The notes below the pieces were generated by a model. It saw nothing but the letters and a program-made list of their open reading frames with translations. It did not search any database and was not told the DNA's origin. Shown in pieces: positions 1-64,000 of a stretch of DNA of 64,000 bases. Position 1 is the first letter of the stretch. Each line of letters starts with the position of its first letter. This stretch comes from Candidatus Heimdallarchaeota archaeon (lineage in GTDB: Archaea > Asgardarchaeota > Heimdallarchaeia > Heimdallarchaeales > Heimdallarchaeaceae), in assembly GCA_030603365.1 (NCBI GenBank), contig JAUVXV010000006.1, positions 1 through 64,000 of the forward strand, read 5' to 3'. Both the position numbers and the translations under genes were made by a program.

Positions 1-1
1 G

Positions 2-766
2 TTAGTCTATCTTAAAACCATTCCAAACGTAAAGAAGAACCCTAAGCGGAAAGGAGCAATCGATTTAGGGATGACCAATCTTGTGACCTTTGTGGATAAC
101 CTCGGGAATCAACCGATTGTTATCAAGGATCACGGGAAAGGGATAAAATCAATAACCCAATATTATCTGAAAAACCAGACACAATTACGAGAACAATATG
201 TCCTGCAGCAACGTCAGCAGCTGAAAATCAAGAATAAATTAAAGTATGGAAAAACCTTCTACCAGTTGCGTGAAAAGTGGAGGAAGAAACTCAAAGATTC
301 TATCCACAAACTCACGCATTATCTGGTAGAACTGTGGGTGGAAAGAGACATTCATGAAGTGGTTATTGGGTACAATCAGAAGTGGAAACAAGGGGTGCAT
401 TTCTGGAAAAAGGTCACCCAGATGTTTGTCACCATCCCCTTCATGCGCATTATCAATATGCTCAAGTATAAGGCTGCTGAGAGAGGGATAAAGGTTGAGC
501 TCATCCCTGAAGACTATACCTCTAAATGCAGTTTTCTCGACAACGAGTTTCCCCAAAAACGCACTAAGTATGCAGGGAGAAGAGTGGAACGTGGATTGTT
601 TAAATCTTCTCAAGGACATTTAATCAATGCTGATGTTAATGCAGCTTACAATATTTTAGTTAAAAGCGATCCGAAAGCCTTACCCAAGCGTAAGGTGAAC
701 GGGGTAGGAGGATACGTGATGTATCCCCTCAGAGTGAGTATAGAACACCTCTCATGTGCTATATGA
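2..766 (+). CDS. tnpB: IS200/IS605-family TnpB RNA-guided nuclease, 5'-truncated by the window edge
   Basis: Frame is open from base 2 (LVYLKTIPNVKKNPKRKGAIDLGMTNL). RuvC-I AIDLG, IGYN-x-WKQ, PEDYTSKCSFLD, RuvC-III INADVNAAYNI. Paralogue of 44085..45344. Confidence 0.9.
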   Translation, partial: LVYLKTIPNVKKNPKRKGAIDLGMTNLVTFVDNLGNQPIVIKDHGKGIKSITQYYLKNQTQLREQYVLQQRQQLKIKNKLKYGKTFYQLREKWRKKLKDSIHKLTHYLVELWVERDIHEVVIGYNQKWKQGVHFWKKVTQMFVTIPFMRIINMLKYKAAERGIKVELIPEDYTSKCSFLDNEFPQKRTKYAGRRVERGLFKSSQGHLINADVNAAYNILVKSDPKALPKRKVNGVGGYVMYPLRVSIEHLSCAI

Positions 767-809
767 TAACCTCTAAGAAAGATACTTAACTATTCTTGTT
801 AACATGACA
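664..809 (+). ncRNA. Putative omegaRNA/reRNA scaffold overlapping the tnpB 3' end
   Basis: Hairpins CCTTAC-6nt-GTAAGG (678-695) and GGATAC-5nt-GTATCC (710-726) are conserved in the second copy; the first has compensatory changes. Boundaries approximate. Confidence 0.55.
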
Positions 810-906
810 AGATGACAAAACCACATCATTAATAATAGAAGATTATTTTTTACACTTAAGGAGATATTGAGAACTTAATATTTTTAAATGTTAAAAAGAT
901 AAAACT

Positions 907-1623
907 GTGAAAATGACTGAAAATTCAAAAGATTACTCAGAGTTCACAATTATCATCCCAACTCTAAATGAAGAAAAATCGATTGTTCACCTTCTAGAGT
1001 TATTAGAGCAAATATCTCCAAAAATAAATGTAATCGTAGCAGATGATGGTTCAAAGGATAAAACAAAAGAAATTGTTGAAACGCATACAGGAAGTGTAAA
1101 GGCTTTTTTCTTAGACAGAAAAAATGAAGAAATTCATGGGTTAACAATAAGTGTAATAGATGCAATTAGTATTTGCAAAACACCTTATTTTATGGTCATG
1201 GATGGTGATTTACAACATCCCCCAGAAGTTGTTCCAGAATTTTATAAGAAGTTGAGTCAGGGTTATGAATTGGTCGCTGGTAATAGAATAGAGGTTGCAG
1301 GAAAGTGGGGATTATATAGAAAGTTGATGTCTTATACTGCCATACTTCTAGGGAAAATAGCATTAGCAGTTAGAAGAAGAAATAAAGTCAAAGATATTAT
1401 GACAGGCCTCTATGGTTCTAAGACAGATCTCTGGAAAGAAGTAATTGATAAAGAAAGAGAAAAATTCACACTTGAAGGGTATAAGGTTTTATTTGATTTC
1501 TTAAAGATCTATTCTCCTAAATTGAAAATTGGCTATGTTGATTATGTATTTGGTACTAGAAGTTCTGGTGAATCAAAAATATCTAAAAAGATAATCTGGT
1601 TATACTTCAAGTCACTTTTCTAG
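907..1623 (+). CDS. GT2 glycosyltransferase, dolichol-phosphate mannose synthase-like
   Basis: IIIPTLNE, VADDGSKD, MDGDLQHPPE, R-x-x-GESK motifs. Confidence 0.9.
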   Translation: MKMTENSKDYSEFTIIIPTLNEEKSIVHLLELLEQISPKINVIVADDGSKDKTKEIVETHTGSVKAFFLDRKNEEIHGLTISVIDAISICKTPYFMVMDGDLQHPPEVVPEFYKKLSQGYELVAGNRIEVAGKWGLYRKLMSYTAILLGKIALAVRRRNKVKDIMTGLYGSKTDLWKEVIDKEREKFTLEGYKVLFDFLKIYSPKLKIGYVDYVFGTRSSGESKISKKIIWLYFKSLF

Positions 1624-1630
1624 TTTTTTC

Positions 1631-2332
1631 TTAAACCCCTTTCAGAAGATCTTTTACTTCATAAACAACCTGTAAAAATTCTTGCATAAGTTCGGGATTC
1701 TTAATACCAGAAATTTTCTCTACTCCCGATGAAACATCTATGGCATTTGGATTCAATTCTGAAGATATTTCTACTACATTACTTGAATTTAATCCTCCAC
1801 CTATAATAAGAGGTTTCTGAATGGATTTCTGAATCTTTTTCACAATATCAATTACCTGTTGCCTTGATTCTTTTTGTTGCCAACTTTGACCGAGAGGGAG
1901 GTTGATGTTAACAATTTTAACATATTGTTCTAAAGTCTGAGCAGCTTTGACAGGGTCGGGATCAATTATATTTGATTCTAGTGTATCTTTATCTAAAAAG
2001 ATAGAACCAATTATTGGTATAGTTGCTATCGACTGGACAGAAATGAGATTATTGATTTCGTCGAAGAATTGTCCATTAATCTGGATCATATTGGGGTGGC
2101 ATGTATCTTGAGCATCAAAGATGTCATCTATAGACTCAGGTACAAGTTCTGCAATTGTAATGCATTGTTCTACATTAGCAAAGATTCTACGAGCATCAAA
2201 CTTACTAACTGATCTTACATCTTTAAGATCATCAATAATCGCACCTATTGCAAAATATGATGAAACATCTACTGATATGGCAGCATCAAAGTTTGTGACT
2301 CCGGAAATTTTGGCAATCCACAATCTAATCAC
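1631..2332 (-). CDS. Phosphoribosylanthranilate isomerase (TrpF)-like TIM barrel; likely start is TTG at 2323
   Basis: KISGVT, IIGGGLNSSNV, AIDVSSGVEK-x-x-GIKN. SD-like GAGGTGA precedes the TTG at 2323. Catalytic Cys/Asp appear substituted. Confidence 0.75.
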   Translation of the reverse strand: MIRLWIAKISGVTNFDAAISVDVSSYFAIGAIIDDLKDVRSVSKFDARRIFANVEQCITIAELVPESIDDIFDAQDTCHPNMIQINGQFFDEINNLISVQSIATIPIIGSIFLDKDTLESNIIDPDPVKAAQTLEQYVKIVNINLPLGQSWQQKESRQQVIDIVKKIQKSIQKPLIIGGGLNSSNVVEISSELNPNAIDVSSGVEKISGIKNPELMQEFLQVVYEVKDLLKGV

Positions 2333-2493
2333 CTCAAGTGGTTAATTATGGCTCTATTTTTAATGTTTTCCTCTCTCAAATCTTACAACATAATAATCAG
2401 ATGATATCTGGAATGTATCTGTGACAAGTCAAGTATAATTTCTGGATATTACAATATTACTTAATAGATAAATTAGTATTTATACTGAGTTAT

Positions 2494-2826
2494 ATGAGAA
2501 CAAAGGATACTTATCTCACTTTTAAACTTGAGAAAGCTATCGCTAGAATAAAGGATAAGAGCGGTTACAATGATTCTCCTGTATTTTTGGAAATTTGTAA
2601 TTGCCCAAACAAAGGGGGTTCCTTCTTTTATGATACAAAGAAGGAGGCATATTTCGGTAAAGGTTCATGTAACAATAGTTTGCTCTGCTCAAAAATTCAA
2701 ATGGATAAACATCAAATACTCATTAGAAAGTCTATTCCAAGGATTTTAGAACATATCAATAGTGAGAAAATCTTACAAAGAGAACAAATAATGAATTATT
2801 CTCCAGAGTTATTATCTGGAAGCTAA
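2494..2826 (+). CDS. Hypothetical protein with four Cys (possible metal-binding)
   Basis: 110-aa ORF with ATG start after a TATA-like TTTATA; contains CNC...C...C. Confidence 0.55.
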   Translation: MRTKDTYLTFKLEKAIARIKDKSGYNDSPVFLEICNCPNKGGSFFYDTKKEAYFGKGSCNNSLLCSKIQMDKHQILIRKSIPRILEHINSEKILQREQIMNYSPELLSGS

Positions 2827-2889
2827 AGACTCATTTCCTCCTTTCCTTATTCAGATAGTAGATTTATAACAAATAATTATATATTTAAA

Positions 2890-4632
2890 GTGACAAATTT
2901 AGTTGACAGTAACATGAGCGATTCTAAGGAAATTATTTACAAAGAAGCTATGGTTAATGCTTACATATATGGATCAGCTGATACAAAGATAGTAATAAAA
3001 AAATTAATGTCAGGATATCCAGAACTCAGAAGCAAAGCAAAAGAGATTCAAGCTACCTTAGCTAAAATTGTTGATGAAGTAAATAGTCTTCCTAGAAAGG
3101 ATATAGAGAAAATTGTTGAAAAAAAGTATCCAGAAAGCATAGTTGAAGAGGTAAAGGAGAGGGATTATCTACCCGAGATAGTTAATGCAGAGCATGGAAA
3201 ATTGAAAGTGCGATATCCTCCAGAACCTTCAAAACACCCTCATATTGGTCAAATGCTATCTTTTTGCATAAATCATTTAATTGCAGAAAGATATGAAGGA
3301 AAAACCGTTTTACGATTTGATGACACAAATCCTGAAAAAGTTCAAGCAGAATTTTATGATAGTTTCAGGGAAGTATTATCTTGGTTAGGTCTTCAAGTTG
3401 ATGATGAAGTATTAGCGTCAAATTACATGGAACTTTATTATGAAAAAGCAATGGATTTGATTCAAAAGAATGAAGCTTTTATTTGTCAATGCGAAAGAAA
3501 CACTTTCACAAAACTACGAAACGAACAAAAGGCCTGCAAATGTAATTTAGAAAATAGTATCGAGAAAAATCATGAACTATTTGAAAAACTCTTAGAAGGT
3601 AATTTTGCACCTGGGGAAGCAGTAGTAAGATTAAGAGGAGATATGGAATCTCCTAATTCTGTTATGCGAGATCCTGTTCTTCTTCGTATTTCAAATCATG
3701 CACACTGTATTCAAGGGGATAAGTATAATCTTTGGCCGATGTATGATTTTGAATCACCTATAATGGAAGATCTTACAGAAGTTACACATATCCTCAGAAG
3801 TATGGAATTTGGAAAAATGCGTGAAGAATTACAGAGAACAATTGCACAAAAGCTAAATCTCAATGTTCCAGAATTCATGGAATATCAAAGGTATAATATC
3901 ATAGGTGCTCCTACTCAAGGAAGGGTGATAAGAGAATTAGTCGAAGAAGGAACAGTAACGGGTTGGGATGATTATCGTCTTGTTACTTATCAAGCACTAA
4001 AACGAAGAGGTATTCAACCTCAAGTATTTTCAGAGATAATTAAAAGGGTTGGAACGACGAAATCTGCCACAAACATAGATTTTTCATTGATTTTCTCAAT
4101 AAACAGAAAAATCATTGAGCCTACAGTAAGACATTATTATTTCGTATCTGAACCAGTGAAAATTAAAATACAGAATCCAATAGATCAAACTATTGAAATT
4201 AACTCACATCCATATAATGAAAATCTGGGATCTAGAAAGATTACTGTTAGTGATACACTTTATCTGAGTGGAACTGACAAAGAGTTTCTGGATATCGATT
4301 CTATTGTCCGAATGAAAGATCTATATAATATCAAAATTTTAAAGAAAATCTCAGATGAAGAGCTAGTTGCAGAAATTATTGGTAATGAAGTATTACAAAA
4401 TGTTCCTAGACTTCAATGGGTTTCTGAACCAGTGGAGGTTGAGATTATCAAGCCAGAAATGTTATATTTAAATAACTGTATAAACAAAGATAGCTTGAAG
4501 TATATTCATGGTTTTGGTGAAAGTAATCTACTCAAACTTAAAATAGGGGAGATTATCCAACTAGAACGGTTTGGATATACAAAGGTTAATAGAATTAACA
4601 AGAAAATTAAGATGAATTACATACATGGATGA
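2890..4632 (+). CDS. gltX: Glutamate--tRNA ligase, archaeal type (likely start ATG 2914)
   Basis: RYPPEPSKHPHIGQ (HIGH), LRFDDTNP, WPMYDF, GWDD-x-RL-x-T, IQLERFGY. Confidence 0.95.
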   Translation: MTNLVDSNMSDSKEIIYKEAMVNAYIYGSADTKIVIKKLMSGYPELRSKAKEIQATLAKIVDEVNSLPRKDIEKIVEKKYPESIVEEVKERDYLPEIVNAEHGKLKVRYPPEPSKHPHIGQMLSFCINHLIAERYEGKTVLRFDDTNPEKVQAEFYDSFREVLSWLGLQVDDEVLASNYMELYYEKAMDLIQKNEAFICQCERNTFTKLRNEQKACKCNLENSIEKNHELFEKLLEGNFAPGEAVVRLRGDMESPNSVMRDPVLLRISNHAHCIQGDKYNLWPMYDFESPIMEDLTEVTHILRSMEFGKMREELQRTIAQKLNLNVPEFMEYQRYNIIGAPTQGRVIRELVEEGTVTGWDDYRLVTYQALKRRGIQPQVFSEIIKRVGTTKSATNIDFSLIFSINRKIIEPTVRHYYFVSEPVKIKIQNPIDQTIEINSHPYNENLGSRKITVSDTLYLSGTDKEFLDIDSIVRMKDLYNIKILKKISDEELVAEIIGNEVLQNVPRLQWVSEPVEVEIIKPEMLYLNNCINKDSLKYIHGFGESNLLKLKIGEIIQLERFGYTKVNRINKKIKMNYIHG

Positions 4633-5557
4633 AATGCTTATGGACTATGGACTGCTTATCTTTTTGGTTTTTCTTGCAATTTCCTTAATAGTGATAGCCA
4701 GAGCAGCTGTTAAAAGTAAGCAAAAAAAGAGTGCTCCAAAGCGCAGGTATAAACCTTATCAGCCGATTGCTCAAACACAACTTTCTAGATCCGGCGTTCC
4801 AGTTCATGAAGTTACATCACATGTTGATAGATCAACTTACACTACTAGCCCTAGTTCTGATTCTCGTGCTGCATATGCAAGTGCAGATGAATATTTTAGA
4901 GCAGGGATGTTCGATAAAGCTAAGGAAGAATATCTTAAGACAGGTAGAGTGTTTGGAGCCGCAAAATCTGTAGCAGCAAAAGGAAGAGAATTTGTTCCTG
5001 ATTCTATCCAAATAATAACAAGATATGCTCCTGAAAGAGAAGAAGAAATGGTCAGAAATTTGTCAAGATATTTCTATGATAGTGGTGAAACAGAAATTTC
5101 TGCATATATTCTTTTTGAAAAAGGTCTTGAAGACGAAGCAGATGCAGTTTTAGCAACCATAGGTAAATCTGTAGAAGATATCACTCCCATAGGTGTAGTT
5201 GAAGTAAGCTCCATAGATCAGTCTCTTGAATTAGAAGGGGAGAAGACGCTAGAAGAACTTGAAGAAATTGCATCAGAAACACTGGAGCAAGAGGAGAAAG
5301 TAGAAAAGCAGAAAGATATTAAGCCTGTCATCAAAGAAAAGATGCCTGTAACACAAACTCTGAAAGTTGCTACTTCTGATTTAGATGATAGATGTAGTGT
5401 TTGTATGTCTCCAATTAAAGCAGGCGAAAGCTTTGTAAGATGTCCATTTTGTGAAATTCCTTCCCACTATGCACATATTGTGGAATGGATAAAAGTCAAA
5501 CCACAATGTCCTAATTGTCGAAAAAAACTTGTAGCTAGAATGTTCCAACAAGCTTAG
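4625..5557 (+). CDS. Membrane-anchored protein with helical-repeat middle and C-terminal RING-type zinc finger (putative E3 ligase)
   Basis: N-terminal TM helix. C-terminal CSVC-x12-CPFC-x4-H-x2-H-x2-EW-x6-CPNC. Start overlaps the gltX stop. Confidence 0.75.
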   Translation: MDEMLMDYGLLIFLVFLAISLIVIARAAVKSKQKKSAPKRRYKPYQPIAQTQLSRSGVPVHEVTSHVDRSTYTTSPSSDSRAAYASADEYFRAGMFDKAKEEYLKTGRVFGAAKSVAAKGREFVPDSIQIITRYAPEREEEMVRNLSRYFYDSGETEISAYILFEKGLEDEADAVLATIGKSVEDITPIGVVEVSSIDQSLELEGEKTLEELEEIASETLEQEEKVEKQKDIKPVIKEKMPVTQTLKVATSDLDDRCSVCMSPIKAGESFVRCPFCEIPSHYAHIVEWIKVKPQCPNCRKKLVARMFQQA

Positions 5558-5592
5558 TAAAAAGTTAAAAATAGTTTAGTTATCTTAAAGAT

Positions 5593-6078
5593 ATGGTGCT
5601 ATTACCTCCATTTGCAGATAATATAATTAAAGAATATATAGAAGCTAAAACTCAAACTCAGATTGCTGGTTTTGATTTAACAACTAAAGAAGTTATGGAA
5701 CTAGAAGATGGGGGAATTATTGATTTCGATAATTCAGAAAGATTCATTCCAAATCATAAGACTATAAACCCAGAAGATAATAAATGGACTCTTGAACCTG
5801 GAGGATATTTAGTTCGTTATAATGAAATTGTAGAAGTACCTCTAGACGCAATTGGTCTAGTTCTTCCTAGATCAAGTTTGATGAGAATAGGAGCAACATT
5901 ATGTTCCGCGGTCTGGGATCCTGGGTATAAGGGCAGAGGAGTAGGCCTTCTAATTGTCAATGCAAGAATTACATTGTATAAGGATTCAAGAATAGCTCAA
6001 ATCATATTTATTAATACCAAAGAGAAGTTGAATAAAGGTTATTCTGGAACATATCAAAATGAAAAAGGTCATGAGTGA
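5593..6078 (+). CDS. Trimeric dUTPase / dCTP deaminase family protein
   Basis: AGFDLT, PRSSLMR, AVWDPGYKG, RIAQ, GYSGTYQ. Confidence 0.9.
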   Translation: MVLLPPFADNIIKEYIEAKTQTQIAGFDLTTKEVMELEDGGIIDFDNSERFIPNHKTINPEDNKWTLEPGGYLVRYNEIVEVPLDAIGLVLPRSSLMRIGATLCSAVWDPGYKGRGVGLLIVNARITLYKDSRIAQIIFINTKEKLNKGYSGTYQNEKGHE

Positions 6079-6181
6079 AACACCAAATAATCTTAAGAAT
6101 CCATTAAGTTTATCAGCATAAAATAGCACTTCTTAAATATACAAAACTAGATATTTAGTCAGCAGTTGGAAAAGTGAAGTC

Positions 6182-7309
6182 ATGTCAAAGAAGGAAGAAA
6201 CGGTGAAAACTACTAAAGGGAAAGAAACGACAGCCAAAAAAGCTACAACTCCTAAACCAAAAAAAGAACCTGAGGATTGGATAGAAGAAATATTACCTAA
6301 ACAAACAAAACCAAAACCAAAACCAAAACCAAAACCTCAAAAAACTAAAACTGAGGATTTAAGCGATATTGCAGTGAATCAAATCCCAGGAGTTGGGCCA
6401 GCAGTAGCTGAAAAATTAATCTCTTCAGGATATATAACCTTAGCAGCTGTAGCTCATGCATCTCCAATTGAACTTGCAGAACATTGTGAAATAGGCGAGC
6501 AAACTGCAAAAAGACTCATTTCAGCATCTAGAAGTCAAATTGGGATTGGATTTCAAAATGCTAAAGAACTGCTAAAAGCCCGAAATAAACTAATAAAAAT
6601 ACCTACAGGTAGCAAATCCCTTGATACACTTCTTGCTGGCGGAATTGAAACAAGTTCTTTGACTGAATTCTCTGGGGAGTTTCGAACAGGAAAAACTCAA
6701 ATTTGTTTTCAGCTTTGTGTTATGACTGCAATGGAAAAAAAACTTGGAGGTCTTGAATCTGGTGTTATTTATATTGATACAGAAGGAACTTTCAGACCTG
6801 AAAGGATTGTACAAATATGCAATAGATTCAATGCTCCCACGGAAGAAGTTTTGAGTAGAATAAATGTGGGGAGAGCTTATAATTCAGATCATCAAATGGT
6901 GCTTGTTTTAGAAAGTCCAAAATTTATAAAAGAGGGAAATGTCAAATTGATGATTATTGACTCACTTACAAGTCATTTTCGTGCAGAATTTACTGGAAGA
7001 GGTTCGTTATTGGAACGACAACAAAAATTGAATAAATATCTTCATCAACTACTACGATTAGCTGAGGTCTATGATATTGCTGTTGTAGCTACCAATCAAG
7101 TTCTATCAAAACCTGATGTTCTTTATGGAGAAACAGTATTCCCAATTGGGGGACACATTGTAGCTCATTCATGTACTACTCGAGTATTCCTAAGAAAGAG
7201 CAAAGGCGAGAAGAGAATAGCTAGAGTTATAGATAGTCCCCACATACCTGAAATTGAAACTGTATTCATGATTGGTCAAGATGGAATACTTGATGTGAAT
7301 GGGAGTTAG
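6182..7309 (+). CDS. radA: DNA repair and recombination protein RadA with Lys/Pro-rich N-terminal extension
   Basis: HhH N-domain (IPGVGPAVAEKL), Walker A GEFRTGKTQ, YIDTEGTFRPERI, IIDSLTSHFRAE, GGHIVAH. Confidence 0.95.
   Translation: MSKKEETVKTTKGKETTAKKATTPKPKKEPEDWIEEILPKQTKPKPKPKPKPQKTKTEDLSDIAVNQIPGVGPAVAEKLISSGYITLAAVAHASPIELAEHCEIGEQTAKRLISASRSQIGIGFQNAKELLKARNKLIKIPTGSKSLDTLLAGGIETSSLTEFSGEFRTGKTQICFQLCVMTAMEKKLGGLESGVIYIDTEGTFRPERIVQICNRFNAPTEEVLSRINVGRAYNSDHQMVLVLESPKFIKEGNVKLMIIDSLTSHFRAEFTGRGSLLERQQKLNKYLHQLLRLAEVYDIAVVATNQVLSKPDVLYGETVFPIGGHIVAHSCTTRVFLRKSKGEKRIARVIDSPHIPEIETVFMIGQDGILDVNGS
6307..6336 (+). repeat. (AAAACC)5 coding tandem repeat (Lys-Pro run in RadA)
   Basis: Five direct copies read from the sequence. 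Confidence 0.9.
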
Positions 7310-7383
7310 TCATACTTTCATAAACTTTAAGTAAGATTGTATCAATTTCGTTCTTTAGAAACATTTAGTCTTTCCATTACCAA

Positions 7384-8181
7384 TTGGTGATTAATTTGAC
7401 AGAAGAAGATGGAAGTATTTCAGTCAGTGATGCAATAAAAATTACTGAGTTAGAAAATAAAGTTCAGAATCTACAAACTAAGGTTGACGAACTTGAAACT
7501 GCTAATAGAGAATTAGATGACAAGAAAAATGCTCTGCAAAGTGAACTTGATGAATTAAAAGTAAGAGCAGAAGGGTTCAGTGAATTAGAAACAACAAAAA
7601 CCAATCTTGACAACGAAGTAAACTCTCTCAAAGAGGAGAATGCGAATCTCAAAGAAGAAAAAGAAAAACTGAACACAGAAATTCAAGATCTCAAAAATGA
7701 AAGTATGAAAAAGGATACTGATTTTGCAAATATGAAAAGAGACCTTGATGAACAAAGTGAAGGTTATGAGGACAAACAACACACTATCGACAAATTGAGA
7801 GAAAGTCATGCTGAGATGGAGAGTGCAAAAACAGAAATTGAAGCACAACTTGAACAAGTCAAGGACGAAAAAGCCACCACTGAAAACAAATATAATGAAT
7901 TATTAACAGATTCTTCAAGATTGGAACAAATCAAAACAGAATTAAGGGATAAAGAGGAAGCATTGAGAAGATTCCAAATTATCGCTGAATCAGATCCTTC
8001 TTACACTTGGCTCTCTACATTAGAAAGATTTAGAGTTATAGAGCTCAAAAGGCTCGCTATGTCAACTGGGTCTTCAACACATGCAATCCTAAAATATGTT
8101 CAAATGTTAGAAGCAGCGGGTTTAGTAGATATTGAAATGCATGGGAAAGATGATCCCAACCCAACAATAAAGCTGAAATAA
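7384..8181 (+). CDS. Long coiled-coil protein with C-terminal winged-helix-like domain
   Basis: About 190 aa of E/K/L heptads, then LKRLAMSTGSSTHAILKYVQMLEAAGLVDIE. Confidence 0.75.
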   Translation: MVINLTEEDGSISVSDAIKITELENKVQNLQTKVDELETANRELDDKKNALQSELDELKVRAEGFSELETTKTNLDNEVNSLKEENANLKEEKEKLNTEIQDLKNESMKKDTDFANMKRDLDEQSEGYEDKQHTIDKLRESHAEMESAKTEIEAQLEQVKDEKATTENKYNELLTDSSRLEQIKTELRDKEEALRRFQIIAESDPSYTWLSTLERFRVIELKRLAMSTGSSTHAILKYVQMLEAAGLVDIEMHGKDDPNPTIKLK

Positions 8182-8220
8182 AGCTTTATCAACTCCTTTT
8201 TTTTTATTTATATGATAATA

Positions 8221-8385
8221 ATGGATACAAGCGTATTATTGAAAATAAATGATGAAAAGATTCCTCTAAATCAATTTATTACTAAGATTTTAACTAAAAT
8301 TAATTTAGCAATAGTTGAATCTCTAAAAGGGATAGATACAGAGAATATTCAAACAATAGAAATAAAGATTGAGAAAAATGAATGA
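8221..8385 (+). CDS. Small protein (54 aa) resembling the MobB C-terminal-like 'NGKEIPLNxF...SLKG' family; not in ORF track
   Basis: MDTSVLLKINDEKIPLNQFITKILTKINLAIVESLKGIDTENIQTIEIKIEKNE*. Confidence 0.6.
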   Translation: MDTSVLLKINDEKIPLNQFITKILTKINLAIVESLKGIDTENIQTIEIKIEKNE

Positions 8386-8430
8386 AAGTAGGAGAAATTT
8401 TAAAACCAACTCTTACCCTTTTTCCCCCGT

Positions 8431-9366
8431 ATGACCACTACTCAGTTTTCTAGAAAAGAAATAGTTCTAGCATATGTCAAAATATTAAGATTAGTCAACG
8501 GTTTGGTCTCAGGAGTAGCAGCAGCATTTGGAGTAGTTTTGTCTTTTCCAGATGGAATTATACTAACAACAGCTGATTATGTTTCAGTAGCTTTAGTTGT
8601 TGTTGCTGGTATGTTTGTATCCTGTCAAGCTATGATTTTTAATGATATTGCAGATAGAGAAGAAGATGCAATAAATGCACCTCACAGACCTATTCCTATG
8701 GGAAAAATATCAGTTAAAGCTGCTAAGATTTATGGATATATTTTCGTTGGTTTAGCATTAGGTACAGCACTAGCTATTGATATCTATCGAAATTTGTATG
8801 GGCTAAGTGTAGCTACAGTAATAATCTTTGGTGGATCCTTAGTGTTGTATGATTTCAAATTGAAGAAATTAGGATTCTGGGGTAATCTAACTATAGGTAT
8901 TAATGTACTAGCTTTGTTCCTCTACGGTTCGTTACATACCTTTATTGTTTATCAAAAAGGATTTGCATGGATTCCAATCGTGGTTGGTGTAGCAGCAGGT
9001 GCAGGAAATGTTGGAAGAGAGATAATTAAAGGCTTACCAGATATTGAGGGAGATAGAGCTGCGGGAATAAGAACCCTTGCAGTAAAGTTTGGACCACAAA
9101 AAACAGCCATTATAGCATCATCATTCTTATGGATACTGATTTCAGGAGGTTTTACTGCGATGATCTTGGGTTTGAATTACTTAGCTAGCGAAATAGTAGG
9201 ATATATTCTCATATTACCCATTGCAACCTTTATATCTATAAGAATACTGATCAATCAAAAACCTAAATGGGCTTATACAACTAAAGAAATTCTTCTTATC
9301 TTGTACTTAGTTTTCTTGTTGTTGTTCATAGTAGATAAAATCATATTTCTTGCAATTAGGGGGTAA
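8431..9366 (+). CDS. UbiA-family prenyltransferase, digeranylgeranylglyceryl-phosphate synthase-like
   Basis: NDIADREEDAINAPHRPIP and REIIKGLPDIEGD-x3-GIRTL Asp-rich motifs; multiple TM helices. Confidence 0.88.
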   Translation: MTTTQFSRKEIVLAYVKILRLVNGLVSGVAAAFGVVLSFPDGIILTTADYVSVALVVVAGMFVSCQAMIFNDIADREEDAINAPHRPIPMGKISVKAAKIYGYIFVGLALGTALAIDIYRNLYGLSVATVIIFGGSLVLYDFKLKKLGFWGNLTIGINVLALFLYGSLHTFIVYQKGFAWIPIVVGVAAGAGNVGREIIKGLPDIEGDRAAGIRTLAVKFGPQKTAIIASSFLWILISGGFTAMILGLNYLASEIVGYILILPIATFISIRILINQKPKWAYTTKEILLILYLVFLLLFIVDKIIFLAIRG

Positions 9367-9623
9367 TTTATTTCTTTATTCTCTTAACTTCGTAACAAGT
9401 GGATTCCAAACATGGTTAAAACTCTAACATTAATTAATCTTTTAGAGAGTAATATAACTCTTTATCCTAGTAACTCTCTACCTACTTCCTACTTATTCCA
9501 TTTTTTTGATTTTTGGGTTAAGAGTAAAAGATAAGTAGATAGACTTTAGGTTAAGTAATTCATACATCTATTAGTCTCATTAAAATTATAAAAAGAAGAA
9601 GTGTTGAATGGTTTGTTTTGCTA

Positions 9624-10925
9624 TTACTTCTTTTCTATGCAGTTTCTGATAACTATTCTGTTCTTTTTTTGCTTTCTTTGAGATTGTTTTATAATGAGGA
9701 AAGGAACAATAGAAAATACTAGAGTTAGTAAAATGATTTGTGGGTATTCAGCTACTACGGGCACTCCAAGAGGATATAAGTCAACAGCACCAGAAGAACC
9801 ATCAATAGAATAAGGTCCTGAGACCCAATCAGACCAATCATTGCCTTCTTGCGTTTGAGTATCATACCAATAGTTGTTAGCTCCATCATCATAAGCTTGA
9901 GAAGTTCCCCCTAGCATATTGTCTACAAATATATTATGGTGAATAAGATTATCATTCGAATCAGAATCTAAGCCAATTCCATATCCTGTATTATCTTGTA
10001 GAAGATTGTCAGTAATGACACAGAAATCAGATCCACCAAGAGATATACCAGCGTAGAAGTTGTTGCCGCATGTGTTGTTTGCAATAGTAATACTATCAGA
10101 ATGGCCAATACAGATACCTAAATCATTTGAACTACACGTATTGTTAGCTACAATAGAAAAAAGGGAATTCGAAATAATGATACCTTGTGCATTGTTATTG
10201 CAAGTATTATTTGCAACAGTAGAATTTCCAGAAATGTAAAGATCGATACCGAGACCACCGTTATTGCTGCAATTGTTATCTGTAACAGTAGAAGAAGCAG
10301 AATGATAAAGCTCGATGCCATCATAGTAGCATGTGAAGCAAGTGTTGTTAGTAATAGTTGTACTTTCAGAATCGGTAATCAGGATACAACTATAATAACT
10401 CCCACTACAAGTATTATTGGCAACAATAGAATTTCCAGAATTGATAAGAAAGATGCCATGATCAAAGTTATCGATACAGGTGTTATTAGTAATAGTAGAA
10501 GAAGCAGCATTGTTAATCCTGATACCTAAATTGTTTTCGCTGCTGAACGTGTTGTTTGTTATAGTTACTGTTCCTTCAGCTACATCATAGATAAAAAGCC
10601 CATTAAAAGCTGCATCTACATAGCAGTTGCGGATAACGAAAAACTTAGTAGTATTTGTAATAATTGCACCATCATCATAAGCTGAGAAAATCCAATAATT
10701 CTCAATAATGTAAGGATTATTTGAGGTTCCATTTCCAGGAAAACCATAGGTAAGATCAAAATCATCATCTGAATCTATAACAATCTCTACAATGATTGTT
10801 AAGTTTATAATAGAAGGATTTCCATGTTCTGGGCTCATTCTTGTTTCTCTTCCATCTATCTGCATGTTAAAAGAAGAAAAGATTAAACAAATAATTGCTA
10901 TTACTGCAAGCATGTATTTTTTCAT
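9624..10925 (-). CDS. Secreted right-handed beta-helix (NosD/CASH-type) surface protein with C-terminal membrane anchor
   Basis: Signal peptide, repeated GI-x-L-x-x-S-x-NSTI-x-NNTC units, GN-x-WSDW, VAEY + TM + basic tail. Confidence 0.85.
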   Translation of the reverse strand: MKKYMLAVIAIICLIFSSFNMQIDGRETRMSPEHGNPSIINLTIIVEIVIDSDDDFDLTYGFPGNGTSNNPYIIENYWIFSAYDDGAIITNTTKFFVIRNCYVDAAFNGLFIYDVAEGTVTITNNTFSSENNLGIRINNAASSTITNNTCIDNFDHGIFLINSGNSIVANNTCSGSYYSCILITDSESTTITNNTCFTCYYDGIELYHSASSTVTDNNCSNNGGLGIDLYISGNSTVANNTCNNNAQGIIISNSLFSIVANNTCSSNDLGICIGHSDSITIANNTCGNNFYAGISLGGSDFCVITDNLLQDNTGYGIGLDSDSNDNLIHHNIFVDNMLGGTSQAYDDGANNYWYDTQTQEGNDWSDWVSGPYSIDGSSGAVDLYPLGVPVVAEYPQIILLTLVFSIVPFLIIKQSQRKQKKNRIVIRNCIEKK

Positions 10926-11137
10926 TTCTTTTCCCTAAACACAAGAATACTCATCTAAGTTTATAAGGATAGTGAAAAAGAAGTTTTTGCTATTTACAAT
11001 ATTCAAACTTCTACTTTTCTGATTCCAAAGGATAAGAGGAATATATTGCAGTTCCAGTTCTGTTTTTGGTTGCACTAATTCTGAGAATTTAAGCGAAAAG
11101 ATGTAAAATAGTGAAATCCTAGCGATTGGAGGATAAA

Positions 11138-11407
11138 TTACTCCCTTATTCTTTTAACTTCGTAAACCAGCGGATTGTGTGCATCTGGGCAAGCGTGAGT
11201 TGATATATCCCTATCTTCCAACCAAGGAAATTCAGCTCCATAAGCCATTGCATAAACTTTAGGTAAAACTGAATAAAGAGCATGAAGACAGATTTTTCCT
11301 TTCATTTCGTTCTTATCAAAACTAATCAGTATTTCATCTCCAACATTATGACCTGCTGCACAAGTTCCTTCCTGTTTAATAACTTTCAATACAATATCGT
11401 GAGCCAT
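11138..11407 (-). CDS. TIGR04076-like small Cys protein
   Basis: GTC-x-AGH-x-VGD, ICLHAL, ACPD-x-x-N-x-x-VYEV. Confidence 0.75.
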   Translation of the reverse strand: MAHDIVLKVIKQEGTCAAGHNVGDEILISFDKNEMKGKICLHALYSVLPKVYAMAYGAEFPWLEDRDISTHACPDAHNPLVYEVKRIRE

Positions 11408-11457
11408 GGCATAGTTGGATATTCAAGGTTTAAATATCTATTCCCCAATAATATTAT

Positions 11458-12528
11458 ATGGAAGAGAAAATAGAAAGTGACATTCTGATTGAAGGAGAAG
11501 GAATTACTGCAGTTGCTCTAGCTTATTTTCTATCAGAATACAAGAAGAATGAAACAATAAATCTAGTACTTAGAGAGCAGGAAGAACTAAATCTTTCTCT
11601 TTTCAATCCTGGACTCATTTTACCCGTATTTCAACTTCCTAATTCTCTAATAGGTACTGTTTTTCAAAGAAATATTAACCTGTTAGAGGAATTGAACACA
11701 GTTACACAAGATTTTGAATTTGCGCAGAACCCATTAGTTCTCCTCTATCGAGATAAAGATTCTATAACGAAGATGAAAGAGCACCAAGAAAAATTAAAGG
11801 AAGCAAATTTAAAACATGCAAATTTAACTCTAGAAGAAATAGAAAGTTATTATCCGTTTATAAGAACAGAAAAAGAGGTTCATATAATTGAGGTATATGA
11901 TACATATACATGCTCAAACCCATATGATCTTTTTACTTCATTTCGAAAACTTGCTGAAGAAAATGACGTATACATAATTAGAGAAAAAGAGAAGATTGAG
12001 GTAAAAAATAACAAAAACTTGATGACCCCTTCGACAGAATATTCAGGAAAAAACATGGTTGTTACTACATCATATTATAATCAACACAATTCTGAACTCC
12101 GTAGGAGTAACTTGGTAAAGGTCATCACTCCCATTATCGAAAGGTTTCCCAAAATTAGCTTATTTGATTCTTCATCAGCTTCGTTTATGTGGTTAGAAGA
12201 AGCAGGATACTTCCACATATTCAGTTCAGTAGATAAGACAAAAGAAAAAGAAAGTCTGGACAGAATCAAAAAGGGTTTTGAGGAGATGTTTTCATTTTCT
12301 CAAGAATTAGAAATACTGGATGTCAATTACAGAAGAATTGAGTTTCTTCATTCTATAGAAAAAAGCTTAGGTTATATGGAAAATAATGGAATATTTTATC
12401 TTAATATTCCACCACATCTTGAACCTTCTCTAAGTCCAATAATTTCAGAAAGGATTGCTAAACTTAGTGATGAAAAAGCTGATTCCTTCAAGGAACCAAA
12501 TTCAATTTTCAAACTTTTTAAGAGATAA
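11458..12528 (+). CDS. Divergent FAD-dependent oxidoreductase (DAO-like fold)
   Basis: N-terminal DILIEGEGITAVALAYFL Rossmann-like motif; LTLEEIESYYPFI typical of the glycine oxidase family. Confidence 0.55.
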   Translation: MEEKIESDILIEGEGITAVALAYFLSEYKKNETINLVLREQEELNLSLFNPGLILPVFQLPNSLIGTVFQRNINLLEELNTVTQDFEFAQNPLVLLYRDKDSITKMKEHQEKLKEANLKHANLTLEEIESYYPFIRTEKEVHIIEVYDTYTCSNPYDLFTSFRKLAEENDVYIIREKEKIEVKNNKNLMTPSTEYSGKNMVVTTSYYNQHNSELRRSNLVKVITPIIERFPKISLFDSSSASFMWLEEAGYFHIFSSVDKTKEKESLDRIKKGFEEMFSFSQELEILDVNYRRIEFLHSIEKSLGYMENNGIFYLNIPPHLEPSLSPIISERIAKLSDEKADSFKEPNSIFKLFKR

Positions 12529-12535
12529 ACAGCTG

Positions 12536-14887
12536 TTAATTGAATTTTCCAACGTAATTATTGTAATTTAACCCTTGATTTTGGCAATATCTTCTAATTG
12601 TTCGAGTATGGTTCTTTACTAGAAAACCAGTCATATCCTTTAATTTTGAATCTATTATTAATTTTTCTAGAACTGGAATTAAAATCTCAGCTTTAATTCC
12701 TTTACTTTGTATACTAAACTCAAGTCTTACCTTCTTTGTAAGTTTCTTCAATTCCCTAATTAGAGGTTTGACTGAATCTTCTCCAAAATTATTCAAAACT
12801 TGAATACCAAGTTTGTTATCACTAGAGTTGATTTTATTGATTGTGTCACCAATAATTGAATATTCTTTTACAAGAGATAGAAGGATTAAGAGCCTGTTCT
12901 TTGTTTTTTCATTCTTGGTGGATTTATAATTCTTTAATAGTATAGTTGCGACACCTGAACCCATTTTCAAAACTACTTTCTGCAAGTTTCCAAACCATTT
13001 TTCATCAGCTGATTTTAAGGTGGGTATTGTCAAATTTAGTATTTTAAAGTCCATTTGACTCAATGCTTCAACTGTTGCATTTACAAGATTATTATTGGGA
13101 GCGTTTAATTGTGTAAGTAATTTTTTCGCAATTGGTGCACCAATATTGACTGCAGCATAGACAGCTGATTCCCTAACAAGTTTCTTAGTTCTTCTCATAT
13201 TATGAATTATGACATCAATTACAGCTGGATCTTTCAATTCACCAAGTGCTCTAGTTGAAATTTCTGCGATGGTATCGTCAGGATCTTTTGCAGCTCTTCT
13301 GAGTATGATTAGAGCTCTTTTACTCTTGATTTTCCTAAGAGATTCAATGGCTTTTCTACGAACTTGGATATTAGGATCAGTAAGAATATTGGTAAGATGA
13401 GGAACTGATTTTGATCCGAAATGAAAAAGCAAAGAACTGCCCTTCTCTCTGATTTCAGGATTGATTTCTTTAAGTGACTTCAAAGTAATTTCAAAAATCT
13501 CATCATTTTTAGTACGTAATTTACCTGAAGAAAAAGCAAAAGAACGACCTAGTTTTTGTAAATCCTCATTTGGATAGTACAAATATAGAATTAAGCCAAG
13601 TTGAACAACTAATGAGATATCAGTATCTAGAAGACCATCTAATGCTAATTCGATATTACTCTCTCCGAAATAATGGAGAACTTCAATAGCATTTTTTCTC
13701 AATCTTAGATCATCTTCAGTCAACTCTTCAATAAGGACTCTAATCGAAGGAGTTCCAAGAGTCAATAAAGCTTGAGTAATAGATTCTATGACAGAAGAAT
13801 TCTTTCCAGCTAATTGAGTTGTTAAGAGTCTAATTGCTCCTTCGTAGCCATATTTTTCGCTCATGACCAGTGTTAAACATTGAGCTGCATTCTTCCTAAT
13901 TGTTTTGTTTCCTTTCTGAAGAGCATCCATTAAATAATCGTAACTTATATCTCCAATCCTTTTCATTGTTTCAATTATATAGGGTACTTTAGTATCATCA
14001 CCAAGAGCAGTCACTAAGACAGGAAGAACAGAATCACCTAACAGTGCCAATGAACGTGCTGCATAATAAGCTAAAGGTTCGTCTTTTTCAAATTGGGTAA
14101 TCAAAATTTCACTTGCTTTTTTATTACCAAGATTTCCTAAAGCCTCAATTATCGCTAGTTTTGTATCGTTGGAGTCATCAAAATTTTCCAATCTTGTTAT
14201 TAGAACATCAGCATTTTTTGGATCATCATTTAGCATTAATGCTGATGAGGCATATTTAATATGCGCCTCTATTTTGTCTTTGGTTATGATATTCCGAACA
14301 TCCTTAACAATTAAATTAGTGAGTTCTGGGAATTTTGTTAGAGTAAAAAGTGTTAATTCTGTATAAACAGGATTTGATTGTTTAATCCTGAAGTTTAGAA
14401 TCTTCTTAATCTCCTTAGAATTATTAGAAATAAAATTAAAATTTATAAATGTTTCATCCATATTTGAAATTGTTGAGTTACATGTACGTAAAGCAATTTC
14501 AGCTAAAGTTGTTAATACAGGTACAATCAGATAAGCTTGTTGTAAGGATTCAAAGACGGTAGTTGCTTTTTGTGAGGATAGTATTTCGTTTATTTTTTCA
14601 AAACTAGAATCTTTGGTCAAATATTTTGAAAAAACAGGTATGAAATGATGAAGTTGATCATTGATAACTTGCTTAACAAAAGGATGAGGATTTGAAATAT
14701 AAAAATCAATTATTTTATCTATAGGAATAAAAACGCTACTGAAAATGAGTTCTGCTGCTTTTTTTCTTATTCTCTCTTCATTATCAACCATAAAAGAAAT
14801 CAATGTATGAAGTTCCTTGATATTTCCAAGATTGATTCTATCTGTTTTATTAGTTTGAAGATACAATTGGAGATCTTCCTTACTCAA
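12536..14887 (-). CDS. HEAT-repeat (alpha-solenoid) protein
   Basis: Repeated units such as IRKNAAQCL, LRKNAIEVL, VRRKAIESL, VRESAVYAA. TTG start overlaps the GTPase stop (TTGA). Confidence 0.88.
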   Translation of the reverse strand: MSKEDLQLYLQTNKTDRINLGNIKELHTLISFMVDNEERIRKKAAELIFSSVFIPIDKIIDFYISNPHPFVKQVINDQLHHFIPVFSKYLTKDSSFEKINEILSSQKATTVFESLQQAYLIVPVLTTLAEIALRTCNSTISNMDETFINFNFISNNSKEIKKILNFRIKQSNPVYTELTLFTLTKFPELTNLIVKDVRNIITKDKIEAHIKYASSALMLNDDPKNADVLITRLENFDDSNDTKLAIIEALGNLGNKKASEILITQFEKDEPLAYYAARSLALLGDSVLPVLVTALGDDTKVPYIIETMKRIGDISYDYLMDALQKGNKTIRKNAAQCLTLVMSEKYGYEGAIRLLTTQLAGKNSSVIESITQALLTLGTPSIRVLIEELTEDDLRLRKNAIEVLHYFGESNIELALDGLLDTDISLVVQLGLILYLYYPNEDLQKLGRSFAFSSGKLRTKNDEIFEITLKSLKEINPEIREKGSSLLFHFGSKSVPHLTNILTDPNIQVRRKAIESLRKIKSKRALIILRRAAKDPDDTIAEISTRALGELKDPAVIDVIIHNMRRTKKLVRESAVYAAVNIGAPIAKKLLTQLNAPNNNLVNATVEALSQMDFKILNLTIPTLKSADEKWFGNLQKVVLKMGSGVATILLKNYKSTKNEKTKNRLLILLSLVKEYSIIGDTINKINSSDNKLGIQVLNNFGEDSVKPLIRELKKLTKKVRLEFSIQSKGIKAEILIPVLEKLIIDSKLKDMTGFLVKNHTRTIRRYCQNQGLNYNNYVGKFN

Positions 14888-15483
14888 ACTCCTTTCCTCC
14901 TCATCGCCTTTCTATATTCAATATATTCTATTATCTTAGAACCAAGATTTTCAAATGCATCATTAACATTTTCTTTAGTTTTAGCTGAGGTTTCAAAATA
15001 GTCAACTTTGAAACCTTTGTCAGAATATTTTTTGTTTAGAGTTTTGATAAGTGTGTCAACCTGGGTTCTAATCTTCTTTCTAGTACTTTCAGTGATTAAA
15101 TCCATTTTGTTGCCTATTATAGAGAATGGAACAACTCCTCGTTCTGTACCTTGTTCAAGTTCTGCAACCCACTTATTAAGAGATTTAAGAGTAGAGAGTT
15201 TTTTCGCATCAAATACCATCATAGCACCAAGAGCTCCTTTATAGTACAACATTCTAACACTCTCAAAAACATCTTGACCCGCAATATCCCAGATTTGAAA
15301 TAAAATTGAATAATCCTGTATCTTTTTTGTGAGAGAAGCAAAATCTGCTCCTATTGTTTGAAGATGTTCAGTAACAAACCCTTCTCCTAGATAGGATCTT
15401 CGTAAACTTGTCTTTCCTACTCCTGCTTCTCCTGCGAGTATGACTTTAAGGTATAATTTTTGTCCATAGCTCAAATCGATCAC
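14884..15483 (-). CDS. Rab-like small GTPase (Ras superfamily)
   Basis: G1 GEAGVGKTS, TIGADF, G3 WDIAGQ, YYKGALGA, G4 NKMD, G5 ETSAK. Confidence 0.95.
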   Translation of the reverse strand: MIDLSYGQKLYLKVILAGEAGVGKTSLRRSYLGEGFVTEHLQTIGADFASLTKKIQDYSILFQIWDIAGQDVFESVRMLYYKGALGAMMVFDAKKLSTLKSLNKWVAELEQGTERGVVPFSIIGNKMDLITESTRKKIRTQVDTLIKTLNKKYSDKGFKVDYFETSAKTKENVNDAFENLGSKIIEYIEYRKAMRRKGV

Positions 15484-15495
15484 TCATTAATTGTA

Positions 15496-17232
15496 TTAGC
15501 TTAACTCTTGATTGTATCTACGGAACATATGATTTACCCCTTTAAAGAATTTAGAAAGTACTATCATGAATGCATAGAAGAGCATTAATGCTCCTAGAAA
15601 AGTAGTTACTATAAATAAAAACTCACCGTTTATTATTAAACCATAATTTGGAGTAATTAAATATCCAATGATAAAATTATTCGCAGCGTGCAGAAAAATA
15701 GAAACGTGGAATCCATACATGATATAAGCATATCCGAAAACAACACCTGCAACTCCTGCTTGAATGATTTTCCATGCACCCCAACCGTTTGCATAATGCA
15801 CATATCCGAAACAAAAGGATGAAAATACTAATAGGATTAAACCAATAAAGTCAATTCGTTTCCATCCACCAATAAGATAGAGAAGAGGGTTGGTGTTATT
15901 GATTTTATCCAGAAAATTGTGTGAATTGTTAAGTTTTTCTTCAGCTTCTGATTTTTGATTTTTATATTTAATCAATCTCAAGATTAGAAAAATAATCACA
16001 TAAATTATGAATAGTGGAACTCCAAGGATAAGAAAACGAAAGGTTATTTCTTCATTAAATCCTGCCCAATAAAGTTGAGAAAAGTCAATAAATAACCCAT
16101 CATATAAATCATCAATCTGAAGTGATGCAACTGATATTAACCCCATATTTTGAAAAATAAAAATTATTACTACTGATAAAGCTGTATTAAAACAAAGTAA
16201 ACCCATTATTGATATGAAATCACTTTTTTTAGTTCTTGATATTATTTTTTTAATACCTCTTTTCGATGTGCTTCGTACTATGTGGGGGGGATCATATTCC
16301 TCGAGCTCAACTGATTGAGTAAGAATATTATAAGCTATATTTTCTTGAGATATTTCTTCTTTAGGTTTCTCTTTTACTTCCTTCATTCTTAGATTATTTG
16401 GTTTATCTATCTTACTAGGGAGGTAAATCATTAAGGCAATAAAACCAAAAATTAACAAGCACATGATTGATTGAACCAATTTCCAATCAACTAGTACAGA
16501 TGGAGGAATGTTTGTATAATCGAAGAATTTTTGCCTGAAGCCAGTGCTAGGATCATAAATATATTTTAGATTTGGATAGAAAATGGTTAGAGTTTCACTA
16601 CTAGTTACTGGAATTGACGGATAAATAATGAAAACTAGAAAATTGGATAAAATTATTACTACTCCCAAGATTAACATCAATATTTTCCAATATTTCTTGA
16701 CGTGAATACGAACTTGTTTTTGGAATGATCCTAAACCTAGTTTATTTTCATCATCATGTAGAATTTCCTTAAAGAATAACAAACCCAGTCTCTCTTCTAT
16801 TTGGGGATAAAGCAATATGCCAATGGTAGTACTTATAGCAATTAATTGTAGTACTTCAAAAAAGGCACTACTTATCTGAACGTAGAAGCTAGGTAATGAA
16901 AAAGAGAAAATAGATACAAGTGCATAATTTATCGTTATTAAAATGATTATAGGAAGGAAAATCAAGTAAATGTGCTTTAACGAAGTATCATTTTCTTCTA
17001 AATCTCGTTTTATAAACCATCTTCTAAGAGTCCATCCATAGATAAAGAAAATAATAATTAAACTGAAGTAAAGGAAAATTGTGTAACTTGTAGAAAAGCC
17101 AGATATTATTAAACCAGCATCAACATCATTTTTAGGAAGATATAGCTCAAAAACAACACGAATAGATGCGAAAATGGAGATACATAAGATGATAAATAGA
17201 GAATCAAAAACCAATCTTTTTTTGCTCATCAC
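15496..17232 (-). CDS. Polytopic membrane protein with C-terminal CPBP (Rce1/Abi, CAAX protease II) domain
   Basis: AGFNEEITFR, FGYVHY and SIFLHAANN motifs; many TM segments. Confidence 0.85.
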   Translation of the reverse strand: MMSKKRLVFDSLFIILCISIFASIRVVFELYLPKNDVDAGLIISGFSTSYTIFLYFSLIIIFFIYGWTLRRWFIKRDLEENDTSLKHIYLIFLPIIILITINYALVSIFSFSLPSFYVQISSAFFEVLQLIAISTTIGILLYPQIEERLGLLFFKEILHDDENKLGLGSFQKQVRIHVKKYWKILMLILGVVIILSNFLVFIIYPSIPVTSSETLTIFYPNLKYIYDPSTGFRQKFFDYTNIPPSVLVDWKLVQSIMCLLIFGFIALMIYLPSKIDKPNNLRMKEVKEKPKEEISQENIAYNILTQSVELEEYDPPHIVRSTSKRGIKKIISRTKKSDFISIMGLLCFNTALSVVIIFIFQNMGLISVASLQIDDLYDGLFIDFSQLYWAGFNEEITFRFLILGVPLFIIYVIIFLILRLIKYKNQKSEAEEKLNNSHNFLDKINNTNPLLYLIGGWKRIDFIGLILLVFSSFCFGYVHYANGWGAWKIIQAGVAGVVFGYAYIMYGFHVSIFLHAANNFIIGYLITPNYGLIINGEFLFIVTTFLGALMLFYAFMIVLSKFFKGVNHMFRRYNQELS

Positions 17233-17418
17233 TATCTCCTCTTTTTCACTAAAACCTATCTATGAATTCTCATACATCGGATATTTATAAATATGGTTTC
17301 TGCAGTTTTACGTTAAACAAAACGGATGTTTCATTCTAATTTGTCAAGGAAAAACTTTTAAAGATGGATTGATGATTTTTACCACTTGCTCTTAACGTAT
17401 GATGCAAACGGATAACAG

Positions 17419-17850
17419 GTGAAAAATATGAGTGAAGAAGAAACACAAGTTGAAGAAACAGAAGTTGAAGAAACAGAAGTTGAAGAAACCGTGGAAAAAG
17501 CCCCTGCTAAAAAAGCTCCTGCTAAAGAAGCTCCTGCTAAAGAAGCACCACAAAAGAAGAAACCCGAGACTCAAAGCCAAATTATCTATATTGGTAAGAA
17601 AAACACAATTACATATGTTTTAGTTGCTGTTACTATCTTAAACAAAAGTGATAAATGTTTTATTCAAGCTCGTGGAAGACAAATTTCAAAAGCTGTTGAT
17701 GTTGCTGAGATATCAAGAAGAAAATTCCTAAAAGATAATGTTACAGTTGAAGATGTTATAATCGGTTCCGAGGAGTTAGAATCAGATATTGAAGGAATGC
17801 CTACTAAGACAGTTTCTACCGTTGAAATAATTCTGAAAAAGTCACAATAA
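17419..17850 (+). CDS. albA: DNA/RNA-binding protein Alba with repetitive N-terminal extension (likely start ATG 17428)
   Basis: IYIGKK-x3-TYVL, IQARGRQISKAVDVAEI, VSTVEIIL. Confidence 0.92.
   Translation: MKNMSEEETQVEETEVEETEVEETVEKAPAKKAPAKEAPAKEAPQKKKPETQSQIIYIGKKNTITYVLVAVTILNKSDKCFIQARGRQISKAVDVAEISRRKFLKDNVTVEDVIIGSEELESDIEGMPTKTVSTVEIILKKSQ
17437..17550 (+). repeat. Two blocks of 15-bp coding tandem repeats (EETEV x4; KAPAK/EAPAK x3-4)
   Basis: GAAGAAACAGAAGTT and AAAGCTCCTGCTAAA-like units read directly. Confidence 0.9.
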
Positions 17851-17911
17851 AATAGTTAGAGTATACTATATCTTTTTCGACTTATTTATTTTATTTCTAG
17901 ACAATCTTTTC

Positions 17912-19321
17912 CTAGATGAAATCTCCAGATTCTATCTTCTGAGGTAAATAGAAGTTTGTTATATATTGAGGATCACGAGCATTTAATGCTTGTATTTCAG
18001 CCTTGAATCCGCTATCTATTTGAATTTGTAGTTGTTCCTTCCATTTTGGTTTTCGTTGAACAAATTCTTCCTCTAACATGAGTTTAGATCTGTGGATATC
18101 TTTAGAAGATAGCTTTAAGAGTGCGCTTCTTGGGATATCAAAACCACTGTCTGCTGATAAATCACTTGGAAGAAGTCCTAACCATTTGATGCTAGGAACA
18201 GCTAAATGGCTTGATTCAAAACTAAGAGCTTTACTACCTACACTATAAACCCTCATAATCTCAAAACCATATGGATCAGCATCCATTATTGCAAAAATTG
18301 GAAGATTCAAATCATCATGAATTTTCTTCAAAAATTGTCTTGTAGCTACATCAGGCTGACCTTTAGCAGTTATTAAAATACTTGGAACATAGTCATAAAA
18401 CTGATCCTCAGCCAACCTATTGAATACAGCATCCTTTTCAATTACAAGACACATTTCTGCATCAGTATCTAAGCTTTCAATGTCGTCAATATTTGGTGAG
18501 ATAGCTTTTCCTGCGCCAATTGCGCGGCAGTTAATCAAGTCACCTTTCTCCCTAAAACTCAATCTTCCTACGACAATACCTTTTGATGAAGCACTTACAT
18601 TTAGTGACGAACGAGTAACCTGCAACATTGCACTAAGATCCTCAACAAGTGAATCAGAGACTGACTGTTTTTCAAATGAATTGACATCCATATAGAAGAT
18701 ATCTCTTTTAGTACTATGAATATCTCTTGAAAGAAGATCGTGGATTAACTTCATTATAATTGTCATCTGTTCTACTGAACTTACTGAAGAAAGACTTCTG
18801 AATTGTCTCTCAATCATTTGCCTACCAATTAAAACAAGTTCCTGTTCTTCGTCAAAACCAACATTTGTTCCTCCTCTAGAAGGAATGTAAAATGAAGCAT
18901 TGGTAGGATTTTCCATAGCTTGTTGAAGAAAATTCAAAGCATATTCAACAAGAAGATTATTAGTTTCTTGAGAATCTTTTGTTTCTACATGGGTAACACC
19001 ATAAGGCATGAAAAAATCTTTCTTTTGCATTAATTCTGCTTTTAAACCCTCAATTTTATCCAATAGAACATTTCGTTTAACACTTACTTTCATTGTTTGT
19101 TTCTCTAGAGAATAACGGGAGAGTTTTTTAGTAGGTTCTAATTCATACCATTTCTTTCGACTTCTTAAAAAGAGTACATATGTTCCCCTTTTTAAGTCAA
19201 AAGTATCTCTCGCCCAATTGTACATCTCTCTTGTGAGTACATCTCGATCAAAACTTGCACTGCGTTCTGTAGCAGGTAAAACTGTTGAATTTACAAATGT
19301 GAAATTATATTGTTCTGTCAT
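17912..19321 (-). CDS. top6A: DNA topoisomerase VI subunit A (Spo11 family) with about 85-aa N-terminal extension
   Basis: STKRDIFY (catalytic Tyr), VIEKDAVF, KGQPD, DADPYG TOPRIM motifs. ATGA overlap with top6B. Confidence 0.95.
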   Translation of the reverse strand: MTEQYNFTFVNSTVLPATERSASFDRDVLTREMYNWARDTFDLKRGTYVLFLRSRKKWYELEPTKKLSRYSLEKQTMKVSVKRNVLLDKIEGLKAELMQKKDFFMPYGVTHVETKDSQETNNLLVEYALNFLQQAMENPTNASFYIPSRGGTNVGFDEEQELVLIGRQMIERQFRSLSSVSSVEQMTIIMKLIHDLLSRDIHSTKRDIFYMDVNSFEKQSVSDSLVEDLSAMLQVTRSSLNVSASSKGIVVGRLSFREKGDLINCRAIGAGKAISPNIDDIESLDTDAEMCLVIEKDAVFNRLAEDQFYDYVPSILITAKGQPDVATRQFLKKIHDDLNLPIFAIMDADPYGFEIMRVYSVGSKALSFESSHLAVPSIKWLGLLPSDLSADSGFDIPRSALLKLSSKDIHRSKLMLEEEFVQRKPKWKEQLQIQIDSGFKAEIQALNARDPQYITNFYLPQKIESGDFI

Positions 19322-22300
19322 TTTCCACTACTCCTTGATTTGCTCTTCGATGAGCCATTAGACGAAGTTGTTGACGTTTGTATCCTTTTAGACTCTGAAC
19401 CCATATCCATGAGTGTAGTTTGTTTAGTGCTCTTTGGTCTAGTAGATTTAGTAGTTGCTTTTGTAGCAGGTTTTTTTGTTGAAGTGCTAGATTTAGGTTT
19501 GGATCCAGTCGAAGGAGTCTTCTTAACTGTAGTTTTTGTTGGTGTGGTTTTTTTAGCTTTTGAAGTCTTGGTAGTTTTCAAAGGAAGTCTGTTTTTAAGA
19601 CTTTTAATCCCCATATAACTCAAATTAACTTGACTATCAAGAACTGTTGAGGGGTAGAATACAAACTCTTTGAAATTACTTATACCCAGTTGTTTTATTT
19701 GCTCTAAAATGTCTGCTTTTACATCTAGTTCCTCGATTTCCTTATCTAAGTATTGAACCAGTTTCTCTACTTTAGCTAAGGTTAAAGCTGAAGATTTTCT
19801 AGTCTCTTTTTTGGGGAAGAGTAGTTCTTGTATTGAAGTGATACCTGCAGCTCCAAGCTTTTGAATTTCTTGATTTTCAATATATGGTAAAGAAACTTTA
19901 AGAGCTGTTTCATCTTTCTGAGCTAATTTTATTGACTGATTTGTAAGAGTAGAAAGAATAGTTTTCAATTGCCTTTCAGGCACACTTATCTGACTTGACA
20001 ATTGTTTACAATTAGAAACAAATAAATCATTTATAACACTGAAGCCTTTAGAATATAAAATAAACAAACTAGTTGGATTCTCTCTAATCAAGTCAGATAG
20101 ATAGTAAAATGGTGTGTTCAATATTTTCTTTATTCTCGATAGAAGAAGTGTCTTTAGACCAGAAGTTTTCATCAGAATTTCATCTGAAACATTTAAGTGA
20201 CTGATAGTTGAATATCCAGCTCTAATTAGCTGTCTCTTAGTAGTATCATCAATAAAACTAACAATATTAATAGGATAGCAATCAGCTGTTATGATATCAG
20301 CTATGTTCACAAAACTTAGTTTCATTATCATTGTTTTAGCTGAAATATTTTGTTTATCTGAAAGTTTACTTTTAGTAAGTAGGCTACTAATATCTGCAGG
20401 TAGAAGTAAATCAAAAACTTGAGAGTATCCAAGATTATCTAGTTTTGATAGGAAAGATCGGTCATTGGTTAAGATAGAAATTGGAGCTCTGAGTACTGAT
20501 AATAATTTTTCCAGATCTGGTTCCAAACCTTGAACACCGACCTGTTCAATATAATTGTACAGGGAACCGAATGTTCTAAGGTCTCTTTTCTTTAAGTTAG
20601 TATTAATATCAGTTTCTTTTACAAAATTGGAAAGACGTCGTTGCTCGTTGGTGATTAGTTCAGCTAAAGAATCAAACCTAATTAAGGGGAGAATATCTTT
20701 ACAGATAGCTTCTGAGCCTGATTTATGCTTACAATGAGCTAATAAATCATATATTGTTGCTAGTTTATTTTTAGTAGCATAAGCAAATGCTTCTTTGTCT
20801 TCTATTAATGTGGGTAAATCATTTAGTTGTAAAGTCATGATATTCTTTAATCGCTGACACAATTGCCATTCTTTTGTGCCTTTTGACTTGGCTCTCTTGC
20901 TAAATAATAATGCTTCTTCAACAGAATAGATAGAGTTTCGTTTTAGTGTATTTAACTCACTTGTAGTAAATAGCTTTGCTGGGAATTTTATGAGATTATT
21001 CTTGAGTTCCTTAAGAAGATTAAGAGATATGTTTCTGATGTTTCTCTGTAAAGTCTTGTCAGTCACTACACTAAAGAGTGATTGTTTAGGCTCAAGTAAT
21101 AGTTCAGCTATTGATTCAAATTCTTGAGTAGCTATTTGATTAATATTCTCTATTGTTGGTTCCGATAGGAGGATAGGAGGTCTTTCTAGATATACGAACA
21201 ATTCCTTAATTTGGGTATCATATTGCTCTGGTAAACCGCTTAAGATTGATGAATATAATTTCTCATCAAAACTGTGTAGGAGAAGAAGATATTCCAATGA
21301 TAAATCTGGACACTGGAGTTTCTGATTTGCTTGATCTATATTTAGAACATTGCATAGTTCTGTGCCTTTTGAAAATATGAAATCAGAGGTTCTTTGTAAA
21401 ATATCCTTTTGTGATTTAGAAAGAGAGAGAGATTGCAAATTGGGAAATAAGAATAAAAGCTCTATGAGAGTTAAAGATTCAGTTATTTTTGGTTCTATCT
21501 TCTTAACATCTAATTTAACCAAAGTGTTTATCTTTTCTTTGAGATTTTTAGGGATAGTGTTTTTCGAACTTATCATTTCAAGAAGTTTAATATAATCTCT
21601 CAGACCGAGTTTATTAAGTTCAATTATATCAGTTGAAGATAGAATTTTGTTTGCTTTCAGTATTGGTGGTTTAAGGATATTGTCTGGAGTTAGGTTTATT
21701 ATTAGTTTCTTAACATCATTTGCTGGAATAGACAGAGAAGAAGCCAACTCTTTGTTTGTTAATCTGTACAAATCGCCTATTTCCTTGAGACCTTTGGATA
21801 TTTTCTTCCACCCTTTCAATGGGATTTTCGGTAATTTAATCAGCAAAATAGATGTAGTTAAAATCTTTTCAACTGAATTTATTACAGATTTCGAAATCCT
21901 ATAGTTATCATTTGCGATATCTAGTATCAGTTCATCAATTGTCTGATAATAGGAACTTAGCTCTTTCCTAATATTTGGGTTGAAAATCTTTATGCTAGAG
22001 ATTTTGATTCTTTTATTAATATCGCTTTTTATCTTTCCAAAGGTAAGAGTTGGTATTAGTTCTTGTATCTTGGTTTTAAGTTTGATTGGAGCAAAAGTAG
22101 GCCAATAACTACTCGGTTTGATTAAAAGATCAACAAATGTATAGATATTCTTAGAGCTTAAAATTTCTATATCAGTTGAATTGAATTTTGATGAAGCTGA
22201 AATAGGGTGTTTCAATATTTGAAGAATTTTCTGATTTTCAGAACTCAATTTGTTATACTTAATATACATTTCAAGGAGAAGTTCGTTAAACAGTGTAAGA

Positions 22301-25300
22301 TTCTTAGCTTTCAAATCTTGATTAATAGAAGAAAATTCAGCTTCATTGAATATCTGTATTATTGTGATGAAATCTTCTTTGATTTTTTCTGTTGAAGCTG
22401 AGAATGTACGTAAGAATTCTGTAATATTGTCTATTTCTTTTTGTTCAGATAAAGTCATTAACTCCTGTACTGAATAGATTCCTTTCATCAGATAGTTTTT
22501 CTCAATTTCGTAAAATGGAAGTTTTAATAATTCCTTGTAATATAGAATCGGAGTCTGTAGTATTGATCCAATTCTTCCAATAATTTTATCTATTCTGCTA
22601 TCGGATACAATCCATGGATAAACTGAATATTCTCTCAAATCTGCTAGATTGAAAACTCCTACTGATTTTAGAAAATCTTTATCTCTATCTGTTAAAAAGA
22701 ACGCATCTCTAAGGTGTGAGTCTTGTTTAGAAATGATTTTGGATTCGACATCATCTATGTTTATCGACATTATTATTTCTCTTATTTTTGTAATGCTAGT
22801 TCTTGCTTGGGTTGCAATCGTTTTTTGAGAAACAATAAGTAAATCAGCTATAGTCTTAATATCTGCCCTTTTAAGTGCTGCTTCAACTTTATTTTCTAAT
22901 TCTAGATACCTAATATTGGCTAGTAAATATGGTGCAACTCTTGAGAACATTCTTTTATCTTCAACAAATCTCTTTGAAGTAAGAAGTGAAGTATAAGAAT
23001 GAAATTCTTTTCCAATTATGTATTTCTCAGTTGTTGATAGTGGATCTTTGAACTTCAATTCTTCAATATTCTTTATTGTATCAACACCGTCAAGAATGGT
23101 TTTAACATGCTCTTTGGAGAGATTATGGAAATTTACTAGTAAGTCTGCTATTGTGTAATGTTCCTTGTTGTAAATGTAAATCAGCAATTCTTTAGAGAAT
23201 CCAGGTATTAAACTTGGACTTGAGTTCAGTTTTATAATTAACTCCTCAAAATCTTCTTCCTTTAGCTTGCTTCTTGATGTTATATGGTGTGATGGAAGAT
23301 ATAGGAGATGATCTATTGTTGTTATCCCTGCAGAAATCAATGATTCAGTGATGGCTTTTTTTAAGCCTAATTTTTCAATAGAAACACCAAATTTCTTAAT
23401 ATCATGTAGACGTTTAATCAAGTAATTAGGATTGGTTTTTTGTCTCGAAATAAGTCTCTTAATACTTGCTGACCATTTCTGTTGAGGTACTTCTAACAAA
23501 TCTGTATAGGTTAAGACATTATTTGAGAGTAGTTCATCTACTTCTTTCTTGCTTAATTTCAGAACTTTACCAATTATTGTTATAGGTGAGAGAAGCATAG
23601 AAACTAATTGAGTAAGGCTTTTCTTATCTTCCTGCGAAATTGCTAACTGATCTAGTTTTAAATTAGCTGCTTGTGTCAGAGAAACACAACCATGTTCCTT
23701 TAACAGATTCTTAACATTGTCTGAAATTTCAGTAAAGAGATCGATATCCAACCCAACTAATTTTGCGCTACTTTCTAAATCACTTAAGTCAATCTGAGTT
23801 ATTAAGGCAATTATTTTTTCCACAGTCTGACCTGTAATTTTAGATATCATTGGAGGTGGTAAGGATAAGAATTGGAAGACGTTGTGGATACCATTTTGTT
23901 TCAATTTTTGTATCTGAACTGGTGATAATCCATCAACTGAAGAAATGTTGAAATTTCTAAGTGAGTAAAGAATGGGTTTAATCTCAGAAGAAATCTTGTT
24001 ATCTGAAACTATTTGACTATCAGCAGCTATTAATTCCTCCAAGTAAAATATCTTCTTTGTTTTAAGTTTCTTTAAGAATTTACTATCAGTGATAAGTGCC
24101 ATATCTACTAGTTTAATCGCCCATGATGGAGGTTTGAGATCAATAACTTCATCATTGATTGCTCGATTAAATTTTGATATAATACTATCAGGAAAGGCTA
24201 CAATTTCTGGTTTTGATTTTGATTCAGTAAATAATAATTGAGCTGTAAGAATATTAGTTGCTTGTTTGTCTCTTAAACGATTGAAATTCTTTACATCTAG
24301 ATTTATTACATCATATAACCAAGAAACAGGTTGAAAGAAATTGAAGGTTACATTTGAAGAGACTCTCTTTTCCTTGTCTGTAAAACTAAAGAGAGGATGC
24401 TGAACAAAATCAAAAAGGAAAAGACCGGTAGTTAATCCATAGCTTCTGAATCTTTCACTCATTTCATTAGGAAGTTTAATCGCTTGATTCAAAAAGGGAC
24501 TAAATGTTTCAGACATTATTTTAGTCAGATTAAAATTCACTTGAAATTCACGAATGGTTCTATTTACTGCTGGAGATGTATTTTCCATCATCTGAACCTT
24601 TGCTGAAATTAACTCTATTACATGATGAACTCCATTATGTCTGAGAGCTATCTTTGTTTCCATATCAAAATATGGAAGAGAAAAAATACTCAAACTGAGA
24701 AAACTCACAAGTTGTTCTACAAATGATATATTGGAAATTTTCTCTATCCTCTCAAATTCTGAGAATTGTAAGAGATGTTCAGGTACAAAACCAAACAAAT
24801 CTTCAACTGTTTTCTTATCGGGATCAAAATACAAATCTCTTAGAAGATTTTTTATTGGTTCGTTCAATAACAAAGGTGTTCCTCTGTCCAAACTAAATTG
24901 ACCCTTTCTTATCTCAGAAATCTCATTGGGTATAGAACCATCAAAAACCTTCTTCAACTCAGTGTCATTTACACACAAGAAATCAATTATTCTCAAAACA
25001 CCCATCTGTGATAATTTCAACTTCGTTTCTGTTGAAATTTCTTTAATCCGGAAGATTGAAATGTTACAGTTTCCAAGAAAGTCTTTGACTACTTCATCAG
25101 AAACATTGGTAATTGTAAATGCTTGATAATAATGACTATAAACATCTTGAACATATTCTTTATCAGACTTTAGCAGGTAGTTAATTGTGGATTTCCTAAG
25201 AACGGGAAACTCTTCAATTTTAACCCCTTTTCTATTGACTTCTTTTGCTAGAGAAATTGGTTCAATCTTATCGAGATACTTTCTAACTTCCTTTTCACTA

Positions 25301-28300
25301 ATGTCTAGAATAATAGCGATAGTAGAAACATCTTCAGTGATGAAGGATAAGATATCTCCAACACCAGAGTATATTAGCTTCTGAACTTGTTGGTTAGTTA
25401 ATCCAATAAATGCTACTGATGCAAGATACAATTGCACTTCACGGAAAACATCCAGTTTCACAAGATGTGGGTGTGATTCTCTTAATTCTGCCATACGAGA
25501 ATTGAAATCTTGAATAGAATAGATTCCGAGCTTGTGGATTTTTTCTAAATAATCCTCTTCTATTGAAGGGAGTAAGGTAATAGGAATTGCTGCTTCAACT
25601 CTCTTGTCTGATAACTCGTCTAAGGAGAGAATATCAAGAGCATGAAATTCTTTGTAAATTGGATTTTGAGTAATATGAAAGAGTTCTTTTTTATCCAATA
25701 AAGCTAAATCAATTACTGAGTTTATTTCATAAAATTCTAAGCGTTTAATCTCATCAAAAGAGAAAAATCCAATAAATCTTATGGAACCAGAGAGAATTTC
25801 CTTGACTTTTTGATAATTTTTAATCGGAAGGATATCAGATATTCGTTGAGTTTCAGCAGAATAATACAGAGTTTCAATATCTATTATTCCTACATCCATT
25901 AACTTTTGGATTTGTTTTTCTGAAACTAATGAAGATTCAAGAATTTTATGAGTTTGTTCTTTTCTGAATGAAACTATTAGTTGATAATTCAAATTGTTCT
26001 GTATCTCGATGATATATCTTTTAGACAAACCAGTTATCTCTGAAATCTGTGAGATAGGTATTGAAAAGAAATCTATCAAAGTATTAACTGATGACTTACT
26101 TAATTTGAGAGCCATTTCTCGAGGTAATCCCATTGATGATATTGGTATTGCTAAGTCTTTGAGGAGAAGATTGAAGGAATCTACTTCCATGAGTTTAGCA
26201 TGGAATGGAGCTAGCCCAGAATGTTCAACTAAATCAATATCAAATACATCACCTATCTTAGTATTAGTATAATCCTCTCTCTGAATTTTCTTGATTTTAG
26301 TAAAGAATGGTGTTATTCGTAGAGGTAGCTCTAAAAGTGATCGAATTATTGTAAGATTGTAATTTTCAGCTTGATAGTGTTTATCTTTAGATAAAAGATG
26401 GGATATCACATTAGGGTCTGTTATAACATCCGACAAAGTTTTGTTTTCAAAATCCTGGACGATTTCTTTAAAGAACGAGCAATTATAAACTGATGATGGT
26501 AATTTTGAGAAGTAATGGAAAGACCTCATTTCCAGCATTTTCGAAGAGTTAGATGAAATTGATCTGTATAATAGTGGATCTGTAATTTCCTCATCAGGAA
26601 TGAATAGAAGTTGAAATACGCTTTTGATGTTATTTTGTTCCCAAACTTCAATTGAATACTCAGAGATTTCAGTAAATATTCTTAATGGAAGAGCCAATAC
26701 TTTTTGAACGGCTGATATTTTAGGCCACAATTCAGGATTCAGCTGGTAAAAGGCAGGATCACTTTCATAGAACAGTTCTTGAATCGTTTGAAATCTTTCA
26801 AATTGAAAGATTGAGTCTCTGCTTAACTGTCTTTGTTCCATCTTATCAAATAATCTTGTTTCAAAAGCAAAAATCCCTTTATCTTCATAAGCTGCTATTA
26901 TCCTTTGAGTAGTGAGTGAGGATTTTACTTCATCTATCTGTTTAGGAGGAATCTTCAGAAGTTTGTTTAGTTTCTGGGTCGATGTTAATATAAAATCTGC
27001 AATTGTAAGAATCTTATTCGCTCGAAGTAATTCAGTTTGCTCGAATGTTAGGGTTGGTAGGAAGTAACTAGGAAGTGAAAAATAACTGAGAATATCAGCT
27101 AAGTCTAAACCACGTTTAATATTCTCAATTCTCTCATCTGGAATACCAGTTCGTTCCATTAGACTTTCAGGAGAAGTAAGCATGAATCCAAGCAAAGTAA
27201 AAACACTAACTTCTTTTAAAGTATTAATTAATTCAGCATCGAGCATATCAGATATATGAGCTAGAGGAAGATTGAGAACTTGTTTGAAAGCTTCAACAGT
27301 ACTCCAAGGTAATATAGAATTATCCCATTTTACTTCAGAAGAAGAGAAATACAAATCTTCTAGAGTTAGAATATTAACCTCTTCAAGAGCTTTAACGATT
27401 TCAGGTTTGAATAAATCAAGTTCAGAGATATCAGTACCTGTATCACTAATTCGAATATTCTTTTGGAAGCTTTTTGCTTCTTCAATGTTGAAATTAAGAT
27501 AGGAAGCTATGTCTTCAGCTTGACTAACTATTAAATCGATAATCCTGGTTATACCATTATTCTGCAAGACATTTAATTGGTCAGTTGAGAGAGTTGTTAT
27601 TTGGTCTTCTTCAATTGTTTTTGTTCCTTCTTCTCCTTCAATTCGAATGGTTTTCTTGACTTTTTTCTCCCAAGCTACAAGAGTCAAAGGAGATCTTAGT
27701 AGTTTTCTAAATTTGTCAACTACATTCCAATGAACAAGAGACGCTGAAAAAATCATTGGATGTGCTAGATAGAATATTTTGTCTATTGTATCATAACCCG
27801 CAAGAATTAGAGATTCAATTTCGTGAGTAGAAAATCTTTCAGAATCTTCAAAATCAAAGGAGACTAAAGATCTGAATCTATTTCGATCCATTTTTTCAAA
27901 AAAGATTGTTCCTTGTTGTTCAAGTTGAAAATCACTTAAGAGATCAATAATTTCTTGTTCTTCTTTATCTAAAAATGATGCAAGCTCTGCGGAAGTATAT
28001 TCAAACAGCTGATGAACTGCAATAATTCCTTTTGCTCTTAAGCTTTCATAATCTGCAAGAGTTAATTTTGAAATTCTCGAAACAGGTAAATCTAATGCTC
28101 TTTGAAATTCATGAAATTCACTAATTATCAACACTTGTTTCTTAAATTCATCAGTTCCATCTATCTTACGTGTCTTTAATATTTCGTATAACTCAAGTGC
28201 TGCATTTCTCTGACTGGTATTACTCAGTTCAGATTCAATAATTGCAGGAATCAAATCTAGGAATTGTTTTATTGTAACAATATTTCTAGCCTTCAATCTT

Positions 28301-31300
28301 AGAAGAGCTTCTTTTAATTCAGGAAGTCTCTTGTGATTTTTATCAAATAAATGTGATAACTCAATAATCTCCATTTGTGACAATTTGCTTATATTTTCTA
28401 TCATTAACCAGTATCCTTCGGTAAAATGGAGTTTCTCAGAAGGATAAAGATAATATAAATCCTGTATTGTAGGATTTGTGGTTTTAAAATATTCTATTAA
28501 ATTCGGAAAAATTCCTTTGAACAAGCTTAAATCTTTGCCCAAATTCTCTTTATTCCTTTGAAATTCTGAAAATGAGATGTTCTTCTTCATTGACTTAATT
28601 TTATTTTCAGATGTTTCTAGAATTACAGCTAGTTCATCATCTGGCCAAATAATGAATCTTCCTACACAGTTTAGTCCTACTTCTCTTATTAAATGGGAAA
28701 TATCTCTTAAATGTGGATAAATAAAGATAATTGGTGAGCGTAAGAAAACAATCAGATCAAGATATTTTTTCTTATCTTCTGCATTCATGGAATATACTTC
28801 TGGAGAATTGAAAAGAAGTTCCTCAAACACATTTATACCATACTTCCTGAGAAGCTCTTGGTGTTCCAACCACTCTGGAAAAGGGGTTCCAAGAGCTCTT
28901 TTCATTCTCTCAGATTCACGCTTGTTTAATCCCATTTTCTTTAGTTCTGGAGATGAATATGCAAGAAATGCTGAAGAAGTAAATACTTGATTTTTATGGA
29001 GCTCTTTTTCTAAACCTGCAGGAATAATCTTTATGTGAGCTGTGCTATGATCGTACTCTTTCTCGCTCAAAGTTTGTTTTAATTTTCTTTTTGATTCTTC
29101 TAATAACAGAGGCAGAAGTTGTTTTAACTTTGGTTCATAAATTTGATCTGCTGAAAGATTAATCAATTTAGCTAATGTAGTAATACCTTTAGTAGCTAAA
29201 TTCTTTATTAAGGCACTTTCTTGTGTTTTCATCTCTTCATTTGAGAAAATCACAAAATCTGCAAGTTTAGAAGAGGGAGAGTCTTTATTGAGAATTTTTA
29301 GATATGTCGCATAAAGAATTCTTTCCAGCTCTTTCACTAGTATAAGATCATCAGTTGAAGCTGTTACAAAATCCTCTATTGTTCTTATTTTTCTTCTATG
29401 GAAAGCGTTCTTTGTATACCCATCTGTCCAATCAGGTTTCATTTTTGTGATATTGGTACTTCTAAAATTGGGGAATTTAGTTGATAAAGTGTTGAAAATA
29501 TCTTTAAGATGTTCAACAAGAACAACAGTAATTTCTGCCTGGTAATTTATATCATTTGGATAAATTAGCTGATACAAGAATTCTTCCACTGATACATCTG
29601 CTGAAAGAAGTTCTCTAGACTTTTGCTTCAATTCTTTGAAAGTTGGAAAGAGGTGTTGTATTTTTAGTTGAGAAATAGTAGTTAGTTTGTTTAATTCATT
29701 TATTGAACCACCAGCTCTTATAGAACCATCTGATTTTCTGTTCTTTAAAAGTAGTTGATTTATTAATTCATCTTTCTTGTTTTCAAACAGCTTTTCAGCA
29801 AATCCATATACTGAATGTAATTTATCATATTCGGTTGCAAGAAAATGATAGCTGTTTTGAATCCATCTTCTATTCAACGCATCCCTTAGAGAAAGTGTTG
29901 ATTTACCATCTTTCTTATCGAATCTTCTTTCGACTGATCTAGTTATGAAAATTCTCGAATCTAAATCAGGACTTAATCCTTCTCTATCAAGCTCGTAAAT
30001 CGTTCTTAATTTGATGTTATATACTTGAACAGCTGGTAGCTGAAGGATAGTCGCTAATTCAGGTGTAGGAGTAAGGAGAAAATCAGAAATAGATAAAATT
30101 CTTTTTGCTTTCAGAGAGTTTTGTATAGGTTTGGGGCACCATATATCTAAACCGAGCAATCTTTTACTTAAAGGCATAAACAACTTTGCTTTTTTCGGAA
30201 TTCCATGAGCTAAAGCGGAAGCTATTCTATTTTTCTCAAATCTAAAATCTGCAAGAGGGAGGTCTTCATCTTCTAAAATCTGTGTTAAGTTATCTATAAT
30301 GACTGGAGCTGATTTTACAAACCGAGAGAGACGTGCATGTTCTCTTCTCTTTCTTTTAGCTCTGCCTAAGAAAGTTTTGAGTCGTCTCCCTAATTGTAGT
30401 AATGCTAATCTAATCTCTTCTTCAATTTCAGGAACTATAGAGATATATTCTTTGCTTGTTTCAGGAAATGGAATTTTAGTACTTACTAAAGAAACTGCAA
30501 CAGCTAGAGGGTCCGACTGACGAGTAAGTCCATATTCATTCCAACGTATTGAAGAAACAACATGTGTTATAACATCATTTCCTGCTCCAAAAATAAGAGG
30601 AATACGATTAGCGTATCTGTATATTATCTTATTATCTTGAACTGTAGCACTTCGAGCTTGAGATGCTTCATTTACTCCTCCACCATATCCTAATGCAACT
30701 TCAATCACAAAAGGATGACCAGAATAAGCTTTTGCTGGTCTTGAAATTGCTTCAACGAATTGAGGAGTAAGTTCCTTTTCTAAACCTTTCCTTAATCTTC
30801 CTGCACCTAGTGGAGATAAGGATGATCCCTTGGGACTCTCAAACTGAAAGACTCTATCTCTTTTTCGTTTAACATCCTTAGCTTCTTGATAAGCCTTAAC
30901 AAAGCCTTCGTGAACAATCCTTCGAATTTCATTTGAGGTTAAATCCTTAGGATTTTTATTTGGATCTATTTCTAAGAGTTGAAAGAAATCCTCTGCGATA
31001 TCCTCAGTTACACCCATAAAATGTTCAGCAAGAAAAAGTTTGAGCTTTTTGCTTTTGTTAGCTCCTAATTCAGCTTTGAACTGAGTAATATCACATCCCC
31101 AAGGATGAATCTTAACATATTGGGGAGGTTCTGGCATATCATCTACAACGCTTTCATAAATAATCTCATCATATTCCCCTTCTTTATCTCCTGGAACTAC
31201 AATATTGAAGGTAGAATAAGGAGTGATTATCGCAAGTTGTCTGAAATACTCTTTTACGCTATTTTTTGCTAGACTCCAAGCACCGGTAAATGTAATGCTG

Positions 31301-31878
31301 ATTTCAGTACCAGGTTCGTCTAGATAGTTTGGATCACCAGGGAGATATTCTCTCTGTTCCATAATCACAGGTTCATTCTTTTCTAAATTAATCATCAAAT
31401 GCATTTCATGTGTAATATCATCCATGAAATAACGCGAGCGAATTCTAGCGGGTAAGTCAACTGAAGACATTGAGTATAACAAGCACATTTTGGCTCCCAA
31501 TCCAAAACGTCCACGTGTCTGAATTACTCCATATTTAGTACCAGTTAGAACTCTTCCAAAAAGATCTGCAATTTGATGTCCAGGTACACCTGTACCATTA
31601 TCAGTGCAGGTTAGTTGGAGAAAATCAAGATGTTTTTCTAGCTTCTTATATTGCTTAACATCCAATAACTCATTGATTTCTCTACTGGAAAGTTTCCTTA
31701 AATCGATTCCTATTATAGGATTTATCCCTCTTTTTTCTGCTGCATCCAAACCATTTTCTACCAATTCTCTAATGCTGGTAAAGACAGCACGCATGGAATT
31801 TCCAAACCCAGCAATAGCTCGGTTATCATTGAAAAATGCTGCTGCAGACATCTTTTTTGTAACTGAAGTATCAGACAC
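19318..31878 (-). CDS. top6B: Giant (4186 aa) DNA topoisomerase VI subunit B: GHKL-H2TH-transducer core fused to a long HhH-like repeat array
   Basis: ELVENGLDA, DNGTG, RGRFGLGAK, GTEI, RYANRIPL, WNEYGL, ETSKEYI in the first ~540 aa. Then repeated L-x-x-x-GI-x-TI-x-DL modules and a K/T/S-rich tail. One unbroken 12.5-kb ORF. Confidence 0.92.
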   Translation of the reverse strand: MSDTSVTKKMSAAAFFNDNRAIAGFGNSMRAVFTSIRELVENGLDAAEKRGINPIIGIDLRKLSSREINELLDVKQYKKLEKHLDFLQLTCTDNGTGVPGHQIADLFGRVLTGTKYGVIQTRGRFGLGAKMCLLYSMSSVDLPARIRSRYFMDDITHEMHLMINLEKNEPVIMEQREYLPGDPNYLDEPGTEISITFTGAWSLAKNSVKEYFRQLAIITPYSTFNIVVPGDKEGEYDEIIYESVVDDMPEPPQYVKIHPWGCDITQFKAELGANKSKKLKLFLAEHFMGVTEDIAEDFFQLLEIDPNKNPKDLTSNEIRRIVHEGFVKAYQEAKDVKRKRDRVFQFESPKGSSLSPLGAGRLRKGLEKELTPQFVEAISRPAKAYSGHPFVIEVALGYGGGVNEASQARSATVQDNKIIYRYANRIPLIFGAGNDVITHVVSSIRWNEYGLTRQSDPLAVAVSLVSTKIPFPETSKEYISIVPEIEEEIRLALLQLGRRLKTFLGRAKRKRREHARLSRFVKSAPVIIDNLTQILEDEDLPLADFRFEKNRIASALAHGIPKKAKLFMPLSKRLLGLDIWCPKPIQNSLKAKRILSISDFLLTPTPELATILQLPAVQVYNIKLRTIYELDREGLSPDLDSRIFITRSVERRFDKKDGKSTLSLRDALNRRWIQNSYHFLATEYDKLHSVYGFAEKLFENKKDELINQLLLKNRKSDGSIRAGGSINELNKLTTISQLKIQHLFPTFKELKQKSRELLSADVSVEEFLYQLIYPNDINYQAEITVVLVEHLKDIFNTLSTKFPNFRSTNITKMKPDWTDGYTKNAFHRRKIRTIEDFVTASTDDLILVKELERILYATYLKILNKDSPSSKLADFVIFSNEEMKTQESALIKNLATKGITTLAKLINLSADQIYEPKLKQLLPLLLEESKRKLKQTLSEKEYDHSTAHIKIIPAGLEKELHKNQVFTSSAFLAYSSPELKKMGLNKRESERMKRALGTPFPEWLEHQELLRKYGINVFEELLFNSPEVYSMNAEDKKKYLDLIVFLRSPIIFIYPHLRDISHLIREVGLNCVGRFIIWPDDELAVILETSENKIKSMKKNISFSEFQRNKENLGKDLSLFKGIFPNLIEYFKTTNPTIQDLYYLYPSEKLHFTEGYWLMIENISKLSQMEIIELSHLFDKNHKRLPELKEALLRLKARNIVTIKQFLDLIPAIIESELSNTSQRNAALELYEILKTRKIDGTDEFKKQVLIISEFHEFQRALDLPVSRISKLTLADYESLRAKGIIAVHQLFEYTSAELASFLDKEEQEIIDLLSDFQLEQQGTIFFEKMDRNRFRSLVSFDFEDSERFSTHEIESLILAGYDTIDKIFYLAHPMIFSASLVHWNVVDKFRKLLRSPLTLVAWEKKVKKTIRIEGEEGTKTIEEDQITTLSTDQLNVLQNNGITRIIDLIVSQAEDIASYLNFNIEEAKSFQKNIRISDTGTDISELDLFKPEIVKALEEVNILTLEDLYFSSSEVKWDNSILPWSTVEAFKQVLNLPLAHISDMLDAELINTLKEVSVFTLLGFMLTSPESLMERTGIPDERIENIKRGLDLADILSYFSLPSYFLPTLTFEQTELLRANKILTIADFILTSTQKLNKLLKIPPKQIDEVKSSLTTQRIIAAYEDKGIFAFETRLFDKMEQRQLSRDSIFQFERFQTIQELFYESDPAFYQLNPELWPKISAVQKVLALPLRIFTEISEYSIEVWEQNNIKSVFQLLFIPDEEITDPLLYRSISSNSSKMLEMRSFHYFSKLPSSVYNCSFFKEIVQDFENKTLSDVITDPNVISHLLSKDKHYQAENYNLTIIRSLLELPLRITPFFTKIKKIQREDYTNTKIGDVFDIDLVEHSGLAPFHAKLMEVDSFNLLLKDLAIPISSMGLPREMALKLSKSSVNTLIDFFSIPISQISEITGLSKRYIIEIQNNLNYQLIVSFRKEQTHKILESSLVSEKQIQKLMDVGIIDIETLYYSAETQRISDILPIKNYQKVKEILSGSIRFIGFFSFDEIKRLEFYEINSVIDLALLDKKELFHITQNPIYKEFHALDILSLDELSDKRVEAAIPITLLPSIEEDYLEKIHKLGIYSIQDFNSRMAELRESHPHLVKLDVFREVQLYLASVAFIGLTNQQVQKLIYSGVGDILSFITEDVSTIAIILDISEKEVRKYLDKIEPISLAKEVNRKGVKIEEFPVLRKSTINYLLKSDKEYVQDVYSHYYQAFTITNVSDEVVKDFLGNCNISIFRIKEISTETKLKLSQMGVLRIIDFLCVNDTELKKVFDGSIPNEISEIRKGQFSLDRGTPLLLNEPIKNLLRDLYFDPDKKTVEDLFGFVPEHLLQFSEFERIEKISNISFVEQLVSFLSLSIFSLPYFDMETKIALRHNGVHHVIELISAKVQMMENTSPAVNRTIREFQVNFNLTKIMSETFSPFLNQAIKLPNEMSERFRSYGLTTGLFLFDFVQHPLFSFTDKEKRVSSNVTFNFFQPVSWLYDVINLDVKNFNRLRDKQATNILTAQLLFTESKSKPEIVAFPDSIISKFNRAINDEVIDLKPPSWAIKLVDMALITDSKFLKKLKTKKIFYLEELIAADSQIVSDNKISSEIKPILYSLRNFNISSVDGLSPVQIQKLKQNGIHNVFQFLSLPPPMISKITGQTVEKIIALITQIDLSDLESSAKLVGLDIDLFTEISDNVKNLLKEHGCVSLTQAANLKLDQLAISQEDKKSLTQLVSMLLSPITIIGKVLKLSKKEVDELLSNNVLTYTDLLEVPQQKWSASIKRLISRQKTNPNYLIKRLHDIKKFGVSIEKLGLKKAITESLISAGITTIDHLLYLPSHHITSRSKLKEEDFEELIIKLNSSPSLIPGFSKELLIYIYNKEHYTIADLLVNFHNLSKEHVKTILDGVDTIKNIEELKFKDPLSTTEKYIIGKEFHSYTSLLTSKRFVEDKRMFSRVAPYLLANIRYLELENKVEAALKRADIKTIADLLIVSQKTIATQARTSITKIREIIMSINIDDVESKIISKQDSHLRDAFFLTDRDKDFLKSVGVFNLADLREYSVYPWIVSDSRIDKIIGRIGSILQTPILYYKELLKLPFYEIEKNYLMKGIYSVQELMTLSEQKEIDNITEFLRTFSASTEKIKEDFITIIQIFNEAEFSSINQDLKAKNLTLFNELLLEMYIKYNKLSSENQKILQILKHPISASSKFNSTDIEILSSKNIYTFVDLLIKPSSYWPTFAPIKLKTKIQELIPTLTFGKIKSDINKRIKISSIKIFNPNIRKELSSYYQTIDELILDIANDNYRISKSVINSVEKILTTSILLIKLPKIPLKGWKKISKGLKEIGDLYRLTNKELASSLSIPANDVKKLIINLTPDNILKPPILKANKILSSTDIIELNKLGLRDYIKLLEMISSKNTIPKNLKEKINTLVKLDVKKIEPKITESLTLIELLFLFPNLQSLSLSKSQKDILQRTSDFIFSKGTELCNVLNIDQANQKLQCPDLSLEYLLLLHSFDEKLYSSILSGLPEQYDTQIKELFVYLERPPILLSEPTIENINQIATQEFESIAELLLEPKQSLFSVVTDKTLQRNIRNISLNLLKELKNNLIKFPAKLFTTSELNTLKRNSIYSVEEALLFSKRAKSKGTKEWQLCQRLKNIMTLQLNDLPTLIEDKEAFAYATKNKLATIYDLLAHCKHKSGSEAICKDILPLIRFDSLAELITNEQRRLSNFVKETDINTNLKKRDLRTFGSLYNYIEQVGVQGLEPDLEKLLSVLRAPISILTNDRSFLSKLDNLGYSQVFDLLLPADISSLLTKSKLSDKQNISAKTMIMKLSFVNIADIITADCYPINIVSFIDDTTKRQLIRAGYSTISHLNVSDEILMKTSGLKTLLLSRIKKILNTPFYYLSDLIRENPTSLFILYSKGFSVINDLFVSNCKQLSSQISVPERQLKTILSTLTNQSIKLAQKDETALKVSLPYIENQEIQKLGAAGITSIQELLFPKKETRKSSALTLAKVEKLVQYLDKEIEELDVKADILEQIKQLGISNFKEFVFYPSTVLDSQVNLSYMGIKSLKNRLPLKTTKTSKAKKTTPTKTTVKKTPSTGSKPKSSTSTKKPATKATTKSTRPKSTKQTTLMDMGSESKRIQTSTTSSNGSSKSKSRSSGK
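19600..30150 (-). repeat. Protein-level array of about 50 degenerate HhH / RadA-N / alpha-CTD-like modules within Top6B (boundaries approximate)
   Basis: Examples: NLATKGITTLAKL, VLQNNGITRIIDL, SLISAGITTIDHL, ALKRADIKTIADL, KLGAAGITSIQEL. Not repetitive at DNA level. Confidence 0.75.
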
Positions 31879-32233
31879 GATTGTAACCCCTTCGGTTGAA
31901 ATTTTATTCCTATTATATATATAAGATTATTGTCGGAATAAGTACAATGTGAGTAATATTACACCGTATCTATATATAAAGTTGAATTTTGTTCCCATGT
32001 TACGTTTAAAAAGTGGTTCATAATCTTAATAGTTGTAGTAAAGGCTATGATTACGGGTGTTTTTATAGTAAAATCTAGATAAAAGGAAAGATGGTGCAAG
32101 CATTACGAGTTGAGTGTATAGAAGTAAATAATCATCCAGCTTTAAGTAGAACTATGTCATAAACTTGAATTTCATCGGCAACTTAATAGAAAAGTCTTAA
32201 AATCAATGCAAATAATCAATAATTGAAGCACTG

Positions 32234-33490
32234 ATGTCAAGAATGAAAGCGATTCTAAAACGAGGAAAGAAGAAAGATAGAGATTATCCTAAGCAGGTTA
32301 ATGGTTTCTTAGAATTTAATTATAGAGGAATCATTTCTGACAATAGAACAGAAGAAAATCCATTAATTGGTTGCGAGAGTTCTGATACACTTTATCTAGA
32401 AGGAGAGTATAGAGAAACTCCAGTAAGTTTAATCCTAACTGGAAGTTATGGTGAAGCGATTTCTGAAAATTTAAACAAGAGATTCAGCAACTCCAATCCT
32501 TCAGCAATTTATCTTGGTTTTAATACTGATTTTCAAAAATCTTCTGATCTTCCCAGTATTGTATTACCACCAGAAGATAGAGAAATAAACTCTTTTCTTC
32601 AAGGAAAGAACTGGTACCAAAAGAACGAAGAGAGAATCAAATCTTATGTAAAAAAAGCTATTAGGAATACTTCAATTGCATTCATTTTTTTAGACAATAA
32701 TCCGTTCATACTTGGCTTAATGCAAAATGTCATTACTTACATCAAAGATATGAAGACTCAACCTGTTCTATTCTTGCATCTTCCTTCAGAAGTAGACAAA
32801 ATAAACGAAGAATTCTCAATTCTAGCTTTTATCTATAATATATTGAAAAAAGAGACTTCTTTTAATGCACCAATCGTAATCGTAGATGAAAAATACGCAT
32901 TGAAATTAAATTCGAACATATCTATAGAAGAAATGCGAAACATGATTATTCAAAGAGAAGCTAATTTAATAGCAGATTTACTTTTAGGAATCTCACAATC
33001 ATCAAATTTCTATCATACAGATCAAAGCAATTTTGACAGAATTTTTAGAGAATCTAATGGAATTTGTCAGCTATTTAGTTTGGATATTTATGATAATAAT
33101 CCAGATCTATCATACCTGTTTAAACGTCATAAAAAAGCTTGTAGTTTTTTAAGCACTGAAAAACCTACTCGGGGATACGTAATTATACAATCTGGAAATG
33201 AAGGTTTAAAAACTGAAATCTACCAGAATATTAGAGAATTTTATGGAAATTCAGATGTGATACTTTCAATATTAAGTAAGAGGGCTAATGGTGCAATTAT
33301 TAGAGGTGTTTATAGTTTTATTTCTACTCCTAGAAATCTTTTAGATAGATATTCAAAATTTGACAAAGTGTCAGTTTTGTTATATGACATTGAAGATCAA
33401 GTTAAAGCAGTAACAAAAGAAAAATTGTATGAAGAGGTTCTAAATGCTAAAAGATTTGAGCTAAAATTATTAGAAGAAGTGAAAAAATAA
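32234..33490 (+). CDS. Degenerate FtsZ/tubulin (CetZ-like) fold protein lacking the GGGTG(S/T)G motif
   Basis: LILTGSYGEAISENL (T1), GFNTD (T2), AFIFLDNNPFILG in place of T4, LFLHLP, IVIVDE, TDQSNFDRIF (T7). Shares IRGV with 39597..40736. Confidence 0.55.
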   Translation: MSRMKAILKRGKKKDRDYPKQVNGFLEFNYRGIISDNRTEENPLIGCESSDTLYLEGEYRETPVSLILTGSYGEAISENLNKRFSNSNPSAIYLGFNTDFQKSSDLPSIVLPPEDREINSFLQGKNWYQKNEERIKSYVKKAIRNTSIAFIFLDNNPFILGLMQNVITYIKDMKTQPVLFLHLPSEVDKINEEFSILAFIYNILKKETSFNAPIVIVDEKYALKLNSNISIEEMRNMIIQREANLIADLLLGISQSSNFYHTDQSNFDRIFRESNGICQLFSLDIYDNNPDLSYLFKRHKKACSFLSTEKPTRGYVIIQSGNEGLKTEIYQNIREFYGNSDVILSILSKRANGAIIRGVYSFISTPRNLLDRYSKFDKVSVLLYDIEDQVKAVTKEKLYEEVLNAKRFELKLLEEVKK

Positions 33491-33657
33491 GAACCTAGTT
33501 CAGTTATGCAATCAATTTTACAAAGTTGAACCATAAAACATATTAATATTCTATCTTGTTCTTCGTTAAAGTTAAATCTAGTTGAAGGATAGTGTTGTCG
33601 TTAACTTTAAATATCTATCCTAAAACGAGACATCAAAAGTAAATATGAGGATTCACT

Positions 33658-36600
33658 ATGGATAAAAGACTTCGAGTTTTAATAGGTACTTTAATCTTAG
33701 TTGTTACAATTGGCTCAGCTGTAGTGATTGGAATCATCCTTCCTAGAACTTCAATATCTCTGATGAATGAAATCAACTCGAGATTAAATGAATATGGCCG
33801 ATTAAACGACAATGATTTCATTCCACAAGGTGGAATCGAAACCCCATCAGATTGGATGTATACCAACATCTCTGATGTAGATTCAAGATTTTATGATCAA
33901 GCTCATATCGAATTTTTCAATGTAAGTGACCGTGAAGGATATTTAGATTATAATACGCCTATAGCTTATTACTTCGTTCAAGGAGAGCTTGTTTTTGATA
34001 TTACTATAAACAAAACAGTAAAAGCTTACAATATTGAAGATGATTATGTTGTTTATGCTCAAAGAAAACAATACACGTTTAATGAGACTGCATCGTCTTT
34101 AAGTCCTAATGCAACTGTTTTGAATTTTAATTATATGTGGCCTTACTATATAGCTAATTTTGGAAATGGATCAGAGTACGGATTTCAAGCATATATGGCT
34201 GCTTATCTGATTGAATCAGAACTTGAATTAATCAAAGATATTAAAGGATGGACAGATTCTGAAGTAGCTTATGCTACACTAAATAGAGGATATGCTGAAG
34301 CAAATGGAATTGTTGATTTAGGGATATATCTTCCTCATAATTGGATTAGTGTTCGTCCAGCTTATCAAAATCTAGATTTTGACCAAGCAACAAGTTACAA
34401 AATATTCTTCAATGCTACATATAATGGACATGACTATTCTCTGATAACAGGAGAATATGGTTCCCAAAAATATTTCCTTGATATAGTACGAGGATTGTAT
34501 TATGACTCCGGAGATATTACTATAGACCCAGTTCAACTTTTAGCAGACATTTATGGCATAGATACAGCTGCAGAAAGATTATCTGCAATGTCTTTAGCAG
34601 CATATTTGGATTATCTATCAAATCAACCATCATTAGATTGGTTATACGACAATAAAATATCATATGTATGCTCTAGAACTGCAATGGAATGGGTAATGGG
34701 TATTGAGGATCCACTCTTAGGTGAAACATTCCCTCTACTTAAGAATGAAACCATTTCAAGCGACAGTATTAATTGGGATACCGATCTTTATTATGCAGAA
34801 AAATTGGGTACAAATAATATTAAAGACATAAATCAAATCATCGGAATAGCTAACATTCCTTATTACCATTATGCAGAATCAAGTGATGTCACTGTTAGAG
34901 GGAATTATTCATATGTTCAAGAAGGCAATGATATAAAAATTGTTAGAAATGATCATCCTCTATTTATGGCAATAGGTCAATTTGGCGATTATGATGGGGT
35001 CATAGAAGCTTTTGATGTTAATGGAGATCTCATATACGTTGCAGAAGGAACAAACGGATTAGAGATAATTGATGCTTTCAATAAAAGGTATATGGAGAAG
35101 TATTTTCAATGGAGTAATTTTGGTATTGATGATATCCGAGATTTAGAAATTCTTTACTTTGATGAGAACGGTGCTAATGCAACCATGGTTTTTGCAAATG
35201 GTGAGTATGGAACTGTAGTTCTTGTAGAAATTGATGCTGCTACAGGTTTACCAACAGATAATTTCTGGTCAGAAACTGCTGATGGGTCAGTTTATGCAAT
35301 TGATGTAGTAAATGACACATCTTATGCAGCTTATGCAGCCTTGGGACCTGATGGAATTAATACTTTCACAATCGATGCAACAGGATCAGACATTATTACA
35401 CTTGTAAATCACTACACCTCTTTAGACTTTCCTGAACTTACTAATGTCTTAGATGTAAAAGCTGAAGGTTTTTACCTATATGTTCTAGATGAAGTAGAAG
35501 GATTGTTGATATTCCAACTTAGTGCAGCTGGAGTAATCAATTCTCTTGTAGGACAATACACATTCCTTCCAACTGATTCTCATTATACTAACTTCCACCT
35601 AGATATTGATAATGACTTAATTTATCTAACTCAAGGAGAAGATGGTCTAGTAGTAGTTGATATTTCCTCTAAGTCAAGTCCATCAGAAGCATATCGCTTT
35701 ACAGGTGTTGATCATAAGGGAACAGCTTTAGGTGTATATGTAAATGGAACTGATGTTTATCTAGCAGATTTCGAAGAAGGTTTAGTTCATTTACAAATAC
35801 AAGAAGGAACAGGAACCATTGAAGTAATTGCAAAAGACGAACTTCATTCATTTATAGAGAGCTGGCAAAGAAACAGTAGAACTCAATTAGGAGGCTGGGA
35901 TCTTGGTCCAACAGCTGAAATTGAAGGTATAAAATTCAATAGAACATATGCCTCATATTCAACATATCCAAATATTGACAAAGGTTTAAGACTTCAATGG
36001 TCAGATCTTTTCTTAAGACCATTCTCTTACACATCTGAAACAGATACAGCACTTTTCTTTGATGAAATAGTCTATTACTATAAAGCAGAATATCAAATTC
36101 CATATCGTCAGATGGAAGAATTTGATCTATATTGGATGCATGATGCAAACTTTATCAACTCAAGTTACATCTATGTTGGACGATGGGGTCTAGAAACTGG
36201 ATTAGATTTAGATCCTGATGACTTTTTCATAACACATTCGTTGCCAGGACAACCAAGAGATCCTTTCCACATGCATGAAATGTTTGTTGAACCAGTAACT
36301 GGAAGTGTAGTTGAAAGAAGAGATAGAATTCAATACAATAGTATAGCAAGAAAATATATTGAGTTTTATGATTATCTTGATCCATTCAAATTCGGATTAA
36401 ATGAAGAATTCTTTGATCCTGAAGCTGATTTAGAACCTTATCAATTCTATAAAACATGGCATACAACATTTCCAGGATTAGAAGGAGGTATGGGAACAAT
36501 CTTCTGGCAAGAAGATGTCCATCATGCAACTGAAGTATTCTATGATGATATCAAAGAACTGTTCCTTAACAGAATTAAAGGAGCAGATGCTTCCAGAACA

Positions 36601-36690
36601 GGTGGAGCATTTGGTGCTATGTTTTTAGTTACTGTTGGATTTGTTGTAACTTCAGTAGTTCTACAAAGAACAAAACCAAAAGAAGATTAG
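33658..36690 (+). CDS. CD36/scavenger-receptor-B-like two-TM protein with inserted LVIVD beta-propeller repeats
   Basis: N- and C-terminal TMs. EFFNVSD, YAQRKQYTFN, RTAMEWVMGIEDPLL, VEPVTG-x6-RIQYN, IFWQE. LVIVD units (LIYVAEGTNGLEIID, LIYLTQGEDGLVVVDIS). Confidence 0.7.
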   Translation: MDKRLRVLIGTLILVVTIGSAVVIGIILPRTSISLMNEINSRLNEYGRLNDNDFIPQGGIETPSDWMYTNISDVDSRFYDQAHIEFFNVSDREGYLDYNTPIAYYFVQGELVFDITINKTVKAYNIEDDYVVYAQRKQYTFNETASSLSPNATVLNFNYMWPYYIANFGNGSEYGFQAYMAAYLIESELELIKDIKGWTDSEVAYATLNRGYAEANGIVDLGIYLPHNWISVRPAYQNLDFDQATSYKIFFNATYNGHDYSLITGEYGSQKYFLDIVRGLYYDSGDITIDPVQLLADIYGIDTAAERLSAMSLAAYLDYLSNQPSLDWLYDNKISYVCSRTAMEWVMGIEDPLLGETFPLLKNETISSDSINWDTDLYYAEKLGTNNIKDINQIIGIANIPYYHYAESSDVTVRGNYSYVQEGNDIKIVRNDHPLFMAIGQFGDYDGVIEAFDVNGDLIYVAEGTNGLEIIDAFNKRYMEKYFQWSNFGIDDIRDLEILYFDENGANATMVFANGEYGTVVLVEIDAATGLPTDNFWSETADGSVYAIDVVNDTSYAAYAALGPDGINTFTIDATGSDIITLVNHYTSLDFPELTNVLDVKAEGFYLYVLDEVEGLLIFQLSAAGVINSLVGQYTFLPTDSHYTNFHLDIDNDLIYLTQGEDGLVVVDISSKSSPSEAYRFTGVDHKGTALGVYVNGTDVYLADFEEGLVHLQIQEGTGTIEVIAKDELHSFIESWQRNSRTQLGGWDLGPTAEIEGIKFNRTYASYSTYPNIDKGLRLQWSDLFLRPFSYTSETDTALFFDEIVYYYKAEYQIPYRQMEEFDLYWMHDANFINSSYIYVGRWGLETGLDLDPDDFFITHSLPGQPRDPFHMHEMFVEPVTGSVVERRDRIQYNSIARKYIEFYDYLDPFKFGLNEEFFDPEADLEPYQFYKTWHTTFPGLEGGMGTIFWQEDVHHATEVFYDDIKELFLNRIKGADASRTGGAFGAMFLVTVGFVVTSVVLQRTKPKED

Positions 36691-36715
36691 AAATAATCTT
36701 TTTTCTTATTTTATT
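36681..36715 (+). terminator. Hairpin plus T-tract between convergent genes
   Basis: AAGATTA-GAAA-TAATCTT followed by TTTTCTTATTTT. Confidence 0.55.
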
Positions 36716-36726
36716 ATTCTTCATTT

Positions 36727-38169
36727 TTATTTATCAGAAATAATTTCGTTCACGTCTAACAGTTGGATTGTATGAGTTTTACCAGAGATTCCAACCATTG
36801 ATCCTGCAACAAGTACCACATTATCAGTTTTTTCTAGATATTTTTGCTCATGCATTTTCCTAATTACATTGTAAACTAACATCTCATAGTCTTGTTCAAA
36901 TTCATGTAAAAATGGTTTTACACCCCAGAATAAACGGGTAACCCGTTTAGTAAAATGGTCTGGGGTTACTGCAAAAATGGGAAGGTTTTTCCTGTTTCGT
37001 GAAACCATACTTGCTGAATAACCAGTCTGAGTTAGTGCAATAATTGCTTTTGCAGACATTCTTTCTGCAAGTTGAACAGCTGAAATACCTATTTCCTTTC
37101 CTATATTTGCTTCAGAATCAGCTGTTAAAAGCATAGGCATATCTAGTGATAGATTTCTTTCAGTTTCACAGATTATTTCCTGCATTGTCTTAAGAACATG
37201 TAAAGGATGTAATCCAGTTGCAGTTTCAGCTGATAACATGAGAGCATCAGCACCGTCGAAAACTGCATGAGCAACATCACTTGCTTCGGCTCTTGTAGGC
37301 AGAGGTTCTTTAGTCATAGATTCGAGCATTTGAGTAGCAACGATAATAGGTTTAGCATATGTCATCCCTAATTTAATTAGCTTCTTCTGAAGTACAGGAA
37401 CTTTAGCAAGACCTACCTCTATTGCTAGATCACCTCTTGCAACCATTAAACCATCACTATATTCAATGATTTCTTGAATATTATCCAAGGGGTCTTTGTG
37501 CTCAATTTTAGCAATAAGATTAATGTTTTTGTTTGTATTTGATTCTACTATTTCTTTGACTTTCTCAAGATCATTTACACTTCTTACAAAAGAGATGAAA
37601 AGAAAATCAGTTTCAAGCTCACATGCTTTTTTTAAATCCTTGATATCCTTAGGAGTAGGAACTCTAATCGATAGATTAGCATCCGGAATATTGATCCCTT
37701 TTCTTGATGAAATCTCTCCACCATCCATAACAGTACAAATAACTTCATTTCCTTTAATCTCTTTAACATCCAACTTTACAAGACCATCATTAATGAAGAT
37801 TGAATTACCAGGAGTAACCTCTTTAGAAAAAGAAGGAAGATTAACAGGAATTAAATCATCCTTACCAACAACATTCCGTGATGTTAGAGTAACGGAGGTT
37901 TTCCTCTTAAGAAGAATCTTACCTTCTAAATTACCTAATCTAATCTTAGGTCCGCTAATATCTATCCCAATAGCCACATCATTGCAGATATTGCGAATTG
38001 ATTCAAATATTTGTTCATGACTTTTATGATCACCATGAGAAAAGTTTAATCGAGCTACATCCATACCTGAATCAATCATTTTCTTAAGAACATCAGTAGA
38101 GCTAGATGCTGGACCAATAGTACAAACAATCTTAGTTAATCTCAATATTATCAATAGAACTATTATCAA
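36727..38169 (-). CDS. pyk: Pyruvate kinase (likely start TTG 38145)
   Basis: TKIVCTIGPAS, ARLNFSHG, IAKIE, MVARGDL, ATQMLESM, DALMLSAETA. Confidence 0.97.
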   Translation of the reverse strand: MIIVLLIILRLTKIVCTIGPASSSTDVLKKMIDSGMDVARLNFSHGDHKSHEQIFESIRNICNDVAIGIDISGPKIRLGNLEGKILLKRKTSVTLTSRNVVGKDDLIPVNLPSFSKEVTPGNSIFINDGLVKLDVKEIKGNEVICTVMDGGEISSRKGINIPDANLSIRVPTPKDIKDLKKACELETDFLFISFVRSVNDLEKVKEIVESNTNKNINLIAKIEHKDPLDNIQEIIEYSDGLMVARGDLAIEVGLAKVPVLQKKLIKLGMTYAKPIIVATQMLESMTKEPLPTRAEASDVAHAVFDGADALMLSAETATGLHPLHVLKTMQEIICETERNLSLDMPMLLTADSEANIGKEIGISAVQLAERMSAKAIIALTQTGYSASMVSRNRKNLPIFAVTPDHFTKRVTRLFWGVKPFLHEFEQDYEMLVYNVIRKMHEQKYLEKTDNVVLVAGSMVGISGKTHTIQLLDVNEIISDK

Positions 38170-38239
38170 TCTTACATTAAAATGTTTACGACCCTATTAC
38201 GAAACGATTAAAAATAAGCAAACAGTATAATGAATTGTT

Positions 38240-39595
38240 ATGGAATCAACTTCTCCAAAATCAATTTCAGTAAAAGCAAAAATTGTTGAACCTGAAGTTG
38301 TCGAATTACCTAAGTATGAATTCGAAGATATGATAAACGAGCATTACAAAAGATTTCCAAGAACTGCTGAAATGGTTGAAAAACCACGGTTTGTGCGTGC
38401 ATTAAAAGAACCTTTTAGAAGATTTTATCTCCTACCTGTTGCACTATTTGGATTAAAATTAAACACAATTCTATCCTTACGATGGAAAAATTATATGAAA
38501 CTGTGGATTTATATTTCAATTCTATTTATACCGACTATTATTTTCACTATAATACCACTCGAATCAGCATTTGAGGGTTTTTCTAATCTAAGATGGATAA
38601 CAGATATCTTGTTTAATGTAGGTACGCCAATACTGATAGCAATATTACTCTCATTATTCTATTTGAAATATACACATGATGGATTTCTAGGATTAGTTCA
38701 AGCTAAAAGAGTAGAATTTATAGAAAAACCTGTAAGGGAATATTATGCAAAATACTATGACAAACCTTTACCAAGAAATCCTTTAATCATTCTGGCATCT
38801 CTTGCTACTGGTATTGGAGTTCAAATCCCAATTCTTCAAATCTCTATCACAGCAGGGTATCCAGTAGCAACTGCGTTTGGAATTCTTGCATGTATTTTTA
38901 ATCCATTCCTCTTCTATATCTTCTTTTTAGCTTCTTACTACATGATTTTGAATACAAGAATCTATGCTAAAACCTTGAAACCATTCAAAGAAAGGATGAA
39001 CGTTTATCTTAAAGAATATGGAACTCTTCTAAGAAAAGACAATTATGATATGATTTGGTCACTTGGTGATAAATGGTCTAAGGGAAGATCTATAAGTCAG
39101 CTTGAAAACATACCTACAGCTGGTATCGTATCAACACTGATTATTATCATTGCAATGGGAATGGGAAATGCAAATGAGTTAATTTACGGAATTAATAATG
39201 GGATGCCAACCCACGGTATAAATTTCTTGTTCCTTAATTCCGATCAACTAATGACAGTCCTTGTTGTAACCATCTCAGCTTTAGTTGCAGCTTTAATGGT
39301 TTTCATAATCTTTATTCCCCTAATAGCTTTTAATGGAAAAGCTAAAAAATTCAAAATTAAAGCTCTGATGGAACTTGATAACTATATCTTTGCTAGTGTA
39401 GTAGAATTTGGAGAGAAGTATTCTGAAGTGGCCAAACAAGAGAGCGTTCAGATGTTACAACTTCGTGAATATATAGCTTCAATGAGAACTTTTCCAATAT
39501 CAACTCAAAAGATATTCAGAACAATTATGGCAATAGCTCTTTGGGTTGTAAATATATTCAAAATTATCAAATCAGTGGGATCTGGAGTGGTTTAG
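38240..39595 (+). CDS. Polytopic membrane protein, unknown function
   Basis: About 7 hydrophobic segments; ends 1 nt before the FtsZ/tubulin-like gene. Confidence 0.75.
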   Translation: MESTSPKSISVKAKIVEPEVVELPKYEFEDMINEHYKRFPRTAEMVEKPRFVRALKEPFRRFYLLPVALFGLKLNTILSLRWKNYMKLWIYISILFIPTIIFTIIPLESAFEGFSNLRWITDILFNVGTPILIAILLSLFYLKYTHDGFLGLVQAKRVEFIEKPVREYYAKYYDKPLPRNPLIILASLATGIGVQIPILQISITAGYPVATAFGILACIFNPFLFYIFFLASYYMILNTRIYAKTLKPFKERMNVYLKEYGTLLRKDNYDMIWSLGDKWSKGRSISQLENIPTAGIVSTLIIIIAMGMGNANELIYGINNGMPTHGINFLFLNSDQLMTVLVVTISALVAALMVFIIFIPLIAFNGKAKKFKIKALMELDNYIFASVVEFGEKYSEVAKQESVQMLQLREYIASMRTFPISTQKIFRTIMAIALWVVNIFKIIKSVGSGVV

Positions 39596-39596
39596 A

Positions 39597-40736
39597 ATGT
39601 CCTGGCTAAAGAAAAAACTGTTTAAGAAGAAAATTTCTATTGCTGTTATAGGAGTAGGAAATGCAGGATGCAGAATAGGTGATAAACTTGTTCACCATCT
39701 AAGAGAAAGTAGAATAACTGTCAAGTCATTAGCTATTAATCAGAGTGACAACTTTGATCCTAAGGTGAATAACTTCGCTGACCATTATTGGTTTGGTTCA
39801 AAAGACTCACCATCTTCAGATTATGAACTAGAAAGAGTTTTAGAACAATTAACTCAAAATGAACAACAATTACAGGATCATATTGAAAAGGTTCTTTTCT
39901 ATAAAAAACATGATAGAAGAGATGTGGAAGATTTAGCTCTGCATTTAATTGTTGGAAGTGGTGGAGGGGCTGGTAGTGCTGGTGCTATGAAGGTTAGTAA
40001 GATTATTGCTGAACAAACTGGAGTTCCCCCTACTGTTATTTTTGTTATCCCAGAGAAAAATGAACCATCACTAGTTCAATATAATTCAGCTAGAGCTCTT
40101 CACTATCTAGGATTTGATTATCAAGGTCCTAATTGTCCAATAATTCTTTTTGATAATGATAAATTATTGAACTTATTCAAAGAAGAAACTATTGAAATAG
40201 CCTTAGAAAAGAGCAATGAGTTCTTAGTAGATTCTTTAACAACAACAATACTAGCTGCACTCCAAGAAAGTACTCACGAAGAATTCAACGCAGATTTAAC
40301 TGATTTCTTTCAATCGTTCACAGAAGAAGCAAGGGGTCTAGGAGTAATTATTTCTTTAGACAAGGAATTTGAATCACTAGAAAAAGCACAGAGTATTAGG
40401 TTCTCAGATTTATTCTTTAACGAACTTGATGAGAGTTCAAGTCTCACAGCTGACATAACAAGAGCAAAACTTGGATTTCTAGCAATTACTTCCCCAACAA
40501 CTTATCAAGCTACATTTGAGACAAGAAAGATTGTTAAGAAATTCGAACGAGGAAATATTAAAGTATCTCTCAATTCTATTGATGAACCTATTTTAACTAT
40601 AAGAGGGGTAATTACAGGAATTCACCCAGATTATGTTGAAAGGTTCTGGGAAGTGCTAGAAAAAGGTAGAGATAGTCGTAAGAAGGTTGTAGAGACAGAA
40701 GAGAAACTGAAGCAAGCTTATATGAAACTTGAGTAA
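39597..40736 (+). CDS. FtsZ/tubulin-superfamily GTPase (CetZ-like)
   Basis: VIGVGNAGCRIGD (T1), LAINQS, GSGGGAGSAG (T4 variant), FVIPE, ILFDNDKL, NADLTDF (T7). Confidence 0.82.
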   Translation: MSWLKKKLFKKKISIAVIGVGNAGCRIGDKLVHHLRESRITVKSLAINQSDNFDPKVNNFADHYWFGSKDSPSSDYELERVLEQLTQNEQQLQDHIEKVLFYKKHDRRDVEDLALHLIVGSGGGAGSAGAMKVSKIIAEQTGVPPTVIFVIPEKNEPSLVQYNSARALHYLGFDYQGPNCPIILFDNDKLLNLFKEETIEIALEKSNEFLVDSLTTTILAALQESTHEEFNADLTDFFQSFTEEARGLGVIISLDKEFESLEKAQSIRFSDLFFNELDESSSLTADITRAKLGFLAITSPTTYQATFETRKIVKKFERGNIKVSLNSIDEPILTIRGVITGIHPDYVERFWEVLEKGRDSRKKVVETEEKLKQAYMKLE

Positions 40737-40773
40737 GAATTTGAATTCTTACATTCTCATTCTTTTTTAATAG

Positions 40774-41775
40774 ATGCAAATCGATATAAAGATACAAACT
40801 TCTCTTATCTTGAATATAATGAGTGTTACCCGAGATTGCCCAAACTGCTTTCGGAAAATAAAAACATCATCAAAATTCTGCAAATTTTGTGGAACCACTC
40901 TCAAGATTTGTCTAGAATGTCAAACTATCAACAAAGCTAATGATGCTTTCTGTGCAGAATGTGGGTTCGATATTAAAGATGTAGAAGTAGCTGAGGGTTT
41001 TTCAGAGGTAACAGATTCTGTCGAAACTAGTTCAGAAGAGGATTTTACTCTTACAGAGGATGGAGTTGAAGAAGATCAAATAAAGCAAGAACGAAAATTA
41101 GTGATGTGGCCACCAATTTCACAATCAAGATATCTTTCGCAAGCTAGACCTCAACCAAAAGTAAAACCATATATGAAATATCTAGAGGAAGGACCTAGTT
41201 ATGAACCTAAAAAGCTAAGCTATACATATAACAGAGTAAGATTGCTAGGATTTCTCAGTGGACCTTTACCAACCTCTAATGTTTTAAGTTCAGTAGTAGA
41301 AGCTTTTGGAATTGCTTTAGCTCTAATAGCTGGTGGGATAGTGATTTTTTCCATAGGGATGGCATTCTTTCAATATATTATCTTTCCAATTATTGCAGGA
41401 ATAATAGGTGGAGCTTTATTATTATCGGCACCTTTCTTTGGTATCTATTACGTTAGTTCAAATTGGTTGTATAGAGCATTCAAAATTATGAGACCAGTAA
41501 AACTGAAAACTATTGTATGGAATTATACTCTAGCTTCTCTAATATTTTCATTGATAGGATTAATGTTTGCACCAATTTTATTAGAAGGAGGAGCTTTAGG
41601 AATTACTCTAGCAGTAGTTGGTGGGATAGTATACACAATGGGGTTAATAGTTGTACCTCTAAAAGCATATTTAGCAGATCTAGTATATGTTAAAGCTGCT
41701 GTAGACCTCAGGGATTCAGAACCAAAAGAAGAAAAAGTAGTCACTAAAGAAAACAAGAAAAATGGGGAGAAATAA
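40774..41775 (+). CDS. Double zinc-ribbon protein with C-terminal multi-TM domain (likely start ATG 40819)
   Basis: CPNC...CKFCG...CLEC...CAECG, acidic linker, 4 TM segments. Confidence 0.8.
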   Translation: MQIDIKIQTSLILNIMSVTRDCPNCFRKIKTSSKFCKFCGTTLKICLECQTINKANDAFCAECGFDIKDVEVAEGFSEVTDSVETSSEEDFTLTEDGVEEDQIKQERKLVMWPPISQSRYLSQARPQPKVKPYMKYLEEGPSYEPKKLSYTYNRVRLLGFLSGPLPTSNVLSSVVEAFGIALALIAGGIVIFSIGMAFFQYIIFPIIAGIIGGALLLSAPFFGIYYVSSNWLYRAFKIMRPVKLKTIVWNYTLASLIFSLIGLMFAPILLEGGALGITLAVVGGIVYTMGLIVVPLKAYLADLVYVKAAVDLRDSEPKEEKVVTKENKKNGEK

Positions 41776-41807
41776 AGATATATCTTGTATAATTTCTCCT
41801 AACGGTT

Positions 41808-42383
41808 TTATTTTGGAGCTAATTTTGCCATAGTTGCTGAATCATCGGTCTCGATGATGCCATGGTTTCTTAAATCATGTAGTGCTTTAATAATTGCTGC
41901 AGGTGTAAATCCTGTGGTTTTGACTAACTCATCTCTGGTCCAATCTTCTTTAGCTACTCCTTGAAGTAGTAAGAGAATCTTGGTATGAGGAGTAGCAGCA
42001 AAAACCTTTTCGAATAGAATTGTGTAGATAGCGAGTAATTCTTGAATATCTATGGTTTGTTCTTGTTCTTGAGTCATTTCTTCATACATTTTTCGTAGAC
42101 CTGACATCTGTTCCTCAACACTAGCTAACTGGTTCTTGTATGACTCAGCGTCTTTTAAAGCGTCACTAATCTTAGAATCTTTAGTTTCGTATTCTTGCTT
42201 CAGTTGAGTGAATTTCTCTTCAATTTCCTTCAATTTTGATTTTAAATCGGTATTTTCCTTAACAATGTCATCAGAAAAACTGGAGAGTTTGGTTAAAACT
42301 GAGGGTAATTCAGCAAATTTGTCCTTGATATGGGCATAAAGCTCAATAAACTCTTCTAAGGGGGTTTGCTCAGATTCGGACAT
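41808..42383 (-). CDS. Coiled-coil protein with C-terminal winged-helix-like domain
   Basis: Heptad-rich N-part; TRDELVKTTGFTPAAIIKALHDLRNHGIIE. Confidence 0.75.
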   Translation of the reverse strand: MSESEQTPLEEFIELYAHIKDKFAELPSVLTKLSSFSDDIVKENTDLKSKLKEIEEKFTQLKQEYETKDSKISDALKDAESYKNQLASVEEQMSGLRKMYEEMTQEQEQTIDIQELLAIYTILFEKVFAATPHTKILLLLQGVAKEDWTRDELVKTTGFTPAAIIKALHDLRNHGIIETDDSATMAKLAPK

Positions 42384-42481
42384 GTGTTTAACTCTTTGGT
42401 ATTCAATAATATTAATCTTGTGTCGGAGGTATCAACAACATTGGGAAAAACTTATTATTCCCTCACTCGAAACCACAAGGT

Positions 42482-43204
42482 ATGGACGCAATCTTACTCT
42501 GTGGTGGACTAGGTACACGTATTAGAACTGTAACCAAAGATAGTTATCCAAAAGCTATGGTACAGATAGTTGGTAAAACAATCTTAGAATGGGAAATGTC
42601 ATGGTTAAGAAAACATGGAGTAAATCATGCTATTCTTGCAGTTAGACATCTTGCAGAATATATAGAAGAACAGTTTGGCAGCACATATGAGACTGACTAT
42701 GGGGAAATAAGTGTGAGCTATAGTAAAGAACATGAAAGACTTGGCTCAGGAGGAGCTGTTAAGCTAGCTAAGAGTTATGTTTCAAGTTCTGATTTTATCA
42801 TCATGAATGGAGATATTGTCACAAATTTCGATTTAAAGGAGATGATATCTAATTTTCAGAAAGATAACAAAAAAGGATCAATTGCTATTACTAAAATGAG
42901 AAGTCCTTTTGGTATTGTAGAAATTACAGAAGATGACGATATAGTTGAATTCAAAGAGAAACCAATTCTAAATCACTGGATTCATGCTGGAGTTGATATT
43001 TTTAGAGAGGATGTTCTAGATAGGTTCCCTGACAGAGGTCAAATGGAAGAAACGATATTTGTAAAATTAGCAGAAGAAGATCAACTAAAAGCATACAGAA
43101 TAGACCAAAAGTATTTCTGGAGAAGTATCGATAATCCTAAAGATGTTCAAGAAACTGAAAAAGAGTGGCGTGGATTAGAACTAAAGGTTGACGCTGAGGG
43201 TTGA
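42482..43204 (+). CDS. Sugar-phosphate nucleotidyltransferase (NTP_transferase family)
   Basis: AILLCGGLGTRIR, PKAMV, LGSGGA, MNGD, FKEKP. Confidence 0.92.
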   Translation: MDAILLCGGLGTRIRTVTKDSYPKAMVQIVGKTILEWEMSWLRKHGVNHAILAVRHLAEYIEEQFGSTYETDYGEISVSYSKEHERLGSGGAVKLAKSYVSSSDFIIMNGDIVTNFDLKEMISNFQKDNKKGSIAITKMRSPFGIVEITEDDDIVEFKEKPILNHWIHAGVDIFREDVLDRFPDRGQMEETIFVKLAEEDQLKAYRIDQKYFWRSIDNPKDVQETEKEWRGLELKVDAEG

Positions 43205-43990
43205 GGGGTCCCAGTCGAATCTTTTTTGAGTAAATGGAATCTCAAATCCTAAATCCAAATATAATTGTTCAGCACCAGAGTTATTTTGAGCTTGTAAACA
43301 AAATTGAGTATCAGGAGAATCGGCAATAATATCTGAAATATAATTTGATGTCATTTTTCTAGCGTATCCTTGTCTTCTAAAACGAGTTTTTGTACCTACA
43401 CCATAAAGACCAATGAAATTTTCATAACGAAAAGAGCAAAAACAACTAACATCTTTTCCAAAAGCTTTCCCTACAAAAAATTCGATACCATTTTTTATCT
43501 GTTCATTAACCATAGAGGTTATGTATTTTCTAAGATGACTAGGATAACTAAAAGAATCGAAGAAGGCATCTACCCATCGTTTAACATTCTTCAATGTAAG
43601 TAAATCAAGTTCTAGATTTGTATCTGGTGCAAGTTTCTCGCTTTTTTCACTTGACCAAGACATCAATGAAGTATCGATAGGATAGGTTATGAAATTTCGT
43701 TGTCGAAGAAGTTTGGAATTTTTTCTAAATGTATCATTGTAAAATACTTTAACTACAAAATATTCTTTCCCATCATTGAAATAAGAGAAGGTAAAATCTA
43801 AGAAATCTTCAAAATTTACCTCTCCAAAATGAGTTGGAGAGACATAACTATAAGTTTCAATTGCTTTATGCTTTACAAAATAACCAAAATCATTTTTCAC
43901 AACATCAGAATTAGGCATATAATGATAGAATCTAAATTCATTTAGTTCTAATATTTCCCTTAATTTTTGTTCTTCAGTCATGCTTGGCAT
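43181..43990 (-). CDS. GNAT-family N-acetyltransferase
   Basis: VGTKTRFRRQGYA acetyl-CoA motif A; LYLDLGF. Confidence 0.82.
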   Translation of the reverse strand: MPSMTEEQKLREILELNEFRFYHYMPNSDVVKNDFGYFVKHKAIETYSYVSPTHFGEVNFEDFLDFTFSYFNDGKEYFVVKVFYNDTFRKNSKLLRQRNFITYPIDTSLMSWSSEKSEKLAPDTNLELDLLTLKNVKRWVDAFFDSFSYPSHLRKYITSMVNEQIKNGIEFFVGKAFGKDVSCFCSFRYENFIGLYGVGTKTRFRRQGYARKMTSNYISDIIADSPDTQFCLQAQNNSGAEQLYLDLGFEIPFTQKRFDWDPSTLSVNL

Positions 43991-44084
43991 AGATTATGAA
44001 TAACATTTGTCGTACTGGCATATAAAAGAATTGAGGGAGAAGAAGGTATTATAGGGGTTTAAATAGGGAAGTCTAGGGAAAGAG

Positions 44085-45344
44085 ATGATGAACACTGTTC
44101 CTCGAGCAGAAGTCATGGAAACTAACCATCATCAAGCTTTGAGTAGGCTGTGTCATCAAACCAAAAATCTCTACAATCGAGCGAATTATCTGTGCAAGCA
44201 ACAGAGACAAAAACAAGGGTCGATTTATTCTTATTATGAACTAGATAAACGACTTAAAACTGAAGAATGTTATAAGGTTCTCCCAGCCCATACTGCACAA
44301 CACACACTGAAATTACTTATAAGAAACTGGAAAGCGTTCTTCCAAGCAATAAAAGAATGGAAAAAGCATCCTGGAAGGTTTTTCGGTCCTCCTCGCCCAC
44401 CTCACTACAAACCGTCGGATGGGGAGACGATTGCTATCATCTCCAATCAACAAGCAAAAATACGCAACGGATACCTCATCTTACCTAAGAAACTCCCCTT
44501 CACGATCAAAACAAGATTAAAAGCAACTGACAAGCTTCGAGAAGTACGGATCATCCCTCGTGGCGTAGGCTATACTGTAGAGATCATTTATAACAAACAT
44601 TTACCCAAACAAGTGCAGGAAAACAAGAAGAGAAAAGGTGCGCTAGATTTGGGTTTAACCAACCTCATTACCTTTGTGGATAATATCGGCTCACGCCCGA
44701 TTATTGTCAAGGACGAGGGGAAGGGAATAAAGTCAATAACTCAATATTATCTGAAGAAAACCAGTCTATTACAAGAGCAGTATGCACAACAGCAAAGAGT
44801 AAATCTTAAACAGAAAAACAACCTCAGATATGGTCCTGCTTATTATCAAGCTAAGGAACGGTGGAGAAGAAAAGTCAAAGATTGTTTCCATCACCTCAGT
44901 CGATTCTTAATAGAGTTGTGGGAACAACGGGGGTTACACACCATCTACATTGGCTACAATCCTCGCTGGAAACAGCAAGTAAGGTTGAGGAAGAAAACCA
45001 CTCAACTGTTCGTTCTCGTCCCATTTCACAAACTAATCACTCTTCTCAAATACAAAACTGAGGAGAAGGGGATAACGATTGAACTAGTCGATGAGAGTTA
45101 TACCTCCAAATGTAGTTTCTTAGATGATGAGTCTATTCAGAAACATACCAAGTATGCAGGAAAAAGGATTCAAAGAGGACTGTTTAAATCTAGTCAAGGT
45201 CATCTCATTAATGCTGATGTCAATGCAGCGTATAATATACTGATTAAAAGCGATCCGCAAGCACTTCCACCACGAAGTGTGGGCGGGGTAGGAGGATATG
45301 TGATTTATCCACTTAGAATGAGCTATCCAGCAATGAAGTTCTAG
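44085..45344 (+). CDS. tnpB: IS200/IS605-family TnpB RNA-guided nuclease (full length)
   Basis: KNLYNRANY, ALDLGLTNL (RuvC-I), IGYNPRWKQ, DESYTSKCSFLD, INADVNAAYNI. Confidence 0.93.
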   Translation: MMNTVPRAEVMETNHHQALSRLCHQTKNLYNRANYLCKQQRQKQGSIYSYYELDKRLKTEECYKVLPAHTAQHTLKLLIRNWKAFFQAIKEWKKHPGRFFGPPRPPHYKPSDGETIAIISNQQAKIRNGYLILPKKLPFTIKTRLKATDKLREVRIIPRGVGYTVEIIYNKHLPKQVQENKKRKGALDLGLTNLITFVDNIGSRPIIVKDEGKGIKSITQYYLKKTSLLQEQYAQQQRVNLKQKNNLRYGPAYYQAKERWRRKVKDCFHHLSRFLIELWEQRGLHTIYIGYNPRWKQQVRLRKKTTQLFVLVPFHKLITLLKYKTEEKGITIELVDESYTSKCSFLDDESIQKHTKYAGKRIQRGLFKSSQGHLINADVNAAYNILIKSDPQALPPRSVGGVGGYVIYPLRMSYPAMKF

Positions 45345-45374
45345 GAAAGATAATGTTACTATGCTAATATGACA
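45247..45374 (+). ncRNA. Putative omegaRNA/reRNA scaffold of second tnpB
   Basis: CACTTC-6nt-GAAGTG and GGATA-7nt-TATCC hairpins at positions equivalent to those in copy 1. Confidence 0.55.
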
Positions 45375-45482
45375 TAATCAAATCATTGTCTAATTTCTTA
45401 TAAGTAAAAATAAAGCTTAGCATTTGTCTTCACTAAATGATACTCGAGCAAAAAAGATTTAAAGAACTGTTTTTTCTGAAGA

Positions 45483-45788
45483 TTGACAGATATGAGTTTC
45501 AGAAATAATCAGGAAACAAAAAGAGAGTTTTTCATACAGCTTATTAGAGGAGCTGCTGGTGCAGTCATACTGTTAATATTACTGGGTTTCTGGCTTGGTT
45601 GGGACAGCATTTATGTTTGGTTCTATAACCAAGTAGTTCATATTCCTAAAGAGGTAAGAGTTGGAGATCCGCTCTTGCTAGGATGGTTAATATTTCTGTT
45701 CCCATTATTAGCAGCAGGGATTGGTTTACTTGTATCTGGAGGTATAAAAGCATACAAATTAGCAATACCACCTAAAGAAAAAGACTAA
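45483..45788 (+). CDS. Small two-TM membrane protein
   Basis: Two hydrophobic helices. Confidence 0.65.
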   Translation: MTDMSFRNNQETKREFFIQLIRGAAGAVILLILLGFWLGWDSIYVWFYNQVVHIPKEVRVGDPLLLGWLIFLFPLLAAGIGLLVSGGIKAYKLAIPPKEKD

Positions 45789-45827
45789 AGTTTCTCTTCT
45801 TTTTCATGTTTATAGCAAAAAGGTAAA

Positions 45828-46310
45828 ATGAGCATATTTTTTCCATTAATCATGAGTAACTATATTGAAAAAAGTTTAGGGATTAATGATTTCTGTTTTG
45901 GTTGTGGTGAGAGCAATCCTATAGGAGCAAAATTATCTTTTTTCAAGATTTCTGATAAGTCAGTAGGTTCGAAATTTCTTGTACCGAACACCTGGGGTGG
46001 ATGGGGTAAAATTGTTCATGGAGGCCTTCAAACCGTTCTAATGGATGAGGTTTCAGGATGGGCTGTTATAACTTTGCTAGAAGAACCTTGTTTAACAATA
46101 AATGTTGAAATGCAATTTTTCAGTCCATTATACGTTGAAGAAGAAGTAGAAATAATTGGAGAGATTGTAGAAAAGAATGAAAAAGACATTCTTGTCAAAA
46201 GCTATCTAAAGAATAAAGAGGGGCAGGTTTGTACTAAAGGTCTTTTTACATTTAGAAAAGTAAAAAAGGAAAAGATAGAACAAATAGCTGGTATCAAGTT
46301 TAGCAGCTAG
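45828..46310 (+). CDS. PaaI-family hotdog thioesterase
   Basis: CFGCG-x-x-NP-x-G, IVHGG-x5-MDE. Confidence 0.9.
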   Translation: MSIFFPLIMSNYIEKSLGINDFCFGCGESNPIGAKLSFFKISDKSVGSKFLVPNTWGGWGKIVHGGLQTVLMDEVSGWAVITLLEEPCLTINVEMQFFSPLYVEEEVEIIGEIVEKNEKDILVKSYLKNKEGQVCTKGLFTFRKVKKEKIEQIAGIKFSS

Positions 46311-46521
46311 TGTGTTCAATTGCCTCTACTGGACATGCGCCTACACAAGCACAGCATTCTATACAATCATCAACATTAGGCGCAGTAGATTTGTTATCAA
46401 CCAACACAAAAACATCTGATGGACAAACATCAACGCAATCTCCAGCTCCAACACATTTGTCATGATCGATTTTTATTACCCAGTCATCAGAAACATATTC
46501 CTTAACTACCATTATAATCAA
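46300..46521 (-). CDS. Dicluster ferredoxin (first site CxxAxxC, possibly 3Fe-4S)
   Basis: CVGAGDCVDVCP and CIECCACVGACP. Confidence 0.92.
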   Translation of the reverse strand: MIIMVVKEYVSDDWVIKIDHDKCVGAGDCVDVCPSDVFVLVDNKSTAPNVDDCIECCACVGACPVEAIEHTSC

Positions 46522-46578
46522 GATGTGTTGTACATTCTTGCTTTTATACTTTATCTTAAGTTTTCAATGCTTGAACAT

Positions 46579-46977
46579 TTACGTGATTTGATAAAGTGGG
46601 TGGTAGTAGAATATAGACCAAATGGTTAGAACAATCTGAACAATTGATAGAACTAATATTATTCCTAAGATGATTTTTGAGATAGGTAGAGTGAATTCAG
46701 GTTTTCCTTTTCTTATAAAATAGAGATGTATAAAGAATGCAAAGAAACCCCCAACGCAGAGAATAATAGAAAGAATCATCCCTGTCAGCGAGGGGTTAAA
46801 AACCTCAATTAGACCATAGAGAATTAGACCTAACATAGGGATATGGATACACAGGAATCCTGTTAAACCTCCCCCTAACTTAAAGAGCTCCCACTCTTTC
46901 CAATAAGCAGATTCTATTTCGTGAATTATTAGGAAAATAGCATTAACAAAGTATATCCAAGCTACAACTTCTAACAT
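46579..46977 (-). CDS. Small membrane protein (HExxSAYWKEW family, DUF6713-like)
   Basis: IIHEIESAYWKEWELF, four TM segments. Confidence 0.7.
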   Translation of the reverse strand: MLEVVAWIYFVNAIFLIIHEIESAYWKEWELFKLGGGLTGFLCIHIPMLGLILYGLIEVFNPSLTGMILSIILCVGGFFAFFIHLYFIRKGKPEFTLPISKIILGIILVLSIVQIVLTIWSIFYYHPLYQIT

Positions 46978-47059
46978 AGTAGACTCTTTTTTCTAAGACG
47001 TATTAATTCTTTGCCCTAAAATGCGAAAAATTAATTATCTCTTACGAGTCTTGTAAACC

Positions 47060-47812
47060 ATGTCATTTGAAGGTAAAACTGTTATTGTTACAGGTGCAAG
47101 TTCAGGAATTGGTTTGGCAACTGTTAGATCTTTTCAAAGAAAAGGTGCAGATGTACTAATGGTCGCAAGATCAGCTGGAAGATTAGAGGAAATTGCCAAA
47201 GAATTAGGTACTAGGTTCATTGCAACTGATGTAACAGATGAAGGAGCAGCTGAGAGAGTTATTGGTGAGGCAGTAATGGAATCTGGTAAAATTAATGTAT
47301 TAATCAACTCAGCAGGTATTCTACGTACTGGGAATATCATGAGTACTCCTATCCATGAATTTGATTACATGATGAACATCAATTTGAGGTCAGTTTTTCT
47401 TCTAATGCAGACAGCTTTACCTTTTCTAAAAGAGAGCAAGGGGAATATCGTTAATGTTTCTAGTGTAACAGGTTTGAGAGCTTTTCCCAACATCTTATCT
47501 TACTGTGTAAGCAAAGCAGGTCTTGATCACTTAACTAGATGTTCGGCACTTGAATTAGCAGAATTTGGAGTACGTGTAAATGCAGTTAACCCTGGAGTAG
47601 TCATAACCAGTTTGCATAAAGAGAGTGGGATGAACGATAAGAGGTATGAAGAATTCCTCGAACACAGTAAAACAACACATCCATTAGGAAGAGTTGGAAC
47701 CCCTGATGAAATAGCAGATTTGATTCTATTCCTTGCTTCAGACAAAGCCTTGTGGATAACTGGTGAAACTGTAAGTATAGATGGAGGAAGATCCCTAACT
47801 TGTTTCCGTTAG
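47060..47812 (+). CDS. Short-chain dehydrogenase/reductase (FabG-like)
   Basis: TGASSGIG, INSAG, NVSS, YCVSK, VNAVNPG. Confidence 0.95.
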   Translation: MSFEGKTVIVTGASSGIGLATVRSFQRKGADVLMVARSAGRLEEIAKELGTRFIATDVTDEGAAERVIGEAVMESGKINVLINSAGILRTGNIMSTPIHEFDYMMNINLRSVFLLMQTALPFLKESKGNIVNVSSVTGLRAFPNILSYCVSKAGLDHLTRCSALELAEFGVRVNAVNPGVVITSLHKESGMNDKRYEEFLEHSKTTHPLGRVGTPDEIADLILFLASDKALWITGETVSIDGGRSLTCFR

Positions 47813-49257
47813 AGATTATATTTTTCTCCCAGCTTCTTTAAAATTACATCACCATGTAGAGAGCTGAAATCAGCTGGTTTCTCGGTATGAATAGGCATTA
47901 CACTCTTAGGATTAATTTTCCTAATCATCTCTTTAAGATCATATCCAGAAGCATGTCCAGAGCAGTGAAGTTGTTTGTAAGGGTATAATCCAAAGTATTT
48001 TAGCCAGTTGTCAACTTTCCTTTGGTCAAGTTCCATTTCTTCGTCAATAGGTTCTGTTACAGAACGAATGTAAATAGAATCTTTTGGAGGTTGTATATCA
48101 AAAAGATACTTCAATTCTGCAAAATCACACCTGAATATGTACTTATCGGGATTCTCATGAATCTCAGCAGCTGTAACACTATTAGGATGTTCAATGAACT
48201 CATTTTCCCAGGATTGGTAATCCTGCATTTGAATTTCTATTGGATAGTTAATATTGTTAAGAATCCCCCATCCTTTCTTTGGTATGAAAATCCCTACCTC
48301 ATCTACTCTTGGGATATTAGTAACTCCATTCTCTTCAAGTAATCTGAGAGTATAAGCCTGTCTTAAACTAATGATTAATGAGCGATCATTATGTTTTGCA
48401 GCTTCGATGAAAGATCGCATTCTGTCTAAGTCTCTGACTGGGAAGTTGACAATAACTAAACCAGTAACTGTTTCAATCAAAGGAAAGAGGTCTTGTTGTA
48501 AATCTAACTCTCCAAAGGTAGTTGGTTCATCAATATTGGTTCCCTCACTAATTATTAACACAGGATCGAATGATGCAGCTTTCTCAACGAAGGTATCACT
48601 GAGATCACCTTTTCGTCCATGAAATCTAATATCACCAGTATAAACTATTGAGCCTTCAGAAGTTTCAATAACAAAGGAATTTGAACCAGGAACGGAATGA
48701 TCTACTGGGAAGGGATGAATAGTAAATTCATCTAGTTTGAAAGATGGTTTAAAAAGATTAATTTCACGAGGGATAGTAGAAGTTCTATCCTTAACCATCT
48801 TTGTAGCATCTCGTTTACTCTCACGAAATTTGAAAGCTTCTTTTATTCTAGTATATTCATGAAATCCCCAAGAGGTCTGTTCGAAGGATTGTAAAATTCC
48901 TTTGCATCCTGGAGAACAATAAATAGGTATTTCTGGTCGAAGATAAGAAACAAACCCAGCATGATCTAAATGAGGATGTGATAATATAACTCCATCATAT
49001 TTAGCTTCTTTACTACTTTCTCTGAATCTTCCTTCGTAATCTTGACGGTAAAGTCCAGTTAAATCTGGTAGTAAGCCCAAATTCATGTAGTCCTTAATGA
49101 AACTCCAGCGTCTTGGTTGCAAATAAGGAGAAAAATAATCACCATATTTTCCAAAACTTAAACCAAAATCAAAGAAGAGTTTAGTTGAACCATCCTCTAT
49201 AAGAATCTTATTCCCACCAATTTCTCCTACTGCCCCATGCAAAGTTATGGATGTCAT
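47809..49257 (-). CDS. Metallo-beta-lactamase/beta-CASP nuclease (RNase J-like)
   Basis: GEIGGN, SHPHLDH, VDHSVPG, YTGDIRFHG, HCSGHA, PIHTE. Confidence 0.88.
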   Translation of the reverse strand: MTSITLHGAVGEIGGNKILIEDGSTKLFFDFGLSFGKYGDYFSPYLQPRRWSFIKDYMNLGLLPDLTGLYRQDYEGRFRESSKEAKYDGVILSHPHLDHAGFVSYLRPEIPIYCSPGCKGILQSFEQTSWGFHEYTRIKEAFKFRESKRDATKMVKDRTSTIPREINLFKPSFKLDEFTIHPFPVDHSVPGSNSFVIETSEGSIVYTGDIRFHGRKGDLSDTFVEKAASFDPVLIISEGTNIDEPTTFGELDLQQDLFPLIETVTGLVIVNFPVRDLDRMRSFIEAAKHNDRSLIISLRQAYTLRLLEENGVTNIPRVDEVGIFIPKKGWGILNNINYPIEIQMQDYQSWENEFIEHPNSVTAAEIHENPDKYIFRCDFAELKYLFDIQPPKDSIYIRSVTEPIDEEMELDQRKVDNWLKYFGLYPYKQLHCSGHASGYDLKEMIRKINPKSVMPIHTEKPADFSSLHGDVILKKLGEKYNL

Positions 49258-49341
49258 ATCGATTAACTATAGTCTTTTTCCGTTTTAAAATATGTGGACA
49301 GAAAATGACACCTTAAAAAAAGAAAAAAGGAGAATTCCAGA

Positions 49342-50331
49342 TTATTTTCTAGATACTATAATCTCCAGTACATCTTTATCAGCAAGAACATGATCTAAAC
49401 CTACTTTTTGACCCTCAAACTCGACAGATGTTCCCCAAACTCTACCATATCTAAAGTGTTTCAGAAAACTAGTATGAATTCTCTTTGTGACATCTGTGAC
49501 AGTTGATTCCTCTGGGAGCACGAAGGGTTTCGCTAAATCAGCTTTTCCTCCAGGTTTCTTGGTATATACTCTAATGACATCCAACTGTTCAAAGAGCTTC
49601 TCTTTCAGATTTTCTAAAGTATCTTCCGACTTGATAGTTATTGGATAAACATCCAAATCTGTCTTATTGAGAAGTTCTTGATAACGTTCTTTGGAATTAG
49701 GTAAGTCTCCTTTAGTAGCGATAATAGCAATTTTATAGGGAGTTTCGTTGTCTATTATCAGTTTAGCATCCTCTAATTGCTTCATTAAGAAATGATATTG
49801 TCTATCAATGTCCATTGAGAGATCAATAACCATCATAATAGCATCGCTAGTTCTGGTGACTCTTACAATTTGTTTACTAGTATTCCAATCTTCTTTGAAA
49901 TCCAAGAATCCAGGTAAATCAACTATTTGGATACGTAAATCCTCGTACTCACAAGTTCCAGCTAAGGCTTCTCGAGTTGTATGAAGATAAGCTCCTGTCT
50001 TAACATCTGTATTAGTGATAGCATTCATCAAAGTGCTTTTTCCCACATTGGAAAGACCAAATAGAGCAATTCTACCATCTCCTGAACTGGGAATGTGAAA
50101 TGGGTCATATTGACGGCCTTTTGCTTTGGGTTTCTCTTTGAGCTCTGCGATCATATTTTCAAGTTCTCTAAGTTGAATCTTGAAAACACCAAGTTTATCG
50201 AGCTTTTTCTCTTTGATATCTTCTATAATATCCTCTAATTCAGCGACTAATTCTTCTCCTTCAAGATTTCTTATTCTTCTTGCGATATTAAATCTATACC
50301 ACTTAAGTTTGGTATAACGATTAGTACTCAT
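49342..50331 (-). CDS. OBG/DRG-family GTP-binding protein with TGS domain
   Basis: GLSNVGKST, HTT, DLPG, TKGD, RVYTK-x-PG, IH-x-x-F...VWG...GQKVGLDHVL-x-D-x-D. SD GAGGTGA upstream. Confidence 0.9.
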   Translation of the reverse strand: MSTNRYTKLKWYRFNIARRIRNLEGEELVAELEDIIEDIKEKKLDKLGVFKIQLRELENMIAELKEKPKAKGRQYDPFHIPSSGDGRIALFGLSNVGKSTLMNAITNTDVKTGAYLHTTREALAGTCEYEDLRIQIVDLPGFLDFKEDWNTSKQIVRVTRTSDAIMMVIDLSMDIDRQYHFLMKQLEDAKLIIDNETPYKIAIIATKGDLPNSKERYQELLNKTDLDVYPITIKSEDTLENLKEKLFEQLDVIRVYTKKPGGKADLAKPFVLPEESTVTDVTKRIHTSFLKHFRYGRVWGTSVEFEGQKVGLDHVLADKDVLEIIVSRK

Positions 50332-50466
50332 TATATCACCTCATATATCTCGTGATTTTTTTTAATTGTTTCGTGAAATCTGCACATTATTAGCTCTGAA
50401 TTGTGAAGTAGAAGTAAATTCATCGTTGAGATGATTTAATACAGAAAATCAAAACTGGAAAAATCA

Positions 50467-50573
50467 GACAACAATGTAAACTACCCGCTACTAATTCAGA
50501 ACAATTTGAACTATTAGCGCGAGTTCCCCTCGCATGAAATTATATACAGAGCACAGGAGTTGACATTGTTATC
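50467..50573. repeat. Imperfect 16-bp inverted repeat enclosing nested hairpins
   Basis: GACAACAATGTAAACT (50467-82) vs reverse complement of AGTTGACATTGTTATC (50558-73), 14/16 match. Internal GCGAG-TTCCC-CTCGC. Confidence 0.6.
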
Positions 50574-50643
50574 ACATCTATTATTGTAGAAACAAATAAA
50601 AAACTTCTGAATTGAAATAATAAAAGAAAATGGGAAAAAAGAA

Positions 50644-50889
50644 CTATTGATCAACACAAATCATGGTCATAGTAGATCTTACTTTTTCAAGAACTCTGAG
50701 ATTCTCTGTAACTATCTTTTTCAAAGAATCAGTGTCTTCTGCTTCAATCTTAGCAATAAGATCATAAACACCATAAACTATGTGTACCTCAGACACATTA
50801 GGCATTTCCTTGAGTTGAGTCATAACACTACTTTCTTCGCCAATCTCGCAATTTATCAGAATGTAAGCTGATGCCATTCTTTTATTCAC
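50644..50889 (-). CDS. Lrp/AsnC ligand-binding-domain protein (stand-alone RAM domain; likely start ATG 50877)
   Basis: AYILINCEIG, EVHIVYGVYDLIAKIE, VRST-x-TMI. Confidence 0.9.
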   Translation of the reverse strand: MNKRMASAYILINCEIGEESSVMTQLKEMPNVSEVHIVYGVYDLIAKIEAEDTDSLKKIVTENLRVLEKVRSTMTMICVDQ

Positions 50890-51101
50890 CGAGCAGAAAA
50901 TAATAAAAGGTTTATAAAAACATTACGCATTCTATACTTTTAAAGACAAAAATAAGAGTAACAGTTCATTGTTAATGAACAGGGATGGGTAGAGAGATAA
51001 AAACGAGGAACAGAGAGAAGCAATTAAACTATCAATCAGAATTATTACAATAAAGGTCATGATAAACATAATACTAGAAAAAAATAGAGAGTGATAATGG
51101 T

Positions 51102-51278
51102 ATGAGTTCTTTTCGTGCTTATTATGAATCACCGATAGGTTTCATAGAGATCACAAGCGATGATACATTCGTAACTAGTTGTAATTTTGTTGAGGAGAAA
51201 GATTACGAAACTGAAATCCCAACAGTTTTAGCAGAAGCTTTAGCTCAAATTGATGAGTATTTCCAAAAAGAAAGAACG
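51102..51278 (+). pseudogene. ogt: Methylated-DNA-protein-cysteine methyltransferase, 5' part (interrupted by IS607-type element)
   Basis: YYESPIG...AQIDEYF-x-x-ERT; 59 codons that join in frame to 53995. Confidence 0.88.
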
Positions 51279-51326
51279 CACGTTATGAAACTTGGTTAAA
51301 CTTACTAGAAGGAGTCTAACCGTCGT

Positions 51327-53276
51327 TTAAATGGGTCCCCTCACGTGCGTTGAGGGGAAAAGATCGTTAGGGAGGAGAGTACCAGGAAGGGAAGCGATAT
51401 TAAAGGCAGCATTATCGTGAGTATTTACCTTCTGTCCACACTTCTTACAAGGAGAAAGATCATACTGCCCAGGACCACGAACTAAGAATCCTCCACAGCC
51501 ATGGTGAAGAGAACTGGTATACTGAGGGTTAACAACTTCCAACTGCACATCATACCCTAATTCTAAAGATGCTAACCAAACAGCTTTCTTGTAGATAAGC
51601 AAACTGTCAGGCATGGTGTAGATAGCTTTGGCTAGAGCACCTTTCGTTCCTGTAGCATCAGCTGTTAACTGCTCAATTTTAAGGGTCTGACACTTTTTCT
51701 TCACCAGTACTGCTGCAAGGAAGTGAGGGAGAAGAAGGGTAATCTCGCGAAGGATACGACTACGACGAGTATAAACACGGTTGAGCTCGCCTTGAAGCTT
51801 ACAACAACTATGACTGTCATACTCTTTTCTTTTGCGTAACAGTCCTCGATTGAGTTCAGGAAGAACTTTATTGGAAAGGTGAGTGTAGCGCGAAGCTAAC
51901 TTAAGTAAATCTAATGAAAGAGGGATAGAAGTGTTGAAAGCTAGCATATACTTCCCTAATCGATTAATGTCTACTCCCAACACCTTTTTCTTTCTCCCAG
52001 ATATCTGGGGGAGATAGTGATGAAGAAGTTTGAAGGAGTGGAAACAGTCATGCGTTCCTTCGAGGACGACATCTACGCGAGGTTTGAAACTAGGTGCTGA
52101 TCCACTACTTATTTGGAAAACTTTAATCACAGCTCCATTATGTAAATATTCTAGCACTTTTGGGGGAAAGAGTACTTGAGCAGTTGACAGTTTCTTACTT
52201 TGTTGTGGAAAACCAAGGATAGTGGTTCCTTGCTTCTTGATTTGCTTAGTTAGTTCACTTGCATTCCCTTGTCGGGTGATAACATAATCTTTTTTCATTA
52301 ACAATTTTATTGGTAATCTTCCTTTCTTTTTTCGTTTAAATGGTGGGGGAACAACTTGCTCCACTGGGAGAGTCTTGACTAACTGAGGGACACTCTGCAT
52401 ATAATGGTCAAAGAGTGTGAAAACAACTATCAGTCTTACAGCTGAAAAGAGTTTTCGGGTAGGCTTCCCTAAAACTTGAGCGAGTTGTTGGGAGAGATTC
52501 TTGAGGCTTTTCCACCGAGAAGGTTGAGGACTGTTAATCCAGGAAGTAAGGAAGGGAACAACAATCTTTTCTTCTTGTTTTATCAATTGAAGTTTATTTA
52601 GAAATGCTTGCTTGTTCTTTGTAAGTTGTGAGGGATTAGAGAATTCGTGAGTATAGTAAAACAGCGCATCATCAATTGCTTGGAGAATATCTTGTTGAGT
52701 ACAAGACGGGAGAATGTTGTTCAGCTGAATGGTTGCAGAAGAATAGATGGTGGTTTTCTTCTTCCTCCAGTAGGAATCAGCTTGAGTTCTGGAGTGAGTG
52801 AGAAGATTGATGACATACCTTCGTTTCAACTTCCAATAGTTTTCCAGACTTCGTTCAGTGTAGGGAGAACGACCAAAAATCACCCACTCTACAAGTTGTT
52901 GAGGATTTTTCAACAGAAAGTTGAGTAATCCTTGCACTTTCTGCTCTTTGTCAATCTTCCCTTTGACGGCTATGTAGAGCCAGTGGAAAGCACTTTCTAC
53001 TATATTCGGGTTCATCCCTACTACTTTACCTAGTTTGCGAGTGAAGAACCTTTCTTTTGGGTTGGTTCGGTAGAGGTCTACAGCCTTTTTTACAACTTGA
53101 GGAGTAAGAAGGGTGGTTTGTCTTTCCTCTAATTTTCTTATTCTTCGATTGATTTCTTCTCGCTGGGATTGGTCATCACATTTTAACACTACTTGATAAG
53201 TTCTCATCACCTTCGTTAAACTAGGTGGAGGATGAGCTTGTGTTTGTTGTGCCGTTTGTGTGCCCAAGTCTCTCAT
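51327..53276 (-). CDS. tnpB: Large (649 aa) TnpB-like RuvC protein of the IS607 element
   Basis: LGVDIN (RuvC-I), LKIEQL (RuvC-II), VNPQYTSS-x-HHGC...CKKCG zinc finger, NTHDNAAFNI (RuvC-III variant). Confidence 0.8.
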   Translation of the reverse strand: MRDLGTQTAQQTQAHPPPSLTKVMRTYQVVLKCDDQSQREEINRRIRKLEERQTTLLTPQVVKKAVDLYRTNPKERFFTRKLGKVVGMNPNIVESAFHWLYIAVKGKIDKEQKVQGLLNFLLKNPQQLVEWVIFGRSPYTERSLENYWKLKRRYVINLLTHSRTQADSYWRKKKTTIYSSATIQLNNILPSCTQQDILQAIDDALFYYTHEFSNPSQLTKNKQAFLNKLQLIKQEEKIVVPFLTSWINSPQPSRWKSLKNLSQQLAQVLGKPTRKLFSAVRLIVVFTLFDHYMQSVPQLVKTLPVEQVVPPPFKRKKKGRLPIKLLMKKDYVITRQGNASELTKQIKKQGTTILGFPQQSKKLSTAQVLFPPKVLEYLHNGAVIKVFQISSGSAPSFKPRVDVVLEGTHDCFHSFKLLHHYLPQISGRKKKVLGVDINRLGKYMLAFNTSIPLSLDLLKLASRYTHLSNKVLPELNRGLLRKRKEYDSHSCCKLQGELNRVYTRRSRILREITLLLPHFLAAVLVKKKCQTLKIEQLTADATGTKGALAKAIYTMPDSLLIYKKAVWLASLELGYDVQLEVVNPQYTSSLHHGCGGFLVRGPGQYDLSPCKKCGQKVNTHDNAAFNIASLPGTLLPNDLFPSTHVRGPI

Positions 53277-53314
53277 CCTCTAATCCTTAAAATGCTATAT
53301 AAGCCCGGTAAAAA

Positions 53315-53907
53315 TCAGTCAAGTGGTGGTGCTTTTCTTCTCCGTTGTCTATGTAGTCTTCCCGCAAACGAGGTGACTAGAGCGATCATATCTTCCACGA
53401 GTTTGGTTTCCTGTGATAGTTTGTGTTGTTGGTGAATGGAAAGGACTTGCGTGTCAAATATTTGGCAGTACTGTTTGATCACTTTCGTTCCAAACCTAGC
53501 TTCTCTGTCCTCATAGGTACATATGATTGCATATGGGTGAGTTGTTGCTACTTCTTTTAGTAGTTTATGTACTCCTTTTCTCTGTTCATTCATCCCTGAA
53601 GCTAAATCTGTAAACTCTTTTTTGAGTTTCCATCCTCGCTGTTCTACAAATCTCTTTATCTGTTCCTGTTGGTTGGTTAGTTCTTTTCGTTTTTTTGTTG
53701 CACTCACTCTTGCGTAACCTAGTACAACCTTGGTTAGTGTTTATCTTTCTCCCTTTCTCTGTTGAATTTAGCTAGTCTATATCTTCTATGTCCTCCCTTC
53801 ATTCTACACTCTGGTACCACTCTTTCTTCCTTCTCCCACCTTCGCAACGTACTTGGAGATACTCCTTGTATAGCTGCTGCTATCCCAATTCTAACTAACC
53901 TACTCCC
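53315..53907 (-). pseudogene. tnpA: IS607 TnpA serine recombinase, frameshifted, start codon apparently lost
   Basis: HTH frame RLVRIG...GVSPSTLRRWEKE...GGHRRY stops near 53735. Catalytic frame VLGYARVS...DLASGMNE-x-R...EDREARFG...LVEDM-x-x-LVTSFAGRLH is shifted. Confidence 0.82.
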
Positions 53908-53994
53908 CCTCCTCTATTTTTCTAAAAAAGGATTCTTCCTCCTAGATCAGCTTTTGGTAAGATTGGATAGTTTTTCTCTCTTCAGTCACTCACG

Positions 53995-54273
53995 GTGTTT
54001 GAACTTATTTTATCACCAGAAGGAACAGAGTTTCAGCAAAAAGTTTGGTTAGAACTTCTAAAGATTCCCTTTGGAGAAACCATTACCTACAAAGAACTTG
54101 CATCTAGAATTGGGCAAAAAGATGCAATCCGAGCAGTCGGTAATGCTAATAGCAAGAATCCTATCAGTATAATTATTCCCTGTCATAGAGTAATTGGGAG
54201 TGATGGTAAACTGGTAGGTTACGCTGGAGGACTAGAGAGGAAAAAATGGCTAATTGACTTTGAAAAAGAGTAG
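53995..54273 (+). pseudogene. ogt: Methylated-DNA-protein-cysteine methyltransferase, 3' part
   Basis: GTEFQQKVW, IPFGETITY, RAVGNAN, IPCHRV active site, GYAGG. Confidence 0.92.
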
Positions 54274-54280
54274 AGTGGAG

Positions 54281-55012
54281 TTATTTCTCGACGACCTCTT
54301 TCAGGTTCTTAGCAGATTTAATGTTATATTTTAAATCACTCAGATTAGGTATCATTCCTTCCCAACCCGATTCTTCAACATATTTCTTGAAGTGGTCATA
54401 AAGTTCCTTTGCTTCAAATCTAGCTATTTTTGTGGGAGTATCAAATCCAGCATTATGATATAAACGGGTTAGTTTAGTTTTTACATAACCAATTCGAGTA
54501 ATATCAGAAAGTTCTACAATTTCAAGGATAGCTTCTTCAGGGACATCTAATTGTTTTGAGAGTTCTTTTCTTTGTTTTATTGTCTTCCCTTTTTCTAGCA
54601 TTTGGTCAACGTTTTTAATTCCAATACTTGCTAGTTTCTTAACATGTTCAGAATCAATCCCAAGAAATTCTTTGAGAGGATAAATCCTTCTAGATTTCTT
54701 CGTTCTTTCTTCTCTTAACTGAGCTGCACATTTCAATAATTCACTACTTTCAATAAATTTGAAATAATTCATCAGAACATACAGAGGACCTTTAGCTGAA
54801 GATTTTGTAGTTCTTTCAATTTTTTCTACATATGATTCAATATCAACTGGACTTGCTACTAATAATTCCTTGTTCTTATCTTCTTTGAGATAATCAGCAA
54901 AGCGTTTTACTCCCGAAATATTCCTATCAATAACACCTGCTTTTTTTCCTTTTTTCTTGAGAAAATTCCTAAATTCTTCTTCTTTCAAATGTACCAACTT
55001 CCTGTTTAACAC
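54281..55012 (-). CDS. DUF4332-like HhH protein with N-terminal integrase-SAM-like helical domain
   Basis: KLASIGIKNVDQML...RKELSKQLDV, SDITRIGYV...LYHNAGFDT. N-terminus FRNFLKKKG...VKRFADYL. Confidence 0.65.
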   Translation of the reverse strand: MLNRKLVHLKEEEFRNFLKKKGKKAGVIDRNISGVKRFADYLKEDKNKELLVASPVDIESYVEKIERTTKSSAKGPLYVLMNYFKFIESSELLKCAAQLREERTKKSRRIYPLKEFLGIDSEHVKKLASIGIKNVDQMLEKGKTIKQRKELSKQLDVPEEAILEIVELSDITRIGYVKTKLTRLYHNAGFDTPTKIARFEAKELYDHFKKYVEESGWEGMIPNLSDLKYNIKSAKNLKEVVEK

Positions 55013-55136
55013 ATGAATTAGTAGTTTAGTTATCTATTGCTTATAGTCCACATTTACATATTTAAGTCTGAAATATTGGTGTTATTTTGGAATATTTGCA
55101 GAAAAGTCATAAATATTCGTAAAATTGGAATAAGAT

Positions 55137-56312
55137 ATGAGTGAATTCTCGATTGATTGTATTAATCAATTTATTATTGAGAAACAACATCTTACGAAAG
55201 AAACTAAGACAGATAATATTCAAACCATTGTCAAGAATATTGGGGGTCTACATAGCACTAGCCAAACAGCCCCATATCTATCATTATTTAGTCGTATGAA
55301 TAATTTCACTAGGAGCCAACTAGATCAAGAAGCATATGAGAAAAGAAACTTGGGTAAAATACGTTGTATAAGAAAAACTGTCTTCATTCATCATAAAGAG
55401 TTCTTACCTTGGATTATTAATGCAACAAGGAAACAACATGCTAAACGTCATGTAGATTATCTAGCGAATCTTGGAGTATCTGAAGCGAAGTATCAAGAGA
55501 TTGTAAACGATATACTCTTGGTTTTACAGGGGAGAAACTTGTCTGTTGCTGAATTAAAGAAGGAGCTCAGTAGTAAGGACAATATTTCTGCAATGGTAAA
55601 TCTTGCTTGTGATAATTTTCAACTCATAAGAAATTGTCCAGTTAAAAGCTGGAGAGATAAAAGACATACTTATTCAGCTTTTAAGGAGTATTTCCCAAAT
55701 ATGAATTTGGATGAAATTACAGAAGAAGAAAGCAGAATGAAATTAGTCAGTTATTACCTAGAGTGTTTTGGACCGGTTACAGAGACTGATATTGTATGGT
55801 GGACTGGATTTAACAAGACAGAAACAAGAAGTTCTTTAGAAGAATTAGCAGAAAACATAACTAAAATACCAATTGAATCACTTTCTAAAGATTTTCTATT
55901 ACTAAATTCAGATGTGCTTAAATTGGAAAAAGTTTCTCAAAATTCAGAAGTAACTGTAAATATTTTACCCGATTTGGATCCTTATATGATGGGGTATAAA
56001 GAGAGAGAAAGGTACGTAGAAAAGAGTTTTTACGACCACATATTTGATCGTTCTGGAAATGCAACCACAACAATATTAGTCAATGGAAAAGTTGTAGGAA
56101 TTTGGGATTTTGTTGGAAGTAAAGAGCCTCTTATCAAATTCTTCCTTCTAGAAAAAACAGAAAAAGAACCTTACACAGCTATTAAAAATGAGTTGAATGA
56201 AATAGGTAAATTCATTTTTGCTGAAAAAGTTCCTCTTAAAGAATGTAAAACTATGAACCCACTAAAAACTAGAACACCAGGAGAAGTTCAAACACCACTC
56301 AAATATTGTTAA
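55137..56312 (+). CDS. AlkZ/YcaQ-like (HTH_42) winged-helix DNA glycosylase
   Basis: GGLHST-x3-APYLSLFSR, IRKTVF, YL-x-x-FGPVT-x-x-DI-x-WWTG, LP-x-LDPYMMGY, ILVNGKVVGIW. Confidence 0.85.
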   Translation: MSEFSIDCINQFIIEKQHLTKETKTDNIQTIVKNIGGLHSTSQTAPYLSLFSRMNNFTRSQLDQEAYEKRNLGKIRCIRKTVFIHHKEFLPWIINATRKQHAKRHVDYLANLGVSEAKYQEIVNDILLVLQGRNLSVAELKKELSSKDNISAMVNLACDNFQLIRNCPVKSWRDKRHTYSAFKEYFPNMNLDEITEEESRMKLVSYYLECFGPVTETDIVWWTGFNKTETRSSLEELAENITKIPIESLSKDFLLLNSDVLKLEKVSQNSEVTVNILPDLDPYMMGYKERERYVEKSFYDHIFDRSGNATTTILVNGKVVGIWDFVGSKEPLIKFFLLEKTEKEPYTAIKNELNEIGKFIFAEKVPLKECKTMNPLKTRTPGEVQTPLKYC

Positions 56313-56480
56313 AATATATAAAAAAAAATCAAAATAAAAAGAAAAGAAAGAAAGGAAGTAAATCTAAGTAGATACGTCCAAACTAATTTTACATAATTCT
56401 CCAGGTTTAAGATTGATGTTTGGTAAGGAAGGAGATTCACCTTTGACATAAGTGAGGGCACCCGCAATAATTGTTTTTGA

Positions 56481-56570
56481 GGGATTATATTTACATCAGA
56501 TATTCATGGTTCATTGTTGGTTACAATTGGATTAATGATATTTACTTTCAGACGTAGAAGGACGAAATGA
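56481..56570 (+). pseudogene. Orphan remnant of a C-terminal TM + basic-tail anchor
   Basis: GIIFTSDIHGSLLVTIGLMIFTFRRRRTK* with no upstream start; same tail type as the following genes. Confidence 0.4.
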
Positions 56571-56632
56571 ACTTCTTCAACTATTGCTTTTTTATTTGAA
56601 TAAGTATAAATAATGAGCTCACAATATTCTAG

Positions 56633-57574
56633 ATGATACACATGAAGAAGGGAAAAAAGTATCAAAGTCTTATTTTATGCGGAGTATTAGTACTCTTGTT
56701 GTTTGGAACATTTTTTGCTAATTCCGAGACAACTCAAGAAGAGCAATGTTGGGGACCTTTACGAGAAACCTATACTTACGTACATGATGAAGATTATTAT
56801 AACTATGAAAATGCAGAACCCTTGACTGAAACCTATGAAGAGATAACGATTTGGGATGTAGAAAGTGATGGGAATGATATTTCATTTAGAACCGACTTAT
56901 GGATTATCTTCTTAGGCATGGTTCATTGTGAAAGTGAAGAAGACTATGATGAATATCGAGAAGCGTGGGAATTTGATAACGTAACAGATAGTTTCAGAGT
57001 CACCTATAGATATGACAGTGAATCTCAATTGCTAGGTTTTGTAAATCCTGTTTATCCAGATACAATGTTATCGGGGGATGAAGAAGTACCAATCAATCCA
57101 GTACTTTTGGTTAATCATATGTTCCTATTCTATCGTGGATTAGCAGGTTTATTTTTACCTATCTTGCACACTAATTTTTCGTTTGAAACAGATTTTCATA
57201 TCTATGAACAAGCCTATTCAGATTTTGAGATCAATTTTAAAGACACCTTTATGTTTCAAGGGAAGAAATTTCAAGGATATTACTACGAAATATCGTATAC
57301 TGTGGAATATAAGATATACCCGGGACTTTACGCTAGAGATGAAATAGAAAGGAGTTTTTCGTACAACAGTCATGGGGAACTATACAATTTCTACAATCAT
57401 TTAAGTTATTCCAATAACGAATCAGGACAATTTGAATTGAAGAGAGAAGGTTTCTTTAATTATTATATTGACTCCTATGATGGAAGCCTAGTTGTGACAC
57501 ATTCTTGGGCAATTGGTTTAAGTGGAATACTAATTGTCTCAGTATTTATTCTATATAGGAGAAGGAAAGAATAA
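56633..57574 (+). CDS. Secreted acidic surface protein with C-terminal TM anchor
   Basis: Signal peptide; ends TM + YRRRKE. Confidence 0.75.
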   Translation: MIHMKKGKKYQSLILCGVLVLLLFGTFFANSETTQEEQCWGPLRETYTYVHDEDYYNYENAEPLTETYEEITIWDVESDGNDISFRTDLWIIFLGMVHCESEEDYDEYREAWEFDNVTDSFRVTYRYDSESQLLGFVNPVYPDTMLSGDEEVPINPVLLVNHMFLFYRGLAGLFLPILHTNFSFETDFHIYEQAYSDFEINFKDTFMFQGKKFQGYYYEISYTVEYKIYPGLYARDEIERSFSYNSHGELYNFYNHLSYSNNESGQFELKREGFFNYYIDSYDGSLVVTHSWAIGLSGILIVSVFILYRRRKE

Positions 57575-57637
57575 TCTTCTCTTTCATTTTTCTACCTTTT
57601 TAAAAAACTTTAAAGGAAATCTCACGTATTTCAAAAT

Positions 57638-58399
57638 ATGCTTAAAGATAATGGAAACAAATTAATGACTAAGAAAATAGTTAGCACTTCACTCATTATC
57701 TTGTTCATTCTTTATTTATCATTTAATTCCCCTACACTAGTTTCAGCAATAGATGCACCTATATTATTAACTCCAACTGATGGAGAGATGATAAGTGATG
57801 ACAGACCAACTTTGGAGTGGAATACTGTACCTGGAGCTGTACTATACCATGTCCAAGTAGATTATTATTCTTCTTTCATTACAACATTCTATTTCGCTAA
57901 TACATCAGAGACCAGTTATACCATGATGATGACTTTAGATGGTGATGATTATTTTTGGAGAGTAAGAGCGTTAGATGTGAATGATACTTGGAGTCCTTTT
58001 AGTGAAGTTTGGAAATTTTCTGTTGATACTGTGAAACCCTATATCAATCGTCCTCCAAATATTGAGTATACCGTAGGAGAAACTGGTAATGAAATAGACT
58101 GGATACCCATCGATGATTATCCTGCTGATTATGCAGTTTACTTCAACGAAATAGAGATACAGTCTGGTCAGTGGAATTCAAGTGATTGGATCACAATTAA
58201 TGTTGATGGATTACCTGAAGGAGTCTATAATTATACAATCTGGATTAGTGATCAAGCGGGAAAAACCAATGTAGATACAGTATGGGTAACAGTGAATCCA
58301 GTAGTGATACCAGAAATGAGTTCAGAGATTCTTCTTCTCATTGTAGCTTCAAGTATTAGTGTAATTGTTTTAATTGCAAGAAGGAAAAGAATCTACTAG
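57638..58399 (+). CDS. Secreted Ig/Fn3-like surface protein with PEF-CTERM-like anchor
   Basis: APILLTP-x-DG...PTLEW...YFWRVRA...WSPFSEVWKF; IPEM + TM + RRKR. Confidence 0.8.
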   Translation: MLKDNGNKLMTKKIVSTSLIILFILYLSFNSPTLVSAIDAPILLTPTDGEMISDDRPTLEWNTVPGAVLYHVQVDYYSSFITTFYFANTSETSYTMMMTLDGDDYFWRVRALDVNDTWSPFSEVWKFSVDTVKPYINRPPNIEYTVGETGNEIDWIPIDDYPADYAVYFNEIEIQSGQWNSSDWITINVDGLPEGVYNYTIWISDQAGKTNVDTVWVTVNPVVIPEMSSEILLLIVASSISVIVLIARRKRIY

Positions 58400-58545
58400 A
58401 TTCTTACTTTTTTGCTATAAGAAAAGGAAAAAATAATCTTCTCTTTCATTTTCTCATTTTCATAATCTACACTACCTGTTATTTTAGCTTCCTGAGATAT
58501 TGTGTATAATTAATCTAGAATAGTTTATATGTCTCCAAAAAAATA

Positions 58546-59487
58546 GTGGTAGTTGATAAAATGAAAAACAAAGAAGTAGTTTTGACATTATTTGTTGTAG
58601 CATGTTTATTATCTTCTATGAACGTTAGTGGTACCTTAGCACCCGATACACTAGAAGTTTACAAAGGAATAACCGTAAGAGGACCTAATTTTCAAGAGGA
58701 TACAGAAGGTATAACAGAATTCATTGTTGGTGAAACATGGACTGATACAATGTATTCTTTCGAAATTGTAGAATTTACATTGTCCATAGAATATACTGTT
58801 GTACCAGAGGGAGTAGATATGTTAGAAAATAGTATAATGTCACTAATATTGAAGGACAACAGAACAAATGCACTACCAACAGCTAGTTATTATGTAAAAA
58901 CTAGCACTGAAGAATGCACAATTTTTATAGATCTAGATCAATCAGTAAATTTTACTGAGGAGGACTTAAAAGCTACTTATAATGGAGTGACTTATACTGT
59001 ATCAGAATTGGATATAAATTCACAGATCTTCAGCGACATTAGTTTTTATTTAGGTGCATGGGCATTTGGAACTATATTCTTGATTGAAACTATGCCAATT
59101 ACCAAATACATCATATCACCACAAGCAACTATAGGCCAAGAGATTAATTATGGATTATATAATGGAGAAGTAATCGGATACGATGTATACTCTCCAGATG
59201 GGACAACGGAATACGATGTTATTGAAGTTCATCACGATGAACAAAATATTACTTATTTTGGTACTCAAAATCTCTACATAGGAGAATCAACATACTATTA
59301 TGAGAAAGAAACAGGAATTGTTGTATTTTGGATGGAAGACAATCCCGCAGGAGATGACTATCACTTTAATGCAACAGAGATTACAATCCCAGAACAAACT
59401 GAAGAAGGATCTGCTGCAGTCATAGGAGCATTGAGTGCAGTAATCGTCGCAACAGCAGTAATTACATATAGAAGAAAGAAGAAATAA
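58546..59487 (+). CDS. Secreted surface protein with C-terminal TM anchor
   Basis: Signal peptide; YYEKETGIV motif; ends TM + YRRKKK. Confidence 0.78.
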   Translation: MVVDKMKNKEVVLTLFVVACLLSSMNVSGTLAPDTLEVYKGITVRGPNFQEDTEGITEFIVGETWTDTMYSFEIVEFTLSIEYTVVPEGVDMLENSIMSLILKDNRTNALPTASYYVKTSTEECTIFIDLDQSVNFTEEDLKATYNGVTYTVSELDINSQIFSDISFYLGAWAFGTIFLIETMPITKYIISPQATIGQEINYGLYNGEVIGYDVYSPDGTTEYDVIEVHHDEQNITYFGTQNLYIGESTYYYEKETGIVVFWMEDNPAGDDYHFNATEITIPEQTEEGSAAVIGALSAVIVATAVITYRRKKK

Positions 59488-59502
59488 CAAATCTTCTCTT
59501 TC

Positions 59503-60009
59503 TTATTTTATCTTAACTTTTTTATTCAAAACTGAGTAGAGTTTAGGAACAGAATCAACAAGAATTTCTTTGGATAGTTTACCTTTTTGTTCGTATTTGT
59601 TCAAAAGGTTTGAAAGAATTTTATGATAGGGAACAGGATTAGTATTTTGAGGAATTAGCAAACCCAATGTTGCGAATGTTTCTGTTTTAAAGGAGTTCTT
59701 TTCAAAACAGGGAATCAAACGTGTCACACAAACAGCTTGTAAATCACCTATATGAGTAATCATCACATCTCCATCTTGACAAGCCATAGGCATGCTTTTC
59801 AAGCACAATTCACGATCTATTTCTTCACTTATTTTGACCTCAGGATGAAAATGTAATAATTCATTACCAAAATCTGTCATCCCGGTAAGAAAAACAGCTC
59901 TAGCTTGAAAATCGTTACTAAAGTTTTTGATGCTCTTCAATTTGAATCCCCTTGTTGTAGATTGGAGTATCTTAATAAATTTTTCCGATGTATGTACCAG
60001 GGATATCAA
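59503..60009 (-). CDS. Hypothetical protein, uDENN/longin-like
   Basis: AVFL-x4-DFGNELLHFHP-x9-ELCLKSMP resembles the uDENN pattern F-D-x3-G-x-x-L-x3-YP...IC-x-x-SFP. Confidence 0.45.
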   Translation of the reverse strand: MISLVHTSEKFIKILQSTTRGFKLKSIKNFSNDFQARAVFLTGMTDFGNELLHFHPEVKISEEIDRELCLKSMPMACQDGDVMITHIGDLQAVCVTRLIPCFEKNSFKTETFATLGLLIPQNTNPVPYHKILSNLLNKYEQKGKLSKEILVDSVPKLYSVLNKKVKIK

Positions 60010-60090
60010 GATTCAGAAAAAGAAAGCTATGGGGAAAACTTTCTCCTTTTTTTGGATTTGGAATCATTTCGATAGCATTTCTCTTAGTTC

Positions 60091-60615
60091 TTAACCTGCT
60101 GTTTCAACAAATATCTTGATAAGCCATAGTACAAAACAGTATAAACCAAAAATAATATGTCCGACAGTAGAAATCAGTAAAATCAGCATTAAGAAACCAA
60201 GAATAGTTTTTAAGATAACGTTCTGGAATGTTTCAGGATCAAACAAAATTATTACATTTTGCTGAATTTGCTTTACATAACCAATTTGATTAATTGAAGT
60301 TCTCATTTGCACAGCTAGAAATTTCTTAGAGAAGATACAGAGTAAGACATATACTAGAAATACTCCTCCAAGTACAGTGAAGACTATTGCGAAATAAAAA
60401 AATACTTGTAGATAATCCGGGTCAAAAGTCCAGACCAGATATCCTATACAAGCACTTACACCTGAGCCAATAATAATGCCAACTAGTAATACTCCAATAG
60501 GTATACGCTTTGTTAGTCTTCCCAAAAATGAAGATTTTTCTGATTTTGATATATTATCCTCTAAGATGATTGATTGTAATTCTTCTTGATATTCTGAATC
60601 ATAGTTTTTAATCAA
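60091..60615 (-). CDS. Membrane protein (3 TM)
   Basis: Hydrophobic segments; TTGA overlap with the upstream gene. Confidence 0.65.
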   Translation of the reverse strand: MIKNYDSEYQEELQSIILEDNISKSEKSSFLGRLTKRIPIGVLLVGIIIGSGVSACIGYLVWTFDPDYLQVFFYFAIVFTVLGGVFLVYVLLCIFSKKFLAVQMRTSINQIGYVKQIQQNVIILFDPETFQNVILKTILGFLMLILLISTVGHIIFGLYCFVLWLIKIFVETAG

Positions 60616-61466
60616 GATGTTTTTCTCCTCTCTTTTTCCTTATTCGCTAATCTAAGATTCATAATATTTTGATATCCATAAAGAATCAAAGCTATAGAGA
60701 TAGCAAAACAAGTGACATAATAATAATATGACAAAAATCCTTCTTTTATTATAAACCATACTCCAACAGCTAGTGAACATAATGCTAAAACAGGAGAAAT
60801 GACTTTGATGTGTTTTTGATTGTTTATTTGTTGATTAAGTTCATCATCTAGTAGATACATTAGTTCTTCTCTTTTTTGTTCAATAATACGAGCTTTTTTA
60901 GGATCTTCTCCAGTTTTTCTAGTTTTAAGATTCTCCAAGAATATTGGTAAACGTGAGATTATCAAAATAACAGCTCCAACCCCATATAAGACAAGAATGA
61001 TGTAAAATGCTATTCCAAAATACACAACTAATTTTAGTACTTCATAACTGTCTAAATTGATAAAAATTATGAACCCAATAAAAATTGCAATGAAGCAAAT
61101 TACAATAATAATAGGTAAAGCAATATTGAAAGACTTTCTAGTTCTAGGGTTATTTAGAAAATTAGTACTTCTTCTAGATTGATAAGGGATACCACTAGAT
61201 CTTTGAATTGTACTATCAACTGAAGCTTTTGGTTCTGATATTTGATTGGGATTAGGGACTTGTGTTTGTGCATCAGTTTGGGGTAAAGCAGTTTCAGGTA
61301 TAAAATAGAAACTTGCTGATTCAGATTCTTCTTGTTCTTCTCCTTTACAATAACGTATAACAGATTCTTTGAATTGATAATCGCAGTTTGAGCATTGAAT
61401 TTCTAAATTGTTATTAAATTTGCCACATTTTGGACAAGACAACTCAAGACTCATAACAGTTAACAA
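60612..61466 (-). CDS. Zinc-ribbon membrane protein
   Basis: CPKCG...CSNCD at N-terminus, 4 TM segments. Confidence 0.72.
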   Translation of the reverse strand: MLTVMSLELSCPKCGKFNNNLEIQCSNCDYQFKESVIRYCKGEEQEESESASFYFIPETALPQTDAQTQVPNPNQISEPKASVDSTIQRSSGIPYQSRRSTNFLNNPRTRKSFNIALPIIIVICFIAIFIGFIIFINLDSYEVLKLVVYFGIAFYIILVLYGVGAVILIISRLPIFLENLKTRKTGEDPKKARIIEQKREELMYLLDDELNQQINNQKHIKVISPVLALCSLAVGVWFIIKEGFLSYYYYVTCFAISIALILYGYQNIMNLRLANKEKERRKTS

Positions 61467-61607
61467 TAGCTATTTTATTTAAAAAAGTACTGTAATCCAG
61501 AATGTACTAAAGATTTTAGCATAAAATAAAACTCTGATTGAATGTTATTTCCTATACCTTAATTTCATATCACAATTTTTATATATAACACGTTTGTCAT
61601 ATGTCTT

Positions 61608-62150
61608 GTGAATCCAATTTTTTCTCCATCTAAAGTACTTGATTCTCTGATTCTTATGGGGATAGTGAAGGAAGGACCTCTTCATGGTTATGCATTAGCA
61701 TCCTTAATTGAAGAGAAATTTGGCTGGAAACCTAGTCAAACTGCAGTATATAATTCTTTGAAATCAATGGAAAATGAAAAAATGGTTACTTCTGAGGAAA
61801 GAATCGAAAAAGGTCGAGTTCAGAAGATTTATTCTATCACGGATAAAGGACGGCTCGTTTTCGATGAGACTCATCAACGAATGAGAGAACGGATGAATAA
61901 GAATTTTTCACAGTTTTTTTCATTTATGCAAATGGTTGAAGATACAGAATATTCTGAAGTATCTGACGCTTGTCAACAGAGAGTCCAATCTATATTAGAT
62001 GATATAAAGAGCATCTTTAAGATTACTTTGGTGTTATTACATGAAGCTCCACAGGAGACTCAGGAGATTATTGAAAAAACACTTGCATCTCTCAGAAAAA
62101 TTGCCAAGAAAAATGACATCAAACTTAGTGAAGAAGAGTTGTGTGAATAA
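61608..62150 (+). CDS. PadR-family transcriptional regulator
   Basis: GPLHGYAL, PSQTAVYNSLKSME, KIYSITDKG. Confidence 0.92.
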   Translation: MNPIFSPSKVLDSLILMGIVKEGPLHGYALASLIEEKFGWKPSQTAVYNSLKSMENEKMVTSEERIEKGRVQKIYSITDKGRLVFDETHQRMRERMNKNFSQFFSFMQMVEDTEYSEVSDACQQRVQSILDDIKSIFKITLVLLHEAPQETQEIIEKTLASLRKIAKKNDIKLSEEELCE

Positions 62151-62152
62151 TT

Positions 62153-64000
62153 ATGTTGCGGTTAATGAAATATGCAAAACCATACTTATTACTAATTATA
62201 GCATCAGTAGGATTATTGTTTGCGCAAGCAAATCTAGAACTAGCTTTACCAGATTATCTTTCCAATATTGTTGACACGGGTATTCAACAAGGAGGAATAG
62301 AAAATGCTGTACCAATTGCGATACGTCAGAGTGAGCTTGAAAGGATTTTCATCTTTATGGATCCTGAAAATCAAACAAATGTATTAGAGGATTATACTCT
62401 AGCAGATGAAAATTCAACAGACTATGATGAATTAGTTGAAATCTATCCGGCATTAGTAAATGAGTCTATTTATGTACTGAATGATATAAAAAATATGGAA
62501 ATCGAAGAATTGGAAGACTTATTGATAAAGCCATTAGTAGTCGTGTTCACTTTTGAACAAGCACTAGCTAATCCAGAGAATGCTACAGAAATTCTAGAAC
62601 CCCTAGGATTTAATGCTAGTTCTCTTCCTCCTCCAGAAGTATTTTTCGCTTTTTTGAGTTCGTTACCTCCTGAGAATTTAACTTTCATAATCGAAGCAAT
62701 TACCTATAGCTTTGAATCAATAGGAGAAACAATGCTGAATCAACTAGCAGTAGTAGCTGTTGGAATGGAATATGAAATAATAGGACTGAATACTGATAAA
62801 ATTCAAAACATGTTTATTCTCAATTCTGGAGGTTTAATGCTTCTGATGACACTACTAGCTGTAATATGTACAATCTCAGTAAGCTACTTAGCTTCAAAAA
62901 CATCAGCAGGAATGGGACGAGATATTCGAAGTAAATTATTCAGAAAAGTTGAGAGTTTCTCCAGTGTTGAATTTGACAGTTTTTCAACAGCCTCTTTGAT
63001 TACACGTTCAACCAATGATATCACTCAGGTGCAAGGCGCTATTTACATGATAGTAAGAATGGTTGCTTATGCCCCCATACTCGGTATTGGAGGGATAATT
63101 CGAGCTCTATCTAAAAGCAGAGACATGTGGTGGTTAATTGGTGTAGCGGTTGTAACATTAATAGTTCTTATTGGAATCGTATTTGCATTTACACTTCCAA
63201 AATTCAAAATAATGCAAAAACTAACAGATCGTCTCAATCTTGTTGCTCGAGAGAATCTTATGGGTATGCTAGTTATCCGTGCATTTAATAAGGAAAAACA
63301 TGAAGAGAAGAGATTTGATAAAGCCAATATAGATCTTACTGCTGTAAGCCTGTTTGTTATAAGAGTGTTTGTGGTTATGATGCCTTTTATGATGTTGATC
63401 ATGAATGGGCTCTCTGTAGGAATCATTTGGGTAGGAGCTCATAGAGTTGCTGATTTGAGTATGCAAGTTGGGGATATGATGGCTTTCTTACAATATGCTA
63501 TGCAAATCGTGTTTGCTTTTCTAATGTTGACCATGATGTTTATTATTCTACCTCGTGCAGTTGTAGCAGGAAATCGTATTCAGGAAGTATTAGCAATAGA
63601 ACCAGTTATCAAAGACCCTTCAGAACCTAAGAAATTTGACAAACCATTTAGGGGAAAAATAGAATTCCGCAATGTAGTTTTCAACTATCCTGGAGCAAAG
63701 AAGAGTGTACTTCAAGATATTAGTTTTACAGCTGAACCAGGTCAAACTACAGCTTTCATAGGTGCAACAGGTTCAGGAAAATCAACAATAATCAATTTAG
63801 TACCAAGATTTTATGAAGTATCTGAAGGCGCTATTTTGGTCGATGATTTGGATATTCGAGAAGTGACACAACACGATTTAAGAGAAGTGATAGGTTTTGT
63901 ACCACAAAAGAGCTCCTTGTTCTCAGGCACGATTGAAAGCAACCTGCGATTTGCAGATGAAGATGCAAGCGATGAAGCACTTCAATCATCACTTGAAATA
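62153..64000 (+). CDS. ABC exporter permease/ATP-binding protein, 3'-truncated by window edge; not in ORF track
   Basis: MLRLMKYAKPY...LALPDYLSNIVDTGIQQGG, FSTASLITRSTND, RENLMGMLVIRAFN, Walker A GATGSGKST at 63761; frame open to the end. Confidence 0.93.
   Translation, partial: MLRLMKYAKPYLLLIIASVGLLFAQANLELALPDYLSNIVDTGIQQGGIENAVPIAIRQSELERIFIFMDPENQTNVLEDYTLADENSTDYDELVEIYPALVNESIYVLNDIKNMEIEELEDLLIKPLVVVFTFEQALANPENATEILEPLGFNASSLPPPEVFFAFLSSLPPENLTFIIEAITYSFESIGETMLNQLAVVAVGMEYEIIGLNTDKIQNMFILNSGGLMLLMTLLAVICTISVSYLASKTSAGMGRDIRSKLFRKVESFSSVEFDSFSTASLITRSTNDITQVQGAIYMIVRMVAYAPILGIGGIIRALSKSRDMWWLIGVAVVTLIVLIGIVFAFTLPKFKIMQKLTDRLNLVARENLMGMLVIRAFNKEKHEEKRFDKANIDLTAVSLFVIRVFVVMMPFMMLIMNGLSVGIIWVGAHRVADLSMQVGDMMAFLQYAMQIVFAFLMLTMMFIILPRAVVAGNRIQEVLAIEPVIKDPSEPKKFDKPFRGKIEFRNVVFNYPGAKKSVLQDISFTAEPGQTTAFIGATGSGKSTIINLVPRFYEVSEGAILVDDLDIREVTQHDLREVIGFVPQKSSLFSGTIESNLRFADEDASDEALQSSLEI

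Follow-up and report, generated by a model that had tools for sequence, protein, structure and literature searches.

The meiotic break-forming complex Spo11-TOPOVIBL descends from DNA topoisomerase VI (Topo VI), an enzyme whose B subunit is usually given as about 500-800 amino acids in length. The canonical enzymes of S. shibatae (2ZBK, with a 530-aa B subunit) and M. mazei (2Q2E/9O0G, with a 621-aa B subunit) combine a Top6B core of GHKL, H2TH and transducer domains with a Top6A that carries the 5Y-CAP tyrosine and a Toprim DxD motif, and they are encoded by coupled top6B-top6A genes. Their B subunit ends in a short helix or an Ig-like C-terminal domain. Villain et al. proposed that, in archaea that possess gyrase, C-terminal add-ons to Top6B specialise Topo VI or sequester it, and described no extension of the size reported here (PMC9348778); Brinkmeier et al. 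credited Asgard subunits with single extra helices only (PMC9665070). A topoisomerase domain followed by an array of double helix-hairpin-helix (HhH) domains is known from Methanopyrus kandleri Topo V, a type IC enzyme with 12 tandem (HhH)2 domains (PMC9489208). The same module fold is found once or twice per protein in RadA/RAD51, in the N-terminal domains of RAD51C/D, in NusA AR1/AR2 and in the alpha-CTD of RNA polymerase.

The window analysed here is a 64,000-nucleotide stretch of contig JAUVXV010000006.1 from a Candidatus Heimdallarchaeota archaeon. It encodes an enzyme that belongs by every sequence test to the Topo VI (type IIB) family, and that shares with the canonical enzymes the core, the catalytic motifs of both subunits and the coupled genes. 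Judged from its predicted domains, it is nevertheless new in architecture: instead of the usual short ending, its B subunit continues through about 55 helical domains into a basic tail, reaching about eight times the normal size. The principal features of the locus are as follows.

19318..31878, minus strand: giant top6B, 4186 aa, about 480 kDa, the sole top6B of the genome
30259..31878, minus strand: Top6B core, aa 1-540 (GHKL, H2TH, transducer), motifs intact
31886..31893, minus strand: ribosome-binding-site-like GAAGGGGT, 7 nt 5' of the top6B GTG, recognised by inspection of the sequence only
17912..19321, minus strand: top6A, 469 aa, with Y210, E295 and D347/D349, the sole copy in the genome
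17419..17850, plus strand: alba, convergent neighbour of top6A

A preliminary description of this DNA had placed all Top6B catalytic motifs within the first ~540 aa. Alignment of core residues 9-536 with S. shibatae Top6B (2zbk_B, E 6e-83) bears this out, each motif being intact: E38/N42, G1 (93-97), G2 (120-128), G3 (188-193), the H2TH domain, WxxY (446-449) and the switch lysine K468. Both TIGR01052 and NF003218 exceed their cut-offs on Top6B, and Y210, E295, D347 and D349 of Top6A are invariant across 32 Top6A sequences. The giant gene is one open frame that starts with GTG, and its stop codon overlaps the start of top6A as ATGA; with the catalytic residues of Top6A kept, the proposed coupling to an intact top6A that converges on alba was correct. 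The proximity of alba to top6A, a synteny observed in the family alone, is probably context. Alba itself has an N-terminal extension of ~50 aa with acidic ETEV repeats and PAKK/EA repeats. The possibility of an additional, normal top6B fell away in a genome-wide search, which found top6B and top6A once each. A scan for sigma-70 promoters at the locus scored below chance, the sigma-70 model being unsuited to archaea.

A frame of this length could be an artefact or the product of neutral repeat expansion, and in one related genome (G044) top6B is indeed split at the core-arm junction into 625 and 2996 aa (L093:2270-4147 and 4120-13110, with a 28-nt overlap), which is either a genuine split or an assembly indel. 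Conservation refutes this explanation, however, and we consider its probability negligible. Full-length orthologues of the giant Top6B occur in ~35 Asgard genomes, two of them closed, and in the single-contig genomes (n = 2) the protein measures 4181 and 4301 aa. The frame is unbroken to the end of the available sequence (up to 3892 aa) at each of the 15 named Heimdallarchaeota loci that extend far enough to be informative, AB_125 included. No long DNA repeats were found within the gene. Values of dN/dS in four unsaturated genome pairs are 0.02-0.05 for the core and 0.03-0.17 for every arm segment, indicating that purifying selection acts along the whole arm. The 4186-aa frame is therefore genuine, and the mis-assembly that would have undone the preliminary description is countered by the same conserved frame, by the copies in single-contig genomes and by the lack of long repeats.

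Beyond the core, nearly the whole of the protein is taken up by the arm.

19579..30171, minus strand: arm, aa 570-4100, ~55 double-HhH domains (RAD51-N/NusA-AR/alpha-CTD type), 121-aa pair period

Its helical modules start ~35 aa past the transducer; an Ig-like C-terminal domain of the M. mazei type (~100 aa) is absent, and the Top6B extension consists of 3600 aa of helical modules. A profile-profile search, with a profile built on 207 diverse modules, found 44 modules in aa 577-4098 and a single weak match in the reversed control; the spacing of the modules alternates between ~54 and ~67 aa to give the pair period; a plain sequence HMM finds just ~20 in the giant Top6B, which is an undercount. 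AlphaFold2 models aa 1420-2335 (916 aa; pLDDT 87.9, pTM 0.75) as 15 consecutive domains of 4-5 helices, each module being a complete double-HhH domain. Because this model shows 15 domains where the profile saw 12, our best estimate of the arm total is ~55. The high pTM suggests that the modelled segment is a rigid assembly and not beads on a string.

The module fold is that of the five-helix N-terminal domain of RAD51/RadA. VIA-align ranks the N-terminal domains of RAD51D (Z 8.6) and RAD51C (Z 8.2) first, with further matches to AF1548, NusA AR1/AR2 (Z 6.5), alpha-CTD (Z 6.0) and SAM; these values are modest for helical domains, and independent support comes from the Pfam sequence matches RAD51D_N (E 7e-18) and RNA_pol_A_CTD (E 3e-6). 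PF26169 is HHH_XRCC3_RpoA in the Atlas. Neither Foldseek against the PDB nor an Atlas shape search returned a structural match to the whole array, and a phmmer search of solved structures with one piece of the arm gave no match. The preliminary description had counted about 50 RadA-N-like modules fused to Top6B, a figure upheld by the 44 profile matches and by the 15 of 15 domains in the modelled segment. The likeness to RadA holds for the five-helix fold, but not for the hairpin: RadA in this window keeps the canonical GhG (IPGVGP), whereas the arm has a differing 'Gh' form and lacks GhG. That RadA (window 6182-7309, plus strand; 375 aa) has a Lys/Pro-rich N-terminal extension of ~60 aa ahead of its canonical GhG-bearing N-terminal domain. 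The genome's next-best match to the arm profile (E 1e-5) is a 243-aa protein at 54281-55012 of the window (minus strand) that looks DUF4332-like by eye. We also noted stand-alone proteins of 800-1060 aa with 7-11 tandem RNA polymerase alpha-CTD domains (P0060, P0062, P0083 and P0092); a Top6B core was absent from all five poly-alpha-CTD proteins tested.

A HMMER scan of 1.8 billion representatives gave strong matches only to these Top6B proteins or their fragments, and Top6B of 1100-4300 aa occurs across Heimdallarchaeia and in a single neighbouring class. Its total length rises in steps from lineage to lineage, at ~1110, ~2300, ~3500 and ~4200 aa. By GTDB family (f-numbers; f1 is Heimdallarchaeaceae, the family of the genome studied, and we infer that f4 is Kariarchaeaceae and f5 Hodarchaeales), Top6B measures 1105-1118 aa in f7, 2282-2289 in f28, 2303-2322 in f5, ~3470-3540 in f4, 3530 in f3, 4143-4301 in f1 and at least 4241 in f2. 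All cores that bear an arm fall into a single clade (SH-aLRT 100), f7 being sister to the rest, in what is, like the Top6A tree below, a quick tree with SH-aLRT as its only support value. Since the long arms are collinear outward from the core, the arm grew mainly at its distal end. In G047, Top6B is shortened to 2190 aa (L041:8535-15104), possibly by secondary reduction; this is a 1.4-Mb genome, 80% complete, in which no gyrase or histone match was found. The Loki-type Top6B of 1000-1250 aa was considered as the same arm and rejected, its transducer lying near the C-terminus with the extra length upstream of it. At L058-L074 (f15, f17-f21 and f32), Top6B of 1000-1300 aa likewise has its extra length before the transducer, a different enlargement.

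Tandem HhH arrays suggest DNA binding, and the preliminary description had accordingly proposed a DNA-binding arm. Among 572 module instances of the family, GhG is found in none of the first hairpins and in one of the second. The short arm of the sister clade f7 has five canonical GhG hairpins per protein, and for this reason we believe that the arm began as a DNA-binding-type array. RAD51-N and alpha-CTD domains bind DNA without GhG. The RAD51 N-terminal lobe contacts DNA and nucleosomes via lysines (K64/K70; PMC10990931), and an equivalent pair occurs in 1 of 44 modules, as counted in an ungapped and approximate register. The arm is also zoned by charge, given here as net values from sequence, which can mask a basic track.

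28489..30171, minus strand: proximal arm, aa 570-1130, net +12; basic and Trp positions shared by every long-arm lineage
24889..28116, minus strand: middle arm, aa 1255-2330, net -41; the best-conserved part of the arm
19579..24888, minus strand: distal arm, aa 2331-4100, net +24; a lineage-specific extension, less conserved, under purifying selection

Every long-arm family has the acidic middle. Invariant W, R and K positions concentrate in the proximal modules, with the conserved motifs IKxRT, RRWI and WxD..R.I, and the proximal arm is the best candidate for contact with DNA. A uniform, Topo V-like wrap by the whole arm is doubtful, because GhG is lost, the lysine pair is rare and the charge is zoned around an acidic middle. 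The proposal of a DNA-binding arm is thus supported only in part: it gains from the basic proximal, distal and tail zones and is weakened by the hairpins, the lysine pair and the middle.

The tail that follows the last module contains a sequence resembling a PCNA-interacting (PIP) box.

19321..19578, minus strand: Lys/Ser/Thr-rich low-complexity tail, aa 4101-4186, 71% K+S+T, net +21
19399..19425, minus strand: PIP-box-like KQTTLMDMG, aa 4152-4160, without the two aromatic residues

The PIP consensus is QxxhxxAromAromatic, near the C-terminus (PMC4929162). Of 13 other family members, 12 keep the Q and L of the motif, amid low-complexity sequence, and distant Top6B orthologues have the motif in aromatic form. 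It is absent from the Top6B of f3 and f4, and the Lys tail is absent from f5. PCNA is encoded in the genome, where a scan found a similar pattern in 7 of 2387 ORFs, one of them with a Fen1-like N-terminus.

The A subunit also departs from the canonical form, by the addition of an 85-aa N-terminal domain.

19067..19321, minus strand: Top6A aa 1-85, a beta-grasp domain of the integral ubiquitin-like type; basic, without a terminal di-Gly

Structure prediction folds these residues as a beta-grasp (pLDDT 78-91) that matches ISG15, SUMO, TBCE/TBCB and Dsk2 at Z 11-12. With the type 2 integral ubiquitin-like domains (TBCE/TBCB, SF3A1, USP11 and Dsk2) it shares the fold (Z 11-12, rmsd ~2 A over 75-85 residues) and the lack of a terminal di-Gly, but it is fused to a DNA-cleaving subunit of the Top6A/Spo11 family and is at most 18% identical to them. 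A terminal di-Gly is absent from all 32 Top6A sequences, in which the domain continues into K/R-x-V/I and a helix; by the di-glycine criterion it is not a conjugatable modifier. Its charge is +3 to +10 in 31 of the 32. By inspection, each of the 31 other Top6A sequences from long-arm loci carries the domain, and it is missing from the Top6A of f7 and from the other Asgard Top6A inspected. Its bearers form one clade (SH-aLRT 99), and the Top6A tree places its origin in the same clade as the long arm. A complex prediction pairing it with arm aa 545-1125 scored 0.00, which counts neither way on binding.

A second type II topoisomerase accompanies the giant Top6B in nearly all clade genomes checked, a pattern that comes from related genomes and not from independent events. 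This genome encodes GyrA, as do 43 of 44 other f1-f6 genomes; in f5/f6 the gyrA gene immediately precedes top6B in the same orientation (G069:C68, G058:C9, G071:C23, G066:C1 and others), a probable gyrase-Topo VI operon. No gyrase was found in the arm-bearing families f7 (0 of 9) and f28 (0 of 5), which carry a second, short Top6B; gyrase as a prerequisite for the arm was therefore rejected. Several gyrA genes (G015, G016, G023, G026, G027 and G037) encode 939-1726 aa with a Pfam match interrupted near positions 41 and 93 of the profile, which suggests that these frames contain inteins. As regards histones, just 2 of 47 genomes of this order pass the archaeal-histone cut-off, while related orders have many canonical histones, the lineages with a Top6B of 1110-2300 aa among them. 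The sole histone-like genes found in the genome studied are two short, alpha3-truncated ones, whose products are of the face-to-face type and end in RKTVSAxDI/L.

G000:C15:112875-113030 (L098:1465-1656): short alpha3-truncated histone-like gene
G000:C1:254571-254699 (L099:1498-1710): short alpha3-truncated histone-like gene

We tentatively favour, as the best explanation of these observations, a vertically inherited giant Topo VI whose arm is a rigid, zoned tether or scaffold that targets a specialised and probably decatenating enzyme. The A2B2 core would carry out ordinary ATP-driven strand passage, with the basic modules beside the transducer keeping DNA close to the enzyme. The acidic middle would serve as a stiff spacer or as a surface on which proteins dock, and the far end would be fastened to chromosomal DNA or PCNA by the basic distal modules together with the Lys-rich, PIP-like tail. 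Topo VI would thereby be kept at newly replicated, interlinked chromosomes with a bias to decatenation, and supercoil control would be left to gyrase or to the compact second Top6B. In keeping with this idea are the intact motifs of both subunits, the purifying selection on the whole arm, the ordered 916-aa model, the zoning of charge with its recurrent acidic middle, the proximal clustering of invariant W, R and K, and the GhG hairpins of the sister clade. The closest fold, RAD51-N, binds DNA and nucleosomes by lysines (PMC10990931), and add-on domains have already been proposed to specialise Topo VI beside gyrase (PMC9348778), which here co-occurs and adjoins top6B in f5/f6, the gyrase-less f7 and f28 carrying a second, short Top6B. 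The PIP-like motif of 12 of 13 family members, aromatic in distant relatives, points the same way, but it is missing in f3/f4 and the Lys tail in f5; the arm also occurs without gyrase in f7 and f28, and the second-topoisomerase pattern is drawn from kin genomes.

If the arm instead wrapped or encircled DNA along most of its length, it would be a processivity clamp like that of Topo V, which is Foldseek's top row for the arm, a weak match (E 0.028, TM 0.07-0.10). The shared plan of tandem double-HhH domains behind a topoisomerase domain favours this, and in Topo V itself only some of the repeats contact DNA, the rest forming a positive track (PMC9489208). The catalytic cores are unrelated, however, the giant Top6B being type II with 4-5 times more domains, and it differs further in its lack of GhG hairpins, its acidic middle and a whole-array TM of ~0.1. 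With the K64/K70-equivalent pair in one of 44 modules, and VIA-align placing RAD51-paralog N-terminal, NusA-AR and alpha-CTD domains first, we find such a clamp unlikely. RAD51C/D N-termini, NusA AR1/AR2 and SAM are protein-binding domains. Their place among the best folds (Z 8.2-8.6 for RAD51C/D) would suit a scaffold that binds little DNA and docks repair, recombination or segregation factors, or the ubiquitin-like domain of Top6A, which is basic where the conserved middle arm is acidic and which arose in the same clade. The basic proximal and distal zones and the canonical DNA-binding hairpins of the short-arm sister clade speak against it, and we regard a pure protein scaffold, too, as improbable. 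Finally, the longest arms and Lys tails might bridge or compact DNA where nucleosomal histones are lacking, as they are in most of this order and, apart from alpha3-truncated forms, in this genome; loss of nucleosomal histones has been published for a Kariarchaeaceae member (bioRxiv 10.64898/2026.07.02.735847), and canonical histones persist in the lineages with shorter Top6B. Yet this role in chromosome architecture rests on one clade-level coincidence, the 2300-aa form is older and is found alongside 6-13 histone matches per genome, in G010 a frame of at least 4241 aa occurs together with a canonical histone, and the copy number of a topoisomerase is probably too low for bulk packaging; we think it very unlikely.

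The preliminary description had ranked the architecture as its best candidate for an undescribed system, and full-text searches of the freely readable literature found no account of a giant Top6B or of a ubiquitin-like Top6A. The ubiquitin-like domain, the PIP-like tail, the ladder of lengths and the co-occurring second type II topoisomerase go beyond that earlier reading. A conserved B subunit of 1100-4300 aa paired with a ubiquitin-fold A subunit changes what pre-eukaryotic Topo VI may have looked like. It is conceivable, although we would sooner doubt it than not, that in the Asgard lineage considered nearest to eukaryotes a type II topoisomerase was turned into a megadalton chromosome machine, in which two rigid arms of 30-55 RAD51-N-like domains and a ubiquitin-like handle on a Spo11-family subunit would tie strand passage to the replisome or to sister chromosomes. 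Should Top6A/B prove to have passed vertically into eukaryotes (PMC12680538), an enzyme with such accessories may have been ancestral to Spo11-TOPOVIBL and plant Topo VI. The lineages also form a graded natural series of ~7, 30, 40 and 55 modules, some with GhG and some lacking it, in which to study how accessory domains weight decatenation against relaxation and how a clash between Topo VI and gyrase is averted. Expression of the giant Top6B is already testable, since proteomes have been deposited for a cultured Hodarchaeales strain; those available are of Ca. Margulisarchaeum peptidiphilum HC1 and KowaHeim1.

Several neighbours in the window deserve mention. Divergent from top6B, and adjoining it across the genus, is a gene for a 418-aa protein (32234-33490, plus strand) that has no match in Pfam or NCBIfam and, by eye, a tubulin/FtsZ-like alpha/beta patterning. 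Beyond it, a membrane-anchored LVIVD-repeat protein of 1010 aa (33658-36690, plus strand) gives a weak CD36 match, its synteny being family-wide. At 12536-15483 (minus strand), a gene for a Ras/Roc-like small GTPase overlaps a 783-aa HEAT-repeat gene, and a 649-aa protein encoded in a higher-GC stretch (51327-53276, minus strand) has a C-terminal TnpB/Cas12f-like zinc-finger match (E 4e-6).
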